This document shows, piece by piece, positions 1 through 64,000 of a stretch of DNA of 64,000 nucleotides. The position numbers and the translations under genes were made by a program. Where the stretch lies: IMG/VR virus record IMGVR_UViG_3300025713_000004; one strand, given 5' to 3'. Numbering within the stretch: position 1 is the stretch's first letter; each line of letters starts with the position of its first letter. Source of the stretch: a virus (taxonomy: Duplodnaviria; Heunggongvirae; Uroviricota; Caudoviricetes). The notes beneath the pieces are model-generated. The model saw nothing but the letters and a program-made list of their open reading frames with translations, was not told where the DNA came from and did no database searches.

Positions 1-1
1 T

Positions 2-136
2 GAATGGTTAAAAACAATGCCATATATTGTTAAATATTGTTTTGGTATATATTTTAATACAGAAAATGGTCAAAAACTAGGTGGTGTTTTAGTTTTTAGT
101 AATGATTATACAGAAAATACTGGTGTTAATAACTAA
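2..136 (+). CDS. 3' end of an upstream gene (partial, open from the window edge to TAA at 134-136); hypothetical protein
   Basis: Frame 2 is open from the first base to the stop at 134-136 (...GGVLVFSNDYTENTGVNN*). Its 5' end lies outside the window. The IS607-like element begins right after it. Confidence 0.3.
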   Translation, partial: EWLKTMPYIVKYCFGIYFNTENGQKLGGVLVFSNDYTENTGVNN

Positions 137-230
137 TGTAAGTATTTATAATAAAATATGGTAAAAATATTTAATATTTTCTATAACTTTGGGGGATGAA
201 GAACTATTTATATACAAAAACAACTTTAAA

Positions 231-797
231 ATGTATTATAAATTATCTGATTACGCTAAAAAACATAATGTAACATACAGAACCGCATGGAATAGATTTA
301 AAAAAGGTCTAATTGACGGGGCGTTTATAGATGAACATGGACATATTAAAATCCCCGTTTTATCATTAGATAAATTAAACAACGCTATAATTTATTGCAG
401 AGTTTCTAATAATGATGCTAAGGATAATCTAAATAGACAAGCCGATAGATTGACAGACTATGCTATAAGAAACGGATATAATATCATTGATACTGTGAAA
501 GAAATTGCAAGTGGCCTAAACGATAATAGGAAAAAATTAACGGATATTTTAAAAAGAGATGATTGGGATTTACTTATTGTAGAAAATAAAGATAGATTAA
601 CCCGTTTTGGATTTAATTACATTAAAACATTATTAAATTCAAAAGGAAAAGATGTTATAATAGTAAATCAAACTGATGATGATAAAACAGACCTTATTCA
701 AGACCTTGTGTCAATTATATATTCATTCTCAGCCAGACTATATGGATTGAGGAAGAAAAAATCTAAAAAGGAAATTATGGACTTTATTAAAAATTAA
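231..797 (+). CDS. tnpA: IS607-family transposase TnpA (serine recombinase with N-terminal MerR-like HTH)
   Basis: The ORF track starts at a TTG at 189. The first ATG in frame, at 231, gives MYYKLSDYAKKHNVTYRTAWNRFKKG, a typical IS607 TnpA MerR-type HTH N-terminus. The catalytic block IYCRVSNNDAKDNLNRQADRL matches the serine-recombinase active-site region, with the catalytic Ser in 'RVS'. The size, about 190 aa, fits. Confidence 0.8.
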   Translation: MYYKLSDYAKKHNVTYRTAWNRFKKGLIDGAFIDEHGHIKIPVLSLDKLNNAIIYCRVSNNDAKDNLNRQADRLTDYAIRNGYNIIDTVKEIASGLNDNRKKLTDILKRDDWDLLIVENKDRLTRFGFNYIKTLLNSKGKDVIIVNQTDDDKTDLIQDLVSIIYSFSARLYGLRKKKSKKEIMDFIKN

Positions 798-807
798 ATT
801 ATAGATT

Positions 808-2076
808 ATGCAATTGGTGGAAAAACATATCGTTAAGAAAAATTCACGTCTATATTCAGAATGTGATAGAGTATGTTTTCTGTCAAAAAATCTTTATAAT
901 TATGCGAACTATATCGTAAGACAGGAATTTATTAAAACATCAAAAGAAAAAGAAGATGGTTTGGTTAAACATGCCAATTGGATAAGATATAATAGTCTTA
1001 ACAGAACATTTATTGATAATCATCAACACGACTACGTTATGTTACCAAGAAAGGTTTCAAATCAAACGTTGATGATGCTCGATAAAAATTGGAAAAGTTT
1101 CTTTAGAGCAAATAAAGATTATAATAAAAACAAAGAAAAGTATAATGGTAGACCAAAATTACCAAAATACATACATAAAACAGATGGTAGATTTATTACA
1201 ATATATGAGTTGGGTGCAATTTCTAAAAAGTTACTCAATAAAGGTATTGTTAAGTTATCTAAAACAGATATTGAAATTAGAACAAATAAGACCAATATAA
1301 ATATGGTGCGTATTGTGCCCTGTTTGGATGAATATACAATAGAAATAGTTTATACAATACCAGATATGTCACCAAAGGAAGATAATGGCAGATACGCTTC
1401 CATTGATTTAGGTTTGAATAATTTAGCGACCATTACAAGTAATGTTAAAGAATTAAAACCTGTCATAATAAACGGAAAACCGTTAAAGAGTATTAATCAA
1501 TTTTATAATAAGAGGTTGGCACACTATAAAAGCAAATTAGAAAAAATTAACAAGAAAAAACATAGTAAACGAACAAGATGGTTAACCAATAAAAGAAATA
1601 AAAAAATCGATGATTACTTACACAAATCAAGCAGATTGATAATTAATATGCTAAAAGAAAAAGAAATAAATACATTGGTGATAGGAAAGAACACCAACTG
1701 GAAACAAGATATTAACATCGGTAAAACCAATAATCAGAATTTTGTTTCCGTACCATATAGTAGATTTATAAACATGTTGGCTTATAAATGCGAAATGGAT
1801 GGTATACGAACAGTTTTACAAGAAGAGAGTTACACATCAAAAGCATCCTTTTTAAATAACGATTATATTCCAATACACAGTAAAGAGTGTGGGGATAATC
1901 ATATATTTTCAGGATATAGGCAAAGCCGTGGGTTATATAAGATAAAGGGCTGTGATGTTGTGATAAATGCTGATGTAAACGGTTCATATAATATATTACG
2001 AAAAGCATTCCCGAATATTATTGACGGGATAGAGGGGTTTGCAGTAATCCCAGTAATTATTACAATTACAAACTAA
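808..2076 (+). CDS. tnpB: TnpB (IS605 OrfB family RNA-guided endonuclease)
   Basis: The 422-aa protein has an OrfB_IS605 N-terminal region. It has the RuvC-I motif ASIDLGLNNLATIT, an Asp/Glu-containing RuvC-II region, and a C-terminal zinc finger (C..C..17 aa..C, as in CGDNHIFSG...KIKGCDVVINADVNGSYNI). It lies directly downstream of tnpA. Confidence 0.85.
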   Translation: MQLVEKHIVKKNSRLYSECDRVCFLSKNLYNYANYIVRQEFIKTSKEKEDGLVKHANWIRYNSLNRTFIDNHQHDYVMLPRKVSNQTLMMLDKNWKSFFRANKDYNKNKEKYNGRPKLPKYIHKTDGRFITIYELGAISKKLLNKGIVKLSKTDIEIRTNKTNINMVRIVPCLDEYTIEIVYTIPDMSPKEDNGRYASIDLGLNNLATITSNVKELKPVIINGKPLKSINQFYNKRLAHYKSKLEKINKKKHSKRTRWLTNKRNKKIDDYLHKSSRLIINMLKEKEINTLVIGKNTNWKQDINIGKTNNQNFVSVPYSRFINMLAYKCEMDGIRTVLQEESYTSKASFLNNDYIPIHSKECGDNHIFSGYRQSRGLYKIKGCDVVINADVNGSYNILRKAFPNIIDGIEGFAVIPVIITITN

Positions 2077-2090
2077 TTCTATGATTTTCT

Positions 2091-3299
2091 ATGGAATTTG
2101 ATACTGTTTGGGATAAATATGGATTTACAAATAAAATTTTATTATTAAGCAGGGGTGTTTGTTTATGGTGGACACCAAAAAATACAGCATCTTTTTTTAT
2201 TTCTAGGGTTTGTAAATGGTTAAAAAATAATACAAAATATAGAATAATAACAGCAACTGTTGACCCAGCAGCAGGTGAAATCGGAACAATTTATCAATCA
2301 TTAAATTGGTTATATGTTGGTGTTATGTCTGGTAATTATTCCAATAATAAAGAAACAAAAAGATTTTCAGTATTAATTGATGGTAAATTAAGATATAGTA
2401 GATGGGTTAGAAATAAATTGGGTACGATGAAAAAAAATGTTATTTTAAAACACTATCCCAATGCAATATTTTTACCACAATATAGAAAACATAGATATTT
2501 TTATTTTATAGACACACCAAGAAATAATAAAAAACATAAAACATCTATAAATCATTTAATATTACCATATCCTAAAAGAAATGATGAAATTATTGGCGTT
2601 ATTTATAAAATAAAAAACAAAATAAACAACAAATTATATATTGGACAAACAATTCGTTCAATAAATGAAAAAATATTAGAATATAAAAATGGTTTGGGTA
2701 ATGATTATATTAATAATGCATTCAATAAGTATGGTTGGGATAATTTTGAATTTACAATAATTGATACGGCAAAAACAATTCAAGAACTAAACAATAAAGA
2801 AATTAAATATATTAGTGATTATAAATCAAACCAAAAAGAATTTGGTTATAATATTGAAGGTGGTGGTAAAAATATAATACCAACAAAAGAAACTTTAGAT
2901 AAAATGTCTATTTCTCATTTAGGTATTAAACAATCTAAAGAATGGATTAATAAAAGAATTTCAAAAGCAGGTAGTAATGATGCAAAAAAATACGGTAGAA
3001 AAAAAACAAAGCAAGATAAATTAATTTTAAGTAAAAATTCTTCTAAATATTGGTTAGGTAAAAACCATACAGAAGAAACTAAACAAAAAATTAGTAAAAC
3101 AAAAAAACAAATTGGATTGTCTGAAAAACAAAAAGAAATAATTTGCAAAAAGGTATTTAAAGTTAATTTAAAAACTAATGAAATTATTGAATTTGAATCA
3201 ACAAAAAAGGCGAGTGTTTTTGAAAATGTTAATCAATCCACAATATCAAGATGGTGTAAAAATGAAAAAAGAGTAAATGGTTATTTATGGAAAAATTAA
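2091..3299 (+). CDS. GIY-YIG homing endonuclease with NUMOD3 / IENR1-like DNA-binding modules and an extra ~150-aa N-terminal domain of unknown function
   Basis: The central GIY-YIG core is GVIYKIKNKINNKLYIGQT...KYGWDNFEFTIID...NKEIKYI...FGYNIEGGG. C-terminal lysine-rich NUMOD3-like repeats (TKQKISKTKK, SEKQKEIICKK) and a terminal helix-turn-helix-like tail (NVNQSTISRWCKN) resemble I-TevI/Seg-type endonucleases. The N-terminal 150 aa (WWTPKN...RIITATVDPAAGEIGTIYQSLNWLYVG) is not part of a GIY-YIG fold I recognise. Confidence 0.7.
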   Translation: MEFDTVWDKYGFTNKILLLSRGVCLWWTPKNTASFFISRVCKWLKNNTKYRIITATVDPAAGEIGTIYQSLNWLYVGVMSGNYSNNKETKRFSVLIDGKLRYSRWVRNKLGTMKKNVILKHYPNAIFLPQYRKHRYFYFIDTPRNNKKHKTSINHLILPYPKRNDEIIGVIYKIKNKINNKLYIGQTIRSINEKILEYKNGLGNDYINNAFNKYGWDNFEFTIIDTAKTIQELNNKEIKYISDYKSNQKEFGYNIEGGGKNIIPTKETLDKMSISHLGIKQSKEWINKRISKAGSNDAKKYGRKKTKQDKLILSKNSSKYWLGKNHTEETKQKISKTKKQIGLSEKQKEIICKKVFKVNLKTNEIIEFESTKKASVFENVNQSTISRWCKNEKRVNGYLWKN

Positions 3300-3589
3300 A
3301 ATATTAGTGGTTTGAATATATAAGCAGGTTTACCTTATAAAAATTATTAATTTAACTAATATAATTTAATATCTCTTTATAATAAACATTTAGATAATAT
3401 TTTTAGAGTATATTTTTAATATTTCAAGAAATTTATTTTTAATATCATTTACATTAGATTCAATTAGTTTTAAGAATTTCTCTAACTTCATCAGATGAAT
3501 TCTTATATACTTCTTTTAAGGTTTTATTTGTTTCTTCCATCATTTAATTATTTTTATAATATACGATAAATAATTTAAATTGTTACAAA

Positions 3590-3862
3590 TTATTCAACAA
3601 AGTCAATTGTTTTAAAATTTTCCAATTCTAACGATAATTTTTCATAAATATCAATCAACTCATTTAATTTTTCATGTATTTTATACATAATATTAGCAAT
3701 TTGGTTAATATTTATATTTAATAAAAAGACATCATTATAAAAATCTATCCAATTATTATTTATTTTATATTGACCAATAAATGTTAAATTTTTTTCTATG
3801 GGATTAAATTTAACTAATATTCTTCTATCACTATATTTTTCAAAATTTACTTTCCATTCCAT
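3590..3862 (-). CDS. hypothetical protein
   Basis: A 90-aa ORF sits immediately upstream, in the transcription sense, of the helicase gene on the same strand. It has no recognisable motifs. Confidence 0.35.
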   Translation of the reverse strand: MEWKVNFEKYSDRRILVKFNPIEKNLTFIGQYKINNNWIDFYNDVFLLNININQIANIMYKIHEKLNELIDIYEKLSLELENFKTIDFVE

Positions 3863-3874
3863 AAATTTAAAATT

Positions 3875-6800
3875 TTAAGAGATATCTGTCCAATTTCTAT
3901 CAAAGATTAATTCATTTTTTGCTCTTGTATATGCAACATATTCTAAATTTTTTTCTTGTAAAAATTCCCAATTTTTTGTTGTTTTCATTGGTAATAAATC
4001 TGGTCTTATTATAAAGACCCTATTTGCTTCAAGACCCTTTATTTTATGTATTGTACTTAAGCAAATTCCTTGAATTTCATCACTAAAAATTAAACCAATT
4101 TTATTTTTTAAATCAACAATACTATTTGATAATTTTGCTAAAAAAAGTAATGTTGTTACTTTATCTTCTAATGTAACATAACCACTATGTTCATTTGGGT
4201 TTAAAATACCTTCCTTTTTTAATTCTTTTCTATATTTAATTAATTCTCTATCCCAAAAAAGAATTAAATTGTCAATAGATTTAATATCACCAATTAATTC
4301 AATTAACTGAACACCAATATCAGAACCTTTCACAATTGCTTTTTTTTCTTGTTCTAAAAATTCAAAAAATAATTTAATTAATGGTATTGTTGTTCTACAT
4401 AAAACAAAATCACCACTTTCTGCTTCTTTTAAAACATTACCATCCCTTACAATACCATCAGGTGCATTGGGTAGTGCTTTTATATCAGGTACAATTTCTT
4501 GTGCTTTTTTTATTACATTTTTTGAACATCTGAATGACGTTGATAATGGTAGTGTTTTAGTATTTGGGAATTTACTAAACCATTCAAACGCTTTTTCATC
4601 TGCTGCATTAAATCCATATATACAATTATGTGTTAATATATTATCAGCAACATATGTTTCGTATTTATCAATTTCTAAAGAATAAACTAAACCAGAATAT
4701 TTTTCATATTTTAATTCATATATTTTTTGAATGTTGTGCAAATTTGCATTTAAACTGCAAATTTGCATTAAATCTGGAATAATATTAATTGCATATATTT
4801 CTAAAAAATTTTGATTATAATCCATATTCCAATTAGAATTCCATATCGGGTAGTTTGAATTTTTATTAAAATCATTAAATATTTTATCTTTATTTGCTAA
4901 ATAATAATTAGCATCTTTATATGCATAATACAAAGAATAGTACGATTTTAAAATCCAAATTTTATTAACATCACTTTTATTCTTAAAAATTTTAAAAAAA
5001 TCAATCTCATTTCTTATTGTGAATATACGTATGTGTTGAGTTTCATCCATCAATTCAAACAAACACAATACAAATTGTAATTGTTTTGTTTTTTTTATTT
5101 TAACCAAACATTTATGTTCTGGTGTATATTTAGATTCACATCCTCTTGAAATTATTTTTATTAAATTTCCATTATAATACCTACAACCAATATTGTTAAT
5201 TTTACTTTTAATAAAGGAATTACTTTTTCTATCGTAAGAAATAATTAAATCACCAACATTTAAATTTTCAATATCCTTTTCTGTATTATCATTCATTAAT
5301 ATTTTTGTTCCTTTAGGTTGACATTGATAATAATCACCAACAGATATTAATCTACCTATATATTTACCAGTAGTTTTATCTTTTTTTATTAATTTTTCTA
5401 CAATTTTTATTTGACAACGATTTAAATCTTGAACTTCATCAATAAAAATATAATCTTGAGGAAACATCCAAATACTACTATCTATTGCTGGTAAATATAT
5501 CATATCAATAAAATCATAATTTTTTCTATCAATTGTTGATTCTTCTAATATTTTTAATATTCTTTTAATATCTTTATTTTCTTTAATTGGTATATTATAT
5601 TTTTCAGCAATATTTGGAATAAATTCTGAATTTGTTGTTAATGTTAATCTACATAAATTAACCATTTTTTTTATATTATTTAAATATAAAGAAATATCAT
5701 CGTTATCATCAAATTCATCGTTTAATTTCCAATTTTTTGATTTTGATTGTATTATTTTATCAATTTTAAATTCATCGAATTGTATTTTATCACCATATTT
5801 TCTTTTAATTGCAGACGTACCTAAACCATAAGTTGTATAACATCTAACATATTCGGGTAATTTTGTTTTTAATTCTTCTTGTATGTGTTTATTGAACGCT
5901 AAAAACATAATAGATTTATCTTTAGGTAATAATTTTACTGCATCAACTATGGTTGAAGTATTGTGTGTGATTGTAAAATCACCCAATAAAAATCTACCAT
6001 TACCATTTAAAGTAAATCCAAAATATAAACCTTGTGATATAATATTTTCTTTTATTTTAAAAGAAAATAAATTATTGTAATTTGTTTTTTGTTTTCTTTT
6101 ATATACTAAAGGTAATATGCTAGTATTTCCATTAATGTCAATTTTCCAAAAAATGTTATTTCGAAAAGAAAATATCTTTTTCTCTTTATATATAAAACCT
6201 AAACTTTCACATAAAAATTTCAAATTAACTATTTTCCTTTTTGAAATTATTGTTAGTTTGGATGTCCTGTTTTTTTTATTATAATAAACATCAAAAATAC
6301 CCGCCAAGATTTTTTTTCTATTTTCAATAGAATTTATTAGATATTTGTCTGGTATTGATAAATGAATATTCTTTTTGTTTTTATCAATATTAAAAATAAT
6401 ACACTTTTGAAAATCATCGGAATAAAAACCCTTTTCATATTTTTTATTTAAACAAACACTTGTTTTATTTAAAACAAAAAAAGAATTATCTTTTAACTCC
6501 AACAATTTTTCTATTATTTTTCTTGTTAACCTAAAATCGACAAATAAAAATTGTTTTATATTATTTTTTAAATTATATCCTAACCATAATCCTAATAAAT
6601 ATGGATTTATTTCTGTTTTATTTTCTTGAAATTCAACAATGGATTTTTTTAATTTAATATTTTTTAAATAACCATTCCATTTTTTTGAATATTTGAGTTC
6701 ATTTAGTGGTGTATCTAACAAAATTTTAGAAATTTCATTGTAATGTGTAATTACATGAACATCATTACAAACCCAAGAATATCCTATTTCATTTTTTATT

Positions 6801-7045
6801 TTATATAGTTTACCATATCCAATATTTTTATTCAATACTTTACGAGGCGATGAATCATCACCCATTAAAAAATCACCAATTTTTATATCTTGAACCCTTT
6901 TTATTGTTCCATCATACATCAATACTGGTGTATCATATCCAAGACATTTACCTGTACCAGCATATGCTTTTATTAAAATATTTTCAGGTCTTTTTTTTGT
7001 AAATAAAAATATTCTTTCTTGTTCTTTTGTTGGTTTATTAATCAT
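3875..7045 (-). CDS. SF1 DNA helicase (UvrD/PcrA/Rep-like) precursor interrupted by two inteins
   Basis: The extein sequence reconstructs a UvrD-family helicase. Motif I is AYAGTGK|T (Walker A), split after Lys. Motif Ia is TSTIVDAV. Motif II is IFIDEVQDLN (DExx). Motif III is VGDYYQ|CIYGFNAAD (compare GDxxQxIYxFRGA), split before Cys. Each break is occupied by an intein-like insert that starts with Cys and ends with ...THN followed by T or C. Confidence 0.8.
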   Translation of the reverse strand: MINKPTKEQERIFLFTKKRPENILIKAYAGTGKCLGYDTPVLMYDGTIKRVQDIKIGDFLMGDDSSPRKVLNKNIGYGKLYKIKNEIGYSWVCNDVHVITHYNEISKILLDTPLNELKYSKKWNGYLKNIKLKKSIVEFQENKTEINPYLLGLWLGYNLKNNIKQFLFVDFRLTRKIIEKLLELKDNSFFVLNKTSVCLNKKYEKGFYSDDFQKCIIFNIDKNKKNIHLSIPDKYLINSIENRKKILAGIFDVYYNKKNRTSKLTIISKRKIVNLKFLCESLGFIYKEKKIFSFRNNIFWKIDINGNTSILPLVYKRKQKTNYNNLFSFKIKENIISQGLYFGFTLNGNGRFLLGDFTITHNTSTIVDAVKLLPKDKSIMFLAFNKHIQEELKTKLPEYVRCYTTYGLGTSAIKRKYGDKIQFDEFKIDKIIQSKSKNWKLNDEFDDNDDISLYLNNIKKMVNLCRLTLTTNSEFIPNIAEKYNIPIKENKDIKRILKILEESTIDRKNYDFIDMIYLPAIDSSIWMFPQDYIFIDEVQDLNRCQIKIVEKLIKKDKTTGKYIGRLISVGDYYQCQPKGTKILMNDNTEKDIENLNVGDLIISYDRKSNSFIKSKINNIGCRYYNGNLIKIISRGCESKYTPEHKCLVKIKKTKQLQFVLCLFELMDETQHIRIFTIRNEIDFFKIFKNKSDVNKIWILKSYYSLYYAYKDANYYLANKDKIFNDFNKNSNYPIWNSNWNMDYNQNFLEIYAINIIPDLMQICSLNANLHNIQKIYELKYEKYSGLVYSLEIDKYETYVADNILTHNCIYGFNAADEKAFEWFSKFPNTKTLPLSTSFRCSKNVIKKAQEIVPDIKALPNAPDGIVRDGNVLKEAESGDFVLCRTTIPLIKLFFEFLEQEKKAIVKGSDIGVQLIELIGDIKSIDNLILFWDRELIKYRKELKKEGILNPNEHSGYVTLEDKVTTLLFLAKLSNSIVDLKNKIGLIFSDEIQGICLSTIHKIKGLEANRVFIIRPDLLPMKTTKNWEFLQEKNLEYVAYTRAKNELIFDRNWTDIS
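4625..5323 (-). other. Intein 2 (233 aa) in helicase motif III
   Basis: The insert begins CQPKGTKILM and ends ADNILTHN, followed by the +1 Cys of CIYGFNAAD. Removing it restores the UvrD motif III GDYYQ-CIYGF. Cys-rich stretches (GCRYYNGN...GCESKYTPEHKC) suggest a small embedded nuclease or zinc module. Confidence 0.65.
5960..6946 (-). other. Intein 1 (329 aa) in the helicase P-loop, carrying a LAGLIDADG homing endonuclease
   Basis: The insert starts CLGYDTPVLM (intein block A: Cys, four residues, Thr, any residue, a hydrophobic) and ends FTITHN immediately before the extein Thr that completes GTGKT. It contains two LAGLIDADG-type motifs (PYLLGLWLGYN, which is PI-SceI-like LLGLWIGDG, and KILAGIFDVYYN). 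Confidence 0.75.
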
Positions 7046-7526
7046 TTGTAGAAATCCAATTATTGTTTAAAATCCCATTTTTTAATTTATATGTTTTCAT
7101 TTCATTAAGAACCAAAACAGTTAATCCTTCTTTTCTTTCAAAAATTTTATTGTTATAATATATATATTTCATATCTAAATTATACAATTCTTCAATATTT
7201 TCCACCTGTATGTGATAATTTGAATTCAAAGAAAATGCAATATCTCCTTTATCTTTCATATTATTCCATAAAATTTTTGCAATTTCATCACTTATTTGTC
7301 CTAATAGTTTAATAGTATTATTCATGTGTTTAATTGCATTTTCAGAAAACTTATCATTCTTTTCAACATATATTTTTTCCAATAAATATCTTGTTAATTC
7401 TATTGCAAAAAATCTATCTTCTGGATTATTTTCATAATCATTTGATAAATCCACACAAGGTCTACCATTTTCATTTAATGTAATATCATATTCAATATTA
7501 AACATAATAAAAATAATATAATGCAA
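7038..7526 (-). CDS. hypothetical protein
   Basis: A 162-aa ORF overlaps the helicase start by 8 nt (operonic). It has no recognisable motifs. Confidence 0.4.
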   Translation of the reverse strand: MHYIIFIMFNIEYDITLNENGRPCVDLSNDYENNPEDRFFAIELTRYLLEKIYVEKNDKFSENAIKHMNNTIKLLGQISDEIAKILWNNMKDKGDIAFSLNSNYHIQVENIEELYNLDMKYIYYNNKIFERKEGLTVLVLNEMKTYKLKNGILNNNWISTND

Positions 7527-7625
7527 ATATATATTATTAATTCTAATAAGACAACTAATTATAGCAATTTTTAGTATTTATATTAAAGAAATAAATTTAA
7601 ATAATCCAATTATTAAATTATAAAT

Positions 7626-8747
7626 ATGGCACTTATATCAACAACAGAAAAAAATAAACTTTATTTAAAAGTTAAACATGTTTTAGGATATCCATTAAGA
7701 CCTTTTGAAATAACTAATGAAATGATGGATTCATATCTTGAAATTGTTATTGAAGATTATTCTTCGTTAGTTAATAATTGGTTAATTAAACAACAATGGG
7801 TTAGTTTGGAAGGATTAAATAGGGAAAATAGTGATTTTTTGGCTGCATTTACTCATAAATCCAATGCATATATGAAAAGTTTTACATATGCTTATTCTAA
7901 ACAATTGGGATTAGGTACAAATGCACCAGGAGCAAAAGGTTGGGAATTAAAAAGAGATTTTATTATAACTGAAGAAAACACACAACACTATTTAATACCT
8001 AAAGGTCGTGAAGTTAATGAAGTTTTATGGGAAACACCACCAATTATTGATGGTGGTCTAGTAGACCCATTTGCATTAAATGCTTGGAGTTCTGGATTAA
8101 TGGGTATGTCTTATTTAGGTCGTCCTGCATTATATGTTCAACCAACATTTTCAACATTATTGGCAGCACAAGACCGTAGAATGAAACAAAGAGTATTACA
8201 ATCAATTTTAACATATAGAATTACAGGATTAGAAACTGGTGAAAAATTATTACATTTATATCCAGTACCAAATGATAGATATGAAATTGCAAATAGTTGG
8301 GGAAAACATTATGCTGGTAGAAAAGTATGGTATTGGTATTATGATACAAACAATGGTAAAGATAGAGATAGATGTCTTGAAGAAAATGATGATGTCGTAA
8401 GATTACCATCAGACCCACCAACAAAAGTATTAAAATGGGAAGATATGAATGATGTTGCACAACAACAAATAAGAAATTTATTAATTGCTCAAGTGAAAAT
8501 TGTTATTGGTGGTGTTAGAGGATTTTATAGTGGTGAATTGGGTGTTAGTGAAAAACAACTAACAATGGATTATCGTCATTTACTTGAAGAAGGTACAAAA
8601 CTTAAAGAAGACACTGAAAGATTTATTATTGAACAATTGGATAAAATAAGTCAGGTTAATTTAACGGAAGAACGTGCGAAAATTGCAGAAAATGTTAATA
8701 GGGAACGTGGTTTTCAACCTTTACAATATCCTATTATTGTAATTTAA
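7626..8747 (+). CDS. putative virion structural protein (neck/baseplate class; function unknown)
   Basis: The 373-aa protein has a balanced, non-low-complexity composition (G, R, W, P rich) unlike the surrounding accessory ORFs. It is preceded by the AGTATTTATA motif at 7573-7582 and sits in a block with other virion-like genes. Confidence 0.45.
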   Translation: MALISTTEKNKLYLKVKHVLGYPLRPFEITNEMMDSYLEIVIEDYSSLVNNWLIKQQWVSLEGLNRENSDFLAAFTHKSNAYMKSFTYAYSKQLGLGTNAPGAKGWELKRDFIITEENTQHYLIPKGREVNEVLWETPPIIDGGLVDPFALNAWSSGLMGMSYLGRPALYVQPTFSTLLAAQDRRMKQRVLQSILTYRITGLETGEKLLHLYPVPNDRYEIANSWGKHYAGRKVWYWYYDTNNGKDRDRCLEENDDVVRLPSDPPTKVLKWEDMNDVAQQQIRNLLIAQVKIVIGGVRGFYSGELGVSEKQLTMDYRHLLEEGTKLKEDTERFIIEQLDKISQVNLTEERAKIAENVNRERGFQPLQYPIIVI

Positions 8748-8975
8748 GTTTGAATTTCATATTCCACAATCATAAATATGATAATAATTCAATGATGACA
8801 TTATTTTTCTAAACTTTTTTTTATAAATAATTATCTATTATTATAATTCTCATTACCATATCTTTCTTTTTTTGTTTTTTTCATTTTAATAACATTTTCC
8901 CTATTTTTCATTGGATTGTTTTCACCAAATTTTTTATATTTATCATTTGTATTTATATAAAAGATATTTTTTTAT

Positions 8976-9539
8976 ATGAAAAAAAGAAAACAATTTATTG
9001 ACCTAGAATCAAATCGAATGGGTTTATTTATGAACAATAATTCATTTGATTTGGATATTATGTATGGTAGAAATTATTTACAAACAGATAATGCTCAAGA
9101 AATTATACTATATAAAATAAATGTTATTGAAAGTAAAACACATGACCTTTATGGTCAAGCAAAAGCAAAAGATAAAAAATATTTACCACCAGTAAGATTG
9201 TCCGTTATGGTTAATGTTGAACAAAGTAAGCAAGAATATTATGGTAATAATCAAAGCGGTATTGTTCGTGATGATACGGGTAGTTTGATTTTTGGTGTTT
9301 ATTTAAAAGAATTGGAAGATAAAAAAATTGATATTGATAGGGGCGATATTGTTATGTATAACATGAGTGGTGAAAAAAATAGATTTTATGAAGTTGAAAA
9401 TGCTAATAATGTTACCGATGAAACAACTAAAACAATTGGTGGATTTAAACCATATTGGAAACGTGTAACGGCAGTTCCAGTGCGTAGTGATGTTGTCGCA
9501 TTATTCGAAGGTGGTGAACATGGAGAATTTAGAGTTTAA
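8976..9539 (+). CDS. putative virion structural protein (function unknown)
   Basis: The 187-aa protein has the same balanced composition. GTATTTATA lies 19 nt upstream. Confidence 0.4.
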   Translation: MKKRKQFIDLESNRMGLFMNNNSFDLDIMYGRNYLQTDNAQEIILYKINVIESKTHDLYGQAKAKDKKYLPPVRLSVMVNVEQSKQEYYGNNQSGIVRDDTGSLIFGVYLKELEDKKIDIDRGDIVMYNMSGEKNRFYEVENANNVTDETTKTIGGFKPYWKRVTAVPVRSDVVALFEGGEHGEFRV

Positions 9540-10143
9540 TTTTATTTTTTATAAATCTTCTCCAAATAAATGAATAAAATGGTTGCCAATCGTTAAACTC
9601 AACAATACAAATCTCACCATTTTTTAATGTTTTATTTTCTTTATCATCACAATATTTATATTTTTCAACATCATTCCAATATATTCTATAAAAATCATCA
9701 TCCGTTTCAAAAGAAAGCGAATGATTTAATTTTTCAATATGATTAAAATTTTTTTGAATAAAATTATCTCTACAATCTATTGCAAATAAACTATTAAATG
9801 TTGGTGATGATTTAATAAATAACGAAAAATTATTACCGTAATCTTTTCTTGCTATTAAATTTAGTGCCTTCCAATATGTTCTAGGTAATTCATAATCCCA
9901 TTCTTTTTGTGTTGTGGCATATTCATATTCAATTTTACATATCAATTTCTTTTTTTTATCACCACTAATTTGTATTAATATAATATCGTTTTTATTGTAT
10001 TGATTTTCACATTGAATTTCAAAAAAAATACCACATTTAACAAAAAAAAGTGGCATGTTTTTATTCAAATAATGACACATTATAAATTCATTTTGATGAT
10101 TAATTTTATAATATTCATCAACCGCATTATAATTTTTCCCCAT
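9529..10143 (-). CDS. hypothetical protein
   Basis: A 204-aa ORF on the same strand as the thyA/dut block. Confidence 0.4.
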   Translation of the reverse strand: MGKNYNAVDEYYKINHQNEFIMCHYLNKNMPLFFVKCGIFFEIQCENQYNKNDIILIQISGDKKKKLICKIEYEYATTQKEWDYELPRTYWKALNLIARKDYGNNFSLFIKSSPTFNSLFAIDCRDNFIQKNFNHIEKLNHSLSFETDDDFYRIYWNDVEKYKYCDDKENKTLKNGEICIVEFNDWQPFYSFIWRRFIKNKIKL

Positions 10144-10384
10144 TATTTAACAAATGTTTATTCTTAATTTTATTCAATTCTTCTGATAATATTTTGTGTT
10201 GGTCTTCTGATTGAATACCTAAATCATCACCAAATTCAATGAAAATATCAATAACAAATTTAATATATTCTTTTTCTTTATTAGATAAATAAATGCTTTT
10301 TTTTATAAAAAGAAATAATCCTATTGAAAGAAATAGAATTATTAATATTAATAAAATAATTAATATAATGCATATTATTGTCAT
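10127..10384 (-). CDS. small membrane protein (one transmembrane helix)
   Basis: The 85-aa protein has an N-terminal run, IICIILIILLILIILFLSIGLFLFI, that reads as a single transmembrane segment. Confidence 0.4.
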   Translation of the reverse strand: MTIICIILIILLILIILFLSIGLFLFIKKSIYLSNKEKEYIKFVIDIFIEFGDDLGIQSEDQHKILSEELNKIKNKHLLNNGEKL

Positions 10385-10408
10385 TCATTAAATTAATTCA
10401 AATTTTAA

Positions 10409-11479
10409 TTACTTTTTTTGGTCTTTAGATAATCCAACAAACAATTCAAAATTTATTTTAGAATGTGATTGATAATTTACCAATTCAAAATCATCAATTG
10501 TTAAATTTGTTATATCTTCAAGTGTGTTTAAATTTTTATTAATTTTCATTTTCGGTAATTCAAAGGGCTTTCTTTTTGTTTGATTTTTAATATTTTCAAT
10601 ATGATTAAGATAAATATGTGTACATCCACCAATCCATATAGCAACACTTGGAATCATATTACATGCTTTTGCCATTAACATTAATAATAAACTCATTGAT
10701 GCTAAATTATATGGAACACCAAGCGCAACATCACATGAACGTTGATACATGTTTAAATCAAGATAAAATTTGGGTATGTTATTTGTTTCCAATAAATCTA
10801 AATTTGTTTCAAATAACATTTTTGGTAATTTTAATTCTTTTACTGCATATTTAATGCGTTCTTTTTTCGTTAATGGTCTTACAATAAAATGATAAAGTAA
10901 ATGACAAGGTGGTAATGCCATGTTATTAAAATCAGATTTATTCCAAGCATTTATAATATGATAACGACTATATGGATTATTTTTTAAACCATCAATAACA
11001 TCTTTAACTTGGTCAATACCATTTTGATTTCTCCATTGATAACCATAAACTTTATCCAAATCACCATATGTATATGTTACATATCTTTCATATGGATGTT
11101 CTTTAGTTGGGTTTGGGTTATTAACTTTTGTTTTTTTTCCTCTTTTTACATTATCAATAAATTCATCAAAAGATATTATAGGTGCGCCTAATTTAACATA
11201 TTTATCATTATACCACCTATAGGCATCATCATTCCATATGTTAACATTATTATTAACTAAATATTTAATATTGGTATCACCACGTAAAAACCATAATAAT
11301 TCATGTACAATACCCTTCCAATACATTTTTTTTGTTGTTAGTAATGGAAATCCGTTTTTCAAATCCATTTTTATAGAACTTTTTGAAATTTCTAAAGTGT
11401 TTGGCATATTAGCCCTACCACTTTCTTTTTCAACACCATTTTTTAAAATATTATTAACTAAATTTATATATTGTTTCAT
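10409..11479 (-). CDS. thyA: thymidylate synthase (ThyA family, dUMP-specific residues, with ~90 extra aa of insertions)
   Basis: It starts MKQYINLV...FPLLTTKK as E. coli ThyA starts MKQYLEL...FPLVTTK. The conserved blocks are HELLWFLRGDTN, GDLDKVYGYQWR, RYHIINAWN, the catalytic ALPPCH, and YQRSCDVALGVPYNLAS. The Asp/Asn pair in that last block is the dUMP-specifying pair, not the dCMP-hydroxymethylase pair. A final block is GGCTHIYLNH. Large inserts make it 356 aa. Confidence 0.85.
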   Translation of the reverse strand: MKQYINLVNNILKNGVEKESGRANMPNTLEISKSSIKMDLKNGFPLLTTKKMYWKGIVHELLWFLRGDTNIKYLVNNNVNIWNDDAYRWYNDKYVKLGAPIISFDEFIDNVKRGKKTKVNNPNPTKEHPYERYVTYTYGDLDKVYGYQWRNQNGIDQVKDVIDGLKNNPYSRYHIINAWNKSDFNNMALPPCHLLYHFIVRPLTKKERIKYAVKELKLPKMLFETNLDLLETNNIPKFYLDLNMYQRSCDVALGVPYNLASMSLLLMLMAKACNMIPSVAIWIGGCTHIYLNHIENIKNQTKRKPFELPKMKINKNLNTLEDITNLTIDDFELVNYQSHSKINFELFVGLSKDQKK

Positions 11480-11505
11480 GCTTTTATTTTTTTTGTTTTA
11501 TGTTT

Positions 11506-11979
11506 TTATTTACCCGTACTACCAAAACCACCCCTATCTTTTGAATTTAATTTATCAACTTCAATAAATTCAATTTTATTATCAAAAATCCATTTAAGTT
11601 TAGCCCACCAAGGTGCTTTCATTGTAGGTCTTATTTCAAACTGACAAATTCTATCACCAGTTGATATTTTTGTTGACCTTAATGCAATAGCACTAAATTT
11701 CCAAATATCGTTATTACCCGAATAACCATCCGTGTGTTTATCAGGACCGTCAACCACTCCGTAATGATTTCCTTGAATTACACCGAATTTAGAAAAAGTT
11801 CCACTTCTAGGAACAACACTACCCTGATAATATTTTGGTAATTTCATTGATACTCCCAATGGTATTAATGCATGTTCAAATTCATTTAATTCAATATCAA
11901 TTGATGATTTTAAATCAAACCAATTACCATGTGATTCAATTTTACAATTAGGATTATGATATTTGATTAAAATTTTCAT
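11506..11979 (-). CDS. dut: dUTP diphosphatase (dUTPase)
   Basis: From the internal ATG (MKILIKYHNPNC..) the protein carries dUTPase motifs: RSGTFSKFGV (motif II/III region), GVVDGPDKHTDGY, GDRICQF and the C-terminal RGGFGSTGK (motif V). The ORF track's upstream extension to 12075 adds a hydrophobic leader of doubtful reality. Confidence 0.8.
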   Translation of the reverse strand: MKILIKYHNPNCKIESHGNWFDLKSSIDIELNEFEHALIPLGVSMKLPKYYQGSVVPRSGTFSKFGVIQGNHYGVVDGPDKHTDGYSGNNDIWKFSAIALRSTKISTGDRICQFEIRPTMKAPWWAKLKWIFDNKIEFIEVDKLNSKDRGGFGSTGK

Positions 11980-12224
11980 AATTTTATTTATCTTTTGTTT
12001 TATAACCTTTAAGAAAAAACATTTTAAATGGAATAAAAGACTTAATAAAATTATTATTTTTTTCAAAAAATTCACTTCTTTGAAATATTGTTATTATTAC
12101 AATAAGATAATAAACAAATAAAATAATTATAATTCCAAAAATAATTAAACTTATCATGGCTTTATTTTTTTTTTATTAAATTAAATATTAAAAAATTATT
12201 CACTTCCCTTATTTTATTGTTTGT

Positions 12225-13454
12225 TTATTTGTTTTTATTCAAATCTTCCATCTTTTTCATAACATCCAATCCCATGCTAACACCAATCATATCCATTGGA
12301 TTTGCACCACCTTTACCTTCATTTCCCACAATAATCATTGTTGGTACTTTAATTTTAGCAAGTTCAGTTGCAACACCAACTTTTGTTTTATATTCCCATT
12401 CAACACGTTCTTGTGGTGTAAGTCCTGCGGAAACCTTAAGTCTTGCTGCTTCTGCTTCACCTTGACCCTTTGAAATTAATGCTTTACGTTCTTCTTCTGC
12501 TTCTTTTGCCTTAAACATTGCTACTTTATATGCTTTTTCTGCATTAAGTTCTGCGACTTCTTTTTCTTTCTGTGCAATTGTCACTTGTTTAATTTTATCA
12601 ACTTCTTGGTCTGCTTTTTCTTTAGCAATTCGTGTTTCACCTTTGGCTTTTTCTGTAATAGCATCTTGTTGTGCTTTTTGTGCATCCTTTCTTGAATCAA
12701 TTAATGCTATTAATTTATCATCAAAATCCATATCCTTAATATTAAATTGTGGTAAAGTGATATCATATTTACCAAGCAACGATTCTTTCATTATTATAGG
12801 TTTTCCTGTAGTATCTCTATTTACACTATAATGTTTAATTTCTTGATTTTGACCTGCTGAATTTGTAATAAATTCACTTCTTACTTTAGATTCATATAAA
12901 CCAAATAATGCTTGTTCTTTCGATAATCGAATAAATTCAGAACGTTTATTGGAATATGCTTCTTCAGCAGACATTAATGTGGCAGTATTTTTTAATGCTT
13001 CCGTAATTTGTTGTTTAATCATATACTGAAGATTAGAATTATTACCATATTTAATATGAAGTTCAATTTGAATTTCTGGAACTAATGGTATTTCATATAA
13101 ACCAACAAAATCAATATCGGCATAACCATTCGGAAATAGTACACGTTCAGGTTTAATTTCTCTATTAGTAAGACTTTTATCACCCTTTTCTTTACTTAAT
13201 ATTACATCATCAGTAATTCGATATGTAGTAATTTTTCCAAAATTTTGCATATAAGTACCAGGTGTATTTCTAACACTCAACTTACCACTAATTAATGATT
13301 GTTTAACTTGATAATATCCTGCATTGTTTGTTTCAAATAGTTTAAAAATTGCAATAAGAATTAATGCAGAAATTACAACAAGTGATGTAATCATCATAAT
13401 TGAACGAGATTTCATAGCGTTCATTTTTGTTTGATTTTCATTTCTTCTTTCCAT
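12225..13454 (-). CDS. SPFH/band-7 (stomatin/prohibitin/HflKC-like) membrane protein
   Basis: An N-terminal transmembrane helix (IMMITSLVVISALILIAIF) is followed by an SPFH-like domain (YYQVKQSLISGKLSVRNTPGTYMQNFGKITTYRI...). A long Ala/Glu/Lys coiled-coil tail follows (KAQQDAITEKAKGETRIAKEKADQEV...AEEERKALISKGQGEAEAARLK). This is the HflK/C-stomatin architecture. Confidence 0.7.
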   Translation of the reverse strand: MERRNENQTKMNAMKSRSIMMITSLVVISALILIAIFKLFETNNAGYYQVKQSLISGKLSVRNTPGTYMQNFGKITTYRITDDVILSKEKGDKSLTNREIKPERVLFPNGYADIDFVGLYEIPLVPEIQIELHIKYGNNSNLQYMIKQQITEALKNTATLMSAEEAYSNKRSEFIRLSKEQALFGLYESKVRSEFITNSAGQNQEIKHYSVNRDTTGKPIIMKESLLGKYDITLPQFNIKDMDFDDKLIALIDSRKDAQKAQQDAITEKAKGETRIAKEKADQEVDKIKQVTIAQKEKEVAELNAEKAYKVAMFKAKEAEEERKALISKGQGEAEAARLKVSAGLTPQERVEWEYKTKVGVATELAKIKVPTMIIVGNEGKGGANPMDMIGVSMGLDVMKKMEDLNKNK

Positions 13455-13473
13455 TTCTTTATAATTTTAATAG

Positions 13474-13779
13474 TTAAAAATTTTTTGTTAAATTATCTAA
13501 ATTATTAAAAATTTCATTTATTTTATTTTCAGTAATATCTTCATTATTTAAACGTTCAAAATATTCATTATCAATATCTTCATTAAACTTTATCAGTTCA
13601 TCTATCTTTGATAATGCAAATTTTGCTTGTGTACCATTGTCTATTATAATTTTTCTATCTTTAAATTTTGAATCACTTGATGGTAATTTATAATTTTCTT
13701 CATCGGAATAAAATTCAAGTATTTTCTTAACTAAAAGAAATAAATTATCATATTGTTCAATTGTGATATTATTCATCAT
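13474..13779 (-). CDS. hypothetical protein
   Basis: 101-aa ORF. Confidence 0.35.
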   Translation of the reverse strand: MMNNITIEQYDNLFLLVKKILEFYSDEENYKLPSSDSKFKDRKIIIDNGTQAKFALSKIDELIKFNEDIDNEYFERLNNEDITENKINEIFNNLDNLTKNF

Positions 13780-14113
13780 CCAAAATTTGATTATTTTTTT
13801 TCCATTCTGAAATTATTTTTTTTATTTCATCAATTTCATTGGGATATAGTTTATACTCTTTATATGTTGGATATTTTTCATTATTTCTTATATTACTATG
13901 AAAATATTTTCCTTGGGATTCTGCATTTTCAAAATCATCATAAATTTCTTGGGTTATGTTTAAATATGAATATGTATTTCCTTTATTAAAGACAATATAA
14001 AGTTTTTCACTTTTGGGAAAATATGTACTTTTTAATATATTTTGTGAATTATATATTGCATCAACATATCCAATTTCATTATTTTCTATATGTACCTTTT
14101 TTTCAACTAACAT
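13769..14113 (-). CDS. hypothetical protein
   Basis: A 114-aa ORF overlapping the previous ORF by 11 nt. Confidence 0.35.
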   Translation of the reverse strand: MLVEKKVHIENNEIGYVDAIYNSQNILKSTYFPKSEKLYIVFNKGNTYSYLNITQEIYDDFENAESQGKYFHSNIRNNEKYPTYKEYKLYPNEIDEIKKIISEWKKNNQILDDE

Positions 14114-14230
14114 GTTTTATTTTTTTTATACAAAGATATTTTTAATTTTATAAAAAACAAAATTTCAAAAAAATTTACATTAATATTATATAAATCCAAT
14201 AAACATATAACCATTATTAATAAAAAAATA

Positions 14231-14240
14231 AGTATTTATA
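14231..14240 (+). promoter_or_regulatory. candidate late-promoter element AGTATTTATA
   Basis: One of at least ten A[C/G]TATTTATA 10-mers placed 13-45 nt upstream of start codons in the structural-gene orientation. This one is 13 nt upstream of the ATG at 14254. Confidence 0.35.
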
Positions 14241-14253
14241 AAAAAAACTAATA

Positions 14254-15018
14254 ATGGCACTTCCAAAAAAAAATAAAACAAAACTTGATATTCGACCACC
14301 AAAAATTGGTAGTGAATACCTTAAATATGGTATGGATAGAATTGAAGAATTGATGAATGCTACCGATATTAAAACGAATTATTTACCAAGAACAATTCTT
14401 TTAGAAGATATGGATAGGGGTATATTTAACCATATCAATTCAAAAAATCTTAAAATTGTGATTGATGGTAAAATAGTTCCCACATTCTATTTGGATAATG
14501 ACAGATGGGGTGAATATAGTAAAACTTGGAAGTTTGTTGACGATGATAAAAACGTACCAACACCATATGTAACCATTAGAAGAATTAATAAAGAAATTGG
14601 TACTAGATTGGGTAATAAATATTTAGTGCCACAACTTCGTAAATTTAAGTATATGGATGTTCCAATACTTGATGAAGGAGAAGTAATCTATTTAAGATTT
14701 AAAATGCCAGAACCCGTTAATGTTGATTTAACATATGAAGTTGTTTTATTCACCAAATATCGTGTTGATGTTAATCAGTATGATGAACAGGTGTTAAGAA
14801 ATTTTGCATCACGTCAAGACTATATCCATATTAATGGTAATCCTTTACCTTTACTTTTTGAAGGATTTACTGAATCAAACCCAATTGAAAATATTGATGG
14901 TGATAGATATTTTGTTTCTAAATACACATTAAAACTATTGGGCTATATTCGTGATGAAAAGGATTATGAAATTGTAAAAACCACAAGAAAACCAAGATTT
15001 ACAACAACAATTATATAA
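14254..15018 (+). CDS. hypothetical protein, probably virion-associated
   Basis: The 254-aa protein has balanced composition. The motif instance at 14231-14240 precedes it. Confidence 0.45.
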   Translation: MALPKKNKTKLDIRPPKIGSEYLKYGMDRIEELMNATDIKTNYLPRTILLEDMDRGIFNHINSKNLKIVIDGKIVPTFYLDNDRWGEYSKTWKFVDDDKNVPTPYVTIRRINKEIGTRLGNKYLVPQLRKFKYMDVPILDEGEVIYLRFKMPEPVNVDLTYEVVLFTKYRVDVNQYDEQVLRNFASRQDYIHINGNPLPLLFEGFTESNPIENIDGDRYFVSKYTLKLLGYIRDEKDYEIVKTTRKPRFTTTII

Positions 15019-15022
15019 TACA

Positions 15023-15823
15023 CTATTGTTCATTAGTATATGTTCCAGTATTAGGATTAAATTTATTCCCACCTTCTGGATATTTTTGTTGAATATAGTT
15101 AGTTTTATTAAATGTATTATTAATTTTATCAACATATTGTGATTTTGGTAATTCATAGGCTTTAAATTCAGATAAAATTGGTGGTTGTGGTTTAAAGTAC
15201 CATGTTTTTTCTTTTTTATTAAAAATAACATCAAAATACATTATTTCTTCAGTATTATTAATCAACTGATTATTATATTTTGCATAATTATAAAATAATG
15301 ATAAAATACCCGTTTCTGCATTATAGAAACTTAACTTTAAAAAACAACCAAATTCGTTTTTTTCTTGTTTATTTATATATGATATTGGAACATCAAAAAA
15401 AGATAGTTGTGTATCTTTTGTTGTTGTTATTATATATTTCGGTTTATTATCATTAGCATAGTCAATAAATTTTGTGAAATATGTTCTAAAAATTTTATTT
15501 TGTGTGTTGGAATTAAAACTATCATAAAAATCAAATATAAAAAAACTATTTTGAATAAATTTTGTTTTATTATTTTCAAAAGGAAATTCGTTGTAGTGTG
15601 ATGTTTTACCTTTGAAATAAAAATAAAATATTTGAGAACCACCAACATTAGATTTTTTAAATCTACAGACTTCTTCATCAATAATTGGATTAATTAAAGA
15701 ATTACCTACATTTTCAACTAAATTATTCAATGAATTAATAATAATATCATTTTTAGAATTTAATTGAAAATTTATATTTAAATCTTTTCCTGAAAATTTT
15801 AATCTTTTTTTATTTATAAGCAT
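15023..15823 (-). CDS. hypothetical protein
   Basis: A 266-aa ORF. Its stop overlaps the start of the upstream 545-aa ORF, suggesting translational coupling. Confidence 0.45.
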   Translation of the reverse strand: MLINKKRLKFSGKDLNINFQLNSKNDIIINSLNNLVENVGNSLINPIIDEEVCRFKKSNVGGSQIFYFYFKGKTSHYNEFPFENNKTKFIQNSFFIFDFYDSFNSNTQNKIFRTYFTKFIDYANDNKPKYIITTTKDTQLSFFDVPISYINKQEKNEFGCFLKLSFYNAETGILSLFYNYAKYNNQLINNTEEIMYFDVIFNKKEKTWYFKPQPPILSEFKAYELPKSQYVDKINNTFNKTNYIQQKYPEGGNKFNPNTGTYTNEQ

Positions 15824-17451
15824 GGTTTTCCAATATCATCTAAATTATTTTTTGGTTTAATTGAAGTAATTTCACCGTTTTTTGTATACCAAAGTTCATC
15901 AAATATATTTTTTGTTGTAATATCATTTAAATCGGGTGTAACTGAAAATATTGTTGGTGTAAAAATATAATGATTATCATTTAAAAACGGATGGTCTACA
16001 CCAATATTCGTTAATGGTTCAAAATAACCTTCTGGTAAAATTTCTCTCCAAATATATGTATTATTATTCAAAATATCAATTGCATGTTTTGGTATTTGTT
16101 CAATATTTTCATATATACTATCATTAGAACTAATACTATAAACATCACTGCTTAAATATCTTAATCTTATCGGTATAAATGGATTATATTTCCAAACTAA
16201 TCTTATTTTTAAATTATCTTCATTATAATGAAAAGTATATATATTGAATTTTTGTTCTAACAATAATTCTTGATTATAATTTTTTTTATCATATTTAACA
16301 ATATCAGAAATATATTCATTTTCATTATTAGTAACATAATCACCAATTGATAATAATTTACTGTTTAAAATTTTCATTTCATATTCATCATCTTCTTCAT
16401 CATACATCCAAGTGCAAAATTTTAACAATTCTGAATCATTATTACCATTATTTGATTCTATATATTTAGCATATAAATATAATTCAGTTATTGGGTATTC
16501 ATCATCTTTTGCAAAATCAGAAAGTTTAATTGTTTTATCAATATCCCAATAATAAATTTGTTCGTTATATACATTTTTTGAAAAACCAGCATTATGAATA
16601 GTAAAATCGTTAGGCGTTGCTAATACTTTAAATTTTCTTTTAATATTTTGAGAATCATTGTATAATTCAATTTTTATATAGTCTAAATAAACTTTTAGGG
16701 AATTACCTTTTACTATAATAACTATTTTACGTATAGGATTTTCATTGTCAATATCACAAGTATATGTTTTTTCACCATCTTCTGTAAGAGAAACATTAAA
16801 ATCTTTATAATTATCATCATCAAATTTTAATAAAACCCTAAAACTATCATTTTCAACATTACCATATACAGTTGTTTTAGTTTTAAAAACCAAAGTACCA
16901 TAGGATTCTATTATGTTTTTTGTCATTTGAATCGTACCATTTTGTAACATACCACTAGGATGTACTATTAATTCTGCTTGATTTGCTAATGTTTGTGACA
17001 TATAAGAATCTCCCTTAACAATAACATCCCATCCTCTTGGATAATCCGTTGGTTCTGATATTACCCAATCATCAAAATTTTCATCAATTAATATTTTTGG
17101 CTGTTCTTCTACTTCATCTAAATTTAATTCTGGTTTAACTAAATAAAAATCAAATGAATTTAAAATATTTTTAGAATTATTTTCACTTGGTTTAAAAAAA
17201 TCCTTTAATTCATTATAACCAAATTTGAGGTTATTTAATAGCGAAATCCATTCAAATTTACCATAAAATCTATAATTATCACTATTTTCTCTTTCTTTTA
17301 TATATTGTTCACTAGAACTAATAGTTTTATGAACATCATATTCAACAATTTCAGATATTTCATTCGTTAATGATATATTATCATGCAAATCAGTATTTGT
17401 AGAATCTATATTTTTTTTATCACCCAATAATATTTTTACCTGTTTATCCAT
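15814..17451 (-). CDS. hypothetical protein (large; possibly a tail or baseplate component)
   Basis: The 545-aa protein is preceded on its strand by AACTATTTATA, which reads tataaatagtt on the plus strand at 17469-17479, 17 nt from the ATG. Confidence 0.45.
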   Translation of the reverse strand: MDKQVKILLGDKKNIDSTNTDLHDNISLTNEISEIVEYDVHKTISSSEQYIKERENSDNYRFYGKFEWISLLNNLKFGYNELKDFFKPSENNSKNILNSFDFYLVKPELNLDEVEEQPKILIDENFDDWVISEPTDYPRGWDVIVKGDSYMSQTLANQAELIVHPSGMLQNGTIQMTKNIIESYGTLVFKTKTTVYGNVENDSFRVLLKFDDDNYKDFNVSLTEDGEKTYTCDIDNENPIRKIVIIVKGNSLKVYLDYIKIELYNDSQNIKRKFKVLATPNDFTIHNAGFSKNVYNEQIYYWDIDKTIKLSDFAKDDEYPITELYLYAKYIESNNGNNDSELLKFCTWMYDEEDDEYEMKILNSKLLSIGDYVTNNENEYISDIVKYDKKNYNQELLLEQKFNIYTFHYNEDNLKIRLVWKYNPFIPIRLRYLSSDVYSISSNDSIYENIEQIPKHAIDILNNNTYIWREILPEGYFEPLTNIGVDHPFLNDNHYIFTPTIFSVTPDLNDITTKNIFDELWYTKNGEITSIKPKNNLDDIGKPCL

Positions 17452-17560
17452 AAAACACTTTCTGTTTATATAAATAGTTATTAAAATAATATAATATTTT
17501 GTAACATTTTTTTACTATTTTCGTATCACTAAATAAACTAACAAAAAAATATTTAAAGCC

Positions 17561-18076
17561 ATGAAAAAACTAATTTATTTTATGATGATTGCAATAGTTG
17601 TAGCAACCAGTTGTAAAAAAGAAGAAATCGTTGAACCCGAACCACCAAAACCAATTCCCATTATTAGTTTTGAAGAACTAATTGGTTACTGGACTACAAT
17701 TAAATGGGAATATGATGGTAATACATATACGGAATGTGATGATGTTAAATTCCTTATGTGGCTTAATGATAAAGGTGCAATACTTTTAGAAATTGAATTT
17801 AATAATGACTATCCTTGGACGGATGATAATGGTGTACCTTGGGGCTTAGGTTTATTTCATGATATGTGTGGTGGTAATTGGGGTAGTGCAAATTATTATT
17901 TTATAGATATTGAAAAAAATCAAATTATTTTTGCTGACCATCTTAGTCTTGAAATTCGTGTATTATTTCAAGTATTGGAATACAACAAAGAAGAACAAAT
18001 ACTGAAATTTGAATTAACTAAAACTAAACCTAGTATGAGTTTTATTAATTCAATTTATACAATGAAAAAACTGTAA
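17561..18076 (+). CDS. secreted lipoprotein (signal peptidase II type)
   Basis: The N-terminus MKKLIYFMMIAIVVATSC has a lipobox VATS|C directly followed by acidic residues. A strong hairpin lies downstream. Confidence 0.55.
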   Translation: MKKLIYFMMIAIVVATSCKKEEIVEPEPPKPIPIISFEELIGYWTTIKWEYDGNTYTECDDVKFLMWLNDKGAILLEIEFNNDYPWTDDNGVPWGLGLFHDMCGGNWGSANYYFIDIEKNQIIFADHLSLEIRVLFQVLEYNKEEQILKFELTKTKPSMSFINSIYTMKKL

Positions 18077-18093
18077 ATGTTTAGCATTAAGTT

Positions 18094-18128
18094 CAAACTC
18101 ACCACTACTATCAATAGTGGTGAGTTTG
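18094..18128 (+). terminator. stem-loop (14-bp perfect stem, 7-nt loop) after the lipoprotein gene
   Basis: caaactcaccacta-ctatcaa-tagtggtgagtttg. It is not followed by a clean T-tract (gattattcaattt), so it may terminate weakly or act as a processing or stability hairpin. Confidence 0.45.
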
Positions 18129-18299
18129 GATTATTCAATTTAGTCTTTATATAATTATAATTAGTAGAATTATAAAAATTTATGATTTTTTATAGAATGA
18201 AAAGTATTTATTAAAAAATATAATTATTAACGTTTCATTTTAAACAAAATAATATAAAATTAGAACATTGTAAATATTTACAAAAATTTAAAAATTTTT

Positions 18300-18833
18300 A
18301 TGAAAATAATAATAAGAATATTTTTATATTTTCAACATATTTGGAAATTATTTATTGGTTTTCTATCAAAGAAAAAAATTCATAGTAATAATCCACAACT
18401 TAGTAGATTGATGGAATCAAATTTAAGTTTTAAAGAGTTAGAAATTAAAAGAAAAAAATTAATAAACAAAAAACTAAAGTTGTGTGCTGAATTAAACGCA
18501 TTTAAATACAATAAAATGGAACGTGGAATAGATTATAATATTTTAGACTTCAACGAAAAGAACGATAAAATTTCTCAAATAAATTCTTTGTTGAAAGGCA
18601 TAGAAGTTAAATTAAGAAAAATTGGTTATGTTTATGAATATATAAAAGAAATAGTTGCAAAGAATGAATTTAACGAAAAAATATTATTGAAAAATAGGTG
18701 TGAAATTATACTTGAAAAAAAATATGAATTACCATTAAATCAAGAAGATTTCATTGAAATATTTAAACTTTTAGATTTGAATGATGATGAAAATTTAATA
18801 TCAATAAGACATATTAAATCTATTAATAGTTAA
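18300..18833 (+). CDS. hypothetical protein
   Basis: A 177-aa ORF with coiled-coil-like composition. Confidence 0.35.
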   Translation: MKIIIRIFLYFQHIWKLFIGFLSKKKIHSNNPQLSRLMESNLSFKELEIKRKKLINKKLKLCAELNAFKYNKMERGIDYNILDFNEKNDKISQINSLLKGIEVKLRKIGYVYEYIKEIVAKNEFNEKILLKNRCEIILEKKYELPLNQEDFIEIFKLLDLNDDENLISIRHIKSINS

Positions 18834-18947
18834 TGGATTTAACATACCTATTATTGGCAGTAATAAATTTGAAATAAAAAATATTACTTAATAATATTAA
18901 TTTAATGTTTGATATTGATGATGAAATTGAAATAAAAAAATATTAAA

Positions 18948-19589
18948 ATGAAAAGAATAAAAAATTTTATAAATGTTAAAATATTACCATATTTAAGAAG
19001 TGGATATGGTTATTACTATTACCTTTGTTTTAAGAATTTTATAATAAAACTCATAAAACCAAAGAAAATAATAGCCATTAAATGGAGAATTACTATTGAT
19101 GAAGAATTTAAATACGTCACGTATGTTGAAAAATGTTTAATTACAAGGTATATAGGAAGAATAAGAAACAATATACTATTTGATAATAAAGACACTTTTC
19201 ATTTTAAATTTAATAATATACCCACAGCACCATCATCAATATATGAAAAGGATGTAATTAATCCAGAAATCAAACCCCAAAACGATTTTTATTTTGTTGA
19301 AAAAAACTGTTTGATTGAATATATAGTGGATGAATTTAATGATAATTCAATTGTTTTTCATTCTGAAAATTTCACACATTTCAAGATTGGTAATTCAGAA
19401 TGGATACCCATTGAAAATATTGACTATAGGTATGGTGGATTATGTTTATTTTCGTTTGAACATAAATTATTTGCAATTATTGAAACTGATTTAATTTCAG
19501 AAGTAAGTAAAAATGAAATTGGTAATTTAATAGAAAAAGATTTAAAGGAATTAACACTTTCTTTTCAAAAAATTAAACAAAAAATATAA
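18948..19589 (+). CDS. hypothetical protein
   Basis: 213-aa ORF. Confidence 0.35.
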   Translation: MKRIKNFINVKILPYLRSGYGYYYYLCFKNFIIKLIKPKKIIAIKWRITIDEEFKYVTYVEKCLITRYIGRIRNNILFDNKDTFHFKFNNIPTAPSSIYEKDVINPEIKPQNDFYFVEKNCLIEYIVDEFNDNSIVFHSENFTHFKIGNSEWIPIENIDYRYGGLCLFSFEHKLFAIIETDLISEVSKNEIGNLIEKDLKELTLSFQKIKQKI

Positions 19590-19782
19590 AAATTTAAATA
19601 ATTATTAAACATAAAGAAATTAATTTGTATGGAATTGAATATTTTTTAGTACCAAAATCCACCAAATATGATATTATAAAAACCTAACCAAAGAATATTG
19701 AATCCTCACATGGTCTTTGGAAAATCTTTGAAGAACCAAAAAGAGTTAAAAAAACACAAATTATAATTAATGTTTTAGAAAA

Positions 19783-21870
19783 TCATTTAATGTTAAGAAC
19801 ATCTGCCACAAATTTTATACAATCAGATTCCCCCAACCCTTTATAAAAATAAAAATCTGAGTCGGGTTGGTTTGTGGGAATACCATATAATTTTCCACCA
19901 TTTAATGGGCAAGCAACACCACCCCATGATGGTGAGTTTACACCGTTACGATAATAACCCAATTCATTAACATCGATATTAAAAACATCATCAATATATT
20001 TAAATCCCTTTTTCTCTATACTATTAAAACTTTTAATATGGTTTTCTGGTACTTCAATAAAATCAGTCCAGTGTAAATTGGGTCGTATAAATCTTTTGGT
20101 ATTGATATCATTTGCTGCAATTGGATAACTATTATCATTAATCGATTGAACTTCACCGCTAATTTCTGTATCATAACTAAAACATGTGTTAATTCTTAAC
20201 CCACCAAATTCAGCACTTCTAACATATCCCATTTGTGGAAGATAAATAGAAAAATTTAGCCAATTTGCACCAAAAATTTTTTTATTATCATCAGTAAAAC
20301 CATTACTCGGAAAATCATCTGTAGTTTTAATAACACCAACAGTAAAAAACGGGTCTTTTTTTAATCTATTAATTTTATCATCTATTTCAAATCCATTACT
20401 AAATACTGCCGATTCTGTTCCTTTTTTATTATAAACAACACCGTTAAATTTTGAAACGCTATAAATTTTATTTGATTTAAATGTAAAATGACTATTTCTC
20501 CATTGAGATGTATTTACAGTTTGATAATTAGTGGTATGTTGTGGTATTTTAATTCTTGTTCTGAATAAAGTAACCGAACGTGTTTCATTTCCAATAACAT
20601 TTTCAAGTCTTAGATTAGGTGTGGATAAATCATCTTCAGTAATTTCTAATGTTATAAATCCTTTAAATTCGGTATATATACCACCTTGTGTTAAATCGCT
20701 TACTTCAATAAGAGTTCCTTCTTCATTATGTATCATTTTTTTTCTGTTACAATTAACAATAAAAATAAAATCACCATTCCTTTTATGTGTTGTATATTCA
20801 GATGGATTTAATAATATCATTTTTTTATAAAGATTATTTATTTCTGTAGAATTGGTTGTATTAATTTCATTATCTGTTACATTATTAGGATAATAATATA
20901 TTTTTTCGGTTATATTACCAATTCTCTTATTTTGTATATTAATACTATTATATTGGTCATTTACTCTATATAATTGACCAATACCAAATTTTTTAAAATA
21001 ATTACCATTTTCATCCTTATTTTGATAATTATTAGCCCATCTTGATTCATAGTCATCAGTAAAAGCACTACCAAAAATAGTAAATTGACCACTAATTGTT
21101 GCTTTAATTTTAAAATCCTGTCTGGTTATTCCAATTTCAAAATTTTCTTTATCACCCCAGAATGGTATTATATCCACATTAATTTCTTGTGTTTCTATAT
21201 GTGGTAAATCATCCAAATTTGAACTTTCTTTTATTTTTGTGTTATTATCAGTAAAAAGATTAGGAGAATATCCTAAATTTACTACCATTGCAGCAGGTGT
21301 CATTGAAAATTCACCAATATCTGTAATATCAACACTCATATGTACTGTTTGCGTTCCTGTTGGTACACCAAAAATCATATAATCACCTGATTTGTTGGTA
21401 ACAGCAGTATATTTATAATATTTTTTATATACATTAAATAAAACTTCGTTGGTTACTAGTTCTGGTTTTATTGGGAATGAACCAAATGGTTGTTTTGGTT
21501 TATAAATATTTTTTTCTTGGTCTAATTCAGAAACACGTGGTAATAGATTATATCGTTTACCTTCATTATTTAAATCTCTAGGCGTTTCATAAGGATAAAT
21601 GCTATAAATTTCATCATTATTTTTATCTTCTTCATTGAGTGGTATAAATATACTAATTTTTGCATTAGGAATTCCAACATTATCGTTTGCAATAACCCTT
21701 CCCACTAAAATACCATAATCAGAATTAAAATTTTTATAAGCATCTTCTGTTTTAAATTTTAATGACATAAATTCCAAAGTTTTAACTTTTTGTTCAAGTT
21801 TAACTTTTATAAATTTATCATTATTTGATGGGTCGTTAATATTAAAAAAAATTCGTTGTGATTTATTCAT
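19783..21870 (-). CDS. hypothetical large protein (695 aa), probably structural
   Basis: The protein has balanced composition and many Gly/Asn/Thr beta-strand-like segments. CGTATTTATA precedes it on the minus strand (plus-strand tataaatacg at 21885-21894), 14 nt from the ATG. Confidence 0.5.
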   Translation of the reverse strand: MNKSQRIFFNINDPSNNDKFIKVKLEQKVKTLEFMSLKFKTEDAYKNFNSDYGILVGRVIANDNVGIPNAKISIFIPLNEEDKNNDEIYSIYPYETPRDLNNEGKRYNLLPRVSELDQEKNIYKPKQPFGSFPIKPELVTNEVLFNVYKKYYKYTAVTNKSGDYMIFGVPTGTQTVHMSVDITDIGEFSMTPAAMVVNLGYSPNLFTDNNTKIKESSNLDDLPHIETQEINVDIIPFWGDKENFEIGITRQDFKIKATISGQFTIFGSAFTDDYESRWANNYQNKDENGNYFKKFGIGQLYRVNDQYNSINIQNKRIGNITEKIYYYPNNVTDNEINTTNSTEINNLYKKMILLNPSEYTTHKRNGDFIFIVNCNRKKMIHNEEGTLIEVSDLTQGGIYTEFKGFITLEITEDDLSTPNLRLENVIGNETRSVTLFRTRIKIPQHTTNYQTVNTSQWRNSHFTFKSNKIYSVSKFNGVVYNKKGTESAVFSNGFEIDDKINRLKKDPFFTVGVIKTTDDFPSNGFTDDNKKIFGANWLNFSIYLPQMGYVRSAEFGGLRINTCFSYDTEISGEVQSINDNSYPIAANDINTKRFIRPNLHWTDFIEVPENHIKSFNSIEKKGFKYIDDVFNIDVNELGYYRNGVNSPSWGGVACPLNGGKLYGIPTNQPDSDFYFYKGLGESDCIKFVADVLNIK

Positions 21871-22161
21871 AATTAAAATTTTTTATAAATACGAATTACA
21901 AAAATAACTAAAATATTAAAAATTTTCAAATTATTATTTTAGGGTTTTTTCATAAAAAAATTTAAAATTTTAATAAAAAATCAAAAATTTTAAAAAAAAG
22001 TAATAAAAAATAAAAAATAACTCAAAATTGTTGTTTTATTATAAAGAATTACAATACTATAATAATACTATTAAATCTTCTTTTCGATTATTTTTTAGTA
22101 TTTATTGAAAAAGAACATAAAATAGAAAAATAATAAATAATATAGTAAAGTAATAAAAAAT

Positions 22162-24915
22162 ATGGGAAATTTTGTATTCACATCTCCAGGTGTAAAATTT
22201 AAAGAACGTGATTTAACTTTTGTGACACGTAATGTAGGAATAACAACATTGGGTTTAGTTGGCGAAACTATGAAAGGACCTGCTTTTGAACCTGTTTATA
22301 TTGAAGATAAACAACAATTTAAGGAAATATTTGGAAACCAATCAACCAAAAGAATGGATGGTAATTTACAATACCAATTACCCTATGTTGCTAATGCATA
22401 TTTAAACGAATCAAATCAACTATGGGTTACCAGAGTATTGGGTTTAAGTGGTTATGATGCGGGAAATGCTTGGATGTTAACATTAAGTGCTGGATTAGAC
22501 CCTGATAGTATTAATATTGTATCAACAATTACTGATAATACAAGTTTAACTGATAATACTTATTATGGTCATAATATCTATTTTAATGGACAAACTGGTA
22601 CAATAAAAAGTGGTTATACAAAAAATAATATTAATAACACATTTTCACAAACCGTATATGATTATTATGTTGAAGATTATCAAGAAGGTGGTGATTCTGG
22701 TATTCTATATACTGCAACCACTTACACAGGTAAATCATACATCAACTATGAAAATATGGTATTGGCAATAATTAGAAGTAATGGTGATTCTAAAATTCCT
22801 ATTAATGAACCACAAAAAACAAAATTTTATACAAAAAATCTTAAAATAAAGAATAATAAAACATTATTTGATATTGGTGATTTATATGGAAGATTTGATA
22901 TTGAAGTTGTGTTTGAAGAAAATGGTATAGATAAAACTGAAACATATACGGTTTCATTAAATCCTGATGATGCTAGTTTTCTACCAAATGTTATTGGTAA
23001 TAAACCAAAAAGTAAAAAAACAAAAATTTGGGTACAAGAAGTATATCCTGAATTGATGAAAAAACTAAAAACTGATGATTTAGGATATGGTATTAATACT
23101 CAAGTAATAACAGGTAGTTCAACTAATTTTACTGATAGTTTTAATTCTCAATTTCGAACACCAGAAACCCCTTGGGTAGTATCACAAGTTAAGGGTAATG
23201 TAGTTGATAGATTATTTAAATTTATCAGTATTAGTGATGGTAATGCTGCTAATGAAGAAATAAAAATTTCAATTGAAAATATAGACCCAACAAGTTTAAC
23301 ATTTGATGTAATAATTCGTAGTTTTTATGATACTGATGATAATGTTAATATTCTTAAATCATTCATTAAATGTAGTATGATTAAAGAATCAAACAACTAT
23401 ATTGGTAAAAAAATTGGTACTATTGATGGTGAATATCAATTAAAAAATAATTATATTATGGTTGAAATTGCTGATAATATTTCTGATGGAGTATTTCCTG
23501 CTGGATTTGAAGGGTATTATTTAAATGATTATAGCACAAAATCAACAGGGGATAATACAACAACAGGTATTTCACCAACAATATTTTATAAAAGGTCATA
23601 TTTAGTAAGAGAAGATGTAAAAAAAGCATATTTAGGTATTTCAGAAAAAGGATATGGTACAAACAATGGATTTAATCAAAATATGTTTAACTATAATGGT
23701 TATTTTGAATCAAGTCCATATGTTACTGGATTTACTAAATCTAAAGGATTTCATATGGATATAACTGCTACTGCCATAACCAATACTTCATTTGTTGGTG
23801 AATTTGATTGTGGTATGGATGTTTTTCAAACATATAAAGACATTGATAATCCTAACAATAAATATAATAATATTAAAACAAGAAAATTTACTTTAGTTCC
23901 CGCAGGTGGATTTGATGGTTGGGATGTTCATCGTATTTCACGTTCTAATACTGATGGATATCAACAAGGTGGCATATATAGTGGTTATCCGAACAATCCT
24001 TTATTTCCACCAACAAATGATTTTCAAGCATGGCAAATGGCAATAGATACTTTTGCTAATCCTGAAGAAGTTACCATAAATTTATTTGCAACTCCTGGTA
24101 TTAATTGGGCTGACCATCAATTATTAGTAAAAGATACAATTGAAATGATTGAAGAAAAAAGAGCAGATAGTTTATATGTTATTGATTCTCCTGATATCGG
24201 AATTGAATTTAGTGTCGGTAATAGTCGTAATGCAGATGTTGATAATGCTGAATCTTATAAAGAAGCATTAGATTTAACAGAAATAGATAGTAGTTATTCT
24301 TGTACTTATGCTCCTTGGATTCAAATTCAAGACACACAAAATATTTCTGATATTTACATTCCACCAACTGGTGAAGTTTTACGTGCAATGGCATATACTG
24401 ATAAGGTTAATTTTCCTTGGTATGCCCCTGCTGGTTTAAATCGTGGTGCAATTAATGCAAAACAACCAAAATATAAATTAAGTCTTGAAGCACGTGATAT
24501 TCTTTATAGTGGAAGAATTAATCCAATTGCATATTTTTCAGACGTTGGTACTGCAATTTTTGGTCAAAAAACATTAAAGAAAAAAGAAGGTGCGTTAGAT
24601 AGAATTAATGTTCGTAGATTACTTCTTCGAATTAAAGTTTTAATTTCTAACATTGCTGTTAGATTATTATTTGAACAAAACGACCAAGATGTTATTAACG
24701 AATTCTTGGCTAAAGCAAATCCTGCTTTAGCAGCAATAAAAAGAGAAAGAGGTTTATATGATTTTAAAATAAAAATGGATGATACTAATAATACCCCAGA
24801 AACACGTGATAGAAATGAACTATATGGTGAAATATTTTTAAAACCAACACGTACTCTTGAATATATTGGTATTACATTTACAATTACACCTTCAGGTGCA
24901 TCTTTCGAAGAATAA
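22162..24915 (+). CDS. contractile tail sheath protein (T4 gp18 family)
   Basis: The N-terminus FTSPGVKFKERDLTFV...GLVGETMKGPAFEPVYI...FKEIFGNQ follows T4 gp18 LLSPGIELKETTVQS...ALAGKFQWGPAFQ...TFGQP. The C-terminal block GRINPIAYFSDVGTAIFGQKTLKKKEGALDRINVRRLLLRIKVL matches the conserved sheath C-terminal domain (INP..F.G.G..IFGQKTL...ALDRINVRRL). At 917 aa it is a large, jumbo-type sheath. Confidence 0.85.
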   Translation: MGNFVFTSPGVKFKERDLTFVTRNVGITTLGLVGETMKGPAFEPVYIEDKQQFKEIFGNQSTKRMDGNLQYQLPYVANAYLNESNQLWVTRVLGLSGYDAGNAWMLTLSAGLDPDSINIVSTITDNTSLTDNTYYGHNIYFNGQTGTIKSGYTKNNINNTFSQTVYDYYVEDYQEGGDSGILYTATTYTGKSYINYENMVLAIIRSNGDSKIPINEPQKTKFYTKNLKIKNNKTLFDIGDLYGRFDIEVVFEENGIDKTETYTVSLNPDDASFLPNVIGNKPKSKKTKIWVQEVYPELMKKLKTDDLGYGINTQVITGSSTNFTDSFNSQFRTPETPWVVSQVKGNVVDRLFKFISISDGNAANEEIKISIENIDPTSLTFDVIIRSFYDTDDNVNILKSFIKCSMIKESNNYIGKKIGTIDGEYQLKNNYIMVEIADNISDGVFPAGFEGYYLNDYSTKSTGDNTTTGISPTIFYKRSYLVREDVKKAYLGISEKGYGTNNGFNQNMFNYNGYFESSPYVTGFTKSKGFHMDITATAITNTSFVGEFDCGMDVFQTYKDIDNPNNKYNNIKTRKFTLVPAGGFDGWDVHRISRSNTDGYQQGGIYSGYPNNPLFPPTNDFQAWQMAIDTFANPEEVTINLFATPGINWADHQLLVKDTIEMIEEKRADSLYVIDSPDIGIEFSVGNSRNADVDNAESYKEALDLTEIDSSYSCTYAPWIQIQDTQNISDIYIPPTGEVLRAMAYTDKVNFPWYAPAGLNRGAINAKQPKYKLSLEARDILYSGRINPIAYFSDVGTAIFGQKTLKKKEGALDRINVRRLLLRIKVLISNIAVRLLFEQNDQDVINEFLAKANPALAAIKRERGLYDFKIKMDDTNNTPETRDRNELYGEIFLKPTRTLEYIGITFTITPSGASFEE

Positions 24916-24935
24916 AAAAATAAAAGTTTACAAAA

Positions 24936-24965
24936 AAAGACCTCAAATGTGAGGTCTTTTTTATT
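24936..24965 (+). terminator. rho-independent terminator after the sheath gene
   Basis: aagacctca-aatg-tgaggtctt is followed by TTTTTATTT. The stem is GC-containing, which is rare in this genome. Confidence 0.7.
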
Positions 24966-24999
24966 TAAAAAAATAAAAACTGATAATTTTAATAATAAG

Positions 25000-25009
25000 A
25001 CTATTTATA
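25000..25009 (+). promoter_or_regulatory. candidate late-promoter element ACTATTTATA
   Basis: The same 10-mer as at 25336-25345 and 34636-34645. It lies 32 nt upstream of the ATG at 25042. An overlapping TATAAATA (25010-25017) is the literal T4 late-promoter octamer. Confidence 0.35.
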
Positions 25010-25041
25010 TATAAATAATTAATTAAAATATTAATATAGAT

Positions 25042-25320
25042 ATGGGAAAAAAATATAAAAAACAATCTGATTTAGAACACAAATTTAATTCAGACATTAA
25101 CTATAATGATAAAATTGAAATTAATCAAGAAATTCCTGAAAATGAATATAGTATGGAAGAAAATATAAAAAACGATAATTTTTCAGAAATAGAATATATA
25201 GAAAATGAAACAATTGAAAAAGAAAATGAAATAATTGTCGAAAAACCAAAAAAATCCATTGCTGATTTAAGTAAATCTGAATATAGACAATATTTAAGAA
25301 CAGGTATAATTCCAGAATAA
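25042..25320 (+). CDS. hypothetical acidic protein
   Basis: A 92-aa, Glu/Asn/Ile-rich ORF between the sheath and tube genes. Confidence 0.35.
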   Translation: MGKKYKKQSDLEHKFNSDINYNDKIEINQEIPENEYSMEENIKNDNFSEIEYIENETIEKENEIIVEKPKKSIADLSKSEYRQYLRTGIIPE

Positions 25321-25335
25321 AAAAAGAGAATTAAA

Positions 25336-25345
25336 ACTATTTATA
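25336..25345 (+). promoter_or_regulatory. candidate late-promoter element ACTATTTATA
   Basis: An 11-mer, AACTATTTATA, identical to the instance upstream of the tape-measure gene. It lies 36 nt upstream of the tube-gene ATG. Confidence 0.35.
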
Positions 25346-25381
25346 AAAAAAATAAATTTGAATTAATTAAATATATATGAT

Positions 25382-25870
25382 ATGGGTGATATGTTAATAA
25401 AAGTGCCAATGCAACACGAACCAAAAAGAAAAAATAGATATTTTGCTCATTTTGGTACTGATATTGGTATTGAAACTTGGGCAATTCGTAAATTTAAAAG
25501 ACCTTCAATGAAAATAAATAAAATTGAAATACCATACATGAATGAACAGAATTATGTTGCGGGTAGATATACATGGGATTCGGTTAATGTTACTTTTCTT
25601 GACCCAATCGGTCCTTCTTCCTCACAAATTCTCATGGAATGGGTTCGTTTACATGCAGAATCCATAACTGGTCGTATGGGTTATGCTGCTGGTTATAAAA
25701 AAACCATAACATTAGAATCGTTAGACCCAACGGGTATTGCTATTGAAAAATGGACACTTGAAGATTGTCAAATTATTAGTATTGATTTTGGTGATAATGA
25801 TTATAGTAGTGATGACCTAACTGAAATTTCATTAGAATTACAACCTTGGAGATGTATTCTTAATATGTAA
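25382..25870 (+). CDS. tail tube protein (T4 gp19-like)
   Basis: The 162-aa protein sits immediately after the sheath gene. Its pattern ...WDSVNVTFLDP...W......GYKKTITLESLDPTG.AIEKWTLEDCQIISIDFGDNDYSSDDLTEISLEL parallels gp19 ...DDWTVTVMND...W....EYKK...EIKGLWPTNVGELQLDWDSNNEIQTFEVTL. Confidence 0.65.
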   Translation: MGDMLIKVPMQHEPKRKNRYFAHFGTDIGIETWAIRKFKRPSMKINKIEIPYMNEQNYVAGRYTWDSVNVTFLDPIGPSSSQILMEWVRLHAESITGRMGYAAGYKKTITLESLDPTGIAIEKWTLEDCQIISIDFGDNDYSSDDLTEISLELQPWRCILNM

Positions 25871-25890
25871 ATATTATTTATTCTTAAGTT

Positions 25891-25928
25891 TAAAAGCAAT
25901 TATATTTAATTATATAATTGCTTTTTTT
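25891..25928. terminator. bidirectional terminator hairpin between convergent genes
   Basis: aaaagcaattatat-ttaa-ttatataattgcttttttt is flanked by A-runs and T-runs on both sides. It lies between the tube gene (plus strand, ends 25870) and the minus-strand gene ending at 25927. Confidence 0.6.
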
Positions 25929-26838
25929 AATTAATAACAATATTTTTTTGAAGCATTGGTTCAAATTGTAGTTCTTCCAACATTCTAATTATTTCTGTTT
26001 TTTCTGCTGGTAATGCAGAATATCCATGAATATGATTAATTAAAACATTTCTAAATATTTCTAAAATTTCTAATAACACATCACCACGAACTAAAGGATG
26101 TGTATTATCAAATATTCTTTTTCTATCTTCAAATTTTAATTTTGTTGTTTTTAAATTTGGATTACCATCATGTGAAATTAAAGCAATTTTATCACTGGTC
26201 ATGATAATATTACTTTGATATTCATCTTTTTTTTCTATATTTGGTTCAAAAACTAAACTAATTTGTGCTGGATTTTTTATGTTTAATTTTAAAGGATTAT
26301 CATTTTCATGTTTTCCTGCACGTATATGAACTTCATTTAATCTTAATATAACATCAGTATTAACACGACCAATAATTGCAACATCTGTTTTTGTAGGGTA
26401 AATACCTTCAGCATCTGGATATGTAGATGGTGCTTTTTCAGGTGCTAATCCCATTTCTTTATCAATATTAGACCTTGCACTAAAAATATAATCACCACCA
26501 ATTTTATGTGGTTGTGATATAATACTACCTAACCAAAATCTACCTTTTTGATTAAAACTAATATCTTCAATGAATACCCTAACCGTTTCATTAATTTTTG
26601 GATATACATGAAAAAATTTTGGTAATAAGGGATAACACCACGATAAATTTTCAGGATTATCTTTATCTATTTGACTATCTAAATCTGGAATATATACTTT
26701 AATTCTCATACCATCAGTCTTATCATCAATATCTAAAACAGTACCATAAAAAATTGTTCTTTGTGGTACTATTGTAGATGGTGATTTTCTTAATGGATTA
26801 CTAGTATGTGTTATTTTATTTATATAACTATCTAACAT
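25927..26838 (-). CDS. putative baseplate spike / gpV-like protein
   Basis: The 303-aa protein has FYGTVLDIDDKTDGMRIKVYIPDLD, which resembles the N-terminal OB-fold block of P2 gpV / T4 gp5-type spikes (G.V..VD.....RV.V). The assignment is weak. Confidence 0.35.
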   Translation of the reverse strand: MLDSYINKITHTSNPLRKSPSTIVPQRTIFYGTVLDIDDKTDGMRIKVYIPDLDSQIDKDNPENLSWCYPLLPKFFHVYPKINETVRVFIEDISFNQKGRFWLGSIISQPHKIGGDYIFSARSNIDKEMGLAPEKAPSTYPDAEGIYPTKTDVAIIGRVNTDVILRLNEVHIRAGKHENDNPLKLNIKNPAQISLVFEPNIEKKDEYQSNIIMTSDKIALISHDGNPNLKTTKLKFEDRKRIFDNTHPLVRGDVLLEILEIFRNVLINHIHGYSALPAEKTEIIRMLEELQFEPMLQKNIVIN

Positions 26839-26842
26839 ATTA

Positions 26843-27046
26843 TTATCTTTTATCTAATTCTTCGTGTATTAAACTATTTAATGTTTTTAAATCTTCTAAA
26901 ATTTTTAAATTTTCGTTTATTTTATTTTGTAATTCTTCAACCGTCAATAAATCTTTAATAATTTCTTGTTTAAGTGATTCGTGTTCACTTCTAATATCAT
27001 TACTATATTTTAGTAATTCTATTTGTGTATAATCTGTTAAATCCAT
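26843..27046 (-). CDS. hypothetical small coiled-coil protein
   Basis: 67-aa ORF. Confidence 0.3.
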   Translation of the reverse strand: MDLTDYTQIELLKYSNDIRSEHESLKQEIIKDLLTVEELQNKINENLKILEDLKTLNSLIHEELDKR

Positions 27047-27050
27047 ATTT

Positions 27051-27458
27051 TTATTGTATTATACCATATCCTTTTGTTATCGTAATTGTTGAACCATATA
27101 CTGAAACAGGACCTGCTGGTGATATTCCCGCAGCAGATAATGTTATTCCTGGTGGTATAGCAACACTAATAATTGCATCAGTTTGAAGTGCTTTAATTAT
27201 TTCTTCAACTCTAATTTTTTCCATAATTTCATCAGGATTTGCATTGCCATTTGGTAATACACCAATTGGTAATCCTGCTTCACTTTTTCTTTTAATAATT
27301 TCATGTGCAATTTTACTTGCAGATAAACCACCACGTTGTGGAACACCAACCAAAATTAATGGTGTTGGTATTGGTGGTGGACTTCCAATTGATGATAATT
27401 TTAAAATTTTAGTAAAACCACCAATAATAGAATCAATATTGGTATAATCAATATTCAT
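27051..27458 (-). CDS. hypothetical Gly/Pro-rich protein (baseplate-associated by position)
   Basis: The 135-aa protein has proline/glycine beta-rich segments (IGSPPPIPTPLILVGVP...ISVAIPPGITLSAAGISPAGPVSVYGSTITITKGYG). Confidence 0.35.
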   Translation of the reverse strand: MNIDYTNIDSIIGGFTKILKLSSIGSPPPIPTPLILVGVPQRGGLSASKIAHEIIKRKSEAGLPIGVLPNGNANPDEIMEKIRVEEIIKALQTDAIISVAIPPGITLSAAGISPAGPVSVYGSTITITKGYGIIQ

Positions 27459-27636
27459 TATATTTATTTTAATGTTTTTAATTTTTTTACATTAACCCAT
27501 TTCCAACCCAATATTAATCTTGTTAATATTTTTCTAACTAAATTAGGTTTAGAAGTTGTAGCCATTTGTGTACCATTAACATTACCATCAATTAAATACA
27601 CACCAACTATTTGTTTATTAACTTTTTGGTCTATAA

Positions 27637-28974
27637 TCATAATATTTTAGATTTTATTGTTGAAACTAATGACATAAGACTATTTTCCCAAGATTCTAAT
27701 CTTTCTTTCATTCGTTCTTTTATTTCTGGTTTAATTAATTTAACTAAATATTTAACAACTAAAGCAAAAATAAATGCACCTACAATAAGCATAATTTCTT
27801 TTTTCATACAAAAAATAATTCTTTTCCATTTTTTTAAATCATCTTTTGCTTTTTCTAACATAACTTCACCATTATTAACAATAGCACTATATATTGCCAT
27901 TAACATTCTTACTTGTGGTGCTGTTGTAACTGCTTCTAATAATTTAAGAATAATTGTTTTTATAAATTTAACAAAAAAACCGTCCTTAAAACTTCTTTTA
28001 TCGGAATCATCAGAAGTATTTATGCTATTTTCCATTATATCACTAACAATATTACCAACTTCATTAGGATTTTTATTAGAATCATTTATATCCACCATCA
28101 TTTTTTGTAATGATTCCATTGGTAATTCACCATAATATACTTCGTATTCAATTTCTTCAGGTATAAAACCTTGAACTATTTTACAATTAATATCATAAGT
28201 TACTAAACCATTAGAAATTTGTTCCGCTTCTAAATCTAAATCAGGATAATTTTCTATATTAACATCATATGGATTATCTTCATCATTTAAAACATTTTCT
28301 AATATTTTTTCAGTTAAAAGTTCATCTAAAACCTCTTCTTTTGTTTTATTTTGTGATTTAGATAATGTTCCAAATAATTTATCCATTGCATTGCCAACAA
28401 TTTCATCTGAATTTATTATATTTGTATTATCAATAAAATTATTAAAATAATCACCAACATTTACATCTATAGGCTTTAATAAAAAACTATCATTATCAGG
28501 ATTATAATTTACTAATGTATTGTGACAAGGAATATTTGAACTTGGATTATTAATGGCATTTCTTAACATTCTATCACCATTATTATTCGAATCACCATAC
28601 AATAAATTTCCACCCTTTTCTTCATCTGTTGGCAATACTTTTAATTTTTTTTTACTATCGAGAGTTTTTACCTTAACATTTACATCAAATTCTGGTAATG
28701 AGTTATCGGCATTTGATTGAACAAATTGTTTTTTTAATCCACTTTTTAATTGAGATTCTGAATTATTTAATATATCAACAAGAAAAGAACCAATTAAAAA
28801 TTTTAATGCTTCAGTTCCTGCAATTGCTTTTAATACATCCAACATAAATGAAATAGAATCTTTAGAATTATTAACAGAAGAATAACTATCTTTTACTTCT
28901 GGTTTATTTCCAGATTTAGAAGAAAATGCTTTAATGTCTGAAAAGACATTTCTTTTATTGTTAATTCTACTCAT
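27637..28974 (-). CDS. hypothetical protein with a C-terminal transmembrane anchor
   Basis: The 445-aa protein has a C-terminal hydrophobic helix, MLIVGAFIFALVVKYLVKLIKP. Confidence 0.45.
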   Translation of the reverse strand: MSRINNKRNVFSDIKAFSSKSGNKPEVKDSYSSVNNSKDSISFMLDVLKAIAGTEALKFLIGSFLVDILNNSESQLKSGLKKQFVQSNADNSLPEFDVNVKVKTLDSKKKLKVLPTDEEKGGNLLYGDSNNNGDRMLRNAINNPSSNIPCHNTLVNYNPDNDSFLLKPIDVNVGDYFNNFIDNTNIINSDEIVGNAMDKLFGTLSKSQNKTKEEVLDELLTEKILENVLNDEDNPYDVNIENYPDLDLEAEQISNGLVTYDINCKIVQGFIPEEIEYEVYYGELPMESLQKMMVDINDSNKNPNEVGNIVSDIMENSINTSDDSDKRSFKDGFFVKFIKTIILKLLEAVTTAPQVRMLMAIYSAIVNNGEVMLEKAKDDLKKWKRIIFCMKKEIMLIVGAFIFALVVKYLVKLIKPEIKERMKERLESWENSLMSLVSTIKSKIL

Positions 28975-29347
28975 TACTTTCTTTTCTTTTACGTTCTATT
29001 TCTTTTGCAACAAATGATAATAATTCATTTCTTCTTGCATCAGTAACATCACCCTTTTCTTCATCATCAGAAGATGTTTTTTCGGTTTTTTTCTCAAAAA
29101 CAACTTCTTTAAGATATTTAAGTAACATTATTTTTTGGTCTTGATTTTTTGCTTCAGCAGCAATAAGTTTAACAATTTGGTCACCAATAGCAGCAACTTC
29201 TCCATTGTCTTTTACTTTTAATTCCCATTTAGTAAATAATCTAGTGATTTTTGCTTTAATATTATGGGATTCATTATATATTTCTTGAAGTAGTTTATTA
29301 ACACTTTCTTCATCAAATTTTAATTCTTTACGTTTAGGTCTTGCCAT
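28967..29347 (-). CDS. hypothetical protein
   Basis: A 126-aa ORF preceded on its strand by ACTATTTATA (plus-strand tataaatagt at 29367-29376), 19 nt from the ATG. Confidence 0.4.
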   Translation of the reverse strand: MARPKRKELKFDEESVNKLLQEIYNESHNIKAKITRLFTKWELKVKDNGEVAAIGDQIVKLIAAEAKNQDQKIMLLKYLKEVVFEKKTEKTSSDDEEKGDVTDARRNELLSFVAKEIERKRKESNE

Positions 29348-29391
29348 AATTATTAGTTTTAGTACATATAAATAGTAATAATTAAAATTTA

Positions 29392-30252
29392 TTAATCATC
29401 ATATATTTCTTTTTTTTCAAAAAAATAAATATCTTTAAATGGTTTTATTCCCATTCTTATTTCTTTTGTGTTTAATCCTGTTTGTTCTTTTAAAAATAAT
29501 AGAATTTTATTTTTTGTAAATTTATTTGTTATTTTTTTATTATAATTACCTTCTGGTGTTTCTTCCATAAATAATTCTTGCCAATTTGATAAAATATTTA
29601 TTATAGCATCCCCAACAATAATTTCATTTTTTTTTAAATTTTTATCGTTTTCTAATTTATTTTGAATTTTTTTTATAATATTATTAATTAATATTTCTAA
29701 TTTATTAAGATAATCAATATCCATTTCATAAATATAGTCATTTTCTTTATTAATTTCTTCTATATATTCATCGTAGCATAAATTAACCATCTTATCGTTA
29801 TATGTTTTTTTACTATGGTCTTTATAGTAATTACGAACAATTGTTTGACAATAACTATATGCTTTAGAACAGAAAATTCTATATTTAATATTTTCATTAT
29901 TATTTTTTAACGAAAGTAATTTTTCATCAGCATTTTTTTTATATAAGAATCTATAACCATCACCCAATTTAATCCATTTTTCATCATGATAAAATTCAAT
30001 AATATATGGTTTATATTTAACCATTTGGTCAATCATATGGCTAAGAGCATTTGATTCAATTTCTTCCATTTCATAATTACCAATATGTATTGGATATCTT
30101 CTTAATATTGACTGTATCATTTTTCTAAATGGTTCTATTAAAATCTCATTATAAATTCTATTTTTTTCTTCTTTAGAATTTGATTTAATATAATTTATAA
30201 CAGCCCTTTCTTCTTTTTCACCAAAATATTGATTAGTTTCTTCTTTTTCCAT
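29392..30252 (-). CDS. hypothetical protein; possible sigma-factor-like transcription regulator
   Basis: The 286-aa protein has an N-terminal stretch (ERAVINYIKSNSKEEKNRIYNEILIEPFRKMIQSILRRY) reminiscent of sigma region 2 and of T4 gp55. The C-terminus has an HTH-like segment (LLFLKEQTGLNTKEIRMGI). This is a weak, pattern-level call. Confidence 0.3.
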   Translation of the reverse strand: MEKEETNQYFGEKEERAVINYIKSNSKEEKNRIYNEILIEPFRKMIQSILRRYPIHIGNYEMEEIESNALSHMIDQMVKYKPYIIEFYHDEKWIKLGDGYRFLYKKNADEKLLSLKNNNENIKYRIFCSKAYSYCQTIVRNYYKDHSKKTYNDKMVNLCYDEYIEEINKENDYIYEMDIDYLNKLEILINNIIKKIQNKLENDKNLKKNEIIVGDAIINILSNWQELFMEETPEGNYNKKITNKFTKNKILLFLKEQTGLNTKEIRMGIKPFKDIYFFEKKEIYDD

Positions 30253-30352
30253 TCAATAAAAAACATTAAAAATAATATGATATTTTCACATATTTTTCAT
30301 ATTCATTTTTTATTATATATTTATATTTAAATAAATTTATAAATAAAAATGT

Positions 30353-31174
30353 TTATTTTTCTTGAAGTTTACTTATATCAATTTCTCTATCTGTAGTGAA
30401 ATTAGACTCTTTAAACGCAGTTTCAAACCAAAATTTTCGTTCATCCATTGGCATATTTTTTAAATATCCATCAAATAAACTACCTTCACGATTAATTAAA
30501 TGTCTATATCCGATTTTTGGTATTGCAAATATTTTAGATGCATTATTTAATGCTCTAAGAATAAATTCATACATAAAAGTTAGTTTTATGTTTCTTTTAT
30601 ATCTACCCAAATTAATAAATTCAGATTTTTTTATTGCAGCACCACTTAATTTAAAATCAGTATATTGTTTTATTGAATTTAAATTCAAATATCCCAATTC
30701 ACCATTTTCACCAACAAATTGTTGTGACCAAACCATTTCATTAGTTAATTTAATACCTTTATTTTCATTTGTTACTTCAATCATCATTATTAAAAAAATA
30801 TCAATGTTGGGATATGCTTTTACATATTCATTAATATTTTTTAAATACGTTAACCCCAATTCGTCATCAAATTCAAGAACAGTAAAATAATCAGTATTAA
30901 CACTATCAACAGCAAGATTTACCTGAGATTGATAATCAGTATTTCCATTATTTTTTATTAGTTTAAAATTATAATTAAAATATTTTTCTTTAATAAAATT
31001 ATTAATTTCATTTTCTATTGTTGATGAATAAACAATTAAAACGTCTGGTTTTTCAACTTCTTGTTGATTTATAATTGATTCAATCGCTTTATTTAAATAT
31101 GTTGAAATATTATCATTAAATTCATGTATTGGAATTATTATTGATGTACTATTCATTTTCTTTAGTATTTTCAT
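30353..31174 (-). CDS. glycosyltransferase, family 2-like
   Basis: The N-terminus SIIIPIHEFNDNISTYLNKAIESIINQ has the GT2 signature (hhhhP.......hh..ShhsQ). An acidic DxD-like segment lies downstream (LEFDDEL). Confidence 0.5.
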   Translation of the reverse strand: MKILKKMNSTSIIIPIHEFNDNISTYLNKAIESIINQQEVEKPDVLIVYSSTIENEINNFIKEKYFNYNFKLIKNNGNTDYQSQVNLAVDSVNTDYFTVLEFDDELGLTYLKNINEYVKAYPNIDIFLIMMIEVTNENKGIKLTNEMVWSQQFVGENGELGYLNLNSIKQYTDFKLSGAAIKKSEFINLGRYKRNIKLTFMYEFILRALNNASKIFAIPKIGYRHLINREGSLFDGYLKNMPMDERKFWFETAFKESNFTTDREIDISKLQEK

Positions 31175-32327
31175 TATTGTTATTTTTATTAGATTCTAAT
31201 GCGGATTTAAATAAATTAATTCTTTCGTTTACATATCCACTATAAATCTCAACCAATTCTTTTTCAGAATTATCTTGATTGTATTTTGATGCAATCTTAT
31301 CCATATTATCATAAATTTCTTTAGATATATTATCATCTAAAAATTTGACTAATGTATCTGCAATTAAAATTGGTAAATCATAATAATTATTAGTCCAAAC
31401 GCCACAATTATCAATTGCTTTTATTGGTTTATCACCATCTTCACTTCTTTCAACCATATATTCAGGAATAATATCTGGTTTTAAACAAATAGGAACAACG
31501 CCTGATTTCATACATTCAAGAGGAAATGTACCAAAACTTGAGATTCTATCAATCCAAACAGCAGCAAAATTTTCACTCAATCTTTTTGCAAAATCAACCC
31601 TACGCATTTGTTGTGGTGGTTTACTTTTAGTTAACATTGGGTCAAAAGTAATCCAATTAAATTCAGGGTATTTAAGAAAAAACAATTTAACTAATTTACT
31701 AATTTCATTTGGATTTCTACCAATAATTGATACTACTGGTTTTTTTGGTCTTTCTGTTTTTTCAAAATAATCAGGAATTCCTATTGTATATGATTTAGTT
31801 TTATATTTTTTTCCAAAATATAATTCAATAAATTCCTCAAGTGTTTTTGAAGTAGTAATAATATTATTAATACCAAACATTTCCCAATTTATACCTGGTA
31901 TTAAACTATTTAACATATAATCAATAGATTGTAAAAATCCTATTCTTAAACAAGGTAAATTTTTAGTATGTTCCATGATATTTGAATAAACTTCAGGAAT
32001 TATCATAATATCTTCAGGACCGACACTTAATTTATTATTTTCATCCATTGATAAATGTTTAATATCGGTTAATTCACTCTCAATCCAATTAGGTTTTACA
32101 TAATCATTTTTTTCTGTGAATATAATTACATCATATCCCATTCTTTTTACAACAGTGGCATGAAAATATAACTCATATATACTTGCTACTGGTGATTGTG
32201 ATTCGGGTATACAAAAAATAAATTTAGATTTTTTATTTTCTAAATTATTTAAAGAAATTTTAATTTTTTCAAATTTTTCTTTTTCAACATCTTCAATTGA
32301 TTTTTCAATATTTTTATCCATTTTCAT
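31149..32327 (-). CDS. glycosyltransferase, GT-B/GT4-like
   Basis: The C-terminal region FGTFPLECMKSGVVPIC resembles the GT4 E-x7-E region (EGFGLVLLEAMACGLPVI). Confidence 0.4.
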   Translation of the reverse strand: MKMDKNIEKSIEDVEKEKFEKIKISLNNLENKKSKFIFCIPESQSPVASIYELYFHATVVKRMGYDVIIFTEKNDYVKPNWIESELTDIKHLSMDENNKLSVGPEDIMIIPEVYSNIMEHTKNLPCLRIGFLQSIDYMLNSLIPGINWEMFGINNIITTSKTLEEFIELYFGKKYKTKSYTIGIPDYFEKTERPKKPVVSIIGRNPNEISKLVKLFFLKYPEFNWITFDPMLTKSKPPQQMRRVDFAKRLSENFAAVWIDRISSFGTFPLECMKSGVVPICLKPDIIPEYMVERSEDGDKPIKAIDNCGVWTNNYYDLPILIADTLVKFLDDNISKEIYDNMDKIASKYNQDNSEKELVEIYSGYVNERINLFKSALESNKNNNNENTKENE

Positions 32328-33066
32328 TTTTTTTATATTTTATTATTTTTTCAAAATCCTTATTTTCTATTAATTCTGCTATTTGTAAAATTTCCATTGA
32401 ATATGAATTAAACTTTTCATTATATGGTCTTTTTACTTTTATTAGTTTTTTAAACCAAGGTGTTCCTAATTTTAATATTTCTGGGTCTGTTGTTATTAAA
32501 ATATCAATATTATTCCACATTTCAATAGATTTTTTTACAAATCGAATGTTTTCAAATCTACTTTTAATTTTACTTAAAAAGAATAATGTGGGTGGTATAC
32601 TAAATCTATTTTCAACAGAAAATAATGTAAAATTAACAGTATCACAATATTTATCATAAAATTTATTAACATCAACATCCATATTTCTATACATCATCGG
32701 TGCTGAACCATGTATTTCAAATAAGTAATCTTCATACATGAATCTATTATAAACTTCTTTTGATGTTAATTTTATTTTATTCTCCTTTTTAAATAATAAA
32801 AAATCAGCAGGTGCTTCATTTTTATCATTCAATTGATATTCTAATGGACTTATATTTTCTGGAATATCTTCTGGCTCTTTAAGTTCTTTAATTATTTCTT
32901 CAACATCATTAAATTTATAATTATTAAAGAAATCATAAACATATTCCTGTTCTTTTGGAACACCATCTAAACCAAATTCTTCAACATAATACTTATCAAA
33001 TTGTAACCATTTCGCCCTTAATATTTCATCAATATCAATTCCAACATTTTTTTTATTTATTTTCAT
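32314..33066 (-). CDS. HAD-superfamily protein, possibly a 5'(3')-deoxyribonucleotidase-like nucleotidase
   Basis: The N-terminus VGIDIDEILRAKWLQFDKYY fits HAD motif I (DxDx[TV]) and the vDmDgVLadF start of NT5C-type nucleotidases. The call is low-confidence. Confidence 0.3.
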   Translation of the reverse strand: MKINKKNVGIDIDEILRAKWLQFDKYYVEEFGLDGVPKEQEYVYDFFNNYKFNDVEEIIKELKEPEDIPENISPLEYQLNDKNEAPADFLLFKKENKIKLTSKEVYNRFMYEDYLFEIHGSAPMMYRNMDVDVNKFYDKYCDTVNFTLFSVENRFSIPPTLFFLSKIKSRFENIRFVKKSIEMWNNIDILITTDPEILKLGTPWFKKLIKVKRPYNEKFNSYSMEILQIAELIENKDFEKIIKYKKNENG

Positions 33067-33331
33067 TTTCTAATTCATTTATTTGATAATTAAGTAAATT
33101 ATTTAATTTTTTCATCATTTCATTATGTTCTTTAATTAATGCTTCTTCAGTAACATATCTCGGATTAATACATTCAATTTTAGTATCAATTGTATTTGTT
33201 GGTATAACTATTATTTCACCTTCAAATCTTTCAGGTGTAATTTTTTTTGTAACTTTTTTTACAAAATCTTCAATATCTGCTAATCTAATATTAGCAACAC
33301 CAACATAAATAACTAAAATCATATTACTCAT
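33053..33331 (-). CDS. hypothetical protein
   Basis: 92-aa ORF. Confidence 0.35.
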   Translation of the reverse strand: MSNMILVIYVGVANIRLADIEDFVKKVTKKITPERFEGEIIVIPTNTIDTKIECINPRYVTEEALIKEHNEMMKKLNNLLNYQINELENENK

Positions 33332-33410
33332 TTTTAATTAATATTTTTCTATATATATAATACGTTTTTTTTATAAAAATCTTGAAATTTTTATAATTTT
33401 ATTTTTTTGT

Positions 33411-33420
33411 AGTATTTATA
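33411..33420 (+). promoter_or_regulatory. candidate late-promoter element AGTATTTATA
   Basis: The 10-mer is identical to those at 7573 and 14231. It lies 36 nt upstream of the ATG at 33456. Confidence 0.3.
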
Positions 33421-33455
33421 AAAAAAATAATGGTTATTTATAAAAATTTATAAAA

Positions 33456-34385
33456 ATGTCTGAAGAAAAAAATTTTTCTCAAAAAAAGGGTATTTCTGAC
33501 CTTCTAAAAAAATATAGAAGTCAAAAAGATAATGTTGAAAATGAAAATACAAATCAAATCAACATTCCAAAACCACAAGAAAATACACCTAATTTACAAC
33601 AATTTAATCATGAAGAATTTGAAAAAGCCATGTCTAAAGAAACCGACCCAGATTTAATTACAACTTATGAAATTGTTAAATTACCATCTAAAGGTTTATT
33701 TTATAAAAATGGTCTTTCTGAAATAAATGTCGAATATATGACATCAAAAGATGAAGATTTATTAACTACTTCATCATTAATTGAAAGTGGTGTTGTTTTA
33801 GACTTACTATTGAAAAGAAAAATAAAAACACCAAATGTTAATCCAGAAGATTTATTACCAGGTGACCGTAATGCAATTTTACTGTTTTTACGTATAACAA
33901 GTTATGGTTCTGATTATACTGTTCAAGTAACTGACCCAAGAACAGGTGTTCCATTTAAAACAACAGTTGATTTAACAAAACTTAAATATAAAAAAATTGA
34001 AGAAAAACCAAACGATAATGGTTTGTTTAGTGTTGATTTACCAATGCGTAAAAAAAATGTACTTTTTAAACTATTAACTGTTGGTGAAGATACAAGAATA
34101 TATAAAACTGCTGAATCTTTAAAAGAAGCAAAAAATGAAGAATTTAGTCAGTATTCTACCATGAGATTAGTTGCAAGTATTGTATCAATAGATGGTAATA
34201 CTAATAAAACATATATTAGTAAGTTTGTTGATGCAATGCCAGCATTGGATGCATACGCAATTCGTAAAAAAATGTTGGATGTTAGTCCTGATGTTGATAT
34301 GGATTATGTCTTTACTGCTAAAGATGGATATACTTTCAATGCTAATTTAACAATTGGTTTAGATTTTTTTTTCCCAAGCATCTAG
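33456..34385 (+). CDS. hypothetical protein
   Basis: The 309-aa ORF precedes the tape-measure gene and is a possible tail assembly chaperone by position. Confidence 0.45.
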   Translation: MSEEKNFSQKKGISDLLKKYRSQKDNVENENTNQINIPKPQENTPNLQQFNHEEFEKAMSKETDPDLITTYEIVKLPSKGLFYKNGLSEINVEYMTSKDEDLLTTSSLIESGVVLDLLLKRKIKTPNVNPEDLLPGDRNAILLFLRITSYGSDYTVQVTDPRTGVPFKTTVDLTKLKYKKIEEKPNDNGLFSVDLPMRKKNVLFKLLTVGEDTRIYKTAESLKEAKNEEFSQYSTMRLVASIVSIDGNTNKTYISKFVDAMPALDAYAIRKKMLDVSPDVDMDYVFTAKDGYTFNANLTIGLDFFFPSI

Positions 34386-34558
34386 CGGAAGATTATAAAA
34401 AAATGGTAAATGAAGAAATTTATGTTCTTACTAAACACGCTAAATTTCAAAGCGAATATATTGAAAATATACCCGTTTATCGAAGAAGATATTTTTTATA
34501 TCTGTTTGAAAAAGAAATGGAAGAATTAAAAAAACTACAAGAAAAAGAAATCAAAAAA

Positions 34559-34592
34559 AGACCAAGATTTTAAAATTTTGGTCTTTTTTTAT
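34559..34592 (+). terminator. rho-independent terminator
   Basis: agaccaagatttt-a-aaattttggtct is followed by TTTTTTTATTT. Confidence 0.55.
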
Positions 34593-34635
34593 TTATAATA
34601 ATCGTAATTTAAAATTTTATTAAAATTTACCAATA

Positions 34636-34645
34636 ACTATTTATA
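34636..34645 (+). promoter_or_regulatory. candidate late-promoter element ACTATTTATA
   Basis: It lies 16 nt upstream of the tape-measure ATG. The 11-mer AACTATTTATA is shared with the instance upstream of the tube gene. Confidence 0.35.
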
Positions 34646-34661
34646 GTAAAATATTATCACT

Positions 34662-37250
34662 ATGAGCAAAATGTCACCTGAAGAAGTTAGAAAAACATTT
34701 GAAGAATATCAAAAATTAAATAAAGAACTTCAAAAATCAAGAAAATCTTTAATTAATCTTGGTGATTATGAACGTGCTAGAGCAATTACTGTTGAAATTA
34801 TTGCAAATAATGAAAAAATTGTAAATCAATTAAAAAATAATACTAAAGGTTTAACAGACGAACAATTAAAACAATACAATATATTAATTGATGTTCAAAA
34901 AGAATTAAATAACGAACTTGATAATGAATATAAAAGAAGAAAACATATTATAAGTTCATTAAAACATAGTTTTGATTTATTAGTAAGTGGTTATAAATAT
35001 TTACAACAACAGGATAAAATCATAAAAAATACCATTCTTAATCTAGGAATGAGTGGGAACAAAGCAGAATTAATGCGAGGTTCTTTTGAAAGAAGTGCAA
35101 TGTTTGTTGCTAGATTGGGTGGTAATCTTGAAGTTATTCAAACCATGATGACTGGATTTGCCGATGAAACAGGTAGGTCACGTGCATTAACATCAGATAT
35201 GGTTAAGGATATTACTGTTATTGGTAAAGGTACTGGTCTTGGAATTGAACAGGCAACTAAACTTTCAGCACAATTTGAAGCAATTGGTATTAATACAAAA
35301 GGTGCTTTAGATTATGTTCAGGGTGTTGTTGATACTTCTGAAAGAATGGGTGTTAATACCACAAAAGTATTAAAAAATATTACTGATAATTTTAAAAAAC
35401 TACAAACCTTCCATTTTCAACAGGGTGTTAGAGGTTTTAGAGAAATGGCAGAATATGCTGAAAAATTTAAAGTTGATATTTCCGATGCATTAAATTCTGC
35501 TGAAATTGCAAGAACACTTGAAGGGGCTATTGGTATGGTAGCAAATTTACAGGTAATGGGTGGTGAATTTGCTAAATTGGATATGTTTGAAACACTATAT
35601 TTTGCACGTAATGACCCTGCTAAACTTCAAGCAAAAATTGGGGAAATGACAAAGGGTATTGTTACACTTCGTAAAAATAGTGATGGTACTTTTGAAAAAT
35701 TTATTAGTCCTGCTGACCGTGATAGGCTTGCTGCTGCTGGTAAAGCATTGGGTATTACTACGGATAAAATGACAGAAATGGCATTAAGAGCATTTGATAT
35801 CGGAAAAATGTCACAGGAATTATCTGGTATGGGTTTAACAAATGAACAAAAACAACTAATTGAAGGTGCTGCATTTTTTAATCAACAAACTGGTAAATTT
35901 CAAGTTCAACTTGGTGAAGATATGAAAAATATCAGTGAATTAACAATACAACAGGCTAAATCTTTTGCACAAGAACAAAAACTATTAAAAGACCGTGCAA
36001 AAGAAGCAATGACTTTTGATGAAACATTTAAAGCAACAATAGAAATGTTAAAAGCAGGATTATTACCATTATTAAATAATATAAATAAAGCATTGTTATG
36101 GATAAGTAAGTATTCAGATAAATTATTTGAAGGAAAGGGTATTGTTATTGCTGCTACCACATTATTTGCTGGTGCTAAATTATTTTTTCTTTCTTCAAAA
36201 CTTCTTAATAGAGCATTTGATAATTACATATCATATAATAAATTAAGTTTTAGAAATTTAGCAGCAACTAATTCTGGTGGTCTTTCTAGTCTTTCTAGTA
36301 AAAGTGTTGGTATTGGTGATTCATTAACACCAACAACAGGAAAAGGAAGTAGTGGTTTAGCAGATATGAGAAGGGGTATTGGTGCTGGTGCTGAAGCAAA
36401 GGGTATTGGAATGAAAAGACTTGGTACTGGTATTGGTGCTGGTGCTGAAGCAAAGGGTATTGGAATGAAAAGACTTGGTACTGGTGCAGGTATTGGTGCT
36501 GCTGCTTTAGGAATTGGTGGCGGTGTTGCACTTGCTGCTGTTGGTATTAGTAAACTTGCCGATTCTATGAGCAAATTGGATGAAAAACAATTATCTGTTT
36601 TAAAAGGAATTGCCATGACATTAGCCATTTCGTTTCCTGCTGCTGCTCTTGGTATTGCTATTGCAGGTGCTGCTGGTAAACTTGCTGCTCCAGGATTATA
36701 TGCACTTAGTGTTGCTGCTTTAGGAATAGGTGCTGCTGTTGGTATTGCTGCTGTTGGAATAGGAATTATGGCAAAAGGAATTGGTGAAATGATTGAAAAA
36801 AGTAAAGGTGCTGGTGATGCAATGCTTAGTGTTGGACTTGGTGTTAGTGCATTATCATTAGCAATGATGGGTTTTACAGCAGGTGCTTTAGGTTTGGGAG
36901 TATTTGCATTAACAATGAAAACAATAGCAAAACATGCCGATGCTGTTGAAAAGGTAGGTAATGCTTTTGGTAATATAAAAGCAGTAATGTCTGGAACAAA
37001 AGAAGATTTTGAAGCCGTTGAAAGTGCAGTTAAATTAATTTCAAGTGTGAATACAAATAAAGGTAGTGTATTTGCTGAACTTGCAGCATTATTAAAAACA
37101 CCTTTAAAAGTAGAATTTGAAAAAAATACAATACCTATTCAAACTGATGTAACGCTTGAAGTTGATGGTGAAAAATTAATGAATAAATCATTTACGAATA
37201 GAATTGCTGTTCAAAAATCAAATGATGCTAAACTTGGTAAGGTAAATTAA
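34662..37250 (+). CDS. tail tape measure protein
   Basis: The 862-aa protein lies downstream of sheath/tube. An N-terminal coiled-coil is followed by long Gly/Ala-rich transmembrane-like repeats (GIGAGAEAKGIGMKRLGTG..., AAALGIGGGVALAAVGI...). The overall architecture is that of a phage tape-measure protein. Confidence 0.7.
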   Translation: MSKMSPEEVRKTFEEYQKLNKELQKSRKSLINLGDYERARAITVEIIANNEKIVNQLKNNTKGLTDEQLKQYNILIDVQKELNNELDNEYKRRKHIISSLKHSFDLLVSGYKYLQQQDKIIKNTILNLGMSGNKAELMRGSFERSAMFVARLGGNLEVIQTMMTGFADETGRSRALTSDMVKDITVIGKGTGLGIEQATKLSAQFEAIGINTKGALDYVQGVVDTSERMGVNTTKVLKNITDNFKKLQTFHFQQGVRGFREMAEYAEKFKVDISDALNSAEIARTLEGAIGMVANLQVMGGEFAKLDMFETLYFARNDPAKLQAKIGEMTKGIVTLRKNSDGTFEKFISPADRDRLAAAGKALGITTDKMTEMALRAFDIGKMSQELSGMGLTNEQKQLIEGAAFFNQQTGKFQVQLGEDMKNISELTIQQAKSFAQEQKLLKDRAKEAMTFDETFKATIEMLKAGLLPLLNNINKALLWISKYSDKLFEGKGIVIAATTLFAGAKLFFLSSKLLNRAFDNYISYNKLSFRNLAATNSGGLSSLSSKSVGIGDSLTPTTGKGSSGLADMRRGIGAGAEAKGIGMKRLGTGIGAGAEAKGIGMKRLGTGAGIGAAALGIGGGVALAAVGISKLADSMSKLDEKQLSVLKGIAMTLAISFPAAALGIAIAGAAGKLAAPGLYALSVAALGIGAAVGIAAVGIGIMAKGIGEMIEKSKGAGDAMLSVGLGVSALSLAMMGFTAGALGLGVFALTMKTIAKHADAVEKVGNAFGNIKAVMSGTKEDFEAVESAVKLISSVNTNKGSVFAELAALLKTPLKVEFEKNTIPIQTDVTLEVDGEKLMNKSFTNRIAVQKSNDAKLGKVN
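36375..36482 (+). repeat. perfect 2 x 54-nt in-frame tandem duplication inside the tape-measure gene
   Basis: ggtattggtgctggtgctgaagcaaagggtattggaatgaaaagacttggtact occurs twice back-to-back (36375-36428 and 36429-36482). It encodes GIGAGAEAKGIGMKRLGT twice. Confidence 0.9.
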
Positions 37251-37706
37251 AAAATAATTTAATAAAAATAAAAACAATAAAAATTTGCAAATGTCAAAAA
37301 TTTTTTATAACTTTGCCAAGATTTTTATTTTCAATGTAAAAACAATAAAAAGGTAATATTTATTTATTTCAAATAAAAGTAAATAAAAATTCTATTCAAA
37401 ATCTTTTTTCGTTTCTACGAAACAAAATCAAAGTTATAATGTTTATAATTAAATTCTACGAATTTAACAAAAAACTTAGATGAAGGGCATATTATATTCA
37501 AAAATTTAAAATTTTTTTCATTTAAAAAAATCTTACCATTATAATTCATAATTTAAAAATTAAAAATTATTAACACACCTCAATAAAGGAATTGGTTTAA
37601 TTCAAAATTAAATTTTTCGAAAAAGAATATATTTTCCCAATGTAAAGATAATACATATAAAACAATTTAACAAGTATTTATTAAAAATATATAGGATTAT
37701 ATACCA

Positions 37707-40700
37707 ATGGATATTAATTTACCTGAAAATAGTTCAAATTTAATAAGAAAAGATTATATTATTTATAATGATATAAATTATACTCTTGAAGAATTTCTTA
37801 ATGTAATTTTAAATTTAAATAATTTTGACAATAAAAATAATATCCATTATGGTGATGGTGTTTATACTTTTGATGAATTTATAAATTTTATATTATATAG
37901 AAATCTTAAAGAAAATAGATATAGTTTTGATTTAGATTATAAAGATTATGCTACATCAAGTGCTGGAAATTTATTTAGATTTAATAATGATACTAAATTA
38001 GGTAATTTTGGAAATGCACTTCTTGATGTTATACCTCAATATAATTCATTAAATTTATCAAATACTTTAATTGGTCGTGGAATTGATTTTGGATTATTTG
38101 GTAACATAACACCATTGGAAAGTATTGGTAGTGTTATGTTAGGTAAACAAATGACATTTAATGCTGTATCACAAGCAGCACGTACTACTGCCGATTATCT
38201 ACCAAGTATTAATATTCAAAATTTATTTACGAATGAACCAATTTTTAGTAAACCTGCTGATTATAGTATTACTAAATTAAATATTACTGGTTTTGATTTT
38301 GTTGATAATTTATTATCACCATCATTTTATAAATCACAACGTATTGATAGTAATTATGAACATATTATAAACGAAAATGAAATTGTTGATTATACAGGTA
38401 AAGGTCAATTAAATGAATTGTTTAGACAACTAAATTTTAATTTTTATAAATTTAATTCGTTATATGAATATCGTGTTAAATATAATATAAAAGGACAAAA
38501 AGATTTAATTGATGAATTGAAAGGAAAAAGATTTGATTTTTTTTATAATCCATATTCAATATTATATGGTTCTGATATGATTAAAACATATTCAGATAAA
38601 TTACCTGAAACATATGCTGGTGCAGAAGAATATGTTTCAGATATTCATGATATATCATTTTTTTATGGTAAAACAACTAATCAAGAGTTAACAGAAATTC
38701 CTAAAGATTTTATAACTAATTATGATTCTGAAGATGATATTCAAAATAACTTAATTTGGGGTAAGGATGGTGTTGGACAAATTGTACATTTTAATTTAGA
38801 TAATTCAAGGGATAAATATACAAAAGAATTAATTAATAATAATATTGAAAATTTCAAAATTAAAAGAGGTTTACTTGAATATACTAAAAATTTATTAAAC
38901 GTATCATCTGGTTTTTATGTTGATATGACCAAAAAAATATATAGAGATTTAAATAAAAGAATATATGGATTTAATGGTTCTCCTGTATGGGAAAAAGAAT
39001 TAACAAAATATTCATCAAAAAATTTTAAAGGTAGAAAAGAAGGTATTCGTCAGCATAATGCATTGGATAAATATGATAAATTTGTAAAGGCAATTAGGTT
39101 TGATGGTAATATAGCATATAATAAGAGTGGTAATAATAAAGATTCTGTAATATATAATTCAGTAATGCCAAAAATACATCCAATTAGAGATGATAAAGGA
39201 AATGTTGATAATAAAAACATGATGTTTAGCATTGAAAATCTTGCTGTTACTGCTGTTAAGGATGAATTAAATAATATTGGTTATATTGATGATGAAGATG
39301 GTTCTCAAATACCGATAAGTGAGGTAGGACCGTTCAACGGTCGTATTATGTGGTTTCCACCATACGGAATTGAACTTAATGAAACTTCAACAGCAAAATT
39401 TGACTCTACTGTTATGGTGGGTAGAAATGAACCAATATATACATATATGAATTCAGAAAGAAGTGCAACACTTTCTTTTGTTCTCCTTATTGACCATCCA
39501 CCTCATTTAATTAACTATATGGGTGAAGAAGAATATAAAAAGAAAATTGCTAATTTCTTTGCTTTTGGGGGTGATGATTATTATGAAGATAGTGTTAGTA
39601 TTAGTGATTTAACAAAAAGAATTGAAGATATAAAACAAGAAATAGATAATATAAAAAAAGATAATTTAATTAATTCTGGTGAAATAGTTGCTGATGGATT
39701 AAATTTAGAAAATTTACCTTCAATTTATTTTCCAAATGATTATCCAAAAGAAGGTGGGGTTTCAAATGTTATTGATTATATATATAATAATAAATATGAA
39801 ATAAGTAATAAAAATTCTACAATAGAGGGTGATGAAGGTAGTTCAGGATTAAATGACAATATATATGTTTTAAGTGCAGATACATCACAATATAATGCAA
39901 TTAATGAAAATTGTTTATTGAATAAGACATTAAAAGAAGTTTATGTTGATAATAATAATAAAAAGGTTATTGGTATTAAACTTGAAGGTTATGCATCAAG
40001 ACATGGTGATAATATAGATGGTTATAATACAATTTTGGTTGAAAGAAGACTTGAAGCAGCAAAAATTTTTATTTTAAAAAGATTAAATGCATTATTTCCT
40101 AATAATGATTTTGTTGATGAAGATATTTTTATTGAAATAGTAAATAAAGGTTCTAATTATAGTGATGATGTAGATGATAAAAATATTAATGAAGTAAAAG
40201 GTGATAGAAGGGTTGAATTAAGTTTTGTTCATAATGGAAAAACAATATCTGAAGATGGTACTGTTAGTGACAATCAATATGAATTAGAAATAAAAGAATT
40301 AGAAAAAGAATTAGAAAATTTATATACAACATTATATAGAGCAAGAAATAGAAAGGATAATATATTTACAGAAAGAACAAAAGAAGATAAAGCGATTTTT
40401 GATAATTTTGAATCAATAAAAACGAATCATTATAAACCCATGTATCATTCTCAAACACCAGAGGATTTTCATAAAAGATTAACGTTTTTACAGCAATGTA
40501 CTAGACAAGGTTCTTCAGTTAGAAATAGAAATATAAAAGATAAAGATAATTTAACATCAAAAAATTCAGTTTTTGGTAAGCAACCAATATGTATTTTAAG
40601 GGTTGGTGATTTCTTTTATACAAAGGTAATTATTAATAATGTTACTGTTGATTACAACGATACAACATGGGATATGAATCCTGAAGGATTTGGTATGCAA

Positions 40701-40955
40701 CCAATGATTGCAAAGGTTACATTACAAATGAATGTATTGGGTGGTCAATCACTGTCAGGACCTATCGATGCACTTCAAAATGCTGTATCGTATAACTATT
40801 ATGCCAATTCAACTTTTACTAATACAGGGATTTATAAAAAGGCAAGTAGAATTGCAAGGGAACAACAAGCATATTTTAAAGAAATAAAAAAGGATATTAT
40901 TGATAATATGAAAAGTAGATATAACGAATTAAAAACAAATAATAATTTATCATAA
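37707..40955 (+). CDS. large tail/baseplate-associated protein with an OmpA-like peptidoglycan-binding motif
   Basis: The 1082-aa protein sits between the tape-measure and gpX-like genes. The C-terminal third contains LEGYASRHGDNIDGYNTILVERRLEAAKIFILKRL, resembling the OmpA/MotB C-terminal signature (G.TD..G....N..LS..RA.AV...L). Confidence 0.45.
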   Translation: MDINLPENSSNLIRKDYIIYNDINYTLEEFLNVILNLNNFDNKNNIHYGDGVYTFDEFINFILYRNLKENRYSFDLDYKDYATSSAGNLFRFNNDTKLGNFGNALLDVIPQYNSLNLSNTLIGRGIDFGLFGNITPLESIGSVMLGKQMTFNAVSQAARTTADYLPSINIQNLFTNEPIFSKPADYSITKLNITGFDFVDNLLSPSFYKSQRIDSNYEHIINENEIVDYTGKGQLNELFRQLNFNFYKFNSLYEYRVKYNIKGQKDLIDELKGKRFDFFYNPYSILYGSDMIKTYSDKLPETYAGAEEYVSDIHDISFFYGKTTNQELTEIPKDFITNYDSEDDIQNNLIWGKDGVGQIVHFNLDNSRDKYTKELINNNIENFKIKRGLLEYTKNLLNVSSGFYVDMTKKIYRDLNKRIYGFNGSPVWEKELTKYSSKNFKGRKEGIRQHNALDKYDKFVKAIRFDGNIAYNKSGNNKDSVIYNSVMPKIHPIRDDKGNVDNKNMMFSIENLAVTAVKDELNNIGYIDDEDGSQIPISEVGPFNGRIMWFPPYGIELNETSTAKFDSTVMVGRNEPIYTYMNSERSATLSFVLLIDHPPHLINYMGEEEYKKKIANFFAFGGDDYYEDSVSISDLTKRIEDIKQEIDNIKKDNLINSGEIVADGLNLENLPSIYFPNDYPKEGGVSNVIDYIYNNKYEISNKNSTIEGDEGSSGLNDNIYVLSADTSQYNAINENCLLNKTLKEVYVDNNNKKVIGIKLEGYASRHGDNIDGYNTILVERRLEAAKIFILKRLNALFPNNDFVDEDIFIEIVNKGSNYSDDVDDKNINEVKGDRRVELSFVHNGKTISEDGTVSDNQYELEIKELEKELENLYTTLYRARNRKDNIFTERTKEDKAIFDNFESIKTNHYKPMYHSQTPEDFHKRLTFLQQCTRQGSSVRNRNIKDKDNLTSKNSVFGKQPICILRVGDFFYTKVIINNVTVDYNDTTWDMNPEGFGMQPMIAKVTLQMNVLGGQSLSGPIDALQNAVSYNYYANSTFTNTGIYKKASRIAREQQAYFKEIKKDIIDNMKSRYNELKTNNNLS

Positions 40956-40966
40956 ATTTTATTATT

Positions 40967-41287
40967 ATGCCAAAATTAGATTATAATAGATATGCCATAT
41001 TAAAAAAGCCTGATGGTTCAATTGAACCCATGCCTTTTGTTGATTTACCTGTTAATACTAGTGATAAGTATATTTTTTGGAGTAGTGGTAGTGATAGGTT
41101 AGATAAATTATCACAAAAATATTATAATAATCCTTTTTACGATTTTTTAATATTATATGCCAATAATGAATATACAAATGAATTTGATATTCCTGATAAT
41201 GCATTGATTAGAATACCATTCCCATTAGAGAGGGCAATTTATGATTATGAATTAATTTTAAAAAATCATATGCAACAATTTATTTGA
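40967..41287 (+). CDS. tail protein X-like (LysM-like fold)
   Basis: The 106-aa protein has KYIFWSSGSDRLDKLSQKYYNNPFYDFLILYANNEYTNEFDIPDNALIRIP, which follows the LysM / P2 gpX pattern (Y.V..GDTL..IA..YY......ILAAN.......LP.G..L.IP). Confidence 0.5.
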   Translation: MPKLDYNRYAILKKPDGSIEPMPFVDLPVNTSDKYIFWSSGSDRLDKLSQKYYNNPFYDFLILYANNEYTNEFDIPDNALIRIPFPLERAIYDYELILKNHMQQFI

Positions 41288-41336
41288 TAATTTAATTTAT
41301 TTATATTAATATTGCAAAATATTAAATTTTTTATAA

Positions 41337-43451
41337 ATGAAAAATAATATTGTTGTTGTTTTTTCATCCCATTTATCTGAAGAAGAAAATCAGAAATTTA
41401 TTAAACATATTAACAATACCATTGGTAAAGTTAAACATGATGTAATTTGCTATTCAAATTTTAATCAGTATAGTCTTACTGAAATTTATAATAAAGCGAT
41501 TAAAGAACATTATAAAAAGGATTCTATATTTGTTGTTTGTCATAATGATATTATTATAGGTACGAGAGATTGGGGTAAATTATTGCTTTTTAAATTTAAT
41601 CAAACAAATTTTGATATTATTGGTGTTGCAGGTAGTACCTATTTACCTGAATCCTGTGTATGGTGGGAAGATAGAACAAAAATGGTTGGTATTGTTGACC
41701 ATACGGATGGATATTCTATTTGGACAAGTGAATATTCTAAAGAAAAAAAGGGTGTGATTACACCAGTTGTTTTGGTTGATGGTCTTTTTATTTCTTTTAA
41801 TCCCGATACGATTGTACATAGATTTGATGAAGAATTTAAAGGGTTTCATCTTTATGATTTATCATTTTGTATTCCAAATTGGCTTGATGGTTGTGATATT
41901 GGTGTAACAACAGATATTAGAATATTACATAAATCAATTGGTGAAACAAATCAACAATGGGATGAAAATAGAAAACAATTAGCGGAAAAATATTATGATG
42001 AATTACCAATAACAATATTACCAGAATATAATGATTTAATTGTTAATTTATTAACAGAGCCAAAAGTAACAGTAATTATTCCAACAAAAAATAATTTAAA
42101 GTATATTAAAAATAATATTTATTCTTGGAATAATGTTGTTAATTATGATAATTATGAAATAATTATTGCTGATACGGGTAGTGATGAAAGTGTAATTAAG
42201 GAATATGATTCATTTCTTTCAAATAAAATTAAATTAATAAAATATAATTATTATAATTTTGCTAAAATAAATAATGATGTAGTAAAAAATCATACATCTA
42301 ATGATACAGAATTAATACTATTTTGTAATGATGATATAAAATTATTAAATGATAGTCTTAGTAGATGTATTGAAATTTATAATCAAAATAAAGATACTGT
42401 TGGTACTATTGGTATTAGATTACATTATGGGGATGGTAGTATTCAACATAATGGGATTTTAATGTATAAAGAAAATAATATTTTAAGACTTACACATAAA
42501 GATATTAGAAAAACTGAAAATTATTTTACTGGTATTAATTACGATTCATTGGGAAATACTGGTGGGTTTATGTTAATTAAAAAAGATTTATTTTTAAAAT
42601 ATGGTGGGTTTAATGAAAACTATATTGAATGTTTGGAAGATGTTGAATTAAATATTAAATGTAAATACGATGGATTAAAAAATATTACAGTTAGTGATGC
42701 TGTTGCAATTCATTATGAATCTATAAGTAGAAATAAAATTTTGGGTGGTAATGAAAGATTTATGGTTGATTATAATAGATTGATGAATTTTGTAAACGAT
42801 TTTGAAAATAAAGAAAGAGAAATTAAAAGAAATAAAGAAAATAAAAATCCAATTATTAATATTATAACAAGAACACACGATAGACCTAAACATTTTAAAA
42901 TATGTAGAGATTCAATTTTAAATCAAACAAATAAAAATATTAATCATATTGTTGGTAGTGATATTGATTGTGATTATTGTGATGATTATATTAAATTAGA
43001 ATTACAAGAAGTTCAACCAAAACCAGATAATTTGGCATCATATCCTGCACCTTGGAATTTACACATAAATGTTTTACATAACTATGTAAAAGAAGGTTGG
43101 ATTATGTATTTAGATGATGATGATATGTTTATTAATGAAAATTCTTTAAGTATAATAGTGAATCATATTGAAAATGAAGATGAATTATTGCTTTGGAGAG
43201 TAAACATTAATGGAAGAATAGTTCCAGATGATAATGGTTTTGGAAAAATTATTGCAGGGAATATATCTGGTATTGGTTTTATGTTTCATTCGAAATATTT
43301 ACCAATTGATTGGGTGTCTTGGAATTTTGGTGATTATAGGGCTATTAAACAATTAGAAAATAAAAAATTAAAACAGAAATGGATTAACCAAGTGTTAACA
43401 AAAACACAAGGTGTTCCAAATTTAGGAAAAAAACCAAATGATTATGAATAG
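41337..43451 (+). CDS. multidomain glycosyltransferase (two or three GT2-like modules)
   Basis: The 704-aa protein has repeated GT2 N-terminal signatures (VVVFSSHLSEEEN...; VTVIIPTKNNLKYIKNNIYSW...IIIADTGSDES; IINIITRTHDRPKHFKICRDSILNQT) and DxD-like segments (CNDDI, LDDDDMFI). Confidence 0.6.
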   Translation: MKNNIVVVFSSHLSEEENQKFIKHINNTIGKVKHDVICYSNFNQYSLTEIYNKAIKEHYKKDSIFVVCHNDIIIGTRDWGKLLLFKFNQTNFDIIGVAGSTYLPESCVWWEDRTKMVGIVDHTDGYSIWTSEYSKEKKGVITPVVLVDGLFISFNPDTIVHRFDEEFKGFHLYDLSFCIPNWLDGCDIGVTTDIRILHKSIGETNQQWDENRKQLAEKYYDELPITILPEYNDLIVNLLTEPKVTVIIPTKNNLKYIKNNIYSWNNVVNYDNYEIIIADTGSDESVIKEYDSFLSNKIKLIKYNYYNFAKINNDVVKNHTSNDTELILFCNDDIKLLNDSLSRCIEIYNQNKDTVGTIGIRLHYGDGSIQHNGILMYKENNILRLTHKDIRKTENYFTGINYDSLGNTGGFMLIKKDLFLKYGGFNENYIECLEDVELNIKCKYDGLKNITVSDAVAIHYESISRNKILGGNERFMVDYNRLMNFVNDFENKEREIKRNKENKNPIINIITRTHDRPKHFKICRDSILNQTNKNINHIVGSDIDCDYCDDYIKLELQEVQPKPDNLASYPAPWNLHINVLHNYVKEGWIMYLDDDDMFINENSLSIIVNHIENEDELLLWRVNINGRIVPDDNGFGKIIAGNISGIGFMFHSKYLPIDWVSWNFGDYRAIKQLENKKLKQKWINQVLTKTQGVPNLGKKPNDYE

Positions 43452-44145
43452 TAAAGTAGATATTTACATTGCATCTTTATGGCGACAAGGACATGTTGTA
43501 AATACAGTAAATTCAATATTGCTTAATCCAGAAGCGGAAAAAATTACTATATCATGTAATTTGTATACTGATGAACAATGGGGATATGTTAATAATGAGT
43601 TGAGAAATTCAAAAATTAAATTACATAGAACAAACAATGAAAAATGTAGTAATGAAAAATTAAAATATATAAATAACGGTAATAGCCCATATATTGCGTT
43701 AATTGATGATGATTTAATTTATCCTTCGGATTATTTAAAAAAATTAATTGATGGTTGTGAAAAATATCAAGGACACGTATCATTACATGGGGTAATATTA
43801 AATCCAAGACCAATTAGGTCATATTATCATAATAGAATAGTATATAGAGGTTTAGGAAATGTGAATGAAGATGTTAAAGTAGATATTATTGGTAGTGGAA
43901 CATTATTATTTAAACGTGAATGGTATGATGATTTGGATGAATGGTATGATAGGTGTAGTAATGTATCAATGGATGATATTTATGTTAGTTTTTTTGCAAG
44001 AAGTAAAAACATTCCAAGATATGTTTTAGCACATAAAGAAGGATATTTAAAACATAAAGAAATAAAAAAAGAAGATTATTATGTTTTTGATAAATATGTA
44101 AATAATGATAAGGTACAAACAGATTTTATAAATATTTATTTTTAA
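43438..44145 (+). CDS. hypothetical protein (possible glycosyltransferase-like)
   Basis: The 235-aa protein has IALIDDDLIYP, resembling a DxD sugar-transferase motif. The call is weak. Confidence 0.35.
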   Translation: MIMNSKVDIYIASLWRQGHVVNTVNSILLNPEAEKITISCNLYTDEQWGYVNNELRNSKIKLHRTNNEKCSNEKLKYINNGNSPYIALIDDDLIYPSDYLKKLIDGCEKYQGHVSLHGVILNPRPIRSYYHNRIVYRGLGNVNEDVKVDIIGSGTLLFKREWYDDLDEWYDRCSNVSMDDIYVSFFARSKNIPRYVLAHKEGYLKHKEIKKEDYYVFDKYVNNDKVQTDFINIYF

Positions 44146-44155
44146 TATAATTAAC

Positions 44156-44740
44156 ATGCCTTTTGAAAGTAAAAAATATTGGATTGATAGGTATGCAACA
44201 CATGGTGGTATTTCTGGTGTTGGTTCTTATGGAATATATGCCGAATATAAAGCAAATATTATAAATAAATTTTTTATTGATTATAATATTGAAACTGTTT
44301 TGGAATTGGGATGTGGTGATGGTAATCAATTATCTTATTTAAAACCAAAAAAATACTATGGTTATGATATTAGTGATTTTGTAATTAGTAAAAATAAAAA
44401 AAGATTTAATGGCTCTAATTATTTTTTTACTACAAATTTAGATGAATTGAAATCAAAAAAATTTGATGTGGTTTTATCTTTGGATGTTATTTACCATTTA
44501 ATAGAAGATAATAATTATTATGAATATATGAAAAATTTATTTTTCTTTTCTAAAAAATATGTAATTATATATTCAACAAATAATAATAATAATTGGTTGT
44601 CTGAACATTGTAAAAATAGAATTTTTATGAATGATATTTCAAATAATTTTAAATTAATTAATAAAATTGATAATCCATTAAAAGGAGAAAATACACAATC
44701 TGATTTTTATTTTTTTAAAAATGAAAAGAACGAGATATAA
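44156..44740 (+). CDS. class I SAM-dependent methyltransferase
   Basis: Motif I VLELGCGDGNQLSYL and the acidic post-I residue (YGYDISD) fit the Rossmann methyltransferase fold. Confidence 0.6.
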   Translation: MPFESKKYWIDRYATHGGISGVGSYGIYAEYKANIINKFFIDYNIETVLELGCGDGNQLSYLKPKKYYGYDISDFVISKNKKRFNGSNYFFTTNLDELKSKKFDVVLSLDVIYHLIEDNNYYEYMKNLFFFSKKYVIIYSTNNNNNWLSEHCKNRIFMNDISNNFKLINKIDNPLKGENTQSDFYFFKNEKNEI

Positions 44741-45626
44741 CATAAAAAAACAAATAAAGAAAAAGATTAATAATACTATAACTAAGAAAAATATAGTAAT
44801 AAATAATCTAAATAAAAAAAATAACATTAATTTAAATTCTGATAAAATATATGAAAATAAAAAATCAGAATCAAAAAATAATTTTCCTAATATTGTTGAA
44901 AATAAAAAAATAGAATCGAAAAACGATATTATTAACATAATTGAAAATAAAATAAAAAACTATGATTTGATTGATAATTTAAATCCAAAAATATTATTTT
45001 TAATTTCAAATTATGAAAGAGAAGAAATGTTAAAACAATTAATTTCAGAAATTAAAACAATAAATGCGGATTATATTATATTTGATGATGTATCATCATA
45101 TAAAATTGATGACCCGAATGTGATTATTAATGATTATCATAGAGGAAAGGGTGATTATTGGAAAACTTTTGATGATATGTTTAAATATTGCAAGGAAAAT
45201 TATTATGATATATATGTTTTTACACCTAATGATTTTTTAAATTATAAATTTGATAAAATTATAACATATGGTGTTAATTTAAGAAATTATGAATATATAT
45301 TTAATATTATAAATGATGGTAGAAAATCTTGTTGGGTTGGTATTGAAGAAAAAATTTTAAATAATAAAATAAAATTATCGTTTTTTACTGATTGTGCATT
45401 TTTTACTAATTATAAAACACTTAGTTTATTAGAATTTAAAATGAATAAAATTAATTTAAAACCCATTCCAAATCGAGGGTCTTTTGTTGGAGAACAACTT
45501 ACAAGAAGATTGGTAAACCTAAAAGTGCCAATATTTACACCTATTAAAAGTTTTGCATATCATGGTGACCATGAATCATTAATGAATCCTGAAGTTAGAA
45601 AAATTCATAAAATAATTTCATTATAA
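44721..45626 (+). CDS. hypothetical protein
   Basis: A 301-aa ORF with an Asn/Lys-rich N-terminus and a structured C-terminal half. Confidence 0.4.
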   Translation: MKRTRYNIKKQIKKKINNTITKKNIVINNLNKKNNINLNSDKIYENKKSESKNNFPNIVENKKIESKNDIINIIENKIKNYDLIDNLNPKILFLISNYEREEMLKQLISEIKTINADYIIFDDVSSYKIDDPNVIINDYHRGKGDYWKTFDDMFKYCKENYYDIYVFTPNDFLNYKFDKIITYGVNLRNYEYIFNIINDGRKSCWVGIEEKILNNKIKLSFFTDCAFFTNYKTLSLLEFKMNKINLKPIPNRGSFVGEQLTRRLVNLKVPIFTPIKSFAYHGDHESLMNPEVRKIHKIISL

Positions 45627-45631
45627 AAAGA

Positions 45632-46315
45632 ATGAATATGAAAAATAATGTTGTTATAAAAAATTTTAAATATGATAATTTTCAATATTCATTTAAAGGA
45701 GTTGAAAATGAACATTTTTTTAAACAAATACCTTGGTATGAACAAGAATTATTAGAAAATATTAGTAATTTAAATTTAAATGGTGTTTATGTTGATGTTG
45801 GTGGTAATATAGGAAATCATTCATTATTTTTTGCCAATCATTGTAATTCAACAAAATTATATATATTTGAACCAGAAAATTTTTGTTTTAACATTTTAAA
45901 TGAGAATTTATCAAAAAATTCAAAAAAACAATATGTTTTAAGAAATATTGCTTTATGGAACAAAAAAGATGAATTAAATTTAATTAAATATGAAACATAT
46001 CAAAATACTGGAATATCGAAAGTAATTGAAAAAAATAAAAACAATGACAATTTATTATTTATAATTTCAAATACATTGGATGATGAAATTTCATTAAATG
46101 AAAATGTTGTGTTGATTAAAATAGATACTGAAGGTGCTGAAAGAAAAATACTTGATGGTGGTATAAATTTAATAAAAAACAAATTACCTGTTATTATTTG
46201 TGAAGCAGCAACAAGTGAAGAATTTAAAGAAATTGATGATTTTTTAAAACCTTTGGGATATAAAACACCCACAAGAAGATTTAATGCAACACCAACATAT
46301 ATTTGGGTTTGTTAA
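45632..46315 (+). CDS. FkbM-family methyltransferase
   Basis: GVYVDVGGNIGNHSLFFANH is the FkbM-domain signature (hhDhGAN.G..S..F). Confidence 0.6.
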   Translation: MNMKNNVVIKNFKYDNFQYSFKGVENEHFFKQIPWYEQELLENISNLNLNGVYVDVGGNIGNHSLFFANHCNSTKLYIFEPENFCFNILNENLSKNSKKQYVLRNIALWNKKDELNLIKYETYQNTGISKVIEKNKNNDNLLFIISNTLDDEISLNENVVLIKIDTEGAERKILDGGINLIKNKLPVIICEAATSEEFKEIDDFLKPLGYKTPTRRFNATPTYIWVC

Positions 46316-46345
46316 ACTATATTTATTATGTAAAAAAATAATATT

Positions 46346-47101
46346 ATGGATAAAGTATTAGTTATTGGTGATAGTTGTATTGATGAATTTCAATATGGTG
46401 TTTGTGAAAGAATTAGTCCTGAAGCACCAGTGCCTATTTTTAAGAGTTTGTATGGTGTTCAATCTAGTGGTATGGCAAGTAATGTTAAAAATAATTTAGA
46501 AGGTTTAGGTATTTCGTGTGATATAATTACAAATACTATGGTAAAACCACATAAATTAAGATTTGTTGATAAAAAAACAAATCAAATGTTACTTAGGGTT
46601 GATGGTTATGATAGGATTGTTGAAAAAGCAGAAGAATATTTAGTTAATATTAATTTTAATGATTATGATGCTATTGTAATTTCAGATTATGATAAAGGTT
46701 TTCTTACTGAAAATACTATAACAAATATAACAAATAAACACAAATTAGTTTTTTTAGATAGCAAAAAAAAGTTTGGAAAATGGGCAGATGGTATAGAATT
46801 CATAAAAGTTAATGAAAATGAGTTTAATAATAATTCAAAGTATTTAATTGATGATTTTAAGGGTGAATTAATTATTACCTTGGGGGATGAAGGTGCTAGA
46901 CATAATGATGTTTTATATCATGTTGAACAACAATATGCTATTATTAATTTAGCGGGTGCTGGTGATACTTTTTTTGCAGGTTTTGTGGCAAATTATTTAG
47001 AATTTGGAAATATTCCAAAAGCAATTAATTTTGCAAATAAATGTGCTTCTTGGGTTGTTTCCCAAAAAGGTGTTGGTGTTATAAATAAAAGTAATATATG
47101 A
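46346..47101 (+). CDS. sugar kinase, D-glycero-beta-D-manno-heptose-7-phosphate kinase-like (HldE/RfaE domain I homologue)
   Basis: The N-terminus VLVIGDSCIDEFQYGVCERISPEAPVPIF matches the HldE kinase start (ILVVGDVMLDRYWYG...RISPEAPVPVV). NLAGAGDTFFAGFV is the ribokinase/pfkB anion-hole motif. Confidence 0.65.
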   Translation: MDKVLVIGDSCIDEFQYGVCERISPEAPVPIFKSLYGVQSSGMASNVKNNLEGLGISCDIITNTMVKPHKLRFVDKKTNQMLLRVDGYDRIVEKAEEYLVNINFNDYDAIVISDYDKGFLTENTITNITNKHKLVFLDSKKKFGKWADGIEFIKVNENEFNNNSKYLIDDFKGELIITLGDEGARHNDVLYHVEQQYAIINLAGAGDTFFAGFVANYLEFGNIPKAINFANKCASWVVSQKGVGVINKSNI

Positions 47102-47481
47102 TAAAAATTTTAAACATAAATGATTTGGATTTTGAATCTATTGTTGAGAAAAAATGGGGTCGTGAAATAATACTACATAATGATGAAAATTATTGTGGTA
47201 AAATACTTCAATTTAAATCTGGTTCTAAATTTAGTATGCATTACCATTTAAAAAAAGAAGAAACCTTTTATGTAAATAAAGGAAAATTAATATTAAATTA
47301 TATTGATACTAATGATGCTACTGAATATTCAAGAGAACTTAATATTGGTGATGTTATTCATATTGAACAGGGTGACCCACATCAAATAATAGCATTGGAA
47401 GATAGTGAAATTATTGAAATATCAACACAACATTTTGATTTTGATAGTTATAGAATAAGAAAGGGTGATAGTCAATCATGA
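47098..47481 (+). CDS. cupin-domain protein (mannose-6-phosphate-isomerase-like small barrel)
   Basis: KWGREIILHNDENYCGKILQFKSGSKFSMHYHLKKEETFYVNKGKL is the cupin_2 pattern (W G.E...... KhL.h.PG..hS.Q.H..R.E.WhVh.G). It may supply the isomerase step of the heptose pathway. The call is uncertain. Confidence 0.45.
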   Translation: MIKILNINDLDFESIVEKKWGREIILHNDENYCGKILQFKSGSKFSMHYHLKKEETFYVNKGKLILNYIDTNDATEYSRELNIGDVIHIEQGDPHQIIALEDSEIIEISTQHFDFDSYRIRKGDSQS

Positions 47482-47768
47482 TAATTTATGTAGATATTGA
47501 TAATACAATATGTTATACGAATGGAAATGATTATGTTAATTCAATACCAAATTTTGAAAACATCAAAAAGGTAAATAAACTATATGATGATGGTAATATA
47601 ATAATATATTGGACAGGAAGGGGTATGAAAAGTGGTTTAGATTGGACTAATTTAACAAAAAAACAACTATCTGATTGGGGTTGTAAATATAATGAATTAA
47701 TAATGAATAATAAACCAGCCTTTGATTTATTAATAGATGATAAGGCAATAAAAATTGATGAATTATGA
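47478..47768 (+). CDS. compact HAD-family phosphatase (GmhB-like candidate)
   Basis: HAD motif I is IYVDIDNT, motif II WTGR, motif III K(PAFD) and motif IV LLIDD. It sits between the kinase and adenylyltransferase genes, as the D,D-heptose-1,7-bisphosphate phosphatase does in the pathway. Confidence 0.45.
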   Translation: MIIYVDIDNTICYTNGNDYVNSIPNFENIKKVNKLYDDGNIIIYWTGRGMKSGLDWTNLTKKQLSDWGCKYNELIMNNKPAFDLLIDDKAIKIDEL

Positions 47769-48190
47769 GAGTTTGGGTAAATGGTTGTTTTGATATTCTT
47801 CATAGTGGTCATATTGATTTATTGTGGTTTGCAAAAAGATATGGTGTTACTAAAAAGAAACAAAATAAATTAAATAAACTATTTGTTGGTTTAGATAGTG
47901 ATGAACGTATAAAAGAATTAAAAGGGGATAATCGTCCAATAAATGATTTAGAAACAAGAGTTAAAATAATGTCAAGTTTAAATATGGTTGATGTTGTTGC
48001 TATATTTAATACGGATGATGAATTAAAAAATTATATAAAGAACTTAAAAATTGATTGTATGGTTGTTGGTGATGAATATAAAAATAAAACAGTTATTGGT
48101 TCTGAGTATTCAAAATATGGTGTTGTTTATTATCCAAAAACAAACGGAAAATCAACAACCGATATTATTAATAAAATAAAGAAATTATGA
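47765..48190 (+). CDS. D-beta-D-heptose-1-phosphate adenylyltransferase-like cytidylyltransferase-fold protein (HldE/RfaE domain II homologue)
   Basis: VWVNGCFDILHSGHIDLLWFAKRYG...LFVGLDSDERIKELKGDNRPINDLETRVKIMSSLNMVDVV matches RfaE domain II (VFTNGCFDILHAGHVSYL...[41 protein letters not shown]). Confidence 0.7.
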   Translation: MRVWVNGCFDILHSGHIDLLWFAKRYGVTKKKQNKLNKLFVGLDSDERIKELKGDNRPINDLETRVKIMSSLNMVDVVAIFNTDDELKNYIKNLKIDCMVVGDEYKNKTVIGSEYSKYGVVYYPKTNGKSTTDIINKIKKL

Positions 48191-49101
48191 TTGTAATTAC
48201 TGGTGGTGATGGTTTTATTGGTAGAAATTTAGTGTTTGAATTTTCTATAACGAATAATAAATTACCAATTAAAATTCTTGATACTAAAAGAGAAAGTTTA
48301 AATGATATTTATATTTGGTTAACAAATAATGCTAGTAGTATTAAAACTATTATTCATTTGGGTGCAATTACAGATACTACATTAGAAAATAGTGAACTTT
48401 TTTATGAATATAATTTAGGTATGTCTATGTTTATTTGGAAACTATGTTCTAAATATGATATAACATTAATTTATGCTAGTTCTGCTGCAACGTATGGTGA
48501 TGGTAGTTATGGTTTTGATGATAAATCGGATATTTGGAAATTAAAACCATTGAATTTATATGGTTGGTCAAAACATAATTTTGATTTATGGTCACAATTA
48601 GAACATAAATCACCTAAGAATTGGTATGGTTTGAAGTTTTTTAATGTGTATGGTAAATTTGAAGAATATAAACTTAGAATGTCTTCAATGATATATCAAA
48701 TATATAATCAAATTATTGATAATGGGTATGTAAAATTATTTAAATCAAACACATTTAATATTTTGGATGGTGAACAGAAAAGAGATTTTATTCATATTGA
48801 TGATGTTGTAAATGTTATAATATTTTTAATAAATAGATTACCAAAATCAGGTATTTATAATGTTGGAACAGGAATTGCAAGGTCGTTTAATGATATTGCT
48901 AATATTATTTTTCACAATTTAGGAATACCACCTAATATTAAGTATATTGATATTCCAGATAGTATATCAGATAAATATCAAAATTTTACAGAAGCAAAAA
49001 TTGATAAATTAAAAGAAATTGGTTATTCTATTAAATTTAAGAGTTTAGAATATGGAATTAGTGAATATTTAAAATATTTAAATTATTTAAAAAAATGGTA
49101 A
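48187..49101 (+). CDS. hldD: ADP-L-glycero-D-manno-heptose-6-epimerase (HldD/RfaD-like short-chain dehydrogenase)
   Basis: The N-terminus MIVITGGDGFIGRNLV matches HldD MIIVTGGAGFIGSNIV. YGWSKHNFD is the catalytic YxxxK region (HldD YGYSKFLFD). The 304-aa length is typical. Confidence 0.7.
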   Translation: MIVITGGDGFIGRNLVFEFSITNNKLPIKILDTKRESLNDIYIWLTNNASSIKTIIHLGAITDTTLENSELFYEYNLGMSMFIWKLCSKYDITLIYASSAATYGDGSYGFDDKSDIWKLKPLNLYGWSKHNFDLWSQLEHKSPKNWYGLKFFNVYGKFEEYKLRMSSMIYQIYNQIIDNGYVKLFKSNTFNILDGEQKRDFIHIDDVVNVIIFLINRLPKSGIYNVGTGIARSFNDIANIIFHNLGIPPNIKYIDIPDSISDKYQNFTEAKIDKLKEIGYSIKFKSLEYGISEYLKYLNYLKKW

Positions 49102-49736
49102 AGATTGGTAATATTATTTATGAAGATGAATTGGTAAATCATATTATGGTTGATTATGTTAACTACATAAAAGAACCAATTGAATATTCAATTATTGATA
49201 AATCTTTACCAACATTATACGTTGGATGGAATTTTATGAAATCAACAAATCAAGATAATGAAATTATACAAAATGCCGATATTCTAAAAAAGAAAATAAT
49301 AACCAATGAACTGTATTGGGAATTTTCTTTTAATGAGAATAAATCATCACACATTAAAGGTATTGAGAAATTTATAAATTTATTACCAGAATTTTATTTT
49401 TCACCAAAATATATGTATGTTGATTTAGACCCTGTTTTTTTCCATTTAAGAAATGTTGAAGATTTAATGGATGTATTACCAAAAACAATAGATTTGTTTT
49501 ATCAGTATAAAGATGAAATAATTTATGTATTATTTGATAATAAAATATGGGGTATTAATTTAAATATTTATAAGTTTTTTCAATTTGATGTTGAATTATT
49601 AAATACTTCTATTTCTAATAGATGTTATAAGTATGGTTATTATGATGTTGATGGTGAAATTTATAATAAATATAAAAAACTACTTCCTGATTTTACCAAA
49701 TTAAAAAGATATATAGTTACAATATTATCAAAATGA
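49095..49736 (+). CDS. hypothetical protein
   Basis: A 213-aa ORF, last in the plus-strand sugar block. It could be a transferase but has no motif I recognise. Confidence 0.4.
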   Translation: MVKIGNIIYEDELVNHIMVDYVNYIKEPIEYSIIDKSLPTLYVGWNFMKSTNQDNEIIQNADILKKKIITNELYWEFSFNENKSSHIKGIEKFINLLPEFYFSPKYMYVDLDPVFFHLRNVEDLMDVLPKTIDLFYQYKDEIIYVLFDNKIWGINLNIYKFFQFDVELLNTSISNRCYKYGYYDVDGEIYNKYKKLLPDFTKLKRYIVTILSK

Positions 49737-49962
49737 ATGTTAAGTAGTATTTATAATAAATAAATTATAAATGCTATGGAAAATAAAATTGATAAAGTAA
49801 TTGACGATTTTATTGATAATGAAAATCAAGAAACCCAAAATAAAGAATTTAATAAAAGGGTTATAAAAAAAAGTGATAATTCTATTATTGAACGTCTTGA
49901 TAAAATCATTATTGCAGAAAATGGTAAACAATTACTAAGAGAGGTTTATTAATAACATTCAT

Positions 49963-50667
49963 ATGAAAAAAAATATTAGTTTAAATCCAATAGATAAGCA
50001 TTTGGATAGAATAAAATATGTTGTAGATTATAAAATTAACGAATCTGCTAGATATATACCAATTAGTAATTTAGATGAATTTGACGAAATTCCAAATACT
50101 AATGAAGCGGATGATGTTGTAAATGATGATAATTTAGAAAAAAAACCAAAAATTAATAATCCTGAAAAACAAGAGGATGATACTGGTGGAGTTCCAGCAG
50201 AAACGCCAATACCTTCATTTGATGCAGAAAATCCCAATGAAAATCCAAATAATGAATTAAATAATGAACCTGTAAATGAACCTCAAGAAAATGTTGATAA
50301 TATTCAAAATGATATTATTAGACATAATATTGAAGCCATGAAAACTATTCATAGTGAATTGGAAAATCTTAACAATATGGTTCAATCGTTAAATTCAAAA
50401 TTGGATGTTTTAAATTCTGATGTGGAAGAAGTTCGTGAACCATCAACCGTTGAAAAATTAACATCAAGAAAAAATGTTAGTTATCCATATTATTTTAATT
50501 TAAACGATATGTGGAGTAATAATTGGTTTAATAATAAATATAATACTGGTGATAATATGGAAAATGGTGTTAGAGAATTACCTGATGGTACTTTTATTGC
50601 AGATTTTGATGATTTACCACAAAAATCAAGAATTGATATAAAAAATAGTTTTACTGAAATTGATTAG
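49963..50667 (+). CDS. hypothetical acidic coiled-coil protein
   Basis: A 234-aa protein with a central Pro/Glu/Asn-rich acidic stretch and coiled-coil segments. Confidence 0.4.
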   Translation: MKKNISLNPIDKHLDRIKYVVDYKINESARYIPISNLDEFDEIPNTNEADDVVNDDNLEKKPKINNPEKQEDDTGGVPAETPIPSFDAENPNENPNNELNNEPVNEPQENVDNIQNDIIRHNIEAMKTIHSELENLNNMVQSLNSKLDVLNSDVEEVREPSTVEKLTSRKNVSYPYYFNLNDMWSNNWFNNKYNTGDNMENGVRELPDGTFIADFDDLPQKSRIDIKNSFTEID

Positions 50668-50669
50668 TG

Positions 50670-51116
50670 ATGGTGTTAAAAGGAAATCAACATAGTAAAG
50701 AAAGATTTTTTGATTTATTTAAAAAAGTTAATTATATTAATGAATCTAAATTATCACCAGAAAAAAAAATGAAAATCCTTAATGATTTTGTGAATTTTGT
50801 TGGAAATAAATTGGATATTATGGATAATTTACCAAATATAAAAATATCTAATGATGATTTTGCAGCAAAAAAAATGAAATCATTTGGTAAATATACACCA
50901 GATTTAAAAGAAATTGTTGTTGTAATGGTAAATAGAAATTTGGCAGATGTTTTAAGAACATTAGCACATGAAATAGTCCATCATAAACAGAATTTAGAAA
51001 ATAAATTAGATGTTAATTCAAATGATGATGGTAGTGATATTGAAAATGAAGCCAATGCATTAGCAGCAGTTTTTATGAGAGAATATGGTAAAAATAATCC
51101 TATAATATTTGAATAA
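50670..51116 (+). CDS. ImmA/IrrE-family (COG2856-like) HExxH metallopeptidase domain protein with a conserved N-terminal leader
   Basis: LAHEIVHHKQN...ENEANALAAVFM matches the ImmA/IrrE signature (HE..H...E.EAN.FA..F). The ORF track begins at a GTG at 50667, and the first ATG is at 50670. The N-terminal 30 aa are paralogous to the start of the next gene. Confidence 0.5.
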   Translation: MVLKGNQHSKERFFDLFKKVNYINESKLSPEKKMKILNDFVNFVGNKLDIMDNLPNIKISNDDFAAKKMKSFGKYTPDLKEIVVVMVNRNLADVLRTLAHEIVHHKQNLENKLDVNSNDDGSDIENEANALAAVFMREYGKNNPIIFE

Positions 51117-51118
51117 TT

Positions 51119-53194
51119 ATGAGAGTTTTTAGTCCAATTGGTAGTAAAGAAAGATTATTTGAAATGCTTCAAAGAGTAAATAAAATTACTTTAAATGAGG
51201 AAAATATAATAAATAATCCAATAGAAAATTTAAAAATAGTATTCAATCAACTACTTAATGATGAAATTGAAATTAAAAGAATAACAAATGATATTGAATC
51301 AAATGAATGTTATACAACAATTGATTGTTTAGGTGAAAATAATAGAGAAATTAATTTTGTTTTCAAAAGTGAATTTATTGAAAGGGAAACTGATGGTGTA
51401 ATTGAAATTGAAGATTCAAAATTAATTAATTTTTTTATGGGCAATGATGGTGATTCATTAAACATTGATGAAAACACACTAAAAGAATTTAATGATGATT
51501 ATAATACAGAAATTATTGATTTTATTTCTAATTATATTAATTTTGAAGATGATATGAAATCAAAGGTTGATGATTTGGATGAAGTTATTAAATTAATTGA
51601 TAATATTCCATATAAAAGAAGTACAGAAGAATTACAAAATCATAAATCCTATGTTGATGAAAAACCAACAAATCCGAATCTTAGAGTAAACTCACCCGAA
51701 TTAAATTCATATGTTACTGAAAATAATGATGATTTTGATGATGATTTTAATTATGATGATTTAGATGATGAAGATTTGGATGATGGATTAGATTATGATG
51801 ATAATTTTGGAAATAATTTAAATAATGATATTGATTTTGATGATGATTCCAATTTAGTAAATAAATATAGTGATAAGGATGCAATGAAGTATAAAGATTT
51901 AGAAAATGATTATGATGATGAAAACATATCTAATTTAGATTATGAAAATATGGAAAGTTCATCAGAAGATGATGAATTATATAATAAAGCATTTGATAAT
52001 TTAATGATGAAAAATAAAACACAAAAAAATCCAAATTATTTTCCGTCAAAATCTGAAGTTGAAAGAGAAGTAAATAGAATTTCTAATTTAAATAAAGAAC
52101 CCGAAAAAAGAAAAAAAGGAATGAGAATGGCTAAAAATAAAACACGTGTATATCCATCATGGGCTGATAATTATTTAAGTGAAAATAAATTAAAAAACAC
52201 AAATGTTGATTATATTGAATGGAAGTATTTTAATTCAACTAGTGATGAATTTAAAACGTTTTTAATAAAAAGAGCAGATAATATAATCACTAATAAATAT
52301 GGTATTAATAAATTCAAAATACCAAAAGAAAAATATCATAATTTGATAAGAGATTTAGTCGTTGTATTATTTAAAGAACATATAAGAAGTATGAATGAAT
52401 CTGAAGATGATGTCATTAAGAATGCTGAAGATAATGAAAATCTTAATATTGGTGATGTTGTTGAAGTAAATGGAATAGAAGGTACATTTCAAATAGGTGT
52501 TTTAGCAAGAGAAGGTAAACCTTTTATAATGCCTTTTGATATGAATACAAAAAAACCATATACAAGATTTAGAATATATCTATTTTCATTGAAAGATACT
52601 AACATGAAAAGAATTATGAGGTTTTCAGAAACTGATGGTGGTTTTATTATTGAATCAGAAGAAGAAATTGAAACAACTGAAAAAAATAATTTAGATATTG
52701 AAAATCTTGCAAAAAAAAGGGATGAAATCGGTGACCAAATTGAAGGTGGTCTTGGTGATGATAAGTCACCATTGGAATTTGACCCAGAACAAATTAAATT
52801 GGGAATGAAGGTTGAAATGGAACATACTAATGACCCTATGATTGCATTGGAAATAGCATTAGACCATTTAACTGAAGACCCTAAATATTATACTGTTAAA
52901 GAAGACCCAGAAATAAGCGCACAATTTAATGCAAGTAAGGAAGCAAGTGAATATGATAATGAAAAGGAATTGGTAGATGAATTGTTGGGTTATAAGCCAA
53001 TAAATGTTGGTGATTTAACTGAAGAAATTGTTGGTTCTGATAATGCAAAATCGGTTGTGGGTGGTCAAAGTTCTGATAATAATGATGATGAAATAAAAAA
53101 ATATCAGGAATATGAAAAGAAAGATTTTAATAGTTTAAGGGATGATGAAAAAGAAGAATTTTTTGAATTATGGAAAAAATATAGAGAAAAATAA
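51119..53194 (+). CDS. large acidic protein (691 aa) sharing the N-terminal leader of the preceding peptidase
   Basis: Its start (...GSKERLFEMLQRVNKITLNEENI) parallels the start of the 50670 gene (...HSKERFFDLFKKVNYINESKLSPE). It has long Asp/Asn acidic tracts (DDFDDDFNYDDLDDEDLDDGLDYDD) and a conserved C-terminal block LGMKVEMEHTNDPMIALEIALDHLTEDPKYY. Confidence 0.5.
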   Translation: MRVFSPIGSKERLFEMLQRVNKITLNEENIINNPIENLKIVFNQLLNDEIEIKRITNDIESNECYTTIDCLGENNREINFVFKSEFIERETDGVIEIEDSKLINFFMGNDGDSLNIDENTLKEFNDDYNTEIIDFISNYINFEDDMKSKVDDLDEVIKLIDNIPYKRSTEELQNHKSYVDEKPTNPNLRVNSPELNSYVTENNDDFDDDFNYDDLDDEDLDDGLDYDDNFGNNLNNDIDFDDDSNLVNKYSDKDAMKYKDLENDYDDENISNLDYENMESSSEDDELYNKAFDNLMMKNKTQKNPNYFPSKSEVEREVNRISNLNKEPEKRKKGMRMAKNKTRVYPSWADNYLSENKLKNTNVDYIEWKYFNSTSDEFKTFLIKRADNIITNKYGINKFKIPKEKYHNLIRDLVVVLFKEHIRSMNESEDDVIKNAEDNENLNIGDVVEVNGIEGTFQIGVLAREGKPFIMPFDMNTKKPYTRFRIYLFSLKDTNMKRIMRFSETDGGFIIESEEEIETTEKNNLDIENLAKKRDEIGDQIEGGLGDDKSPLEFDPEQIKLGMKVEMEHTNDPMIALEIALDHLTEDPKYYTVKEDPEISAQFNASKEASEYDNEKELVDELLGYKPINVGDLTEEIVGSDNAKSVVGGQSSDNNDDEIKKYQEYEKKDFNSLRDDEKEEFFELWKKYREK

Positions 53195-53220
53195 ATTTAA
53201 ATAATATTTCTTTTTTGAAA

Positions 53221-53250
53221 AAGGACTACTTATTGTAGTCTTTTTTTGTT
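53221..53250 (+). terminator. rho-independent terminator
   Basis: aaggactac-ttatt-gtagtcttt is followed by TTTTTTTG. Confidence 0.6.
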
Positions 53251-53294
53251 GTTGTTGAAAATATTACTATTTATATTAGAATAAATTTATCATT

Positions 53295-54710
53295 ATGAGT
53301 AGAATTAGAAGTTATTTTAAAAAGTCAAATACTTTAATAACAAATAATACAACAAATAATTCTCAAAATCCTGTTACCGAAATATCATATGGTACTTATG
53401 ATGGTTGTGTTAGTAGATATATTTTTGATATTGATTTTTCTTTATTAAGAAAAAGAATAGAAAGGGGTATTATTATTCAAAACAATATTAAAAAACATAT
53501 TTTACACATGACAAATACAATTGGTAGGGATTTAAAATATGTTGGAAAAAAATCATATTCGGAAATGATTGAAAGAGCAAGTAGTTTTGAATTGGAAGTT
53601 TTTAATCTTTCTGAAGATTGGGATGAAGGAAATGGTTATGATTTATTATATGATGATACATTTGCTGATAAATCATCAAAACATGCATCCAATTGGTTTA
53701 ATAGAAAAACAAATTTATTTTGGAATGTAGATGGTGTTTATTCAACTGGTAATACTGAAATTATTGGAAATCAAAGATTTGAAAAGGGTAATGAAAATAT
53801 TGAAATTGATATTACTGATTATGTAAACCAAAGATTATTTGAAAATGAATATAGTGGTAATACTGTTTTTAGTGGTGATTCTTTTGGTTTAGGGATTAAG
53901 TTTTTAGACTTATATGAATCTTTGGAAACAGATTTTAGACATGCAGTTGCTTTTCATACAAATAAAACAAACACGTGGTATGAACCGTATGTTGAAACAA
54001 TTTATGATGATATCATATTAGATGATAGAAATTATTTTTATTTAGATAAAAAAAATAGATTATATTTATATACAAATTCTATTAGTATTTTAAATAATAA
54101 TGAAATTATTGTTAATCATGTAAATATATATGATAATAATAATAATTTTATTGAAACCATTAGTGGTGATTCAATTACGAATGTTGGTAATGGAATTTAT
54201 TTTGTTGAATATAAAATAAATTCAAATGAATATCCTGATAGTGTTTTATTTGTAGATGAATGGAATTTAACAATGAATGGAGTTGAAAGTAATTATTATA
54301 GTAAATTTTATTTGATATCACCAGAAAAATATTTTATAATTAATGAAGAATCACAACTAAATTTAGAAAATTATCATTTTAATTTTTGGGGAATTAAAGA
54401 ATCTGAACAAATAAAATCTGGTGATATAAGGAAAATAAAAATATCGGTTAAAGAATTGTATACAAACCAAAACAATTTTATTCCATTAAATATTGAATAT
54501 AGAGTATATATAAAAATTAGTGATGGATATGAAATTGATGTAATACCATTTACTAGTGTAAATAGAACCAAATTTGGATATTATTTTAATTTAGATACAT
54601 CGTGGTTAATACCACAAGTTTATTATATTCAAATTAAGTTAAAATCGGGCGAATATTTTGATATAAAACAACCATTATCGTTTGAAATAGTAAATGATGG
54701 ATTTTTTTAA
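53295..54710 (+). CDS. hypothetical protein with beta-sandwich (DNRLRE/CBM-like) sequence features
   Basis: The 471-aa protein has segments ELEVFNLSEDWDEGNGYD and NIEIDITDYVNQ, which resemble the W.E..(V)TW and W..FDVT strands of DNRLRE-type carbohydrate-binding-like domains. The call is low-confidence. Confidence 0.4.
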   Translation: MSRIRSYFKKSNTLITNNTTNNSQNPVTEISYGTYDGCVSRYIFDIDFSLLRKRIERGIIIQNNIKKHILHMTNTIGRDLKYVGKKSYSEMIERASSFELEVFNLSEDWDEGNGYDLLYDDTFADKSSKHASNWFNRKTNLFWNVDGVYSTGNTEIIGNQRFEKGNENIEIDITDYVNQRLFENEYSGNTVFSGDSFGLGIKFLDLYESLETDFRHAVAFHTNKTNTWYEPYVETIYDDIILDDRNYFYLDKKNRLYLYTNSISILNNNEIIVNHVNIYDNNNNFIETISGDSITNVGNGIYFVEYKINSNEYPDSVLFVDEWNLTMNGVESNYYSKFYLISPEKYFIINEESQLNLENYHFNFWGIKESEQIKSGDIRKIKISVKELYTNQNNFIPLNIEYRVYIKISDGYEIDVIPFTSVNRTKFGYYFNLDTSWLIPQVYYIQIKLKSGEYFDIKQPLSFEIVNDGFF

Positions 54711-54815
54711 TTATTAGTTGAATTTATTTGTATATTTGAAAAAACTGAAATATATTTGTATTGTAATTTAATTTTAATTGTAAAAATAATAACTGTAACT
54801 TAAAAAACTGAAATT

Positions 54816-56072
54816 ATGAGTAATGTAACTGAAGGAAAATCACCACAAGGTGGTGATTTATCACAACTGAAAAAAATGTTTGCTGACTATCAAAAAAAAC
54901 AATCACAAGCAAACAAAAAAACATCATCCCGTGAAAATATTCTTGCTAAGTATTTTGTGCCTAGAAATACGAAAGAAACGTTTAGAATATTACCACCAAA
55001 ACAAGGTAGAAAACATATTGAAGAAGCCTATTTTCATGTTGTTACTACAAACATTGCGGGTGGTGTAAAAAAGCATGGTACAATTCTTTATTGTCCTGCA
55101 CACAATGACCCTAGAGTTCCAAAAATTGGTAGTGATGGTAAACCTATGTTAGACCAAAACAATAATCCAATTTTAGTTCCAGCACCATGTCCTCTATGTG
55201 CAAAGTATAAAAAACTATTATCACAACAAGACCCATCATTAATTGGTGTTAAGAAAGAGGAAATGAATGATGTTCAAAAAAGAATAAAGGCAAAAAACGA
55301 TGAAATATATAAAGAAGCCATTAAATGGGAAGCAAAGAAATTTTATATAATTCGTGGTATTGATAAAGGTGCTGAAAAGGATGGTGTTAAATTTTGGAGA
55401 TTTAAACACAATTATAAAAATCAAGGAACTCTTGATAAACTACTTCCAATTTTAGAAGATTATATGATGATGAATCAAGCAGATTTTTCAGACCCATATA
55501 ATGGAACTGATTTAAATATTATAATGACTGATAGTGAATTTAATGGTCGTGTTTATAAGGCAATATCAGCAATTACAGCAAGAGGAAAATCTAAATTATC
55601 ACAAGACCCTCTTGTGATGAAACAATGGCTTGATGATGATATTAGTTGGAGAGATGTTTTCTTACCAAAGAAAGCACCAAATATAACACCATTTGAATTT
55701 TTAGAAATGGTTGTAAGTGGTACTAATCCATATTGGGATGATACTGATGCAAAAAATAAACGTTGGGTATTTCCAAATAGACCTGATTTGGAAGAATTAG
55801 CAAATACACGTAAAATGAATTTAGATTCAACTGAAGATGATAATTTTGAATATGCTTCTGATTTAGAGGATGTTGAATATCCACGTGTAACAATAAGCAA
55901 TATAACCGAATCTGATGTTGGAACATATGATGATGATGCTACTGATTTAGGTAGTGATGTTATGGAAAATGAAGATGATTTGAATGAGAATGATTCAAAT
56001 GATGATTCAGAAATAAGTGATTTTTCTGATTATGATATGGATTCTGATGATTATGATGATTTACCATTTTAA
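54816..56072 (+). CDS. single-stranded DNA-binding protein, T4 gp32-like
   Basis: FRILPPKQGRKHIEEAYFHVVTTNIAGGVKKHGTILYCPAHNDP...CPLCAKY parallels gp32 [48 protein letters not shown], the zinc-binding ssDNA core. The C-terminal acidic tail (DDSEISDFSDYDMDSDDYDDLPF) resembles the gp32 interaction tail. Confidence 0.7.
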   Translation: MSNVTEGKSPQGGDLSQLKKMFADYQKKQSQANKKTSSRENILAKYFVPRNTKETFRILPPKQGRKHIEEAYFHVVTTNIAGGVKKHGTILYCPAHNDPRVPKIGSDGKPMLDQNNNPILVPAPCPLCAKYKKLLSQQDPSLIGVKKEEMNDVQKRIKAKNDEIYKEAIKWEAKKFYIIRGIDKGAEKDGVKFWRFKHNYKNQGTLDKLLPILEDYMMMNQADFSDPYNGTDLNIIMTDSEFNGRVYKAISAITARGKSKLSQDPLVMKQWLDDDISWRDVFLPKKAPNITPFEFLEMVVSGTNPYWDDTDAKNKRWVFPNRPDLEELANTRKMNLDSTEDDNFEYASDLEDVEYPRVTISNITESDVGTYDDDATDLGSDVMENEDDLNENDSNDDSEISDFSDYDMDSDDYDDLPF

Positions 56073-56081
56073 TTTATTTTT

Positions 56082-56128
56082 AAATCCAATTGGTGTTGAT
56101 TAAAATACCAATTGGATTTTTTTTTATT
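56082..56128 (+). terminator. rho-independent terminator after the SSB gene
   Basis: aaatccaattggt-gttgattaaaat-accaattggattt is followed by TTTTTTTT. Confidence 0.65.
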
Positions 56129-56152
56129 TAATTTTAATAAAATTTATATATA

Positions 56153-57295
56153 ATGAAAAACGATTCTTTAAATTTAGATAGTGATGGTATTCAAGGAAAT
56201 AAAAGAAAACCAACACCCAAAAAAACATTTTCTTTAGAGAACTTTAAGAAAAAGGCAAATGTTGAAGATGTACCCAATAAACCATTAGAATGGATTACTT
56301 TATCTTCAGGTTTTAAAAAAGCAACAGGTCTTCCTGGTGTAGCAAAGGGTTATGTTAATTTATTTCGTGGACATACAAATACAGGAAAGTCAACAGCAAT
56401 TTGTGAAACATTAGTTGAATCTCAAAAAATGGGAATTTTACCTATTCTAATAGATACAGAAAATAATATGGGTAAAGGTAATTATCGATTAAGTGAGTTG
56501 GGTTTTGATTTTGATAATTATATAAGAGTGGATAATGATTATCTTTTGACTGAATTTGGAAAAAAACAAAATAAAAATAGAAATGAAGCATCAATTGAAG
56601 ATTTAGCAAAATGTTTTTATTATTTTTTAGACATGCAAGAATCTGGTGAATTACCATACGATTTATTATTTGCAATTGATTCTATTGGTACATTAAATTG
56701 TATAAAAACAATTGATGCAGCAGAAAAAGACGATACACAAAACAATATGTGGAATGCTGGTGCATATGAAAAATCTTTTATGTATTTGTTAAATAATATA
56801 ATACCAAGTAGTAGAAAGGGTAATAGAAAATATACAAATACTGTAGCAGCAGTTCAAAAAATTTGGATTGATAATATGAATAAAGGTGTGGTAAAACATA
56901 AAGGTGGTGAAACTTGGTATTTAGGTTCTAGGTTAATATATCATTTTGGTGGAATTATTACACATGGAACTAAAGCAGCAGTTGCTGAGAGTAAAAAACG
57001 TGTTGTTTCATATGGTATTGATACAAAAATTGGTGTTGCAAAAAACCATATTGACGGTCCGTTGGGTGGTATATCAATGCAAGGTAGAATTGTTTCAACA
57101 CCATTGGGTTTTGTACATCCTGATGATATTCCTGATTTCAAGAAAAAACATATTCTTTATTTTAGAAATCTTTTTGGTGATGATTCTATTAATGAAAATG
57201 ATTTAGTTCTTTCAACAAAGAACATTGATGGGGAAGGAAAAATATCATTTGAAGATGATATTGTAGAACATATGGATTTTGAAGATGAAGATTAG
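56153..57295 (+). CDS. RecA-superfamily recombinase (UvsX/Sak4-like)
   Basis: WITLSSGFKKATGLPGVAKGYVNLFRGHTNTGKSTAICETLVES...ILPILIDTENNM parallels the layout of the UvsX/RecA N-terminal core (I.LSG...GG...G...LAG.SKSFKS......F.DSE.G). Confidence 0.5.
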   Translation: MKNDSLNLDSDGIQGNKRKPTPKKTFSLENFKKKANVEDVPNKPLEWITLSSGFKKATGLPGVAKGYVNLFRGHTNTGKSTAICETLVESQKMGILPILIDTENNMGKGNYRLSELGFDFDNYIRVDNDYLLTEFGKKQNKNRNEASIEDLAKCFYYFLDMQESGELPYDLLFAIDSIGTLNCIKTIDAAEKDDTQNNMWNAGAYEKSFMYLLNNIIPSSRKGNRKYTNTVAAVQKIWIDNMNKGVVKHKGGETWYLGSRLIYHFGGIITHGTKAAVAESKKRVVSYGIDTKIGVAKNHIDGPLGGISMQGRIVSTPLGFVHPDDIPDFKKKHILYFRNLFGDDSINENDLVLSTKNIDGEGKISFEDDIVEHMDFEDED

Positions 57296-58322
57296 GACAT
57301 TATTGGTTGATTCATCATACTTATTACAACGTTCATTTCACGGTGCAAGAGATACTTACACCGTGAAATTTGGACATATTGGTGGATTATATCAATTTTT
57401 AACAACTGTTCGTAAATTAATAAAAACACATAAAATTAATAAAGTTGTTTTAGTTTGGGATGGTGAAAATAGTGGAATATATAGACATAGAATTGATAGT
57501 AATTACAAATCGAATAGAAAAAACAAAGAATGGTATCGTAAAATTGAAATGAGTGATGTTGAAATAAAAAAAGAAAAAGAAAAAGAAGAATCAATATTAA
57601 AACAGAAAAAAAGAATACAAGCATATGCAGAAGAATTATTTTTAAGACAAATAGAAGTTGACGAAATAGAAGGTGATGATTTAATTGCAAAATATTGTAT
57701 TGAATATCATGATAAAGAAGAAATTTTATTATATTCAAATGACAAAGATTTTCTTCAATTATTAGATTTAAATATTTTAATTTTATTTCCAAATAAAGAA
57801 CAACCAATAAATAAAATTAATTATATTATGCACTTTAGTCATCATTATACAAATGCTTTAGTTTATAAAATAATTTGTGGCGATGCTTCAGATAATATAA
57901 AAGGTATTGATGGATTGGGTGAAAAAAGTTTATTGAAATATTTTCCAGAATTAAAATTTAAAAAATTGACTGTTCGTGAAATTTGTATTAAAGCAAAAGA
58001 ATTTAATGAAAATAGATTAAAAGAAAATAAAAAACCAATAAAGGCATTGGATAATTTATTGAACAATGTGAATAGATTAAAAACAAATTATAAATTAGTT
58101 AATTTAAAAAATCCAATACTTAATGAAAAAGCAAAGGAAGAATTATTACAATTAGAAGTACCATTATCTCCAGAAAATAGGGGGAGTAAAAATTTGTATA
58201 ATATGATGATTGAAGATGATTTTTTAAGTGTTTATGGTAGCACTTTTCCTAATTACGTTGAACCGTTTTATACTGTAATTATGAATGAAAAAAAATTATT
58301 AACTGAATATTATAAAAAATAA
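57279..58322 (+). CDS. 5'-3' exonuclease / flap endonuclease (T4 RNase H-like)
   Basis: The N-terminal metal-binding start TLLVDSSYLLQRSF is typical of 5'-nuclease/FEN and Pol I 5'-exo proteins. The H3TH-region motif is GDASDNIKGIDGLGEKS (compare GDxSDNIPGVxGIGxKTA). Confidence 0.7.
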   Translation: MKMKIRTLLVDSSYLLQRSFHGARDTYTVKFGHIGGLYQFLTTVRKLIKTHKINKVVLVWDGENSGIYRHRIDSNYKSNRKNKEWYRKIEMSDVEIKKEKEKEESILKQKKRIQAYAEELFLRQIEVDEIEGDDLIAKYCIEYHDKEEILLYSNDKDFLQLLDLNILILFPNKEQPINKINYIMHFSHHYTNALVYKIICGDASDNIKGIDGLGEKSLLKYFPELKFKKLTVREICIKAKEFNENRLKENKKPIKALDNLLNNVNRLKTNYKLVNLKNPILNEKAKEELLQLEVPLSPENRGSKNLYNMMIEDDFLSVYGSTFPNYVEPFYTVIMNEKKLLTEYYKK

Positions 58323-58390
58323 TATTTTTTTTGTTTATTATTAAAATATAATATATTTTTATACAATAAAACTTTTTAAATTATACGAAA

Positions 58391-58930
58391 ATGGAAGAAA
58401 AAGATGTTAATATTTTTAAATTTTCTTTATCACAGGGTGATATAATTTTATGTGAAAAAATTTTTGATGGAAATGTTTTTAGTCCGTATGTTAGATATTC
58501 AGTGGATATTAGAGATATTTTACCAAAAATAATAACAAGATTACAAAAACTATTATCCAAACAACAATATAGTCATATATATTATGTAGGTAAGGATAGT
58601 ATTAATTCAGAAAATTTAACACATTATGATTTTTTAAATTATAATAATCATATAATTAATTCTTTTCCTAAAAAACAAAGAGAAGAATTAAAATATCAAC
58701 CAAAACCAATCATTTTACATATTGAAGATAAAATCATAAAAGGTGTTGAATGTAAAATTGGGTTATATGTTAATGACAATCCAATTGTAGAAAGATTATT
58801 TTATGTTGATAGATTTAATCCTGATGTTCGATGGTCTGTTGATATTGTTGAATGTGTTGTTGATATTACAAATCAGATTTTCGAAAAAATGAAAATGTGT
58901 GATATTATAAATATGCAATATTCTTATTAA
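58391..58930 (+). CDS. hypothetical protein (between rnh-like and helicase genes; could be a helicase loader by position)
   Basis: A 179-aa ORF. I could find no convincing similarity to gp59. Confidence 0.4.
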   Translation: MEEKDVNIFKFSLSQGDIILCEKIFDGNVFSPYVRYSVDIRDILPKIITRLQKLLSKQQYSHIYYVGKDSINSENLTHYDFLNYNNHIINSFPKKQREELKYQPKPIILHIEDKIIKGVECKIGLYVNDNPIVERLFYVDRFNPDVRWSVDIVECVVDITNQIFEKMKMCDIINMQYSY

Positions 58931-58949
58931 CAATAATTTTATATAAAAA

Positions 58950-60686
58950 ATGGATGGTGTTGTAGAAAATACATTTACAGCATATTTGGGATATGAATTT
59001 CAACAAAAATTAATGTGGCAATTATTGGTTGAACCAGAATTTGCAGAAAAAACAATTCTTAATTTAGAAATTGAATATTTTGATGACCCAATTTTAAAAA
59101 GATTGTTTATAATAATTTTAGAATTTTATAAAGAATTTGAAAAAGTTCCTAATCTTCAGAATAAAAGCATTTATCAAGCAATAAATACATATAAAACACC
59201 AAATAATTCAATAGAAGAAGAATCGTTGTTTTCTATAATTAAACGTCTTGAATTATGGAATGAAAGGATTATTAATAAGCAAATGTTGTATGATGGGGAT
59301 GTTATTAGAAAAAGTACAAACATTTTTATTAAACAACAAGAATATCGTAAATTATCAGATTATATTCATGAAAATGTAAAAACGGGTGATATTAAAAATA
59401 AATATGTTGTTGGTTTAATTGAAGAAAAAATAAGAACAATATCGTTGATTGATTCTGAAGATGATTCTGAAGAAGTTATTGAAGGAATTGATATTGCATT
59501 AAGAAAAGAATTTAGAAAAACAATACCAACTGGTGTTGGTGTAATTGATGCATTAAGTGGTGGTGGTTTGGGTAGGGGTGAAATTGGTTTAATTTTATCT
59601 CCATCGGGTGTTGGAAAAACAACCTTATTAACTGTTATTGCAAACACTGCATATGAAAATGAAAAAAACGTAGCACAAATAATATTTGAAGATACTAAAG
59701 ACCAAATAAAACGTAAACATTATACAATATGGGCTAAATCAGCATTGAGTAAATTGGATGATGAAGATGAAAACGAAAGAGTTAGTAATGTTGTATATGA
59801 AAAAGTAAAACAATTAAAAGGTAAGGGCAAGTTAGTTATTAAAAGATTTAGTCAAGATAATACAACAATATTAGATATTCGAAATTGGATGATTGGTTAT
59901 GAAAAAAAATATGGTTTTAAATTTGATTTATTGGTTCTTGATTATCTTGATTGTTTAGAACCACACAAAAAAGCATACGATAGAAATGATGCAGAATTAA
60001 TAATTGTAAAGGGATTTGAATCACTTGCTGGTGATTTAGATATTCCTGCTTGGTCTGCTATTCAAAGTAATCGTTCTGGTTTTGGTGCAGAATTTATAGA
60101 ACCACATCAATCAGGTGGTAATATAAAAAGAATTCAAAAATCACATTTTTTTATGAGTGTCGCTAAAACTGATGAACAAAAAGAAGCGCATTTAGCAAAT
60201 ATTTTTATTATTAAAGCAAGATTTGCACAAGATGGTCAAAGATTTGAAGATTGTATTTTTAATAACGACACAATGCAAATTGTAATTGAAGATAGTAGAT
60301 ATAAATATTCAAAAACATATAAAAATTTAAAACATTATAATGAAAAAGATAAAGAAACTTTTGATGAAAAGGCTAGTAAAATGTTAGAAGAAAAATCATC
60401 AACAATGAAAATACATGAAGCAATTTGCACTACAAATAATCTAAAAGAAAAAGAAGAATCTGATAGAATTAATGATTTATTGTTAAAAAACAGGGAAGAA
60501 ACGAATGAAAATAAAGATGATGTAAATAATTTGGATGAAAAAGAAATAGAAAATAACTTAAATTTAGAATCGAATTCTAATAATTTAAAGGTAGATAATA
60601 AAATTTATTTTGATAATAATGATGATGAAATAGAATCATTATTAGAAAAATTACGTAAAAATCAAGATGTTATAAAAAAAGAATGA
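58950..60686 (+). CDS. replicative DNA helicase, DnaB/T4 gp41-like
   Basis: GVIDALSGGGLGRGEIGLILSPSGVGKTTLLTVIAN matches the DnaB Walker A/H1 region. The domain order is N-terminal helical domain followed by a RecA-like C-terminal domain. A C-terminal acidic/Lys-rich tail follows. Confidence 0.75.
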   Translation: MDGVVENTFTAYLGYEFQQKLMWQLLVEPEFAEKTILNLEIEYFDDPILKRLFIIILEFYKEFEKVPNLQNKSIYQAINTYKTPNNSIEEESLFSIIKRLELWNERIINKQMLYDGDVIRKSTNIFIKQQEYRKLSDYIHENVKTGDIKNKYVVGLIEEKIRTISLIDSEDDSEEVIEGIDIALRKEFRKTIPTGVGVIDALSGGGLGRGEIGLILSPSGVGKTTLLTVIANTAYENEKNVAQIIFEDTKDQIKRKHYTIWAKSALSKLDDEDENERVSNVVYEKVKQLKGKGKLVIKRFSQDNTTILDIRNWMIGYEKKYGFKFDLLVLDYLDCLEPHKKAYDRNDAELIIVKGFESLAGDLDIPAWSAIQSNRSGFGAEFIEPHQSGGNIKRIQKSHFFMSVAKTDEQKEAHLANIFIIKARFAQDGQRFEDCIFNNDTMQIVIEDSRYKYSKTYKNLKHYNEKDKETFDEKASKMLEEKSSTMKIHEAICTTNNLKEKEESDRINDLLLKNREETNENKDDVNNLDEKEIENNLNLESNSNNLKVDNKIYFDNNDDEIESLLEKLRKNQDVIKKE

Positions 60687-60850
60687 AAATTTTATTAAAT
60701 TTTGTAACATTTTATAAAAATTATCGTATTTATATCTACAAATAATATTTTTCTAAAAATTTGCATTTTAATTTTTTTTATTTATCTTTGCAGTGATTAT
60801 TGAAGATATGTTCTTTTAAGATATGTAAACAGAAACTGGTTGTTAATACA

Positions 60851-60923
60851 GTACAATTAACTCAATGGATAGAGTGTTCATTCACAATATGAAATATTGT
60901 TGGTTCGATTCCAACATTGTAAA
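60851..60923 (+). tRNA. tRNA (73 nt), anticodon uncertain
   Basis: It folds as a cloverleaf: acceptor gtacaat/attgtaa with a G1.A72 mismatch; D-stem actc/gagt with a GG-containing loop; a perfect anticodon stem ttcat/atgaa with loop tcacaat; T-arm gttgg-ttcgatt-ccaac. The loop reads ACA at positions 34-36 but has C instead of the near-universal U33, so the identity is unsure. Confidence 0.45.
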
Positions 60924-60956
60924 AAAATAACAAACAAATTTTCTGTTTTTTGAAAT

Positions 60957-61042
60957 TGCGGTGTGGAGAAATGGTATCTCGCCTGCCTCATAAGCACGGA
61001 GTCCCTATTGGGTTTAAATGGGTTCGATTCCCATCACCGCTA
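60957..61042 (+). tRNA. tRNA-like gene with a CAU anticodon loop and a long (class II-like) variable arm
   Basis: Acceptor (t)gcggtg/caccgc(t). D-stem gaga/tctc. Anticodon stem cctgc/gcacg with one C.C mismatch and loop cTCATAa, giving anticodon CAT. A 19-nt variable region holds a ccc/ggg mini-helix. T-arm atggg-ttcgatt-cccat. A long variable arm combined with a CAU anticodon is atypical. Confidence 0.45.
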
Positions 61043-61066
61043 CAAAAAAACGTTCTTTATATAAAT

Positions 61067-61200
61067 GGGGAGTTAGCAAAATTAATACAAAAAATATTAT
61101 ACAATTACTTATTTGATATAAGAACTAATAGTATTTACAGTTAGGAAAATGCAATTGTTTTGGATACAATGATTTGTAGGTTCGAGTCCTACACTCCCCG
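61067..61200 (+). tRNA. tRNA-Pro(UGG) interrupted by a ~60-nt insertion in the D-stem/loop (intron-containing or disrupted)
   Basis: The 5' piece ggggagt-ta-gca (61067-61078) and the 3' piece agttaggaaaa-tgc-a-attgt-tttggat-acaat-gattt-gtagg-ttcgagt-cctac-actcccc-g (61139-61200) assemble into a canonical tRNA. The acceptor is a perfect 7/7 pairing, the anticodon loop is uUUGGau and the T-loop is TTCGAGT. The two pieces are separated by an AT-rich 60-nt insert (61079-61138). Confidence 0.4.
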
Positions 61201-61345
61201 CAGTTTGGGAAAACTAGAAATGTTTACAGTAAATATCGGTTCGAATCCGATATTATCCTACCATAATGGATAATTAGCCGAATTGGTTTAGGCACAAGTA
61301 GTTTAAACTTGCAAAAAAAGAAAATATTTCTAAACTATTCCCTTT
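61201..61345 (+). ncRNA. circularly permuted tRNA-like module, candidate Y RNA (YrlA-like) partner of the downstream Ro60-like protein
   Basis: The order is the reverse of a tRNA. First comes the T-arm atcgg-TTCGAAT-ccgat (61235-61251), then the acceptor 3' strand attatcc (61252-58), then a 9-nt closing loop taccataat. The acceptor 5' strand ggataat (61268-74) gives a perfect 7/7 pairing. Next come ta, the D-arm gcc-gaattggttta-ggc and an anticodon-like hairpin caagt-agtttaa-acttg (61295-61311). The flanks (about 61207-61221 and 61326-61342) can pair imperfectly, with bulges, to close the molecule through the variable-region position. Confidence 0.4.
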
Positions 61346-61496
61346 TTTATAGAAGAAGAACTGGATGTATTTTCAGTAATATGTGCAAATATATTTACAA
61401 AAAAATATAACCAAGTTACTTCTTTTTTTTTGCTTTTTTTGTAACATTTTTTAAATACATTCGTAAAATATATTATAATTTTAAATTGGTTTAATT

Positions 61497-63143
61497 ATGG
61501 AAAATTTAGTTTTAACCCAAAAAATGTTGGGAACTATTAAACAAACTTTAATTGATGGTCTTACTGTTGCATCTGGTAGTAAGAGTAGTGCGACTTATTA
61601 TCATAGTAGGGATGAACAGATTGTTGCAATTCGAAAAGAAATTAATAAAATGTATAAGATTTCAAAAGAATTGCCACTTTTAATTGCATGTCAGAAAGGT
61701 GTTACAGGAAAATTTATTTCTGAAGTATTATTAAATGAATTTAAAAATACTTCAAGGGGTGGTGCTTGTAATATTATAAGCCCAATTGATTGGTATGATA
61801 ATGGTTTATCTGATAAAGCAATTTTAATTGCTTTGAATAATTTAAATATTGATAATGGAATACCATATGTCTTTAGATTATTTCAAGATTTGAAAATTAA
61901 TAAAATTAATAATGAAAGGTCAAGAAAATTTGTTTTAGGTTTTATTTGGGGGCAGGAAAATCTTGAATTTTATTGTTTAAAATATCGTAATAAAATTGCT
62001 AAAATTTTTAAACATGTATATGGTGAAAAAATGATATCTATTTTATTATCAATTGGAAATAAACTACTTTTAACTGATAATAATCAAATTATACTAACAC
62101 CAAAAGAACATGGTATTTTAAATAGTTTAGTTTTAAAGTATTATAATGGTGATTTGATTAAAGCCATAAAATTATTGTTTTTTATTTTCAAGAAAAAACA
62201 AGATGTTGATTTGTATAGTGATGTTAATGATTTTCCATTAATTAGTGAATATCAAAAAGCAAAAATTGATATTAGTGATATAAAGAAAATACCAGAAGAA
62301 GTATTAATTGGTTTGATTTCTGATATTAAACATCCACAATATCATGTTTTATGGTCTAATAAAGAACAAAGAGAATCTACTAAAGCGTTAATTCGTAAAA
62401 ATGTGGAAGTTACATCAATTAATCAACAAGTTCGTCAAACAAAATCTAATGTTAAATTGGGTGTAGATAAAACTGTTGATTTAAATAAGGCAACTGATTT
62501 TCTTGCATTATATAAAACAGGATATGAAAATGGTTTTAGTTTAGAATTAACAAATGCAATTGATAATCTTGCTAATAAAAGAAAAATAAAGGATTTTTAT
62601 TACACAAATATTGGTATTATTCAAGATGATAGTATTTCAATGACAGGTAATAAAATTGAATCAAAAAATACTCCAAGAGCAATTGTTGATTTTACTGCTA
62701 AAGTATTGTCAAAATCAGTAACAAATCATGTTGTTGTAAAAACTAAGGATATTTTTACTGATTTGGGTAGTTCATTTATTGAACTATTAAAAAAGAATGA
62801 AACATCTAATTTACAATATGATGCTATTTTTATATTAACCGATGGATATGAAAATATTTATGATGGGTTATTGAATGAAATTATTGATGTTTGGAAAATT
62901 GAAACAGGTATTGATATTCCAATATTTCAAATTTCCCCAATAACAAGTGCTGAAATGGATTCTAATGTTAGAAAAATTGGTGATAATGTTATTACAATGG
63001 CAGTTAATAACCCAATTGCAATTCAACCACAAATTTCAGCAAGATTACTTGAAATTGACACTAAGCGTTGGTTGGAAAATCAAGTTCTTATGCTTGAAGA
63101 ATCTAATTTAAGTCGTATTAATAAAATTAATGTTAATAACTAA
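61497..63143 (+). CDS. Ro60/Rsr-like protein (TROVE-sized N-terminal region plus C-terminal vWA domain with MIDAS)
   Basis: The 548-aa length fits Ro60 (about 540 aa). The C-terminal vWA has MIDAS IIQDDSISMTG (DxSxS) and downstream AIFILTDGYENIY (hhh.TDG), the same placement as the Ro60 vWA. The N-terminal 360 aa is helical-repeat-like, as expected of TROVE. tRNA-like/Y-RNA-like genes lie immediately upstream. Confidence 0.5.
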   Translation: MENLVLTQKMLGTIKQTLIDGLTVASGSKSSATYYHSRDEQIVAIRKEINKMYKISKELPLLIACQKGVTGKFISEVLLNEFKNTSRGGACNIISPIDWYDNGLSDKAILIALNNLNIDNGIPYVFRLFQDLKINKINNERSRKFVLGFIWGQENLEFYCLKYRNKIAKIFKHVYGEKMISILLSIGNKLLLTDNNQIILTPKEHGILNSLVLKYYNGDLIKAIKLLFFIFKKKQDVDLYSDVNDFPLISEYQKAKIDISDIKKIPEEVLIGLISDIKHPQYHVLWSNKEQRESTKALIRKNVEVTSINQQVRQTKSNVKLGVDKTVDLNKATDFLALYKTGYENGFSLELTNAIDNLANKRKIKDFYYTNIGIIQDDSISMTGNKIESKNTPRAIVDFTAKVLSKSVTNHVVVKTKDIFTDLGSSFIELLKKNETSNLQYDAIFILTDGYENIYDGLLNEIIDVWKIETGIDIPIFQISPITSAEMDSNVRKIGDNVITMAVNNPIAIQPQISARLLEIDTKRWLENQVLMLEESNLSRINKINVNN

Positions 63144-63156
63144 AAAAAATTATACT

Positions 63157-64000
63157 ATGAATACAAGAGAATTTTCAGAATTATTAAAGGGTTGTCGTCC
63201 ATTAAAAGATATGGATGGTAATATCATCGTTCAATCTATTATGAATATGCAAATTGTTTGTTTAACAACGGATAATGAATATTCATTAGATAATCGATTT
63301 GGAAATCCTTTAACATCAATCAAATCAAGTAATTCAAGTTATGGTCAAATGAGTTTTGTGAATAGTAATGATAAAGAAATTATTATACCAACACAAATGG
63401 CTGTTATGACCAAACAAGTTGCTCAAAATCATGGTATGATTAAAGCGGGTTATGTTGAATCTTATGGAAATACTACTTATCATGATGCTGGTTGTGTTCA
63501 AGGTAGTCAAGGTGGACATTTTAAAAATACTTCTGAATTTAGAATGATTCCTGTAACAATGCGTGAAATGTTATTTGATAGTATTGGTAAAAGTGGTGGA
63601 TATCCAAGAATTTATCCTGCAATTAATAAATTGGGTAATGATACTAATTCAAATACGGGTAATTATCTTGATAAGTATTTTGATAAGTACGATAAAAAAC
63701 TTGAACAGTTTATTGCTCATTTTGAAAGACCAAAAAATTTAATTGGCGTTATTGTACTTATTGATGGTGAAATTGTTGCTATTGATAAATTTCCATCATT
63801 TACGTATGCAGAACAGGTATGGAATTTAATGATTCGTGATTGTTACGGTTCTTTGGCTATTATTTCAGAATTGAAAAAGAAAACATCAAAGATTGATTTC
63901 TATACAACATATCAAAATATGAAAACTAATCATAATGGTAATGTTGTTGAATTACTTGAAAAGGTTTTGAAAAAAACTAAAGAAACAATTACTTTAAATG
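63157..64000 (+). CDS. hypothetical protein (5' part; the ORF runs off the window end)
   Basis: An ATG at 63157 opens a frame that stays open for more than 280 codons to the window end. That length is improbable by chance in this stop-rich AT genome. No recognisable motifs. It is co-directional with and immediately downstream of the Ro60-like gene. Confidence 0.45.
   Translation, partial: MNTREFSELLKGCRPLKDMDGNIIVQSIMNMQIVCLTTDNEYSLDNRFGNPLTSIKSSNSSYGQMSFVNSNDKEIIIPTQMAVMTKQVAQNHGMIKAGYVESYGNTTYHDAGCVQGSQGGHFKNTSEFRMIPVTMREMLFDSIGKSGGYPRIYPAINKLGNDTNSNTGNYLDKYFDKYDKKLEQFIAHFERPKNLIGVIVLIDGEIVAIDKFPSFTYAEQVWNLMIRDCYGSLAIISELKKKTSKIDFYTTYQNMKTNHNGNVVELLEKVLKKTKETITLN

What the first reader, a model, noticed from the sequence alone, without database searches (positions are those of the whole stretch)
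46346..49101. Near-complete ADP-L-glycero-beta-D-manno-heptose biosynthesis pathway encoded by a phage
Five consecutive, tightly packed genes with 4-nt overlaps encode the pathway. They are an HldE-domain-I-like heptose-7-P kinase, a small cupin (a possible isomerase), a compact HAD phosphatase (GmhB-like), an HldE-domain-II-like heptose-1-P adenylyltransferase and an HldD-like epimerase. These enzymes convert sedoheptulose-7-P into ADP-L,D-heptose. The bifunctional bacterial HldE is here split into separate kinase and adenylyltransferase genes. The canonical SIS-type GmhA isomerase is absent, and a cupin sits in its place in the gene order. A phage making its own activated heptose implies heptosylation of something: virion proteins, tail fibres, host LPS core as superinfection exclusion, or conceivably DNA.
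Basis: partly seen in the sequence, partly recalled or inferred. Interest (0 to 1): 0.7.

Follow-up and report, generated by a model that had tools for sequence, protein, structure and literature searches.

The report
Phage-encoded ADP-heptose sugar pathway cassette

Summary
Five same-strand genes at 46346-49101 are joined by ATGA overlaps.

**Enzyme assignments**
- The epimerase is a true HldD: it scores above NCBIfam's cut-off and keeps S116, Y140, K144 and K178.
- The kinase and the nucleotidyltransferase match the heptose-specific HldE domain I and II models best. Both keep the family motifs but score below the equivalog cut-offs.
- The 96-aa protein is a minimal HAD phosphatase, not a GmhB orthologue.
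- The 127-aa protein belongs to a distinct metal-binding cupin family.
- No SIS-type GmhA is present.

**Not new as a cassette**
The same five families lie together in cyanomyovirus P-SSM2 (T4-GC 304-308). They recur in about 35 GenBank cyanophage records and in more than 500 IMG/VR contigs. There the HAD is mislabelled 'phosphoheptose isomerase' and the cupin 'cysteine dioxygenase'.

**What this work adds**
- The cupin tracks the kinase, the nucleotidyltransferase and especially the HAD, but not the SDR epimerase.
- In giant-virus contigs the cupin is fused to the HAD, next to a fused HldE-like gene.
- GmhA is never found nearby.

This supports, but does not prove, the view that the cupin is the missing sedoheptulose-7-phosphate isomerase.

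**Setting**
The cassette ends a hypervariable island of GT-A glycosyltransferases and methyltransferases beside tail genes. What receives the heptose is unknown.

The parts
46346..47101 (+). Heptose-7-phosphate 1-kinase (HldA / HldE-domain-I-like pfkB kinase, 251 aa, shortened)
   Evidence: Best NCBIfam hit is rfaE_dom_I at 121.7 bits (cut-off 345, so below it) and PfkB scores 63.9 bits. The best PDB hit is Burkholderia D-beta-D-heptose 7-phosphate kinase 4e84. The RISPEAPVP and GAGDT motifs align with E. coli HldE. PHROG 8133 matches at E=3e-70.
47098..47481 (+). Metal-binding cupin (127 aa); proposed sedoheptulose-7-P isomerase replacing GmhA (inferred)
47478..47768 (+). Minimal cap-less HAD phosphatase (96 aa); proposed heptose-1,7-bisphosphate 7-phosphatase, not orthologous to GmhB
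   Evidence: The sequence has DIDNT (motif I) and an LIDD acidic motif. It matches PDB 9iqw 'capsule biosynthesis protein' at E=8e-14 and 1xpj. TIGR01689 scores 30 bits. PHROG 1238, which is mis-named 'phosphoheptose isomerase', matches at E=5e-26. There is no similarity to E. coli GmhB.
47765..48190 (+). Heptose-1-phosphate adenylyltransferase (HldC / HldE-domain-II-like, 141 aa)
   Evidence: rfaE_dom_II scores 109.2 bits (cut-off 181.5), against 60.1 for G3P cytidylyltransferase. The HSGH and STTDIINKI motifs align with E. coli HldE domain II. PDB hits include Burkholderia HldC 5x9q. PHROG 7878 also matches.
48187..49101 (+). [quoted passage not shown]
   Evidence: TIGR02197 scores 313.4 bits, above the 274.6 cut-off. 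The top four PDB hits are all HldD (4ej0, 1eq2, 2x6t, 3sxp). E. coli residues S116, Y140, K144 and K178 and the GxxGxxG motif are invariant in alignment A2.
41337..43451 (+). Three-domain GT-A glycosyltransferase (704 aa) in the upstream part of the glycan island
   Evidence: Glyco_tranf_2_5 covers aa 8-219 and Glycos_transf_2 covers aa 245-421. The C-terminal third gives a weak GT2 match.
43438..44145 (+). GT2-family glycosyltransferase (235 aa)
   Evidence: Glycos_transf_2 scores 29.7 bits.
44156..44740 (+). Class I SAM methyltransferase (194 aa)
   Evidence: Methyltransf_12, _23 and _11 match. There is a weak match to the pseudaminic-acid-associated methylase model.
44721..45626 (+). Previously unannotated GT-A-fold glycosyltransferase (301 aa) with a low-complexity N-terminal helix
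   Evidence: No Pfam, PHROG or PDB sequence hit was found. The AF2 model has pLDDT above 90 over aa 90-300. Foldseek matches GT-A enzymes KfiA, ColGalT1 and heparosan synthase (E=1e-5). D122 and D123 are invariant. Homologues are fused to GT25 or GT2 domains.
45632..46315 (+). FkbM-family methyltransferase (227 aa)
   Evidence: Methyltransf_21 scores 54.1 bits and TIGR01444 scores 96.2 bits.
49095..49736 (+). Conserved core gene of this phage lineage that marks the downstream border of the island; not part of the pathway
   Evidence: More than 500 homologues share 57-66% identity and carry no domain hit. The gene is always found downstream of a variable sugar island. It has no match in GenBank phages.

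Best explanation
The five genes form one translationally coupled unit. It most likely converts sedoheptulose-7-phosphate into ADP-L-glycero-beta-D-manno-heptose without help from the host.

Proposed order of reactions:
1. The cupin isomerises sedoheptulose-7-P to D-glycero-D-manno-heptose-7-P. This is inferred. It is the heptose counterpart of the fructose-6-P / mannose-6-P reaction that other metal cupins catalyse.
2. The pfkB kinase phosphorylates C1. This rests on homology.
3. The minimal HAD removes the 7-phosphate. This is inferred from context.
4. The HldC-like enzyme adenylylates heptose-1-P. This rests on homology; the identity of the nucleotide is inferred.
5. HldD epimerises C6''. 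This has strong homology support and the catalytic residues are present.

The cassette is the last block of a hypervariable island of five GT-A glycosyltransferase domains and two methyltransferases. The island lies between tail/baseplate genes and a conserved core gene. I saw no flippase, polymerase or priming transferase in it. The heptose is therefore most likely built into a methylated glycan assembled in the cytoplasm. The acceptor may be virion proteins or a host envelope component; this step is speculative.

The cassette is a mobile module shared with marine cyanomyoviruses and, as fused genes, with giant viruses.
For: **Gene assignments**
- HldD scores above the equivalog cut-off and keeps its catalytic residues.
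- The kinase and NT match the heptose-specific models best and keep the signature motifs.
- ATGA overlaps join all four internal junctions.

**Same families elsewhere**
- The five families are adjacent in P-SSM2 (PSSM2_309-313) and present in S-SM2.
- The kinase and the cupin occur in essentially the same ~35 GenBank phage records. None of those records has a GmhA homologue.
- At least 545 IMG/VR contigs encode the cupin and at least 582 encode the kinase.

**Co-occurrence counts**
- Among 47 cupin loci with at least 5 kb on each side, NT is present in 43, kinase in 39, HAD in 33 and GmhA in 0.
- In kinase-anchored loci the cupin is associated with the HAD (22/32 against 1/20; Fisher p=7e-6). 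It is not associated with the SDR epimerase (p=0.15).

**Fusions in giant-virus contigs**
- HAD-cupin fusion proteins of 221-231 aa sit next to fused HldE-like kinase-NT genes.
- 10 of 11 such loci have no SDR within 10 kb. Their eukaryotic hosts have no heptose pathway (established knowledge).

**Link to heptose transfer**
- GT9 heptosyltransferase-family genes lie beside related kinase/NT modules in other viral contigs.

**Hosts of related phages**
- Marine Synechococcus LPS lacks heptose (PMC4515613), so cyanophage copies cannot simply top up a host pathway.
Against: - No enzyme was assayed.
- The kinase (121.7 against 345 bits) and the NT (109.2 against 181.5 bits) score below NCBIfam equivalog cut-offs.
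- Some relatives have kinase, HAD and NT without the cupin (L127, L161, L214). 20 of 52 kinase loci lack the cupin, and no other isomerase is visible in them.
- Cellular homologues of the cupin (Terriglobia, Planctomycetes, Methanosarcinales) are not next to heptose genes.
- No GT9 or other recognisable heptosyltransferase is in the window.
- The window is only part of a genome of up to about 240 kb, so a GmhA elsewhere in this genome cannot be excluded.
- Co-occurrence counts are not corrected for relatedness of the contigs.
Confidence: 0.6

Rival explanations
1. The kinase, HAD, NT and HldD make ADP-heptose, but the cupin is not the isomerase. Instead it is a CapF/WbuC-like tailoring enzyme that epimerises or otherwise modifies the sugar nucleotide. 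Heptose-7-P comes from a host GmhA or from a viral gene elsewhere in the genome.
Against: CapF-type epimerisation needs a keto-sugar made by a partner oxidoreductase or dehydratase. Yet the cupin is not associated with SDR genes (p=0.15), and 10 of 11 giant-virus-type loci carry kinase, NT, HAD and cupin with no SDR within 10 kb. The cupin is fused to the phosphatase, an early-pathway enzyme. All WbuC, CapF and Polysacc_synt_C scores are below family cut-offs. Giant-virus hosts have no GmhA.
Confidence: 0.2
2. The cassette is an incomplete auxiliary set that only boosts flux through the host's own LPS-core heptose pathway. The host surface is remodelled to block superinfection, and the cupin and HAD play unrelated or accessory roles.
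For: This is the reading given in the literature for cyanophage and pelagimyophage 'LPS genes' (PMC1079782, PMC7029224). Kinase-only and kinase+NT viral loci exist. The host of the window phage is unknown.
Against: The cupin and the HAD are linked to the kinase and NT tightly and specifically. The same set occurs in viruses whose hosts lack heptose: marine Synechococcus (PMC4515613) and eukaryotes. The island has no lipid-carrier priming transferase, flippase or ligase.
Confidence: 0.12
3. The activated heptose is used to hypermodify the phage DNA, placing heptose on hydroxymethylated pyrimidines, rather than to build a glycan on protein or envelope.
For: A precedent exists. Phage clusters with a HAD/kinase, a cytidylyltransferase-like enzyme and a GT-B transferase put mono- and di-heptose on 5hmC (bioRxiv 10.1101/2023.12.21.572611). 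A Mom-family DNA-modification domain is present at 2091-3299.
Against: The thymidylate-synthase homologue in the window is a true ThyA (TIGR03284 260.7 bits, above the 108.35 cut-off), not a hydroxymethylase. No C5-methyltransferase/TET pair and no GT-B DNA glycosyltransferase were found in the window. The neighbouring transferases are GT-A and are accompanied by sugar O-methyltransferase-type genes.
Confidence: 0.04
4. The pathway activates a hexose rather than a heptose, for example fructose-6-P to mannose-6-P to mannose-1,6-bisP to mannose-1-P to ADP-mannose.
For: The cupin is named 'mannose-6-phosphate isomerase-like' by JGI for many homologues. It gives weak PMI and lyxose-isomerase hits. 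The kinase and NT score below equivalog cut-offs.
Against: A true HldD, whose reaction needs the C6 stereocentre of a heptose, is translationally coupled to the set. GT9 heptosyltransferase-family genes neighbour related modules. The kinase keeps the heptose-kinase-specific RISPEAPVP motif.
Confidence: 0.04

Closest known systems
Bacterial ADP-L-glycero-beta-D-manno-heptose pathway (GmhA, HldE or HldA+HldC, GmhB, HldD)
   Same: The pathway has the same five chemical steps. HldD is orthologous, scoring above the equivalog cut-off with its catalytic residues kept. The kinase and the adenylyltransferase are homologous to HldE domains I and II and are split as in Burkholderia HldA/HldC.
   Different: There is no SIS-type GmhA and no HAD-IIIA GmhB. 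Their places are taken by a 127-aa cupin and a 96-aa minimal HAD. The kinase is about 65 aa shorter than HldE domain I. All five genes are in one overlapping operon in a virus, whereas they are scattered in E. coli.
'LPS gene' cassette of T4-like cyanomyoviruses (T4-GC 304-308; P-SSM2 PSSM2_309-313, S-SM2, S-SSM7, S-CAM1/3, P-TIM68 and others)
   Same: All five protein families are shared, at 28-47% identity to P-SSM2 and up to 54% to S-SM2. They are clustered and sit in a hypervariable sugar-gene region. The literature has noted their co-occurrence (PMC3037559).
   Different: Gene order differs. P-SSM2 has NT, kinase, HAD, cupin and then the epimerase on the opposite strand. The host phage is an unrelated uncultured lineage with 24% GC and no close cultured relative. 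In GenBank and PHROGs the HAD is labelled 'phosphoheptose isomerase' and the cupin 'cysteine dioxygenase'.
Giant-virus (GVMAG) HAD-cupin fusion plus HldE-like fusion
   Same: The same four activities are present. The cupin is 55-65% identical and the HAD 44-53% identical, and the genes are adjacent.
   Different: The genes are fused pairwise. No HldD-like gene lies nearby, so the product would be the D,D-heptose form. The hosts are eukaryotes.
Metal-dependent cupin sugar isomerases (type II phosphomannose isomerase, archaeal cupin phosphoglucose isomerase, D-lyxose isomerase)
   Different: Sequence scores are below all family cut-offs (PF01050 18.6 against 23.6). Profile search finds no closer relation to these enzymes than to other cupins. 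The activity is untested.
CapF C-terminal cupin domain / WbuC family
   Different: The scores are below the cut-offs. No keto-sugar-forming partner is consistently present. The genomic association is with the kinase, NT and phosphatase, not with SDR enzymes.

Membership tests
HldD, ADP-glyceromanno-heptose 6-epimerase (TIGR02197) | Whole-protein score above the curated equivalog cut-off | tested here: met
   313.4 bits against a cut-off of 274.6. The top four PDB hits are all HldD.
HldD, ADP-glyceromanno-heptose 6-epimerase (TIGR02197) | SDR triad Ser116/Tyr140/Lys144, second catalytic base Lys178 (E. coli numbering), and a GxxGxxG NAD(P) site | tested here: met
   All are invariant in alignment A2 with E. 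coli RfaD. The catalytic role of Y140 and K178 is from my own knowledge of the E. coli enzyme.
HldE domain I / HldA heptose-7-P kinase (TIGR02198) | Score above the equivalog-domain cut-off | tested here: not met
   121.7 bits against a cut-off of 345. It is still the best model by about 78 bits over any non-heptose kinase. The protein is about 65 aa shorter than the model.
HldE domain I / HldA heptose-7-P kinase (TIGR02198) | N-terminal RISPEAPVP motif and the pfkB GAGDT catalytic motif | tested here: met
   The alignment with E. coli HldE shows ERISPEAPVP and AGAGDTF. Both are invariant among 8 viral kinases.
HldE domain II / HldC heptose-1-P adenylyltransferase (TIGR02199) | Score above the equivalog-domain cut-off | tested here: not met
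   109.2 bits against a cut-off of 181.5. It is the best model; glycerol-3-P cytidylyltransferase scores 60.1.
HldE domain II / HldC heptose-1-P adenylyltransferase (TIGR02199) | HxGH nucleotidyltransferase motif and the C-terminal STTxII motif | tested here: met
   FDILHSGH and KSTTDIINKI align with E. coli HldE.
HldE domain II / HldC heptose-1-P adenylyltransferase (TIGR02199) | Use of ATP, so that the product is ADP-heptose | not testable with these tools
   This is inferred only from the coupled HldD, which acts on ADP-heptose.
GmhB heptose-1,7-bisphosphate phosphatase (HAD-IIIA) | Sequence membership in the GmhB / HAD-IIIA family | tested here: not met
   There is no GmhB model hit. HAD-SF-IIIA scores 13.1 bits against 44.6. 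tblastn with E. coli GmhB finds nothing in the window.
HAD superfamily phosphatase | Catalytic motif I DxDx(T/V) and the later acidic motif | tested here: met
   The sequence has DIDNT at residues 6-10 and LIDD near the C-terminus. It aligns with HAD structures 9iqw (E=8e-14) and 1xpj.
GmhA sedoheptulose-7-P isomerase (SIS fold) | Presence of an SIS-domain GmhA homologue | tested here: not met
   No GmhA homologue was found in the window, in 164 related viral loci, or in the complete cyanophage genomes that carry the cassette.
Cupin superfamily (Pfam Cupin_2 / Cupin_1) | Score above the gathering cut-off, the two cupin motifs with metal ligands, and a beta-barrel fold | tested here: met
   Cupin_2 scores 33.4 (cut-off 27.2) and Cupin_1 scores 35 (cut-off 22). 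H48, H50, E55 and H95 are invariant. The AF2 model is an all-beta barrel with pLDDT 92.5.
Phosphomannose isomerase type II cupin (PF01050) | Score above the gathering cut-off | tested here: not met
   18.6 bits against 23.6. GMP_PMI scores 13.7 against 373.
WbuC / CapF-type cupin (TIGR04366) | Score above the cut-off | tested here: not met
   26.4 bits against 42. The A1 family profile matches CapF at only E=0.004.
Cyanomyovirus sugar cassette T4-GC 304-308 | Homologues of all five gene clusters present and clustered | tested here: met
   tblastn of the five window proteins hits PSSM2_309-313 at 28-47% identity. PHROGs 8133, 7851, 1238, 7878 and 540 all match.

The most novel reading that the evidence does not exclude
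The small cupin defines an unrecognised, mainly viral family of sedoheptulose-7-phosphate isomerases. Together with a minimal HAD phosphatase it replaces GmhA and GmhB, giving viruses a self-contained four- or five-enzyme route from the pentose-phosphate pathway to ADP-heptose. Viruses whose hosts make no heptose (marine picocyanobacteria, eukaryotic hosts of giant viruses, and possibly this phage's host) would use it to put heptose-containing glycans on their own particles.
Probability: 0.4. Interest if true: 0.65.

Novelty: new member of a known kind. Interest (0 to 1): 0.42.

Why it matters
ADP-heptose is a building block of the Gram-negative LPS core and of heptosylated adhesins. In animals it is a potent innate-immune signal.

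The cassette is widespread in environmental viruses (more than 500 IMG/VR contigs), including giant viruses of eukaryotes. If it is a complete pathway, heptose glycans are a common viral trait that does not depend on host LPS. Two database labels would then be wrong and would propagate further: 'phosphoheptose isomerase' for the HAD and 'cysteine dioxygenase' for the cupin.

A cupin-type sedoheptulose-7-P isomerase would be a clear case of non-orthologous displacement. It can be tested directly by complementing E. coli gmhA mutants.

For this window alone the result is modest: one more phage lineage carries a cassette already seen in cyanophages.

Tried and rejected
- **ORF 49095-49736 as the heptosyltransferase.** Rejected. 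It is a conserved core gene of the lineage with more than 500 homologues, present downstream of islands whether or not they hold heptose genes.
- **GT9 heptosyltransferase in the window or close relatives.** None was found by tblastn with three viral GT9 proteins and E. coli WaaC/WaaF.
- **Complementary distribution of cupin and GmhA.** Only Caulobacter phage Cr30 pairs a true GmhA with an annotated heptose kinase. That kinase is not detectably related to the window kinase, so the test was not informative. GmhA-anchored IMG/VR loci look like prophage-edge host genes.
- **Cellular homologues of the cupin.** They are rare (26 of about 185,000 species genomes) and mostly not near heptose genes. 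This neither supports nor refutes the isomerase idea, because bacterial heptose genes are often scattered.
- **DNA hypermodification.** No supporting genes were found, and ThyA is a true thymidylate synthase.
- **Promoter and terminator scan.** It is uninformative in this AT-rich DNA: 98 promoter-like sites against 103 expected.
- **Literature searches.** Searches for PDB entry 9iqw, for a cupin heptose isomerase and for giant-virus heptose found nothing relevant.

Full report
**1. The observation**

The window is uniformly AT-rich (about 21-29% GC). It carries phage genes: a 917-aa tail sheath, a baseplate hub, a helicase, a DnaB-like helicase, a UvsX-like recombinase and an exonuclease.

At 46346-49101 five + strand ORFs of 251, 127, 96, 141 and 304 aa follow one another. 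All four internal junctions are ATGA start/stop overlaps. The third-position GC of the five genes (0.09-0.13) is the same as that of the sheath and other core genes. The genes are therefore real, translationally coupled and long resident in this genome.

**2. What each gene is**

- *Epimerase (48187-49101).* It scores 313.4 bits on TIGR02197, the ADP-glyceromanno-heptose 6-epimerase equivalog, above the 274.6 cut-off. GalE scores only 61.8. Its four best PDB matches are all HldD. Aligned with E. coli RfaD, residues S116, Y140, K144 and K178 and the dinucleotide-binding glycines are invariant. This is a true HldD.
- *Kinase (46346-47101).* Its best model is rfaE_dom_I at 121.7 bits, against 35.6 for ribokinase. 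Its best PDB hit is Burkholderia heptose-7-P kinase. It keeps the RISPEAPVP and GAGDT motifs of HldE. It scores below the equivalog cut-off and is about 65 residues shorter than HldE domain I.
- *Nucleotidyltransferase (47765-48190).* Its best model is rfaE_dom_II at 109.2 bits, against 60.1 for glycerol-3-P cytidylyltransferase. It keeps the HxGH and STTxII motifs. It too is below the cut-off.
- *96-aa protein (47478-47768).* It has the HAD motif DIDNT. It matches PDB 9iqw ('capsule biosynthesis protein', E=8e-14) and 1xpj, and weakly TIGR01689. It is unrelated to GmhB.
- *127-aa protein (47098-47481).* It is a cupin (Cupin_1 and Cupin_2 above cut-off). Its family has an invariant His-His-Glu-His metal site and several invariant basic residues: K18, K35, K53 and R119.
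- *GmhA and GmhB.* No relative of E. coli GmhA or GmhB occurs anywhere in the window.

**3. The cassette is already in databases**

All five proteins hit PHROG families. tblastn against GenBank phages finds the kinase in 34 listed records and the cupin in 35. These are essentially the same T4-like cyanomyoviruses and marine single-cell viral contigs: P-SSM2, P-SSM5, S-SM2, P-TIM68, S-CAM1, S-CAM3, S-SSM7, S-T4, Bellamy and SynMITS9220M01.

In P-SSM2 the five families are adjacent (PSSM2_309-313, T4-GC 304-308). In S-SM2 they are spread over a larger sugar island.

The published record is as follows:
- Sullivan et al. described 24 'LPS genes' in P-SSM2 (PMC1079782).
- They later noted that T4-GCs 304, 305, 307 and 308 co-occur in three phages with unknown function (PMC3037559).
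- A genome announcement lists heptose-related genes in SynMITS9220M01 (PMC7378029).
- rfaE-like genes are mentioned for pelagimyophages (PMC7029224).

A phage-encoded heptose pathway is thus known at the annotation level. The annotation is partly wrong, however. The protein called 'phosphoheptose isomerase' is the HAD phosphatase, and the one called 'cysteine dioxygenase' is the cupin.

**4. The cupin**

Homology does not settle its function.
- Sequence and profile searches of PDB give only generic cupin hits.

Genomic context is more informative.
- The family is abundant in viruses (at least 545 IMG/VR contigs). It is rare in cells (26 loci in about 185,000 species genomes).
- In 47 cupin loci with at least 5 kb of flank, the NT is present in 43, the kinase in 39, the HAD in 33 and an SDR in 24. 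GmhA is present in none.
- Anchoring on the kinase instead (at least 582 contigs) gives 52 loci with full flanks, of which 32 have the cupin.
- In those kinase loci the cupin is strongly associated with the HAD (22/32 against 1/20; Fisher p=7e-6) and with the NT (p=8e-4). It is not associated with the SDR (p=0.15). These counts are not corrected for relatedness of the contigs.
- Many homologues are 221-231-aa fusions of the HAD and the cupin. The fusion genes lie beside a fused HldE-like kinase-NT gene on contigs that are giant-virus MAGs or carry an Rpb2-type RNA polymerase subunit.
- 10 of 11 such loci have no SDR within 10 kb.

The argument then runs in three steps.
1. A metal cupin can epimerise or isomerise only next to a carbonyl.
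2. Without a partner oxidoreductase, the only carbonyl-bearing intermediates are sedoheptulose-7-P and heptose-7-P.
3. Eukaryotic hosts have no GmhA (established knowledge), and marine Synechococcus LPS has no heptose (PMC4515613).

The simplest reading is that the cupin supplies the isomerase step. That step is the heptose analogue of the phosphomannose isomerase reaction.

Four observations count against this reading.
- The slightly better structural and NCBIfam similarity is to CapF and WbuC.
- Some relatives carry kinase, HAD and NT but no cupin (L127, L161, L214).
- 20 kinase loci lack the cupin and show no alternative isomerase.
- Cellular homologues are not next to heptose genes. This last point is weak, because the E. 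coli heptose genes are themselves scattered.

I put the isomerase role at about 50%.

**5. Support for heptose from neighbouring transferases elsewhere**

- In one group of phage contigs (L006-L009) the NT, cupin, kinase and epimerase genes lie about 900 bp from a Glyco_transf_9 gene, the heptosyltransferase family.
- In cupin-less kinase+NT loci (L165, L198) a GT9 protein with a weak TibC N-terminal-domain match sits directly upstream.

These associations, together with the true HldD, make a hexose substrate unlikely.

**6. Setting in this phage**

The cassette is the last block of an island at 41337-49101. The island lies between tail/baseplate genes and a 213-aa gene at 49095-49736. That gene has more than 500 homologues at 57-66% identity but none in cultured phages.

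In relatives the gene is always preceded by a different mix of sugar genes.
- L010 and L129 have the full heptose set.
- L127 has kinase, HAD and NT only.
- L128 has the kinase plus a GH16 domain protein.

The heptose genes are therefore a variable module in a hypervariable island. This resembles the 'host recognition cluster' described for pelagimyophages and cyanomyophages (PMC7029224).

Upstream in the window lie the following genes:
- a three-domain GT-A protein, a GT2 protein, a class I methyltransferase and an FkbM methyltransferase;
- a 301-aa ORF with no sequence-level annotation, whose model is a GT-A glycosyltransferase. Foldseek matches KfiA and ColGalT1 at E about 1e-5. It has an invariant DD pair, and homologues are fused to GT25 or GT2 domains.

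No GT9, flippase, polymerase or priming transferase was found.

The same island, 100% identical in the 301-aa protein, occurs on many environmental contigs up to 240 kb. In one of them the FkbM gene is split while the heptose genes are intact.

The acceptor of the heptose cannot be determined from the sequence.
- Virion glycosylation is attractive because giant viruses of LPS-free hosts share the module.
- Host-surface remodelling is the interpretation given in the literature.
- DNA heptosylation has a precedent (bioRxiv 10.1101/2023.12.21.572611), but no supporting genes are present here. ThyA is a true thymidylate synthase.

**7. Verdict**

The instance is a new member, in an uncultured AT-rich myovirus lineage, of a cassette already present in cyanophage genomes.

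The added value of this analysis has two parts:
- comparative evidence that the cassette is a complete pathway in which a cupin and a minimal HAD replace GmhA and GmhB;
- the finding that giant viruses carry the same module as gene fusions.

That hypothesis is untested and, as far as the searched literature shows, unpublished.

Noticed in passing
L003 8001-8666; L050 9638-10333 and 10348-11718; proteins P0034, P0038, P0106, P0111: Giant-virus-type contigs (GVMAG names, or an Rpb2-type RNA polymerase subunit nearby) encode a single 221-231-aa HAD-cupin fusion directly beside a 455-aa fused HldE-like kinase-nucleotidyltransferase. No HldD lies nearby. Heptose synthesis in giant viruses did not turn up in the literature searched.
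   Followed up: partly
L001 (P-SSM2) 6716-7397; PHROGs 1238 and 7851: There is a database mislabel. The HAD phosphatase family is annotated 'phosphoheptose isomerase' and the cupin family 'cysteine dioxygenase' in RefSeq cyanophage records and in PHROGs. No SIS-type isomerase exists in those genomes.
   Followed up: yes
L165 8471-9622 and L198 8454-9611: Viral contigs with kinase+NT but no cupin or HAD carry a GT9 heptosyltransferase-family gene directly upstream. In L165 it has a weak match to the N-terminal domain of TibC, a protein heptosyltransferase. Downstream lie 1155-1490-aa multidomain proteins that begin with a second cytidylyltransferase-like domain.
   Followed up: partly
window 189-2076: An IS607-family serine transposase (189-797; NF033518 166.7 bits) is followed by a TnpB (OrfB_IS605 plus a Cas12f1-like TNB domain, 808-2076). 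This is an IS607-type element inside the phage genome.
   Followed up: no
window 2091-3299: One 402-aa ORF joins a Mom-family DNA-modification domain (aa 27-162) to a GIY-YIG group I intron-type homing endonuclease (aa 169-397). It may be a Mom gene invaded by, or read through into, a homing endonuclease.
   Followed up: no
window 10409-11479 (- strand): The thymidylate synthase is a true ThyA (TIGR03284 above cut-off). It is 356 aa long and carries an insertion of roughly 38 residues between model-aligned residues 201 and 239.
   Followed up: no
window 60851-61043: ARAGORN calls a tRNA-Cys with the unusual anticodon ACA and an 87-nt tRNA-Met, which is long for a tRNA-Met. Neither was examined further.
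   Followed up: no
window 44721-45626: This ORF has no sequence-level annotation, yet it folds as a GT-A glycosyltransferase with an invariant DD motif. A lysine/asparagine-rich, low-confidence N-terminal segment of about 90 aa precedes the fold. An identical protein occurs on more than 35 contigs, the longest 240 kb, and NCBI bins one as 'archaeon'.
   Followed up: yes
L222 10918-11488: In a near-identical environmental copy of the island, the FkbM methyltransferase gene is split into 97-aa and 102-aa pieces. The five heptose genes remain intact.
   Followed up: no
L102, L106, L108, L116, L120: Cellular homologues of the cupin (47-53% identical over aa 16-127 in Terriglobia, Bryobacteraceae and Methanosarcinales; 44% over aa 15-123 in a complete Planctomycetales genome) are not near heptose genes. 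In L106 the neighbour is a UDP-GlcNAc 2-epimerase. In L116 the cupin has an N-terminal extension of about 85 aa.
   Followed up: partly
window 22162-24915: The tail sheath is 917 aa long. Only its C-terminal ~320 aa resemble T4-type gp18 of cyanophages (35-39% identity). The best overall match is an uncultured 484-kb phage. The lineage has no close cultured relative.
   Followed up: partly

Follow-up and report, generated by a model that had tools for sequence, protein, structure and literature searches.

Why do two neighbouring phage genes encode proteins that begin alike but are otherwise unrelated? The question is raised by two open reading frames in a stretch of 64,000 nucleotides, here called the window, which is 100% identical to a 220-kb contig. 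The phage belongs to a lineage of uncultivated T4-like jumbo phages with 24% G+C and sizes from 220 kb to about 370 kb.

Two adjacent genes with a common start

The two genes and their common N-terminal segments, here called leaders, are located as follows.

50670 (ATG)-51116, + strand: ORF1, 148 aa; leader, then a minimal zincin metallopeptidase of ~120 aa
50670..50744, + strand: leader of ORF1, MVLKGNQHSKERFFDLFKKVNYINE, 25 aa, last residues I-N-E
51119-53194, + strand: ORF2, 691 aa; leader, then a modular acidic protein
51119..51199, + strand: leader of ORF2, MRVFSPIGSKERLFEMLQRVNKITLNE, 27 aa, last residues L-N-E

For ORF1, a GTG at 50667 and an ATG at 50670 are both available as start codons, and the ATG, giving 148 aa, is preferred because it agrees with homologues and with called genes. 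Pairwise BLASTP of ORF1 against ORF2 gives a single alignment, SKERFFDLFKKVNYI against SKERLFEMLQRVNKI, which begins at residue 10 of ORF1 and residue 9 of ORF2 and has 8/15 identical positions (E 0.021). Profile-profile comparison of the two families with hhalign yields an alignment of 25 columns (E 1.2e-10), in which residues 2-26 of ORF1 are matched to residues 1-27 of ORF2 and nothing beyond is included. The initial annotation's description of paralogous starts on unrelated remainders is thereby borne out; the common leader that it had put at about 30 residues comprises 25-27. A leader HMM, run in six frames over the window and flanks of ~20 kb (~85 kb in all, from a genome that measures at least 220 kb), matches exactly ORF1 and ORF2 (E 1e-17 and 3e-13; next best 0.17). 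The leader of ORF2 fits the leader consensus of the ORF1 family better than the leader of ORF1 itself.

A likeness of this kind might come from chance, from a recent local duplication or from a constraint on the nucleotides, such as a translation-initiation or regulatory RNA element. The pairwise E-value is just 0.021 and composition is biased by the very high AT content of the genome, but the profile-profile E-value and the conservation of the leader in about 300 representatives and ~55 loci leave such an origin extremely improbable. Synonymous codon choice varies freely under constant amino acids, for example TCA/AGT/AGC for Ser and CTT/CTC/TTA for Leu, which rules out a constraint at the RNA or DNA level; judged from these codons, the leader is selected at the protein level.

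Leader, cargo slot and head genes

Among 1.84e9 proteins, the leader profile finds 309 cluster representatives, and nearly all matches begin at residue 1. They come from this phage lineage only and nearly always from one genomic slot. The leader is followed by a member of the peptidase family, of the ORF2 family or of one of a dozen or more further cargo families, all unrelated. The consensus is MK[IV][FY]xxxGSKERLFEMMxRVNx(xx)LNE, with a length of 27 or 25. Of 210 unique leaders, 208 finish in [LIVM]-x-E, with Leu (161) or Ile (43) at P3, so that (L/I)-x-E, the cleavage consensus sought at the leader end, is present in 204. Homology between leader proteins ceases at the Glu of this motif, and a second, internal x-x-E is kept at leader residue 15. 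The junction of leader and cargo is the exact site of insertions or fusions (L097, P0180), and in L104 and P0149 fused cargoes are recognizable by internal leaders. The initial annotation would have counted it against its reading if the shared N-terminus were a generic domain of many unrelated proteins. Many unrelated proteins do carry the leader, yet always at residue 1, in one lineage and nearly always in one slot, the pattern expected of a targeting sequence.

The slot is bounded by two genes, and its surroundings are organized as follows.

49748..49755, + strand: TATTTATA motif, 28 nt 5' of the o58 start; candidate virion-gene ("late"-type) promoter of o58-o234-ORF1-ORF2
49776..49952, + strand: o58, 58 aa, first gene of the operon; syntenic across related loci
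49963..50667, + strand: o234, left flank of the slot; left of leader genes in ~50 loci
53216..53258, + strand: intrinsic-terminator-like hairpin, GGACTAC-ttatt-GTAGTC followed by a T run; ends the operon
53268..53275, + strand: second TATTTATA motif, 27 nt 5' of o471
53295..54710, + strand: o471, right flank of the slot; syntenic in ~50 loci

Leader genes occupy ~55 related loci, all between o234 and o471, with one to three genes of varying type per slot, and this arrangement holds though the flanking proteins are just 40-70% identical to those of the window. Terminator-like sites number 3 in 6 kb against 0.8 expected. The slot lies among replication genes (gp32, uvsX and dnaB adjoin), outside the head module, which speaks against a role in head packaging, though the T4 ip genes lie outside that module as well. 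The acidic o234 protein has a coiled-coil-like segment, and its conserved N-terminal 27 residues finish in an invariant Glu (…YKINE|S); as a diverged leader this N-terminus was rejected (hhalign E 0.097, not significant). No family is assigned to o58, and o471 has no match in family or phage databases. Neither o234 and o471 nor the leader consensus together with one variant-leader protein have a match in 50,697 phage genomes (tblastn), and no cultured phage with the leader was found in the phage collection. Word-indexed searching of proteins, with the leader alignment as query, gave just 9 short fragments, most neighbouring ORFs and other cargo proteins lack PHROGs or Pfam matches, and NCBIfam was uninformative. 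Two variant-leader contigs (L006, L012) were expected to show head genes around the leader; their neighbours, RNA ligase and homing endonucleases, are uninformative.

On the 220-kb contig, head genes in T4 order begin 229 nt left of the window and comprise Gp23 (PF07068), a scaffold-like protein of 510 aa, a Peptidase_S77 protease (PF03420) and two small ORFs. The T4 gp21-like prohead protease that the initial annotation had proposed to look for is thus present in the same genome: the S77 protease (231 aa; L113 18613-19308, minus strand) has 31% identity with T4 gp21 (E 1e-19), and the two have in common the motifs "HP" and "SSRG.GS", which we take to hold the catalytic His and Ser. In the capsid protein alignment, L-K-E60|S lies under L-T-E65|A of T4 gp23.

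We consider it somewhat probable that the common N-terminus of 25-27 residues is a capsid-targeting propeptide and a functional analogue of the capsid-targeting sequence (CTS) of T4. Such a packaging tag is proposed because the leader stands at the front of all genes of a single hypervariable slot in related phages and finishes at a T4-type head-protease motif. As [LI]-x-E is short and common in Glu-rich proteins, the weight of the motif lies wholly in its invariance and position.

The upstream motif connects the operon with virion genes. In 27/27 related loci, TATTTAT[AT] precedes the o58 start by 20-41 nt (mostly 23-28), and TATTTATA precedes the o471 start by 19-34 nt (mostly 19-24) in 35/43 loci, while TATTTAT[AT] stands upstream of just 0-11% of the genes for CTP-transferase, epimerase, o213, o234, uvsX, exo, o179 and dnaB. 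In this genome, TATTTATA stands before the genes for sheath, tube, hub, gp21 and scaffold and is absent upstream of gp32, uvsX, exo and dnaB. It is a candidate late-type promoter common to the operon and the virion genes. The T4 late promoter TATAAATA was discarded as a marker, not being enriched overall (48 observed vs 36.6 expected); the signal has the opposite orientation to TATAAATA, with TATTTATA on the coding strand.

AlphaFold models the leader in both proteins as a detached, low-confidence helix adjoining well-modelled domains. In ORF1 the helix spans residues 10-21 (pLDDT <50 at residues 1-9 and 15-27) and in ORF2 residues 10-20 (pLDDT <45 at residues 1-31). A short amphipathic helix could also be an uncleaved docking or oligomerisation element of proteins that are not packaged in the head. 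Its partner might be o234, o471, the tail lumen, a membrane or a replication factor, or it might bundle cargoes. The strict co-conservation of o234 and o471, the neighbourhood of gp32, uvsX and dnaB and the leader-like helix at the C-terminus of ORF2 fit such a role. We regard it as unlikely: it leaves unexplained why homology ends at the invariant Glu of (L/I)-x-E, why x-x-E is retained at residue 15 and why the upstream motif is common to head and tail genes and missing at the replication neighbours, and a cleavage site accounts better than would a docking helix at the terminus for internal leaders in fused proteins.

Cleavage itself could be due to the ORF1 zincin, with the leader as a recognition or pro-sequence for zymogen activation or for maturation of neighbours and with no link to the capsid. 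The peptidase is the commonest and best conserved occupant of the slot and adjoins or is fused to other leader proteins, and the small zincins selecase and projannalysin, structural neighbours of ORF1, exist as zymogens. On the other hand, 14/58 leader loci are without the peptidase, several of these slots being bounded by both o234 and o471 (e.g., L008/L089, L018, L037, L060 and L102). Glu at P1 is the rule for gp21-type head proteases, and we know of no M78-type peptidase that requires it. This explanation does not predict a virion-type motif upstream. We rate it as quite improbable, below the docking helix.

If the leader is a capsid-targeting propeptide, the operon o58-o234-ORF1-ORF2 would be transcribed together with the virion genes, and the amphipathic leader helix (…GSKERLFEMMKRVN…) would dock the nascent proteins onto the scaffolding core of a T4-type prohead. 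During maturation, the gp21-type serine protease would cut after the invariant Glu, residue 25 in ORF1 and 27 in ORF2, with a probable extra cut after the internal (L/F)-x-E at residue 15. The predicted mature N-termini are SKLSPEK… (ORF1, after E25) and ENIINNPIENLK… (ORF2, after E27). A zinc peptidase of ~14 kDa and a modular acidic protein of ~76 kDa would then reside inside the head and be ejected into the host along with the DNA. Docking to the core, cleavage, packaging and ejection are steps that we infer. The slot between o234 and o471 would act as an exchangeable cassette site, in which a gene placed behind the leader becomes packaged cargo.

Comparison with known packaging systems

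The CTS of T4 is the classic example of how a short tag can bring arbitrary proteins into the head of a phage, and to our knowledge it is known essentially from T-even phages. It reads MKTYQEFIAE and was reportedly described on internal proteins by Mullaney and Black in 1996. In T4, as here, unrelated proteins from a variable locus have nothing in common but a short N-terminus that finishes in (L/I)-x-E. Both genomes encode Gp23, a scaffold and a gp21-type (S77) protease, arranged in the T4 gene order, and the genes concerned (ip in T4) lie outside the head module. Inspection by eye against the T4 sequence reveals no similarity beyond the MK-x-aromatic start and the [IL]-x-E end. The leader is 2.5 times longer (25-27 vs 10 residues) and has the second internal x-x-E, and it heads a conserved zinc peptidase and a large acidic protein of modular build, whereas the cargoes of T4 are small basic or acidic internal proteins. 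The analogy to the T4 CTS drawn by the initial annotation thus agrees with portability, slot, (L/I)-x-E end, gp21/Gp23, virion-type motif and helix model, and does not extend to sequence homology. The internal proteins IPI, IPII and IPIII carry the CTS (reviews PMC3012670, PMC9026906); its residues 8 and 10 (I-A-E) govern processing, which Asp at position 10 blocks, and the cleavage logo of gp21 is "LIE" (PMC9026906). Related head proteases all cut after Glu (PMC5694885).

The giant phages phiKZ, 201phi2-1 and SPN3US also employ a T4-related head protease that cuts after Glu, and among their head proteins, paralogues have retained the same N-termini and diverged elsewhere (PMC5694885). Their ejection or inner-body proteins are cut at (S/A/G)-x-E and have propeptides often longer than 100 residues, whereas P3 is Leu or Ile here, as in T4; by its Gp23 and S77 Pfam matches the head module is T4-like, not phiKZ-like. 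In the Dar antirestriction system of phage P1, incorporation of the proteins depends on their N-terminal regions. These proteins are not known to have a short leader common to all of them or a sequence relationship with those described here. Dar proteins are packaged in the head, and their incorporation is tied to head morphogenesis (PMC12810830). Polyvalent proteins resemble the present system, in which modules are shuffled, in their variable multi-module architecture with a zincin peptidase (Iyer et al., 2017, PMC5512222). Here the peptidase is a neighbour in ~44 loci and is fused in L104, P0149, P0180 and gp088 of Flavobacterium phage immuto. Searches for the named polyvalent-protein Pfam domains (LPD, ART-PolyVal, MPTase-PolyVal and others) detected none, only DUF5661, and the N-terminal leader that defines the present system has no place in the concept of polyvalent proteins.

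In our judgement there is an even chance that the 27-residue leader is a portable packaging signal, by which one slot of this widespread lineage of uncultivated jumbo phages accepts injected effectors as plug-ins. In that case a whole repertoire of new virion-delivered proteins could be recognized from the leader sequence alone, among them a dozen orphan families and DUF5661 mosaics besides the conserved zinc peptidase of minimal size. The leader would permit a sequence-based listing of candidate injected proteins in metagenomic phages, a class otherwise unpredictable and one in which functions in early anti-defence and host takeover are to be expected. It would also provide a second, independent CTS, unrelated to that of T4, for loading foreign proteins into T4-type heads and a tag for engineered delivery, would make the packaging-tag strategy general among T4-type heads and would give a first biological context to DUF5661 and to the very abundant 148-aa zincin family.

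The two cargo proteins

ORF1 contains HEIVH (50967-50981) and ENEAN (51042-51056), and 72 homologues without exception keep H101, E102, H105, E126 and E128 (numbered from the GTG start). HExxH and a downstream Glu (ENEAN), the putative metal ligands, are shared with ImmA/IrrE (M78) peptidases. The best Pfam match is PF06114 (M78) at 21.9 bits and E 1.7e-4, the cut-off being 22.0, so of the ImmA/IrrE assignment in the initial annotation the active-site signature holds and the family is just borderline. Several close homologues carry a precomputed PF06114 match, JGI labels many "ImmA (M78 family)", and the top Foldseek match of the model is PprI/IrrE; querying PDB sequences with the ORF1 profile produced no relevant match. 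ORF1 is a minimal HExxH zincin with borderline M78 membership. Between 47765 and 56072, the neighbouring ORFs other than the 58-aa o58 showed no HTH family that could represent an XRE/ImmR-type repressor partner.

In a collection of 90%-identity clusters, ORF1 has 495 homologues at E ≤ 0.001. The protein is 55-65% identical across the lineage, about as conserved as UvsX or gp32. T4 internal proteins, in contrast, evolve fast, and this difference hints at a housekeeping role. The level of conservation is also unlike that of typical arms-race proteins. An anti-defence role of the ORF1/ORF2 pair is speculation. The most economical guess is that after injection the peptidase would process its modular partner or a conserved target, by analogy with what has been proposed for zincins within polyvalent proteins (Iyer et al., 2017, PMC5512222). 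In cyanophages, homologues of this peptidase domain are without the leader; phage immuto has the domain at aa 582-666 of gp088 (907 aa), with no N-terminal leader ahead.

ORF2, which the initial annotation had called highly acidic and DNA-mimic-like, has a pI of 4.4 and a net charge of -74 and is divided as follows after its leader.

51200..51718, + strand: N-domain, aa 28-200; alpha plus five-stranded beta-sheet, then a KPTNPxLRV motif; conserved in the ORF2 family
51719..51973, + strand: Asp/Asn-rich acidic segment, aa 201-285, net charge -32; predicted disordered
52784..52894, + strand: DUF5661 module (…VEMEHTNDPMIALEIALDHLTEDPKYY), aa 556-592; Pfam PF18905
53081..53191, + strand: C-terminal helices (…DDEKEEFFELWKKYREK); conserved in the family

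The N-domain is modelled well (pLDDT 70-88 at aa 32-140), and Foldseek of the ORF2 model against the PDB gave no credible fold match. A folded and conserved acidic surface, as in Ocr or ArdA, was looked for in ORF2 and not found: the acidic segment has pLDDT <50 throughout aa 201-285 and is absent or different in homologues. The high acidity is real, while the DNA-mimic suggestion finds no support in a predicted disordered, unconserved stretch without a fold match. The conserved C-terminal block noticed earlier, LGMKVEMEHTNDPMIALEIALDHL, corresponds to DUF5661 (PF18905; E 5.7e-9, 36.6 bits vs a gathering score of 27). This domain is present in ORF2 and nine other leader proteins, and also inside a DUF2213 head-module protein of Vibrio phage VPs20. 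The C-terminal helix of ORF2 resembles the leader core, with 7/10 identical residues, and gp088 of phage immuto has a C-terminal motif similar to that of ORF2.

A leader shared by two adjacent proteins

Two neighboring genes, separated by 2 nt, encode proteins that share an N-terminal leader of 25-27 residues ending in (L/I)-x-E:

50670-51116, plus strand: ORF1, 148 aa, leader and minimal zincin, with a GTG one codon upstream of the start
51119-53194, plus strand: ORF2, 691 aa, leader and modular acidic protein

When ORF1 and ORF2 are compared by BLASTP, the alignment is limited to 15 residues near their N-termini (E 0.021). The 495 homologs of ORF1, of about 148 aa and 55-65% identity, show the N-terminal consensus M.VF..YGSKERLFEMMKRVN.LNE, to which the leader of ORF2 is closer than ORF1's own, and the N-terminus of the ORF2 family is kept as MKIY.PIGSKERLFEMFQ.VNKI.LNE. 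Profile-profile comparison of both families aligns 25 columns (E 1.2e-10) and nothing past the leader Glu, and a leader HMM search of the window and its flanks, i.e., part of the genome, matches only ORF1 and ORF2. The common leader proposed in the initial annotation is therefore real and far beyond chance. As synonymous codons of the leaders vary under conserved amino acids, selection acts on the leader peptide; with the profile-profile result, this refutes chance or a nucleotide-level constraint as its source. The C-terminus of ORF2 (KEEFFELWKKYREK, 53081-53191) resembles the leader core KERFFDLFKK (7 of 10 residues identical) and is kept in many ORF2-family members; this may be coincidental, or the segment may serve as a second docking helix.

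A search of 1.84 billion cluster representatives with the leader HMM gave 309 matches (E <= 1e-3), nearly all beginning at residue 1, and two degenerate DNA-pattern scans of IMG/VR followed by HMM scans provided further leader proteins. Stripped of the leader, the matches listed sort into two families, that of ORF2 and that of the peptidase, besides several unrelated singletons. The leader is borne by at least a dozen cargo families that show no similarity to one another. In locus L097 and protein P0180, new modules directly follow the leader Glu, and natural fusions (L104, P0149) retain an internal leader between the joined cargoes. Peptidase-domain homologs of cyanophages are devoid of the leader, and in gp088 (907 aa) of Flavobacterium phage immuto the peptidase domain occupies aa 582-666, not a position behind an N-terminal leader. 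The leader is thus a portable N-terminal module. In AlphaFold models of ORF1 and ORF2, the cargo domains are modeled reasonably well and the leader (pLDDT < 50) stands apart as a helix spanning approximately residues 10-21; that it is an uncleaved docking or oligomerization helix serving another purpose seems unlikely to us.

Variant leaders (M..NKERLFEVM.KVNP.F..KE) occur on small orphan proteins of other IMG/VR contigs (L006, 1643-2095; L012, 1652-1999, minus strand; L041), outside the slot between genes o234 and o471 described below, with an RnlA-like RNA ligase and homing endonucleases among their neighbors. This leader family may be wider than the phage lineage.

Cargoes and their genomic slot

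The zincin of ORF1, about 120 residues long, keeps its HExxH and ENEAN motifs invariant and matches phrog_87 'metallo-protease' (5e-7). The earlier label 'ImmA/IrrE-type' is only loosely right: HExxH is present, PprI/IrrE is the best Foldseek match (E 0.02), and the Pfam M78 score (21.9 bits) stays just under the cut-off of 22. ORF2 (pI 4.4) consists of the following parts:

aa 28-200: N-domain, conserved
linker: disordered, Asp/Asn-rich, missing or replaced in homologs
helical modules
aa 556-592: DUF5661
C-terminal helix pair, conserved

Its relatives are mosaics built of shuffled modules. A fold search with the ORF2 model against the PDB gave no credible match, and the suggestion that ORF2 is DNA-mimic-like found no support. 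In Vibrio phage VPs20, DUF5661 forms part of a DUF2213 protein encoded between terminase and capsid genes. In immuto, a single 907-aa protein unites a peptidase like that of ORF1 with a C-terminal motif like that of ORF2; this resembles the polyvalent proteins, for which Iyer et al. predicted packaging and processing by zincin domains (PMC5512222). This gp088 (L109, 7132-9855) is annotated as NadR/NMN adenylyltransferase and is actually a mosaic: one region has motifs that, by eye, are nucleotidyltransferase-like, and there are a zincin similar to that of ORF1 (HEMIHH), a second motif, HEIEH, and, at the C-terminus, the ORF2-like 'KEEILALWRK'. Its architecture is like that of polyvalent proteins.

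Mapping the window's neighbor proteins onto 58 leader-bearing loci reveals a constant gene order, o213 - o58 - o234 - [leader genes] - o471 - gp32 - uvsX - exo - o179 - dnaB (o-names give ORF length in aa), with all leader genes confined to the interval from o234 to o471. Usually, this interval holds a peptidase and an ORF2-type protein. Single small cargoes (L094, L102) or two non-peptidase cargoes (L008/L089) are also found, as is a third small cargo, either 3' of ORF2 (L029, L063, L077, L106) or 5' of the peptidase (L002, L011, L058, L092, L104), and the peptidase is missing from 14 of the 58 loci. The slot is fixed and hypervariable. The o234 family has a conserved 27-residue N-terminus of its own (49963-50043; …L.EEHLRKIKYR.DYKINE|SPRYRPLV), ending at Glu27, which is invariant, belongs to an [ILV]-x-E motif, and is in register with the leader. 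This N-terminus may likewise be a propeptide; compared as profiles, it and the leader show no significant similarity (E 0.097).

Leader boundary and head protease

Among 210 unique leaders, [LIVM]-x-E forms the end of 208 (Leu in 161, Ile in 43), the distance to the terminal Glu being 27 or 25 residues, and a second, internal (L/F)-x-E is kept near residue 15. In the T4 capsid targeting sequence (CTS), residues 8 and 10 (I-A-E) govern processing, which is prevented by Asp at position 10 (PMC9026906). A cut after Glu is common to all related head proteases, and extra sites inside propeptides are frequent (PMC5694885). The initial annotation had pointed to a search for a prohead protease like T4 gp21 and for its consensus at the leader end; the 208 leaders end in a site of head-protease type, and the protease is encoded on contigs identical to the window, where head genes begin 229 nt outside the left end of the window, arranged as T4 67-68-21-22-23:

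left of the window: two small ORFs, 55 aa and 116 aa
left of the window: Peptidase_S77 (PF03420), 231 aa
left of the window: acidic scaffold-like protein, 510 aa
left of the window: Gp23 (PF07068), 560 aa

The Peptidase_S77 protein matches T4 gp21 (31% identity, E 1e-19), and the two have in common the motifs 'HP' and 'SSRG.GS', which we read as the probable site of the catalytic His and Ser. In a three-way alignment, L-K-E60|S of the capsid protein lies opposite L-T-E65|A of T4 gp23, the cleavage site in T4.

The reading with the best support, which we consider somewhat probable, is that the leader is a T4-CTS-like capsid-targeting propeptide, which a gp21-type protease would cleave after (L/I)-x-E and which would tag the proteins of the cassette slot for packaging and, presumably, injection. 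By inspection, the T4 CTS has no sequence homology to this leader. Removal of the leader by the ORF1 zincin itself is most improbable, being weakened by the 14 slots without peptidase and by Glu at P1. Against over-reading the capsid-targeting proposal count the missing homology to the T4 CTS and the strong conservation of the ORF1/ORF2 pair, unlike that of typical arms-race proteins. If the proposal is true, the leader offers a sequence-only means to list virion-delivered proteins of uncultivated jumbo phages.

Operon, upstream motif, and phage context

The genes o58, o234, ORF1, and ORF2 are tightly packed (gaps <= 10 nt) and located amid replication genes. Relevant signals are:

53216-53258: hairpin and T-run terminator, 3' of o58-o234-ORF1-ORF2
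7575, 14233, 17476 (-), 21891 (-), 25338, 33413, 34638, 49748, 53268: examples of TATTTATA sites, coding strand

TATTTATA lies 28 nt 5' of o58. Within 8-70 nt of a start codon, 14 coding-strand sites contrast with 4 for the reverse complement (Fisher p 0.017). The motif precedes sheath, tube, hub, and several large tail-region ORFs and, in a sister contig, gp21, the scaffold gene, and the 116-aa ORF; it was not found 5' of gp32, uvsX, exo, o179, dnaB, or o548. Among related loci, it occurs 20-41 nt (mostly 23-28) 5' of o58 in 27/27 and 19-34 nt (mostly 19-24) 5' of o471 in 35/43, compared with 0-11% for eight control genes. Therefore, the leader operon bears the upstream signal of virion genes. 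An orientation-specific form, (A/G)(C/G)TATTTATA, lies 19-50 nt 5' of head, tail, and unknown genes, not of replication genes, at a position conserved over about 30-40 related loci. TATTTATA is the reverse complement of the T4 late promoter TATAAATA, and we infer that the extended motif is a candidate late promoter of the lineage.

Among the products encoded by the window (G+C about 24%) are a tail sheath and a baseplate hub of T4 type, thymidylate synthase, a UvrD-like helicase containing two inteins, sugar-modifying enzymes encoded in one block, and a replication run of RecA/UvsX-like protein, 5'-3' exonuclease, DnaB-like helicase, and an SSB that is putatively gp32-like in our own reading, without a family match; PHROG and Pfam scans gave no match for most other window ORFs. 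By UvsX, the nearest cultured relative is immuto (33% identity), which has a T4-like head module. The phage is a jumbo, T4-like phage, since the window matches ENA contig NODE_87 (220,431 bp) at 100% identity except for a 1,977-bp IS607-type insertion at 128-2104; relatives reach 325-371 kb.

Within the insertion lie a serine transposase gene of the IS607 family (189-797; NCBIfam NF033518, E 4e-49) and a gene for a TnpB-like protein (808-2076; phrog_506). The insertion breaks a Mom-like/GIY-YIG homing-endonuclease gene, of 485 aa in sister contigs; it looks like an active IS polymorphism inside one phage population. The gene pair also occurs on phage contigs P0080 and P0113 (357-363 kb) and P0004 (7.5 kb), deposited in NCBI within MAGs named Dehalococcoidia, Paceibacterota, and Dojkabacteria; the contigs are probably binning contaminants there, not host evidence. 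The UvrD-like helicase (3875-7045, minus strand) has Hom_end_hint near its N-terminus and Intein_splicing at aa 583-807, two intein-type insertions, and a LAGLIDADG intein resides in the DnaB helicase of the related contig L002. An SPFH/Band-7 domain protein is phage-encoded at 12225-13454 (minus strand; Pfam E 3.8e-5; phrog_11908). The long co-directional block at 41337-49101, with two glycosyltransferases, methyltransferases, PfkB kinase, cupin, cytidylyltransferase (heptose-type by PHROG), and NAD-dependent epimerase, points to an elaborate pathway of glycan or DNA-sugar modification in this phage.

What the first reader, a model, noticed from the sequence alone, without database searches (positions are those of the whole stretch)
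60851..63143. Phage-encoded Ro60 (Rsr)-like protein next to a permuted tRNA-like (Y-RNA-like) module and a tRNA cluster
Downstream of the replication genes, a 500-nt tRNA island ends in an unusual element (61230-61311). It contains every tRNA arm with canonical invariant nucleotides (U8, A14, G18G19, T54-psi-C-G-A58), but in circularly permuted order. The T-arm and acceptor 3' strand come first. The acceptor stem is closed by a 9-nt loop, and the 5' strand is a perfect 7/7 complement. The D-arm and an anticodon-like hairpin follow. The flanking sequences can pair to form an additional long helix. This is the architecture reported for bacterial YrlA-type Y RNAs. Those RNAs mimic tRNA and are bound by Ro60 orthologues encoded nearby. 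About 150 nt downstream lies a 548-aa protein of Ro60 size with a C-terminal vWA/MIDAS (DDSISM...ILTDGYEN) placed exactly where Ro60's vWA sits. A Ro60/Y-RNA ribonucleoprotein in a T4-like replication context of a large AT-rich phage would be an RNA-surveillance or RNA-decay module not normally considered part of phage biology. It could act in host or phage RNA quality control, tRNA repair, or counter-defence against tRNA-cleaving anticodon nucleases.
Basis: partly seen in the sequence, partly recalled or inferred. Interest (0 to 1): 0.85.

Follow-up and report, generated by a model that had tools for sequence, protein, structure and literature searches.

The report
Divergent phage Ro60-like protein with tRNA-mimic RNAs
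A huge AT-rich phage encodes a very divergent relative of the Ro60 RNA-binding ring protein, preceded by circularly permuted tRNA look-alike RNAs and always followed by a gene for an enzyme-like protein of unknown function (ARPP). The same protein pair also sits inside tRNA gene arrays of bacteria, so it appears to be an unannotated branch of the Ro60/Y-RNA system.

Summary
Window 61207-61342 (+) encodes a structured RNA. A two-helix terminal stem encloses a T-arm, a 7-bp acceptor stem closed by a 9-nt loop, a D-arm and a 5-bp/7-nt anticodon-like hairpin.

Across 44 distinct homologues, 98% of cells pair and 25 of 36 pairs show compensatory changes. The tRNA 15:48 Levitt pair covaries (G:C 36, A:U 8, never broken).

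New findings:
- The terminal stem is a conserved module. It is reused around or inside other tRNA-like RNAs: permuted, non-permuted, inserted in the D-loop, or alone.
- An ARPP-domain gene directly follows the Ro60-like gene in 78/81 viral and 56/62 cellular loci.
- In Planctomycetota and Myxococcota the pair lies inside large tRNA gene arrays, often with a permuted tRNA-like unit just upstream.

Verdict: a real, deeply divergent Ro60/YrlA-like module, and a new variant of a known kind. Binding and function are inferred, not shown.

The parts
60827..60951 (+). tRNA-like gene 1. A normal-order cloverleaf (ARAGORN tRNA-Cys ACA, 60851-60923) is embraced by a degenerate leader/trailer helix (AAACAGAAA 60827-60835 / TTTCTGTTT 60940-60948, then a T-run). 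Its anticodon identity changes between relatives.
   Evidence: ARAGORN; Rfam tRNA 48.5 bits; MFE fold with flanking helix; weak full-length hit of model R1; variable anticodon in relatives.
60957..61043 (+). tRNA-Met (CAT), 87 nt, with a long variable arm. A CAT tRNA was called in most of the relatives scanned.
   Evidence: ARAGORN; Rfam 47.5 bits.
61067..61200 (+). tRNA-like RNA of 'type d'. It has acceptor stem GGGGAGT/ACTCCCC, a T-arm and an anticodon-like arm. A closed copy of the scaffold hairpin (about 61085-61142) is inserted in the D-loop.
   Evidence: Partial Rfam tRNA match of 25.7 bits; MFE fold; 48 distinct homologues with several paralogues per locus; 22 of 32 consensus pairs carry compensatory changes.
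61207..61348 (+). Circularly permuted tRNA-like RNA (the finding). In order: scaffold helix 1 (61207-61211/61338-61342); internal loop AAC / AACTA; scaffold helix 2 (61215-61225/61322-61332); T-arm 61235-61251; closed acceptor hairpin 61252-61274; D-arm 61277-61293; anticodon-like hairpin 61295-61311; U-run 61343-61348.
   Evidence: Sequence; MFE fold; alignment and covariation; covariance model R1 scores 136 bits here, and its only other hits in the 64-kb window are two weak ones in the same tRNA island.
61497..63143 (+). Ro60-like protein, 548 aa. The N-terminal ~360 aa form an all-helical TROVE-like ring. The C-terminal part (~aa 365-535) is a vWA domain with a MIDAS motif (D377-x-S379-x-S381 ... 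[S/T]448-D449-G450).
63157..64000 (+). ARPP-1 domain protein (the ORF runs off the window end). It is the conserved downstream partner of the Ro60-like gene.
   Evidence: Translation; Pfam PF20208 at 46 bits against a cut-off of 27; present directly downstream in 78/81 viral loci and 56/62 cellular loci.

Best explanation
The locus encodes a deeply divergent Ro60/Y-RNA-type ribonucleoprotein module.

Proposed mechanism:
- The 548-aa protein is a Ro60-like ring: a TROVE-fold helical repeat domain plus a MIDAS-bearing vWA domain.
- The RNAs just upstream are its Y-RNA-like partners. Each combines a conserved two-helix 'scaffold' with a tRNA-shaped body. The scaffold is helix 1, an asymmetric internal loop containing AAC (often AACGAA), helix 2, then UUACAGUAA.
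- I propose that the protein binds the scaffold, as Ro60 binds the bulged stem of Y RNAs.
- The L-shaped tRNA mimic then recruits or competes for tRNA-recognising factors: host nucleases, modification or repair enzymes, or anticodon nucleases.
- The vWA MIDAS site holds the always-adjacent ARPP protein. ARPP is a predicted enzyme with conserved Cys and Gln that is thought to act on ribose moieties. Held this way, it would be brought to tRNA or tRNA-like substrates.
- Because the same gene pair lies inside tRNA gene arrays of bacteria, the module most likely works in quality control, protection or repair of tRNAs during translational stress or phage-host conflict.

Shown: the RNA structure and its conservation, the Ro60-like fold, the intact MIDAS motif, and the strict gene linkage.
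Inferred: RNA-protein binding, MIDAS-ARPP contact, and the tRNA-directed function.
For: RNA is real and tRNA-shaped:
- Five helices are supported by covariation, and the Levitt 15:48 pair covaries.
- The T-loop and D-loop invariants are conserved.

The protein is Ro60-like:
- Foldseek finds only Ro60 structures at E<=1e-3, aligned over the full length with probability 1.0.
- The vWA domain plus the preceding helix is homologous to the Ro60 vWA by hhalign (94.8%, E 5e-8).
- The weak N-terminal alignment is collinear at the TROVE signature '..AVKYkqR' ~ '..AVKYRxK'.
- D377, D449 and G450 are invariant, and S379 and S381 nearly invariant (>=90%), across relatives down to 21% identity.

Linkage between RNA and protein:
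- Model R1 hits upstream on the same strand in every close locus that was searched with it (nhmmer had found the element in about 65 of the 80 viral loci), and also in distant phage loci L073, L076 and L077 (79-83 bits), where the protein is 25-27% identical.
- In the 64-kb window the model has its only strong hit here; its two other hits are weak and lie in the same tRNA island.
- An independent detector finds a T / closed-acceptor / D unit within 2 kb upstream in 66/81 viral and 14/45 cellular loci. Over all loci it finds 55 units on the + strand and 3 on the - strand.
- Chromosomal examples include Minicystis rosea L087 and Pirellulaceae L091.

The scaffold behaves as a separate module:
- The same sequence motifs appear as a terminal stem around permuted bodies (window) and normal-order bodies (L061, L078).
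- They appear as a closed hairpin in the variable-arm position (L063; a long insertion at the same position in L069 was not resolved) and in the D-loop (window 61085-61142).
- They also occur alone (L077 3262-3352, z -4.2).
- The motif GGG(G)AAC ... CAGUNA recurs in Myxococcota and Planctomycetota copies.

Precedent:
- YrlA RNAs have the same T/AS/D order and lie within 4 kb of Ro60 on the same strand (PMC4201824).
- Phage phiLo Ro60 binds two upstream Yrl RNAs (PMC12135203).

ARPP partner.
Against: - No experiment or computation here shows that the protein binds these RNAs.
- The TROVE domain is not detectable by any sequence profile. The N-terminal hhalign signal is weak (probability 11%).
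- Foldseek TM-scores are only 0.30-0.48.
- The bacterial Ro-binding motif GNCGAAN0-1G is not conserved. CGAA occurs in 15/44 homologues and is absent from the window copy.
- Canonical Ro60 genes have no ARPP neighbour. The ARPP link therefore points to biology not covered by the Ro60 paradigm.
- Conserved synteny among the 57-72% identical phages is not independent evidence.
- In 31 of 45 cellular loci the strict detector finds no permuted unit. Ordinary-looking tRNAs lie upstream instead.
Confidence: 0.6

Rival explanations
1. The scaffold is a processing element and the RNAs are precursors of real tRNAs. On this view the permuted gene, the D-loop insertion and the variable-arm insertion are 'disrupted tRNA genes'. 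The helix would be cut out and the ends joined, as in permuted or intron-containing tRNAs of Cyanidioschyzon and archaea. Alternatively the closed acceptor would be opened by RNase P and 3' trimming, giving a two-piece tRNA. The Ro60-like/ARPP pair would then be a maturation or quality-control factor for these tRNAs.
For: - 28 of 44 acceptor loops begin with N-CCA, as if a mature 3' end were encoded.
- The acceptor stems are 7 bp, as in M. smegmatis YrlA, which RNase P cleaves (PMC4201824; 10.1101/312249).
- The anticodon-like loop is always 7 nt, with A37 in 41/44.
- ARAGORN accepts several scaffold-embraced bodies as tRNAs.
- The gene pair lives in tRNA arrays.
Against: - U33 is present in only 29/44 loops, and there are 25 different loops among 44 sequences. 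The window copy has G33.
- The junction of the scaffold has no bulge-helix-bulge motif. It has a 3-5 nt / 5-6 nt asymmetric internal loop between a 5-bp and a 9-11-bp helix.
- None of the neighbouring ORFs scanned with Pfam matched an RNA ligase or splicing endonuclease.
- The scaffold sequence is more conserved than a mere spacer, and it also occurs with no tRNA body (L077).
- Its insertion points (D-loop positions 16/17, the variable region, the acceptor end) are all places where an extra helix is compatible with an intact L-shape.
Confidence: 0.15
2. The protein pair is an ADP-ribose/NAD-linked conflict module that has nothing to do with the neighbouring RNAs. The vWA domain would act as a peptide-binding chaperone for ARPP, as proposed for ARG-centred systems. 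The linkage to tRNA and tRNA-like genes would only reflect co-mobilisation within tRNA arrays and phage tRNA islands.
For: - ARPP was described in ARG/rhodanese-phosphatase systems, which often include a vWA protein (PMC9503650).
- The ARPP gene is the one invariant neighbour.
- tRNA arrays are horizontally mobile and collect accessory genes and homing endonucleases (PMC8421152). HNH and KilA-N insertions are seen here too.
Against: - The N-terminal 360 aa are not a generic vWA accessory. They align with the Ro60 ring.
- No ARG, rhodanese-phosphatase, Macro or Nudix domain was found among the neighbours scanned.
- A specifically permuted tRNA-like unit with the same scaffold motifs lies directly upstream. 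It occurs in phages, Myxococcota and Planctomycetota whose proteins are only ~25% identical. Hitchhiking does not readily explain this.
Confidence: 0.12
3. The tRNA-like RNAs act on their own as decoys or sponges for host tRNA-targeting nucleases (anticodon nucleases, VapC-type toxins). Their anticodon-like loops would diversify under that selection, and the Ro60-like protein would be at most a stabiliser.
For: - The anticodon-like loops are hypervariable while the rest of the RNA is conserved.
- The commonest loop, CUCUUAA, equals a tRNA-Lys(CUU) loop. From established knowledge, tRNA-Lys is the PrrC target.
- The tRNA slot before the gene also switches identity in Planctomycetota.
- Array tRNAs have been proposed as sponges for toxin RNases (PMC8421152).
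Against: - This does not explain the conserved scaffold.
- It does not explain the strict linkage to a Ro60-like ring and ARPP.
- It does not explain scaffold-only RNAs.
- It is compatible with the main explanation rather than exclusive of it.
Confidence: 0.1

Closest known systems
Bacterial and phage Rsr (Ro60) with YrlA-type Y RNAs (Chen et al. 2014, PMC4201824; Wang et al. 2018, 10.1101/312249)
   Same: - The protein is a ring-shaped helical-repeat domain plus a MIDAS vWA domain.
- The RNA is encoded on the same strand within a few kb upstream.
- The RNA has a tRNA-like domain in the order T-arm, closed acceptor stem-loop, D-arm.
- T-loop and D-loop nucleotides are conserved and the Levitt pair covaries.
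- The 5' and 3' ends pair in a bulged stem.
- Several Y-like RNAs occur per locus, including a short one without a tRNA body (compare YrlB).
   Different: - The protein is not recognised by the TROVE (PF05731) or Ro60-vWA (PF25045) models that hit canonical Rsr.
- The RNA keeps a closed 5-bp/7-nt anticodon-like arm, and the terminal stem leaves from the variable region (at position 26 in the cellular copies). In YrlA the terminal stem replaces the anticodon stem.
- The GNCGAAN0-1G motif is only partly kept.
- Model R1 scores a genuine mycobacteriophage YrlA at only 11 bits.
- An ARPP gene always follows here and was absent from the three canonical phage Ro60 loci inspected.
Thermus phage phiLo Ro60 with Yrl1/Yrl2 (PMC12135203; PDB 9KOP, 9L5Y)
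   Same: - It is a phage-encoded Ro60 of low sequence identity to cellular Ro60.
- It has two Y-like RNA genes directly upstream.
   Different: - phiLo Ro60 is still annotated as a TROVE-domain protein.
- As described, its Yrl RNAs are stem-bulge-stem RNAs with a CGAA bulge, not tRNA-shaped chimeras.
- It has no ARPP partner. It was shown to recruit host PNPase.
Circularly permuted tRNA genes of Cyanidioschyzon merolae and archaea (PMC3978253)
   Same: - The 3' half (T-arm and acceptor 3' strand) precedes the 5' half.
- The acceptor strands are joined by a short loop.
- The termini of the transcript pair with each other.
   Different: - Those genes give decoding tRNAs after cleavage at a bulge-helix-bulge motif, circularisation and end processing.
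- Here there is no BHB motif, U33 is not conserved, and the terminal helix is a conserved module that also occurs by itself.
ARPP-containing ARG/rhodanese-phosphatase conflict systems (Iyer et al. 2022, PMC9503650)
   Same: - An ARPP-1 domain protein is encoded next to a vWA-domain protein.
- The setting is a conflict or mobile-element context.
   Different: - No ARG, phosphatase, Nudix or WYL component was seen.
- The vWA protein carries a Ro60-like ring.
- The context is tRNA genes and tRNA mimics.
[quoted passage not shown]
   Same: - Dense same-strand tRNA gene arrays carry embedded accessory genes.
- Homing endonucleases are present.
- They have been linked to translational stress and RNA repair.
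   Different: In the text passages I searched, the cited descriptions list HNH, RtcB and DpsA neighbours and do not mention a Ro60-like/ARPP pair or permuted tRNA-like units.

Membership tests
Ro60 / TROVE (Rsr) protein family | TROVE domain detectable by sequence profile (Pfam PF05731; canonical members also hit PF25045) | tested here: not met
   No Pfam hit for the window protein. None of 60 diverse family members hits TROVE. The precomputed Pfam column is empty for all close relatives. Canonical Rsr homologues all carry PF05731 + PF25045. Profile searches of PDB sequences find no Ro60.
Ro60 / TROVE (Rsr) protein family | Fold: closed ring of helical (HEAT-like) repeats capped by a C-terminal vWA domain | tested here: met
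Ro60 / TROVE (Rsr) protein family | vWA domain with MIDAS motif (DxSxS ... T ... D), homologous to the Ro60 vWA | tested here: met
   D377, D449 and G450 are invariant and S379 and S381 nearly invariant (>=90%) in 60 sequences. hhalign against a Ro60 alignment gives 94.8% probability, E 5e-8, covering the vWA domain and the preceding helix.
Ro60 / TROVE (Rsr) protein family | Sequence homology of the N-terminal ring domain | tested here: inconclusive
   hhalign of the N-domains alone gives E 0.003 but probability 11%. The best segment is collinear at the KY(K/R) signature.
Ro60 / TROVE (Rsr) protein family | Binds Y RNA on the outer surface and misfolded RNA 3' ends in the central hole | not testable with these tools
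   Needs EMSA, CLIP or a structure of the complex.
YrlA-type Y RNA | tRNA-like domain in the order T-arm, closed acceptor-like stem-loop, D-arm, with tRNA tertiary-pair nucleotides | tested here: met
   MFE fold; consensus structure with covariation; Levitt 15:48 pair as C:G in 36 and U:A in 8 sequences, never broken; GGTTCGAATCC and the G18G19 columns conserved.
YrlA-type Y RNA | Encoded within ~4 kb of the Ro60 gene on the same strand | tested here: met
   149 nt upstream in the window. Same strand and 0.15-1.5 kb upstream in relatives.
YrlA-type Y RNA | 5' motif GNCGAAN0-1G in the terminal bulged stem (putative Ro60 contact) | tested here: inconclusive
   A bulged terminal stem is present in all copies. 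CGAA lies in the bulge in 15/44 homologues, L076 has GACGAAG, and the window copy has AACUAGAAAUG.
YrlA-type Y RNA | Anticodon stem open, without an anticodon loop, continuing into the Ro60-binding stem | tested here: not met
   A closed 5-bp stem with a 7-nt loop follows the D-arm. The terminal stem joins between this arm and the T-arm. In the cellular copies the break is between the D-arm and the anticodon-like arm.
YrlA-type Y RNA | Similarity to known members by covariance model | tested here: not met
   No Rfam family beyond a partial tRNA match. Model R1 scores the mycobacteriophage Alice YrlA-type unit at only 11.4 bits, E 0.41.
Circularly permuted tRNA gene (decoding tRNA after processing) | Bulge-helix-bulge motif at the paired termini and a canonical anticodon loop (U33, purine 37) | tested here: not met
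   The terminal stem has one asymmetric internal loop and no 3-nt/4-bp/3-nt BHB. U33 is present in 29/44, there are 25 distinct loops, and the window copy has G33.
Permuted (two-piece) tmRNA | tRNA-like domain plus a tag-peptide reading frame | tested here: not met
   ARAGORN reports no tmRNA in the window.
ARPP-containing systems (Pfam ARPP-1) | ARPP-1 domain above the Pfam gathering threshold | tested here: met
   Window ORF 63157-63999 scores 46 bits against a cut-off of 27. L012 scores 45 bits. L077 scores 65 bits and also hits ARPP-2.
ARPP-containing systems (Pfam ARPP-1) | Association with ARG / rhodanese-phosphatase / Nudix-WYL components | tested here: not met
   None were found among the neighbours scanned in the window, L012 and L077. 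Only a few loci were scanned.

The most novel reading that the evidence does not exclude
The Ro60-like ring, ARPP and the scaffold-tRNA-mimic RNAs form a previously unrecognised tRNA-directed repair or de-modification machine. It would be carried by tRNA gene arrays and huge phages.

- The scaffold docks the RNA on the ring.
- The MIDAS site docks ARPP.
- ARPP would chemically act on the ribose of damaged or modified tRNA. Possible substrates are ADP-ribosylated, 2'-phosphorylated or cleaved anticodon loops.
- The interchangeable anticodon-like loops of the mimics would set or decoy the specificity.

The repeated circular permutation and module swapping between scaffold and tRNA body would also be a rare documented case of domain shuffling in a non-coding RNA family.
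Probability: 0.2. Interest if true: 0.9.

Novelty: new variant of a known kind. Interest (0 to 1): 0.78.

Why it matters
Ro60/Y-RNA particles are conserved from bacteria to humans, and their bacterial functions are known only in a few species. This locus shows three things.

1. A large Ro60-like family is invisible to current domain models. It has 349 clusters at 50% identity and occurs in huge phages, Planctomycetota, Myxococcota and Bacteroidota. Surveys based on TROVE annotation therefore undercount the system.

2. This branch has an obligatory protein partner, ARPP, whose function is unknown. That gives a concrete candidate ligand for the long-unexplained MIDAS site of Ro60, and a testable biochemical context for ARPP.

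3. The partner RNAs are modular chimeras of one conserved stem and tRNA-shaped bodies, joined in at least four topologies. This is a natural experiment on how Y RNAs evolve from tRNAs.

4. The pair sits inside tRNA gene arrays. That links Ro60 biology to the unexplained function of these arrays, and to phage counter-measures against tRNA-targeting defences.

Tried and rejected
- Sequence-only identification of the protein failed. There was no hit in Pfam, NCBIfam, PHROGs or PADLOC, and none in PDB sequences by phmmer or profile.
- tblastn against GenBank phages gave a single distant hit in an unannotated 462-kb uncultured phage.
- hhalign against human Ro60 alone found only the vWA domain.
- The afdb50 fold library was unavailable.
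- Rfam gave no family for the RNA even on short slices, so membership in a curated Y-RNA family could not be tested that way.
- The promoter/terminator scan found no terminator-like site on the + strand and no convincing promoter upstream of the RNA genes; its best promoter-like match (61450-61479, 10/12) lies just before the ORF. The split terminal helix followed by a U-run is not covered by that scanner.
- I considered that the element was two adjacent ordinary tRNAs. I rejected this because the acceptor strands are complementary across a 9-nt loop, no upstream acceptor partner exists, and ARAGORN calls nothing there. Some model hits in tRNA arrays (for example L107 7100-7232) are such adjacency artefacts, and I discounted them.
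- I considered a permuted tmRNA and rejected it. The ARAGORN 'tmRNA*' call in L087 overlaps the protein start and is probably triggered by the permuted tRNA-like unit.
- Burroughs & Aravind 2016 and the Sim et al. 2020 review are not held in the library. I cannot exclude that they mention this divergent family.

Full report
**1. The observation**

Reading 60600-63400 confirms the element as described.
- T-arm: 61235-61251 (ATCGG-TTCGAAT-CCGAT).
- Acceptor 3' strand: ATTATCC.
- Loop: 9 nt, TACCATAAT.
- Acceptor 5' strand: GGATAAT, perfectly complementary.
- U8-A9, then the D-arm GCC-GAATTGGTTTA-GGC.
- Then A26 and a 5-bp/7-nt hairpin (CAAGT-AGTTTAA-ACTTG).
- The flanks form two helices. Helix 1 is GGGAA 61207-61211 with TTCCC 61338-61342. 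Helix 2 is TAGAAATGTTT 61215-61225 with AAATATTTCTA 61322-61332. An asymmetric internal loop separates them and a T-run follows.

RNAfold returns exactly this five-helix layout without constraints (-33.3 kcal/mol, z -3.3).

ARAGORN finds only tRNA-Cys(ACA) at 60851-60923 and tRNA-Met(CAT) at 60957-61043 in the whole 64-kb window. Rfam finds those two, a partial tRNA at 61139-61195, and nothing for the permuted element.

The ORF 61497-63143 encodes 548 aa with DDSISM and ILTDGYEN.

**2. The RNA is a conserved, structured, tRNA-shaped molecule**

The protein has hundreds of homologues on contigs of up to ~360 kb. nhmmer finds the RNA upstream on the same strand in about 65 of 80 viral loci, giving 44 distinct sequences.

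On their alignment (A3), RNAalifold predicts 35 pairs, 24 of them with compensatory changes. Counting with controls gives:
- 98.3% of cells paired, against 41-53% for slid partners.
- 25 of 36 pairs with changes on both sides.
- 0 of 500 shuffles reaching the observed values.

All seven acceptor pairs, three T-stem pairs, two D-stem pairs and all five anticodon-like pairs covary.

The nucleotide before the T-stem and D-loop position 15 covary as C:G (36) or U:A (8) and are never broken. This is the Levitt pair that holds the tRNA L-shape. The same covariation was used to argue that YrlA RNAs are tRNA mimics (PMC4201824) and was later seen in the YrlA crystal structure (10.1101/312249).

The anticodon-like loop is always 7 nt, but it is not a decoding loop:
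- U33 occurs in 29/44 sequences.
- There are 25 different loops.
- The window copy has G33.

28 of 44 acceptor loops start with N-CCA.

**3. The protein is Ro60-like in structure, not in sequence**

Sequence profiles fail to identify it. This holds for Pfam, NCBIfam, PHROGs and PADLOC, and PDB sequences.

An exhaustive profile search finds 349 clusters at 50% identity, nearly all 500-550 aa. In an alignment of 60 diverse members (A2, identities down to 21%), the invariant columns are D377, D449 and G450. S379, S381 and Y451-E452-N453 are nearly invariant. Together these make a complete MIDAS motif.

A first model from close homologues was poor. The model from A2 has pLDDT 91.4 and pTM 0.90.

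- Every other hit is a vWA domain alone, with at most 170 residues aligned.

In Foldseek the only 11 hits with E<=1e-3 are Ro60 structures, aligned over 483-584 columns (TM 0.30-0.48).

For profile-profile comparison I built a Ro60 alignment (A4). It used bona fide Rsr homologues, all carrying PF05731 and PF25045, plus human Ro60. I recalled the human sequence from memory and checked it against PDB entry 9nen.
- hhalign of A2 against A4 gives 94.8% probability, E 5e-8. It covers the vWA domain and the helix before it.
- The N-domains alone give only a weak signal (E 0.003, probability 11%). That signal is collinear and centred on the TROVE signature '...LAlqAVKYkqR' against '...LE.WAVKYR.K'.

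I conclude that the protein has the Ro60 architecture and is probably a very distant homologue. It fails the sequence definition of the TROVE family.

**4. The terminal stem is a reusable module**

A covariance model of the RNA (R1) scores 132-171 bits in the close relatives that were searched with it, 136 bits in the window, and 79-83 bits in loci L073, L076 and L077 (protein identity 25-27%). It has no other strong hit in the 64-kb window.

R1 also gives weaker full-length matches in which only the terminal stem aligns and the interior is something else. Inspecting these shows the same module throughout. Its 5' strand is GGGAAAAC-nn-AAAGUGUUU-ACAGUAA and its 3' strand is ACAACAAAUACUUUU-AAAUUA-UUCCC. 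It appears in five settings:

- (a) Around the permuted body (window).
- (b) Around normal-order cloverleaves, with the acceptor stem stacked on the module. Examples are L061 3312-3450, L078 3650-3782, and in degenerate form window 60827-60951.
- (c) As a closed hairpin in the variable-arm position of a non-permuted tRNA-like RNA whose acceptor stem is open (L063 2753-2892; L069 2764-2910 has the same open-acceptor layout with a long variable-region insertion that I could not resolve into the module). This is the circular permutation of (a) in a sister clade.
- (d) As a closed hairpin inside the D-loop, just before G18G19. Examples are window 61067-61200, L063 3017-3150 and L069.
- (e) Alone (L077 3262-3352, z -4.2).

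Type (d) has 48 distinct homologues and up to three paralogues per locus. 22 of its 32 consensus pairs carry compensatory changes.

The insertion points are all places where an extra helix can leave an intact tRNA L-shape. This last point rests on established knowledge of tRNA structure.

**5. An obligatory protein partner**

The ORF starting at 63157, 14 nt after the stop codon, runs off the window. It matches Pfam ARPP-1 (46 bits against a cut-off of 27).

With an HMM built from three such ORFs, an ARPP-like ORF lies directly downstream of the Ro60-like gene in 78 of 81 viral loci. The three exceptions are contigs that end there. It is present in 56 of 62 loci from cellular genome assemblies.

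Mobile genes sometimes intervene. In L012 there is a KilA-N gene before the Ro60-like gene and an HNH/NUMOD4 gene after it.

ARPP was described as a probable enzyme with conserved Cys and Gln, found in ARG/rhodanese-phosphatase systems that often include a vWA protein (PMC9503650). A link to a Ro60-like ring is not mentioned there.

Canonical phage Ro60 genes have no ARPP-sized neighbour. I checked Mycobacterium phage Alice, Sinorhizobium phage Phosso and Streptomyces phage Genie2.

**6. The same system in cellular genomes, inside tRNA arrays**

A scan of one genome per species found 62 loci. They include complete chromosomes of Minicystis rosea, Stieleria magnilauensis, Novipirellula and a Phycisphaerales MAG, at 23-30% identity. 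The single 65% hit is a 362,763-bp contig binned as 'Paceibacterota', which is evidently the phage.

ARAGORN shows that many of these loci are dense same-strand tRNA arrays:
- 38 tRNAs in 9.4 kb in L087.
- 24 each in L100 and L107.
- 22 in L092.
- 20 in L083.

My own detector looks for a T-arm, a closed 7-bp acceptor hairpin and a D-arm, with no upstream acceptor partner. Over all loci it finds 55 units on the + strand and 3 on the - strand. It finds one within 2 kb upstream of the gene in 66/81 viral and 14/45 cellular loci.

Folding the cellular examples shows the same plan. A terminal two-helix stem with (G)GGGAAC ... CAGUGA motifs encloses an anticodon-like hairpin, T-arm, closed acceptor and D-arm. 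Here the break point is between the D-arm and the anticodon-like arm.

So at least four junction topologies exist between one stem module and a tRNA body.

**7. Comparison with what is known**

Phage Ro60 with upstream Y-like RNAs is established:
- 22 phages in PMC4201824.
- Jumbo phages with ROT/TROVE proteins in PMC7824862.
- phiLo Ro60 binding Yrl1 and Yrl2 and recruiting PNPase in PMC12135203.
- 353 GenBank phages with a match to a canonical Ro60, annotated as a Ro-like RNA binding protein in the records listed.

The finding is therefore not a new kind of system.

Four features appear not to be described in the literature I could search:
- This sequence-divergent protein family.
- Its strict pairing with ARPP.
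- Its residence in tRNA arrays.
- The modular, repeatedly permuted RNA partners.

Two key papers were not available.

R1 detects a genuine YrlA-type unit upstream of the Alice Ro gene only weakly (11 bits). The two RNA families share the tRNA-like core but not the stem.

**8. Mechanism and its status**

Shown:
- The RNA secondary structure and tertiary-pair conservation.
- The Ro60-like fold.
- The intact MIDAS motif.
- The linkage of RNA, Ro60-like gene and ARPP gene across phages and three bacterial phyla.

Inferred:
- The ring binds the stem module.
- The tRNA-like body engages tRNA-recognising factors.
- The MIDAS site binds ARPP.
- The module acts on tRNAs during stress or conflict.

Rival explanations are scored separately. 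They are: precursors of real tRNAs, an unrelated ADP-ribose-linked module hitchhiking in tRNA islands, and stand-alone nuclease decoys.

The precursor model is weakened by four points:
- U33 is not conserved.
- There is no bulge-helix-bulge motif.
- Scaffold-only RNAs exist.
- The stem sequence is strongly conserved.

**9. Context**

The window is from a large tailed phage. It encodes a tail sheath, glycosyltransferases, a UvrD helicase with two inteins, and TnpB. A DnaB-like helicase, a 5'-3' exonuclease and a RecA-like protein lie just upstream. The one other window protein I searched (ORF 37707-40955) has no match among GenBank phages.

Noticed in passing
window 60851-60923; same slot in L031, L047, L054, L061, L062, L064, L072: The first tRNA-like gene of the island is called Cys-ACA here. 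In relatives the same position is called Leu-CAA, Asp-ATC, Asn-GTT, Tyr-GTA, Arg-CCT or Thr-CGT. The anticodon is hypervariable while the rest of the gene and its flanking helix are conserved.
   Followed up: partly
L090, L093, L097, L098, L100, L102, L105, L108, L113 (about 250-400 nt before the Ro60-like gene): In Planctomycetota the gene is preceded by tRNA-Cys(GCA) and then a second tRNA. The identity of that second tRNA switches between species: Lys-CTT, Lys-TTT, Leu-TAG, His-ATG, Asn-ATT.
   Followed up: no
window 60957-61043: tRNA-Met(CAT) is 87 nt long with a long variable arm, which is unusual for Met or Ile2 tRNAs. Homologues in other loci range from 72 to 89 nt.
   Followed up: no
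window 3875-7045 (-): A UvrD-type helicase ORF of 1056 aa is interrupted by two intein/Hint modules (Hom_end_hint at aa 34-87; Intein_splicing at aa 583-807).
   Followed up: no
window 808-2076 (+): A TnpB-like protein (OrfB_IS605 plus the Cas12f1-like TNB domain) is encoded in the phage genome.
   Followed up: no
L080 204-281 and 305-660: A permuted T-arm / closed acceptor / D-arm unit lies immediately before an ARAGORN-predicted tmRNA (tag GENMPLQEAA), about 3.5 kb upstream of the Ro60-like gene.
   Followed up: no
L012 3160-3990 and 5644-6210: A KilA-N gene sits between the RNA genes and the Ro60-like gene. An HNH/NUMOD4 homing endonuclease sits between the Ro60-like and ARPP genes. These are mobile insertions into an otherwise tight module.
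   Followed up: no
alignment A3, columns 121-127 (window 61300-61306): The anticodon-like loop has the consensus C-U-N-U-U-A-A. Its commonest form, CUCUUAA, equals a tRNA-Lys(CUU) anticodon loop. tRNA-Lys is the classical target of the PrrC anticodon nuclease (the PrrC link is from my own knowledge).
   Followed up: no
L143 2660-2785 (Mycobacterium phage Alice, JF704092 127083-127208): The YrlA-type T / closed-acceptor / D unit upstream of the canonical Ro gene lies under two tiny annotated CDSs (gp218, gp219). These are probably mis-annotations of the RNA gene.
   Followed up: no
L081 (JBAZIW010000001.1, 362,763 bp): A contig deposited as part of a 'Candidatus Paceibacterota' MAG has the same length and coordinates as the IMG/VR huge-phage contig L032 and carries the phage module. 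It is probably a phage genome mis-binned into a CPR bacterium.
   Followed up: no
L087 3686-4236: ARAGORN calls a permuted tmRNA ('tmRNA*') that overlaps the start of the Ro60-like gene in Minicystis rosea. This is most likely a false call triggered by the permuted tRNA-like unit at 3734-3838.
   Followed up: partly
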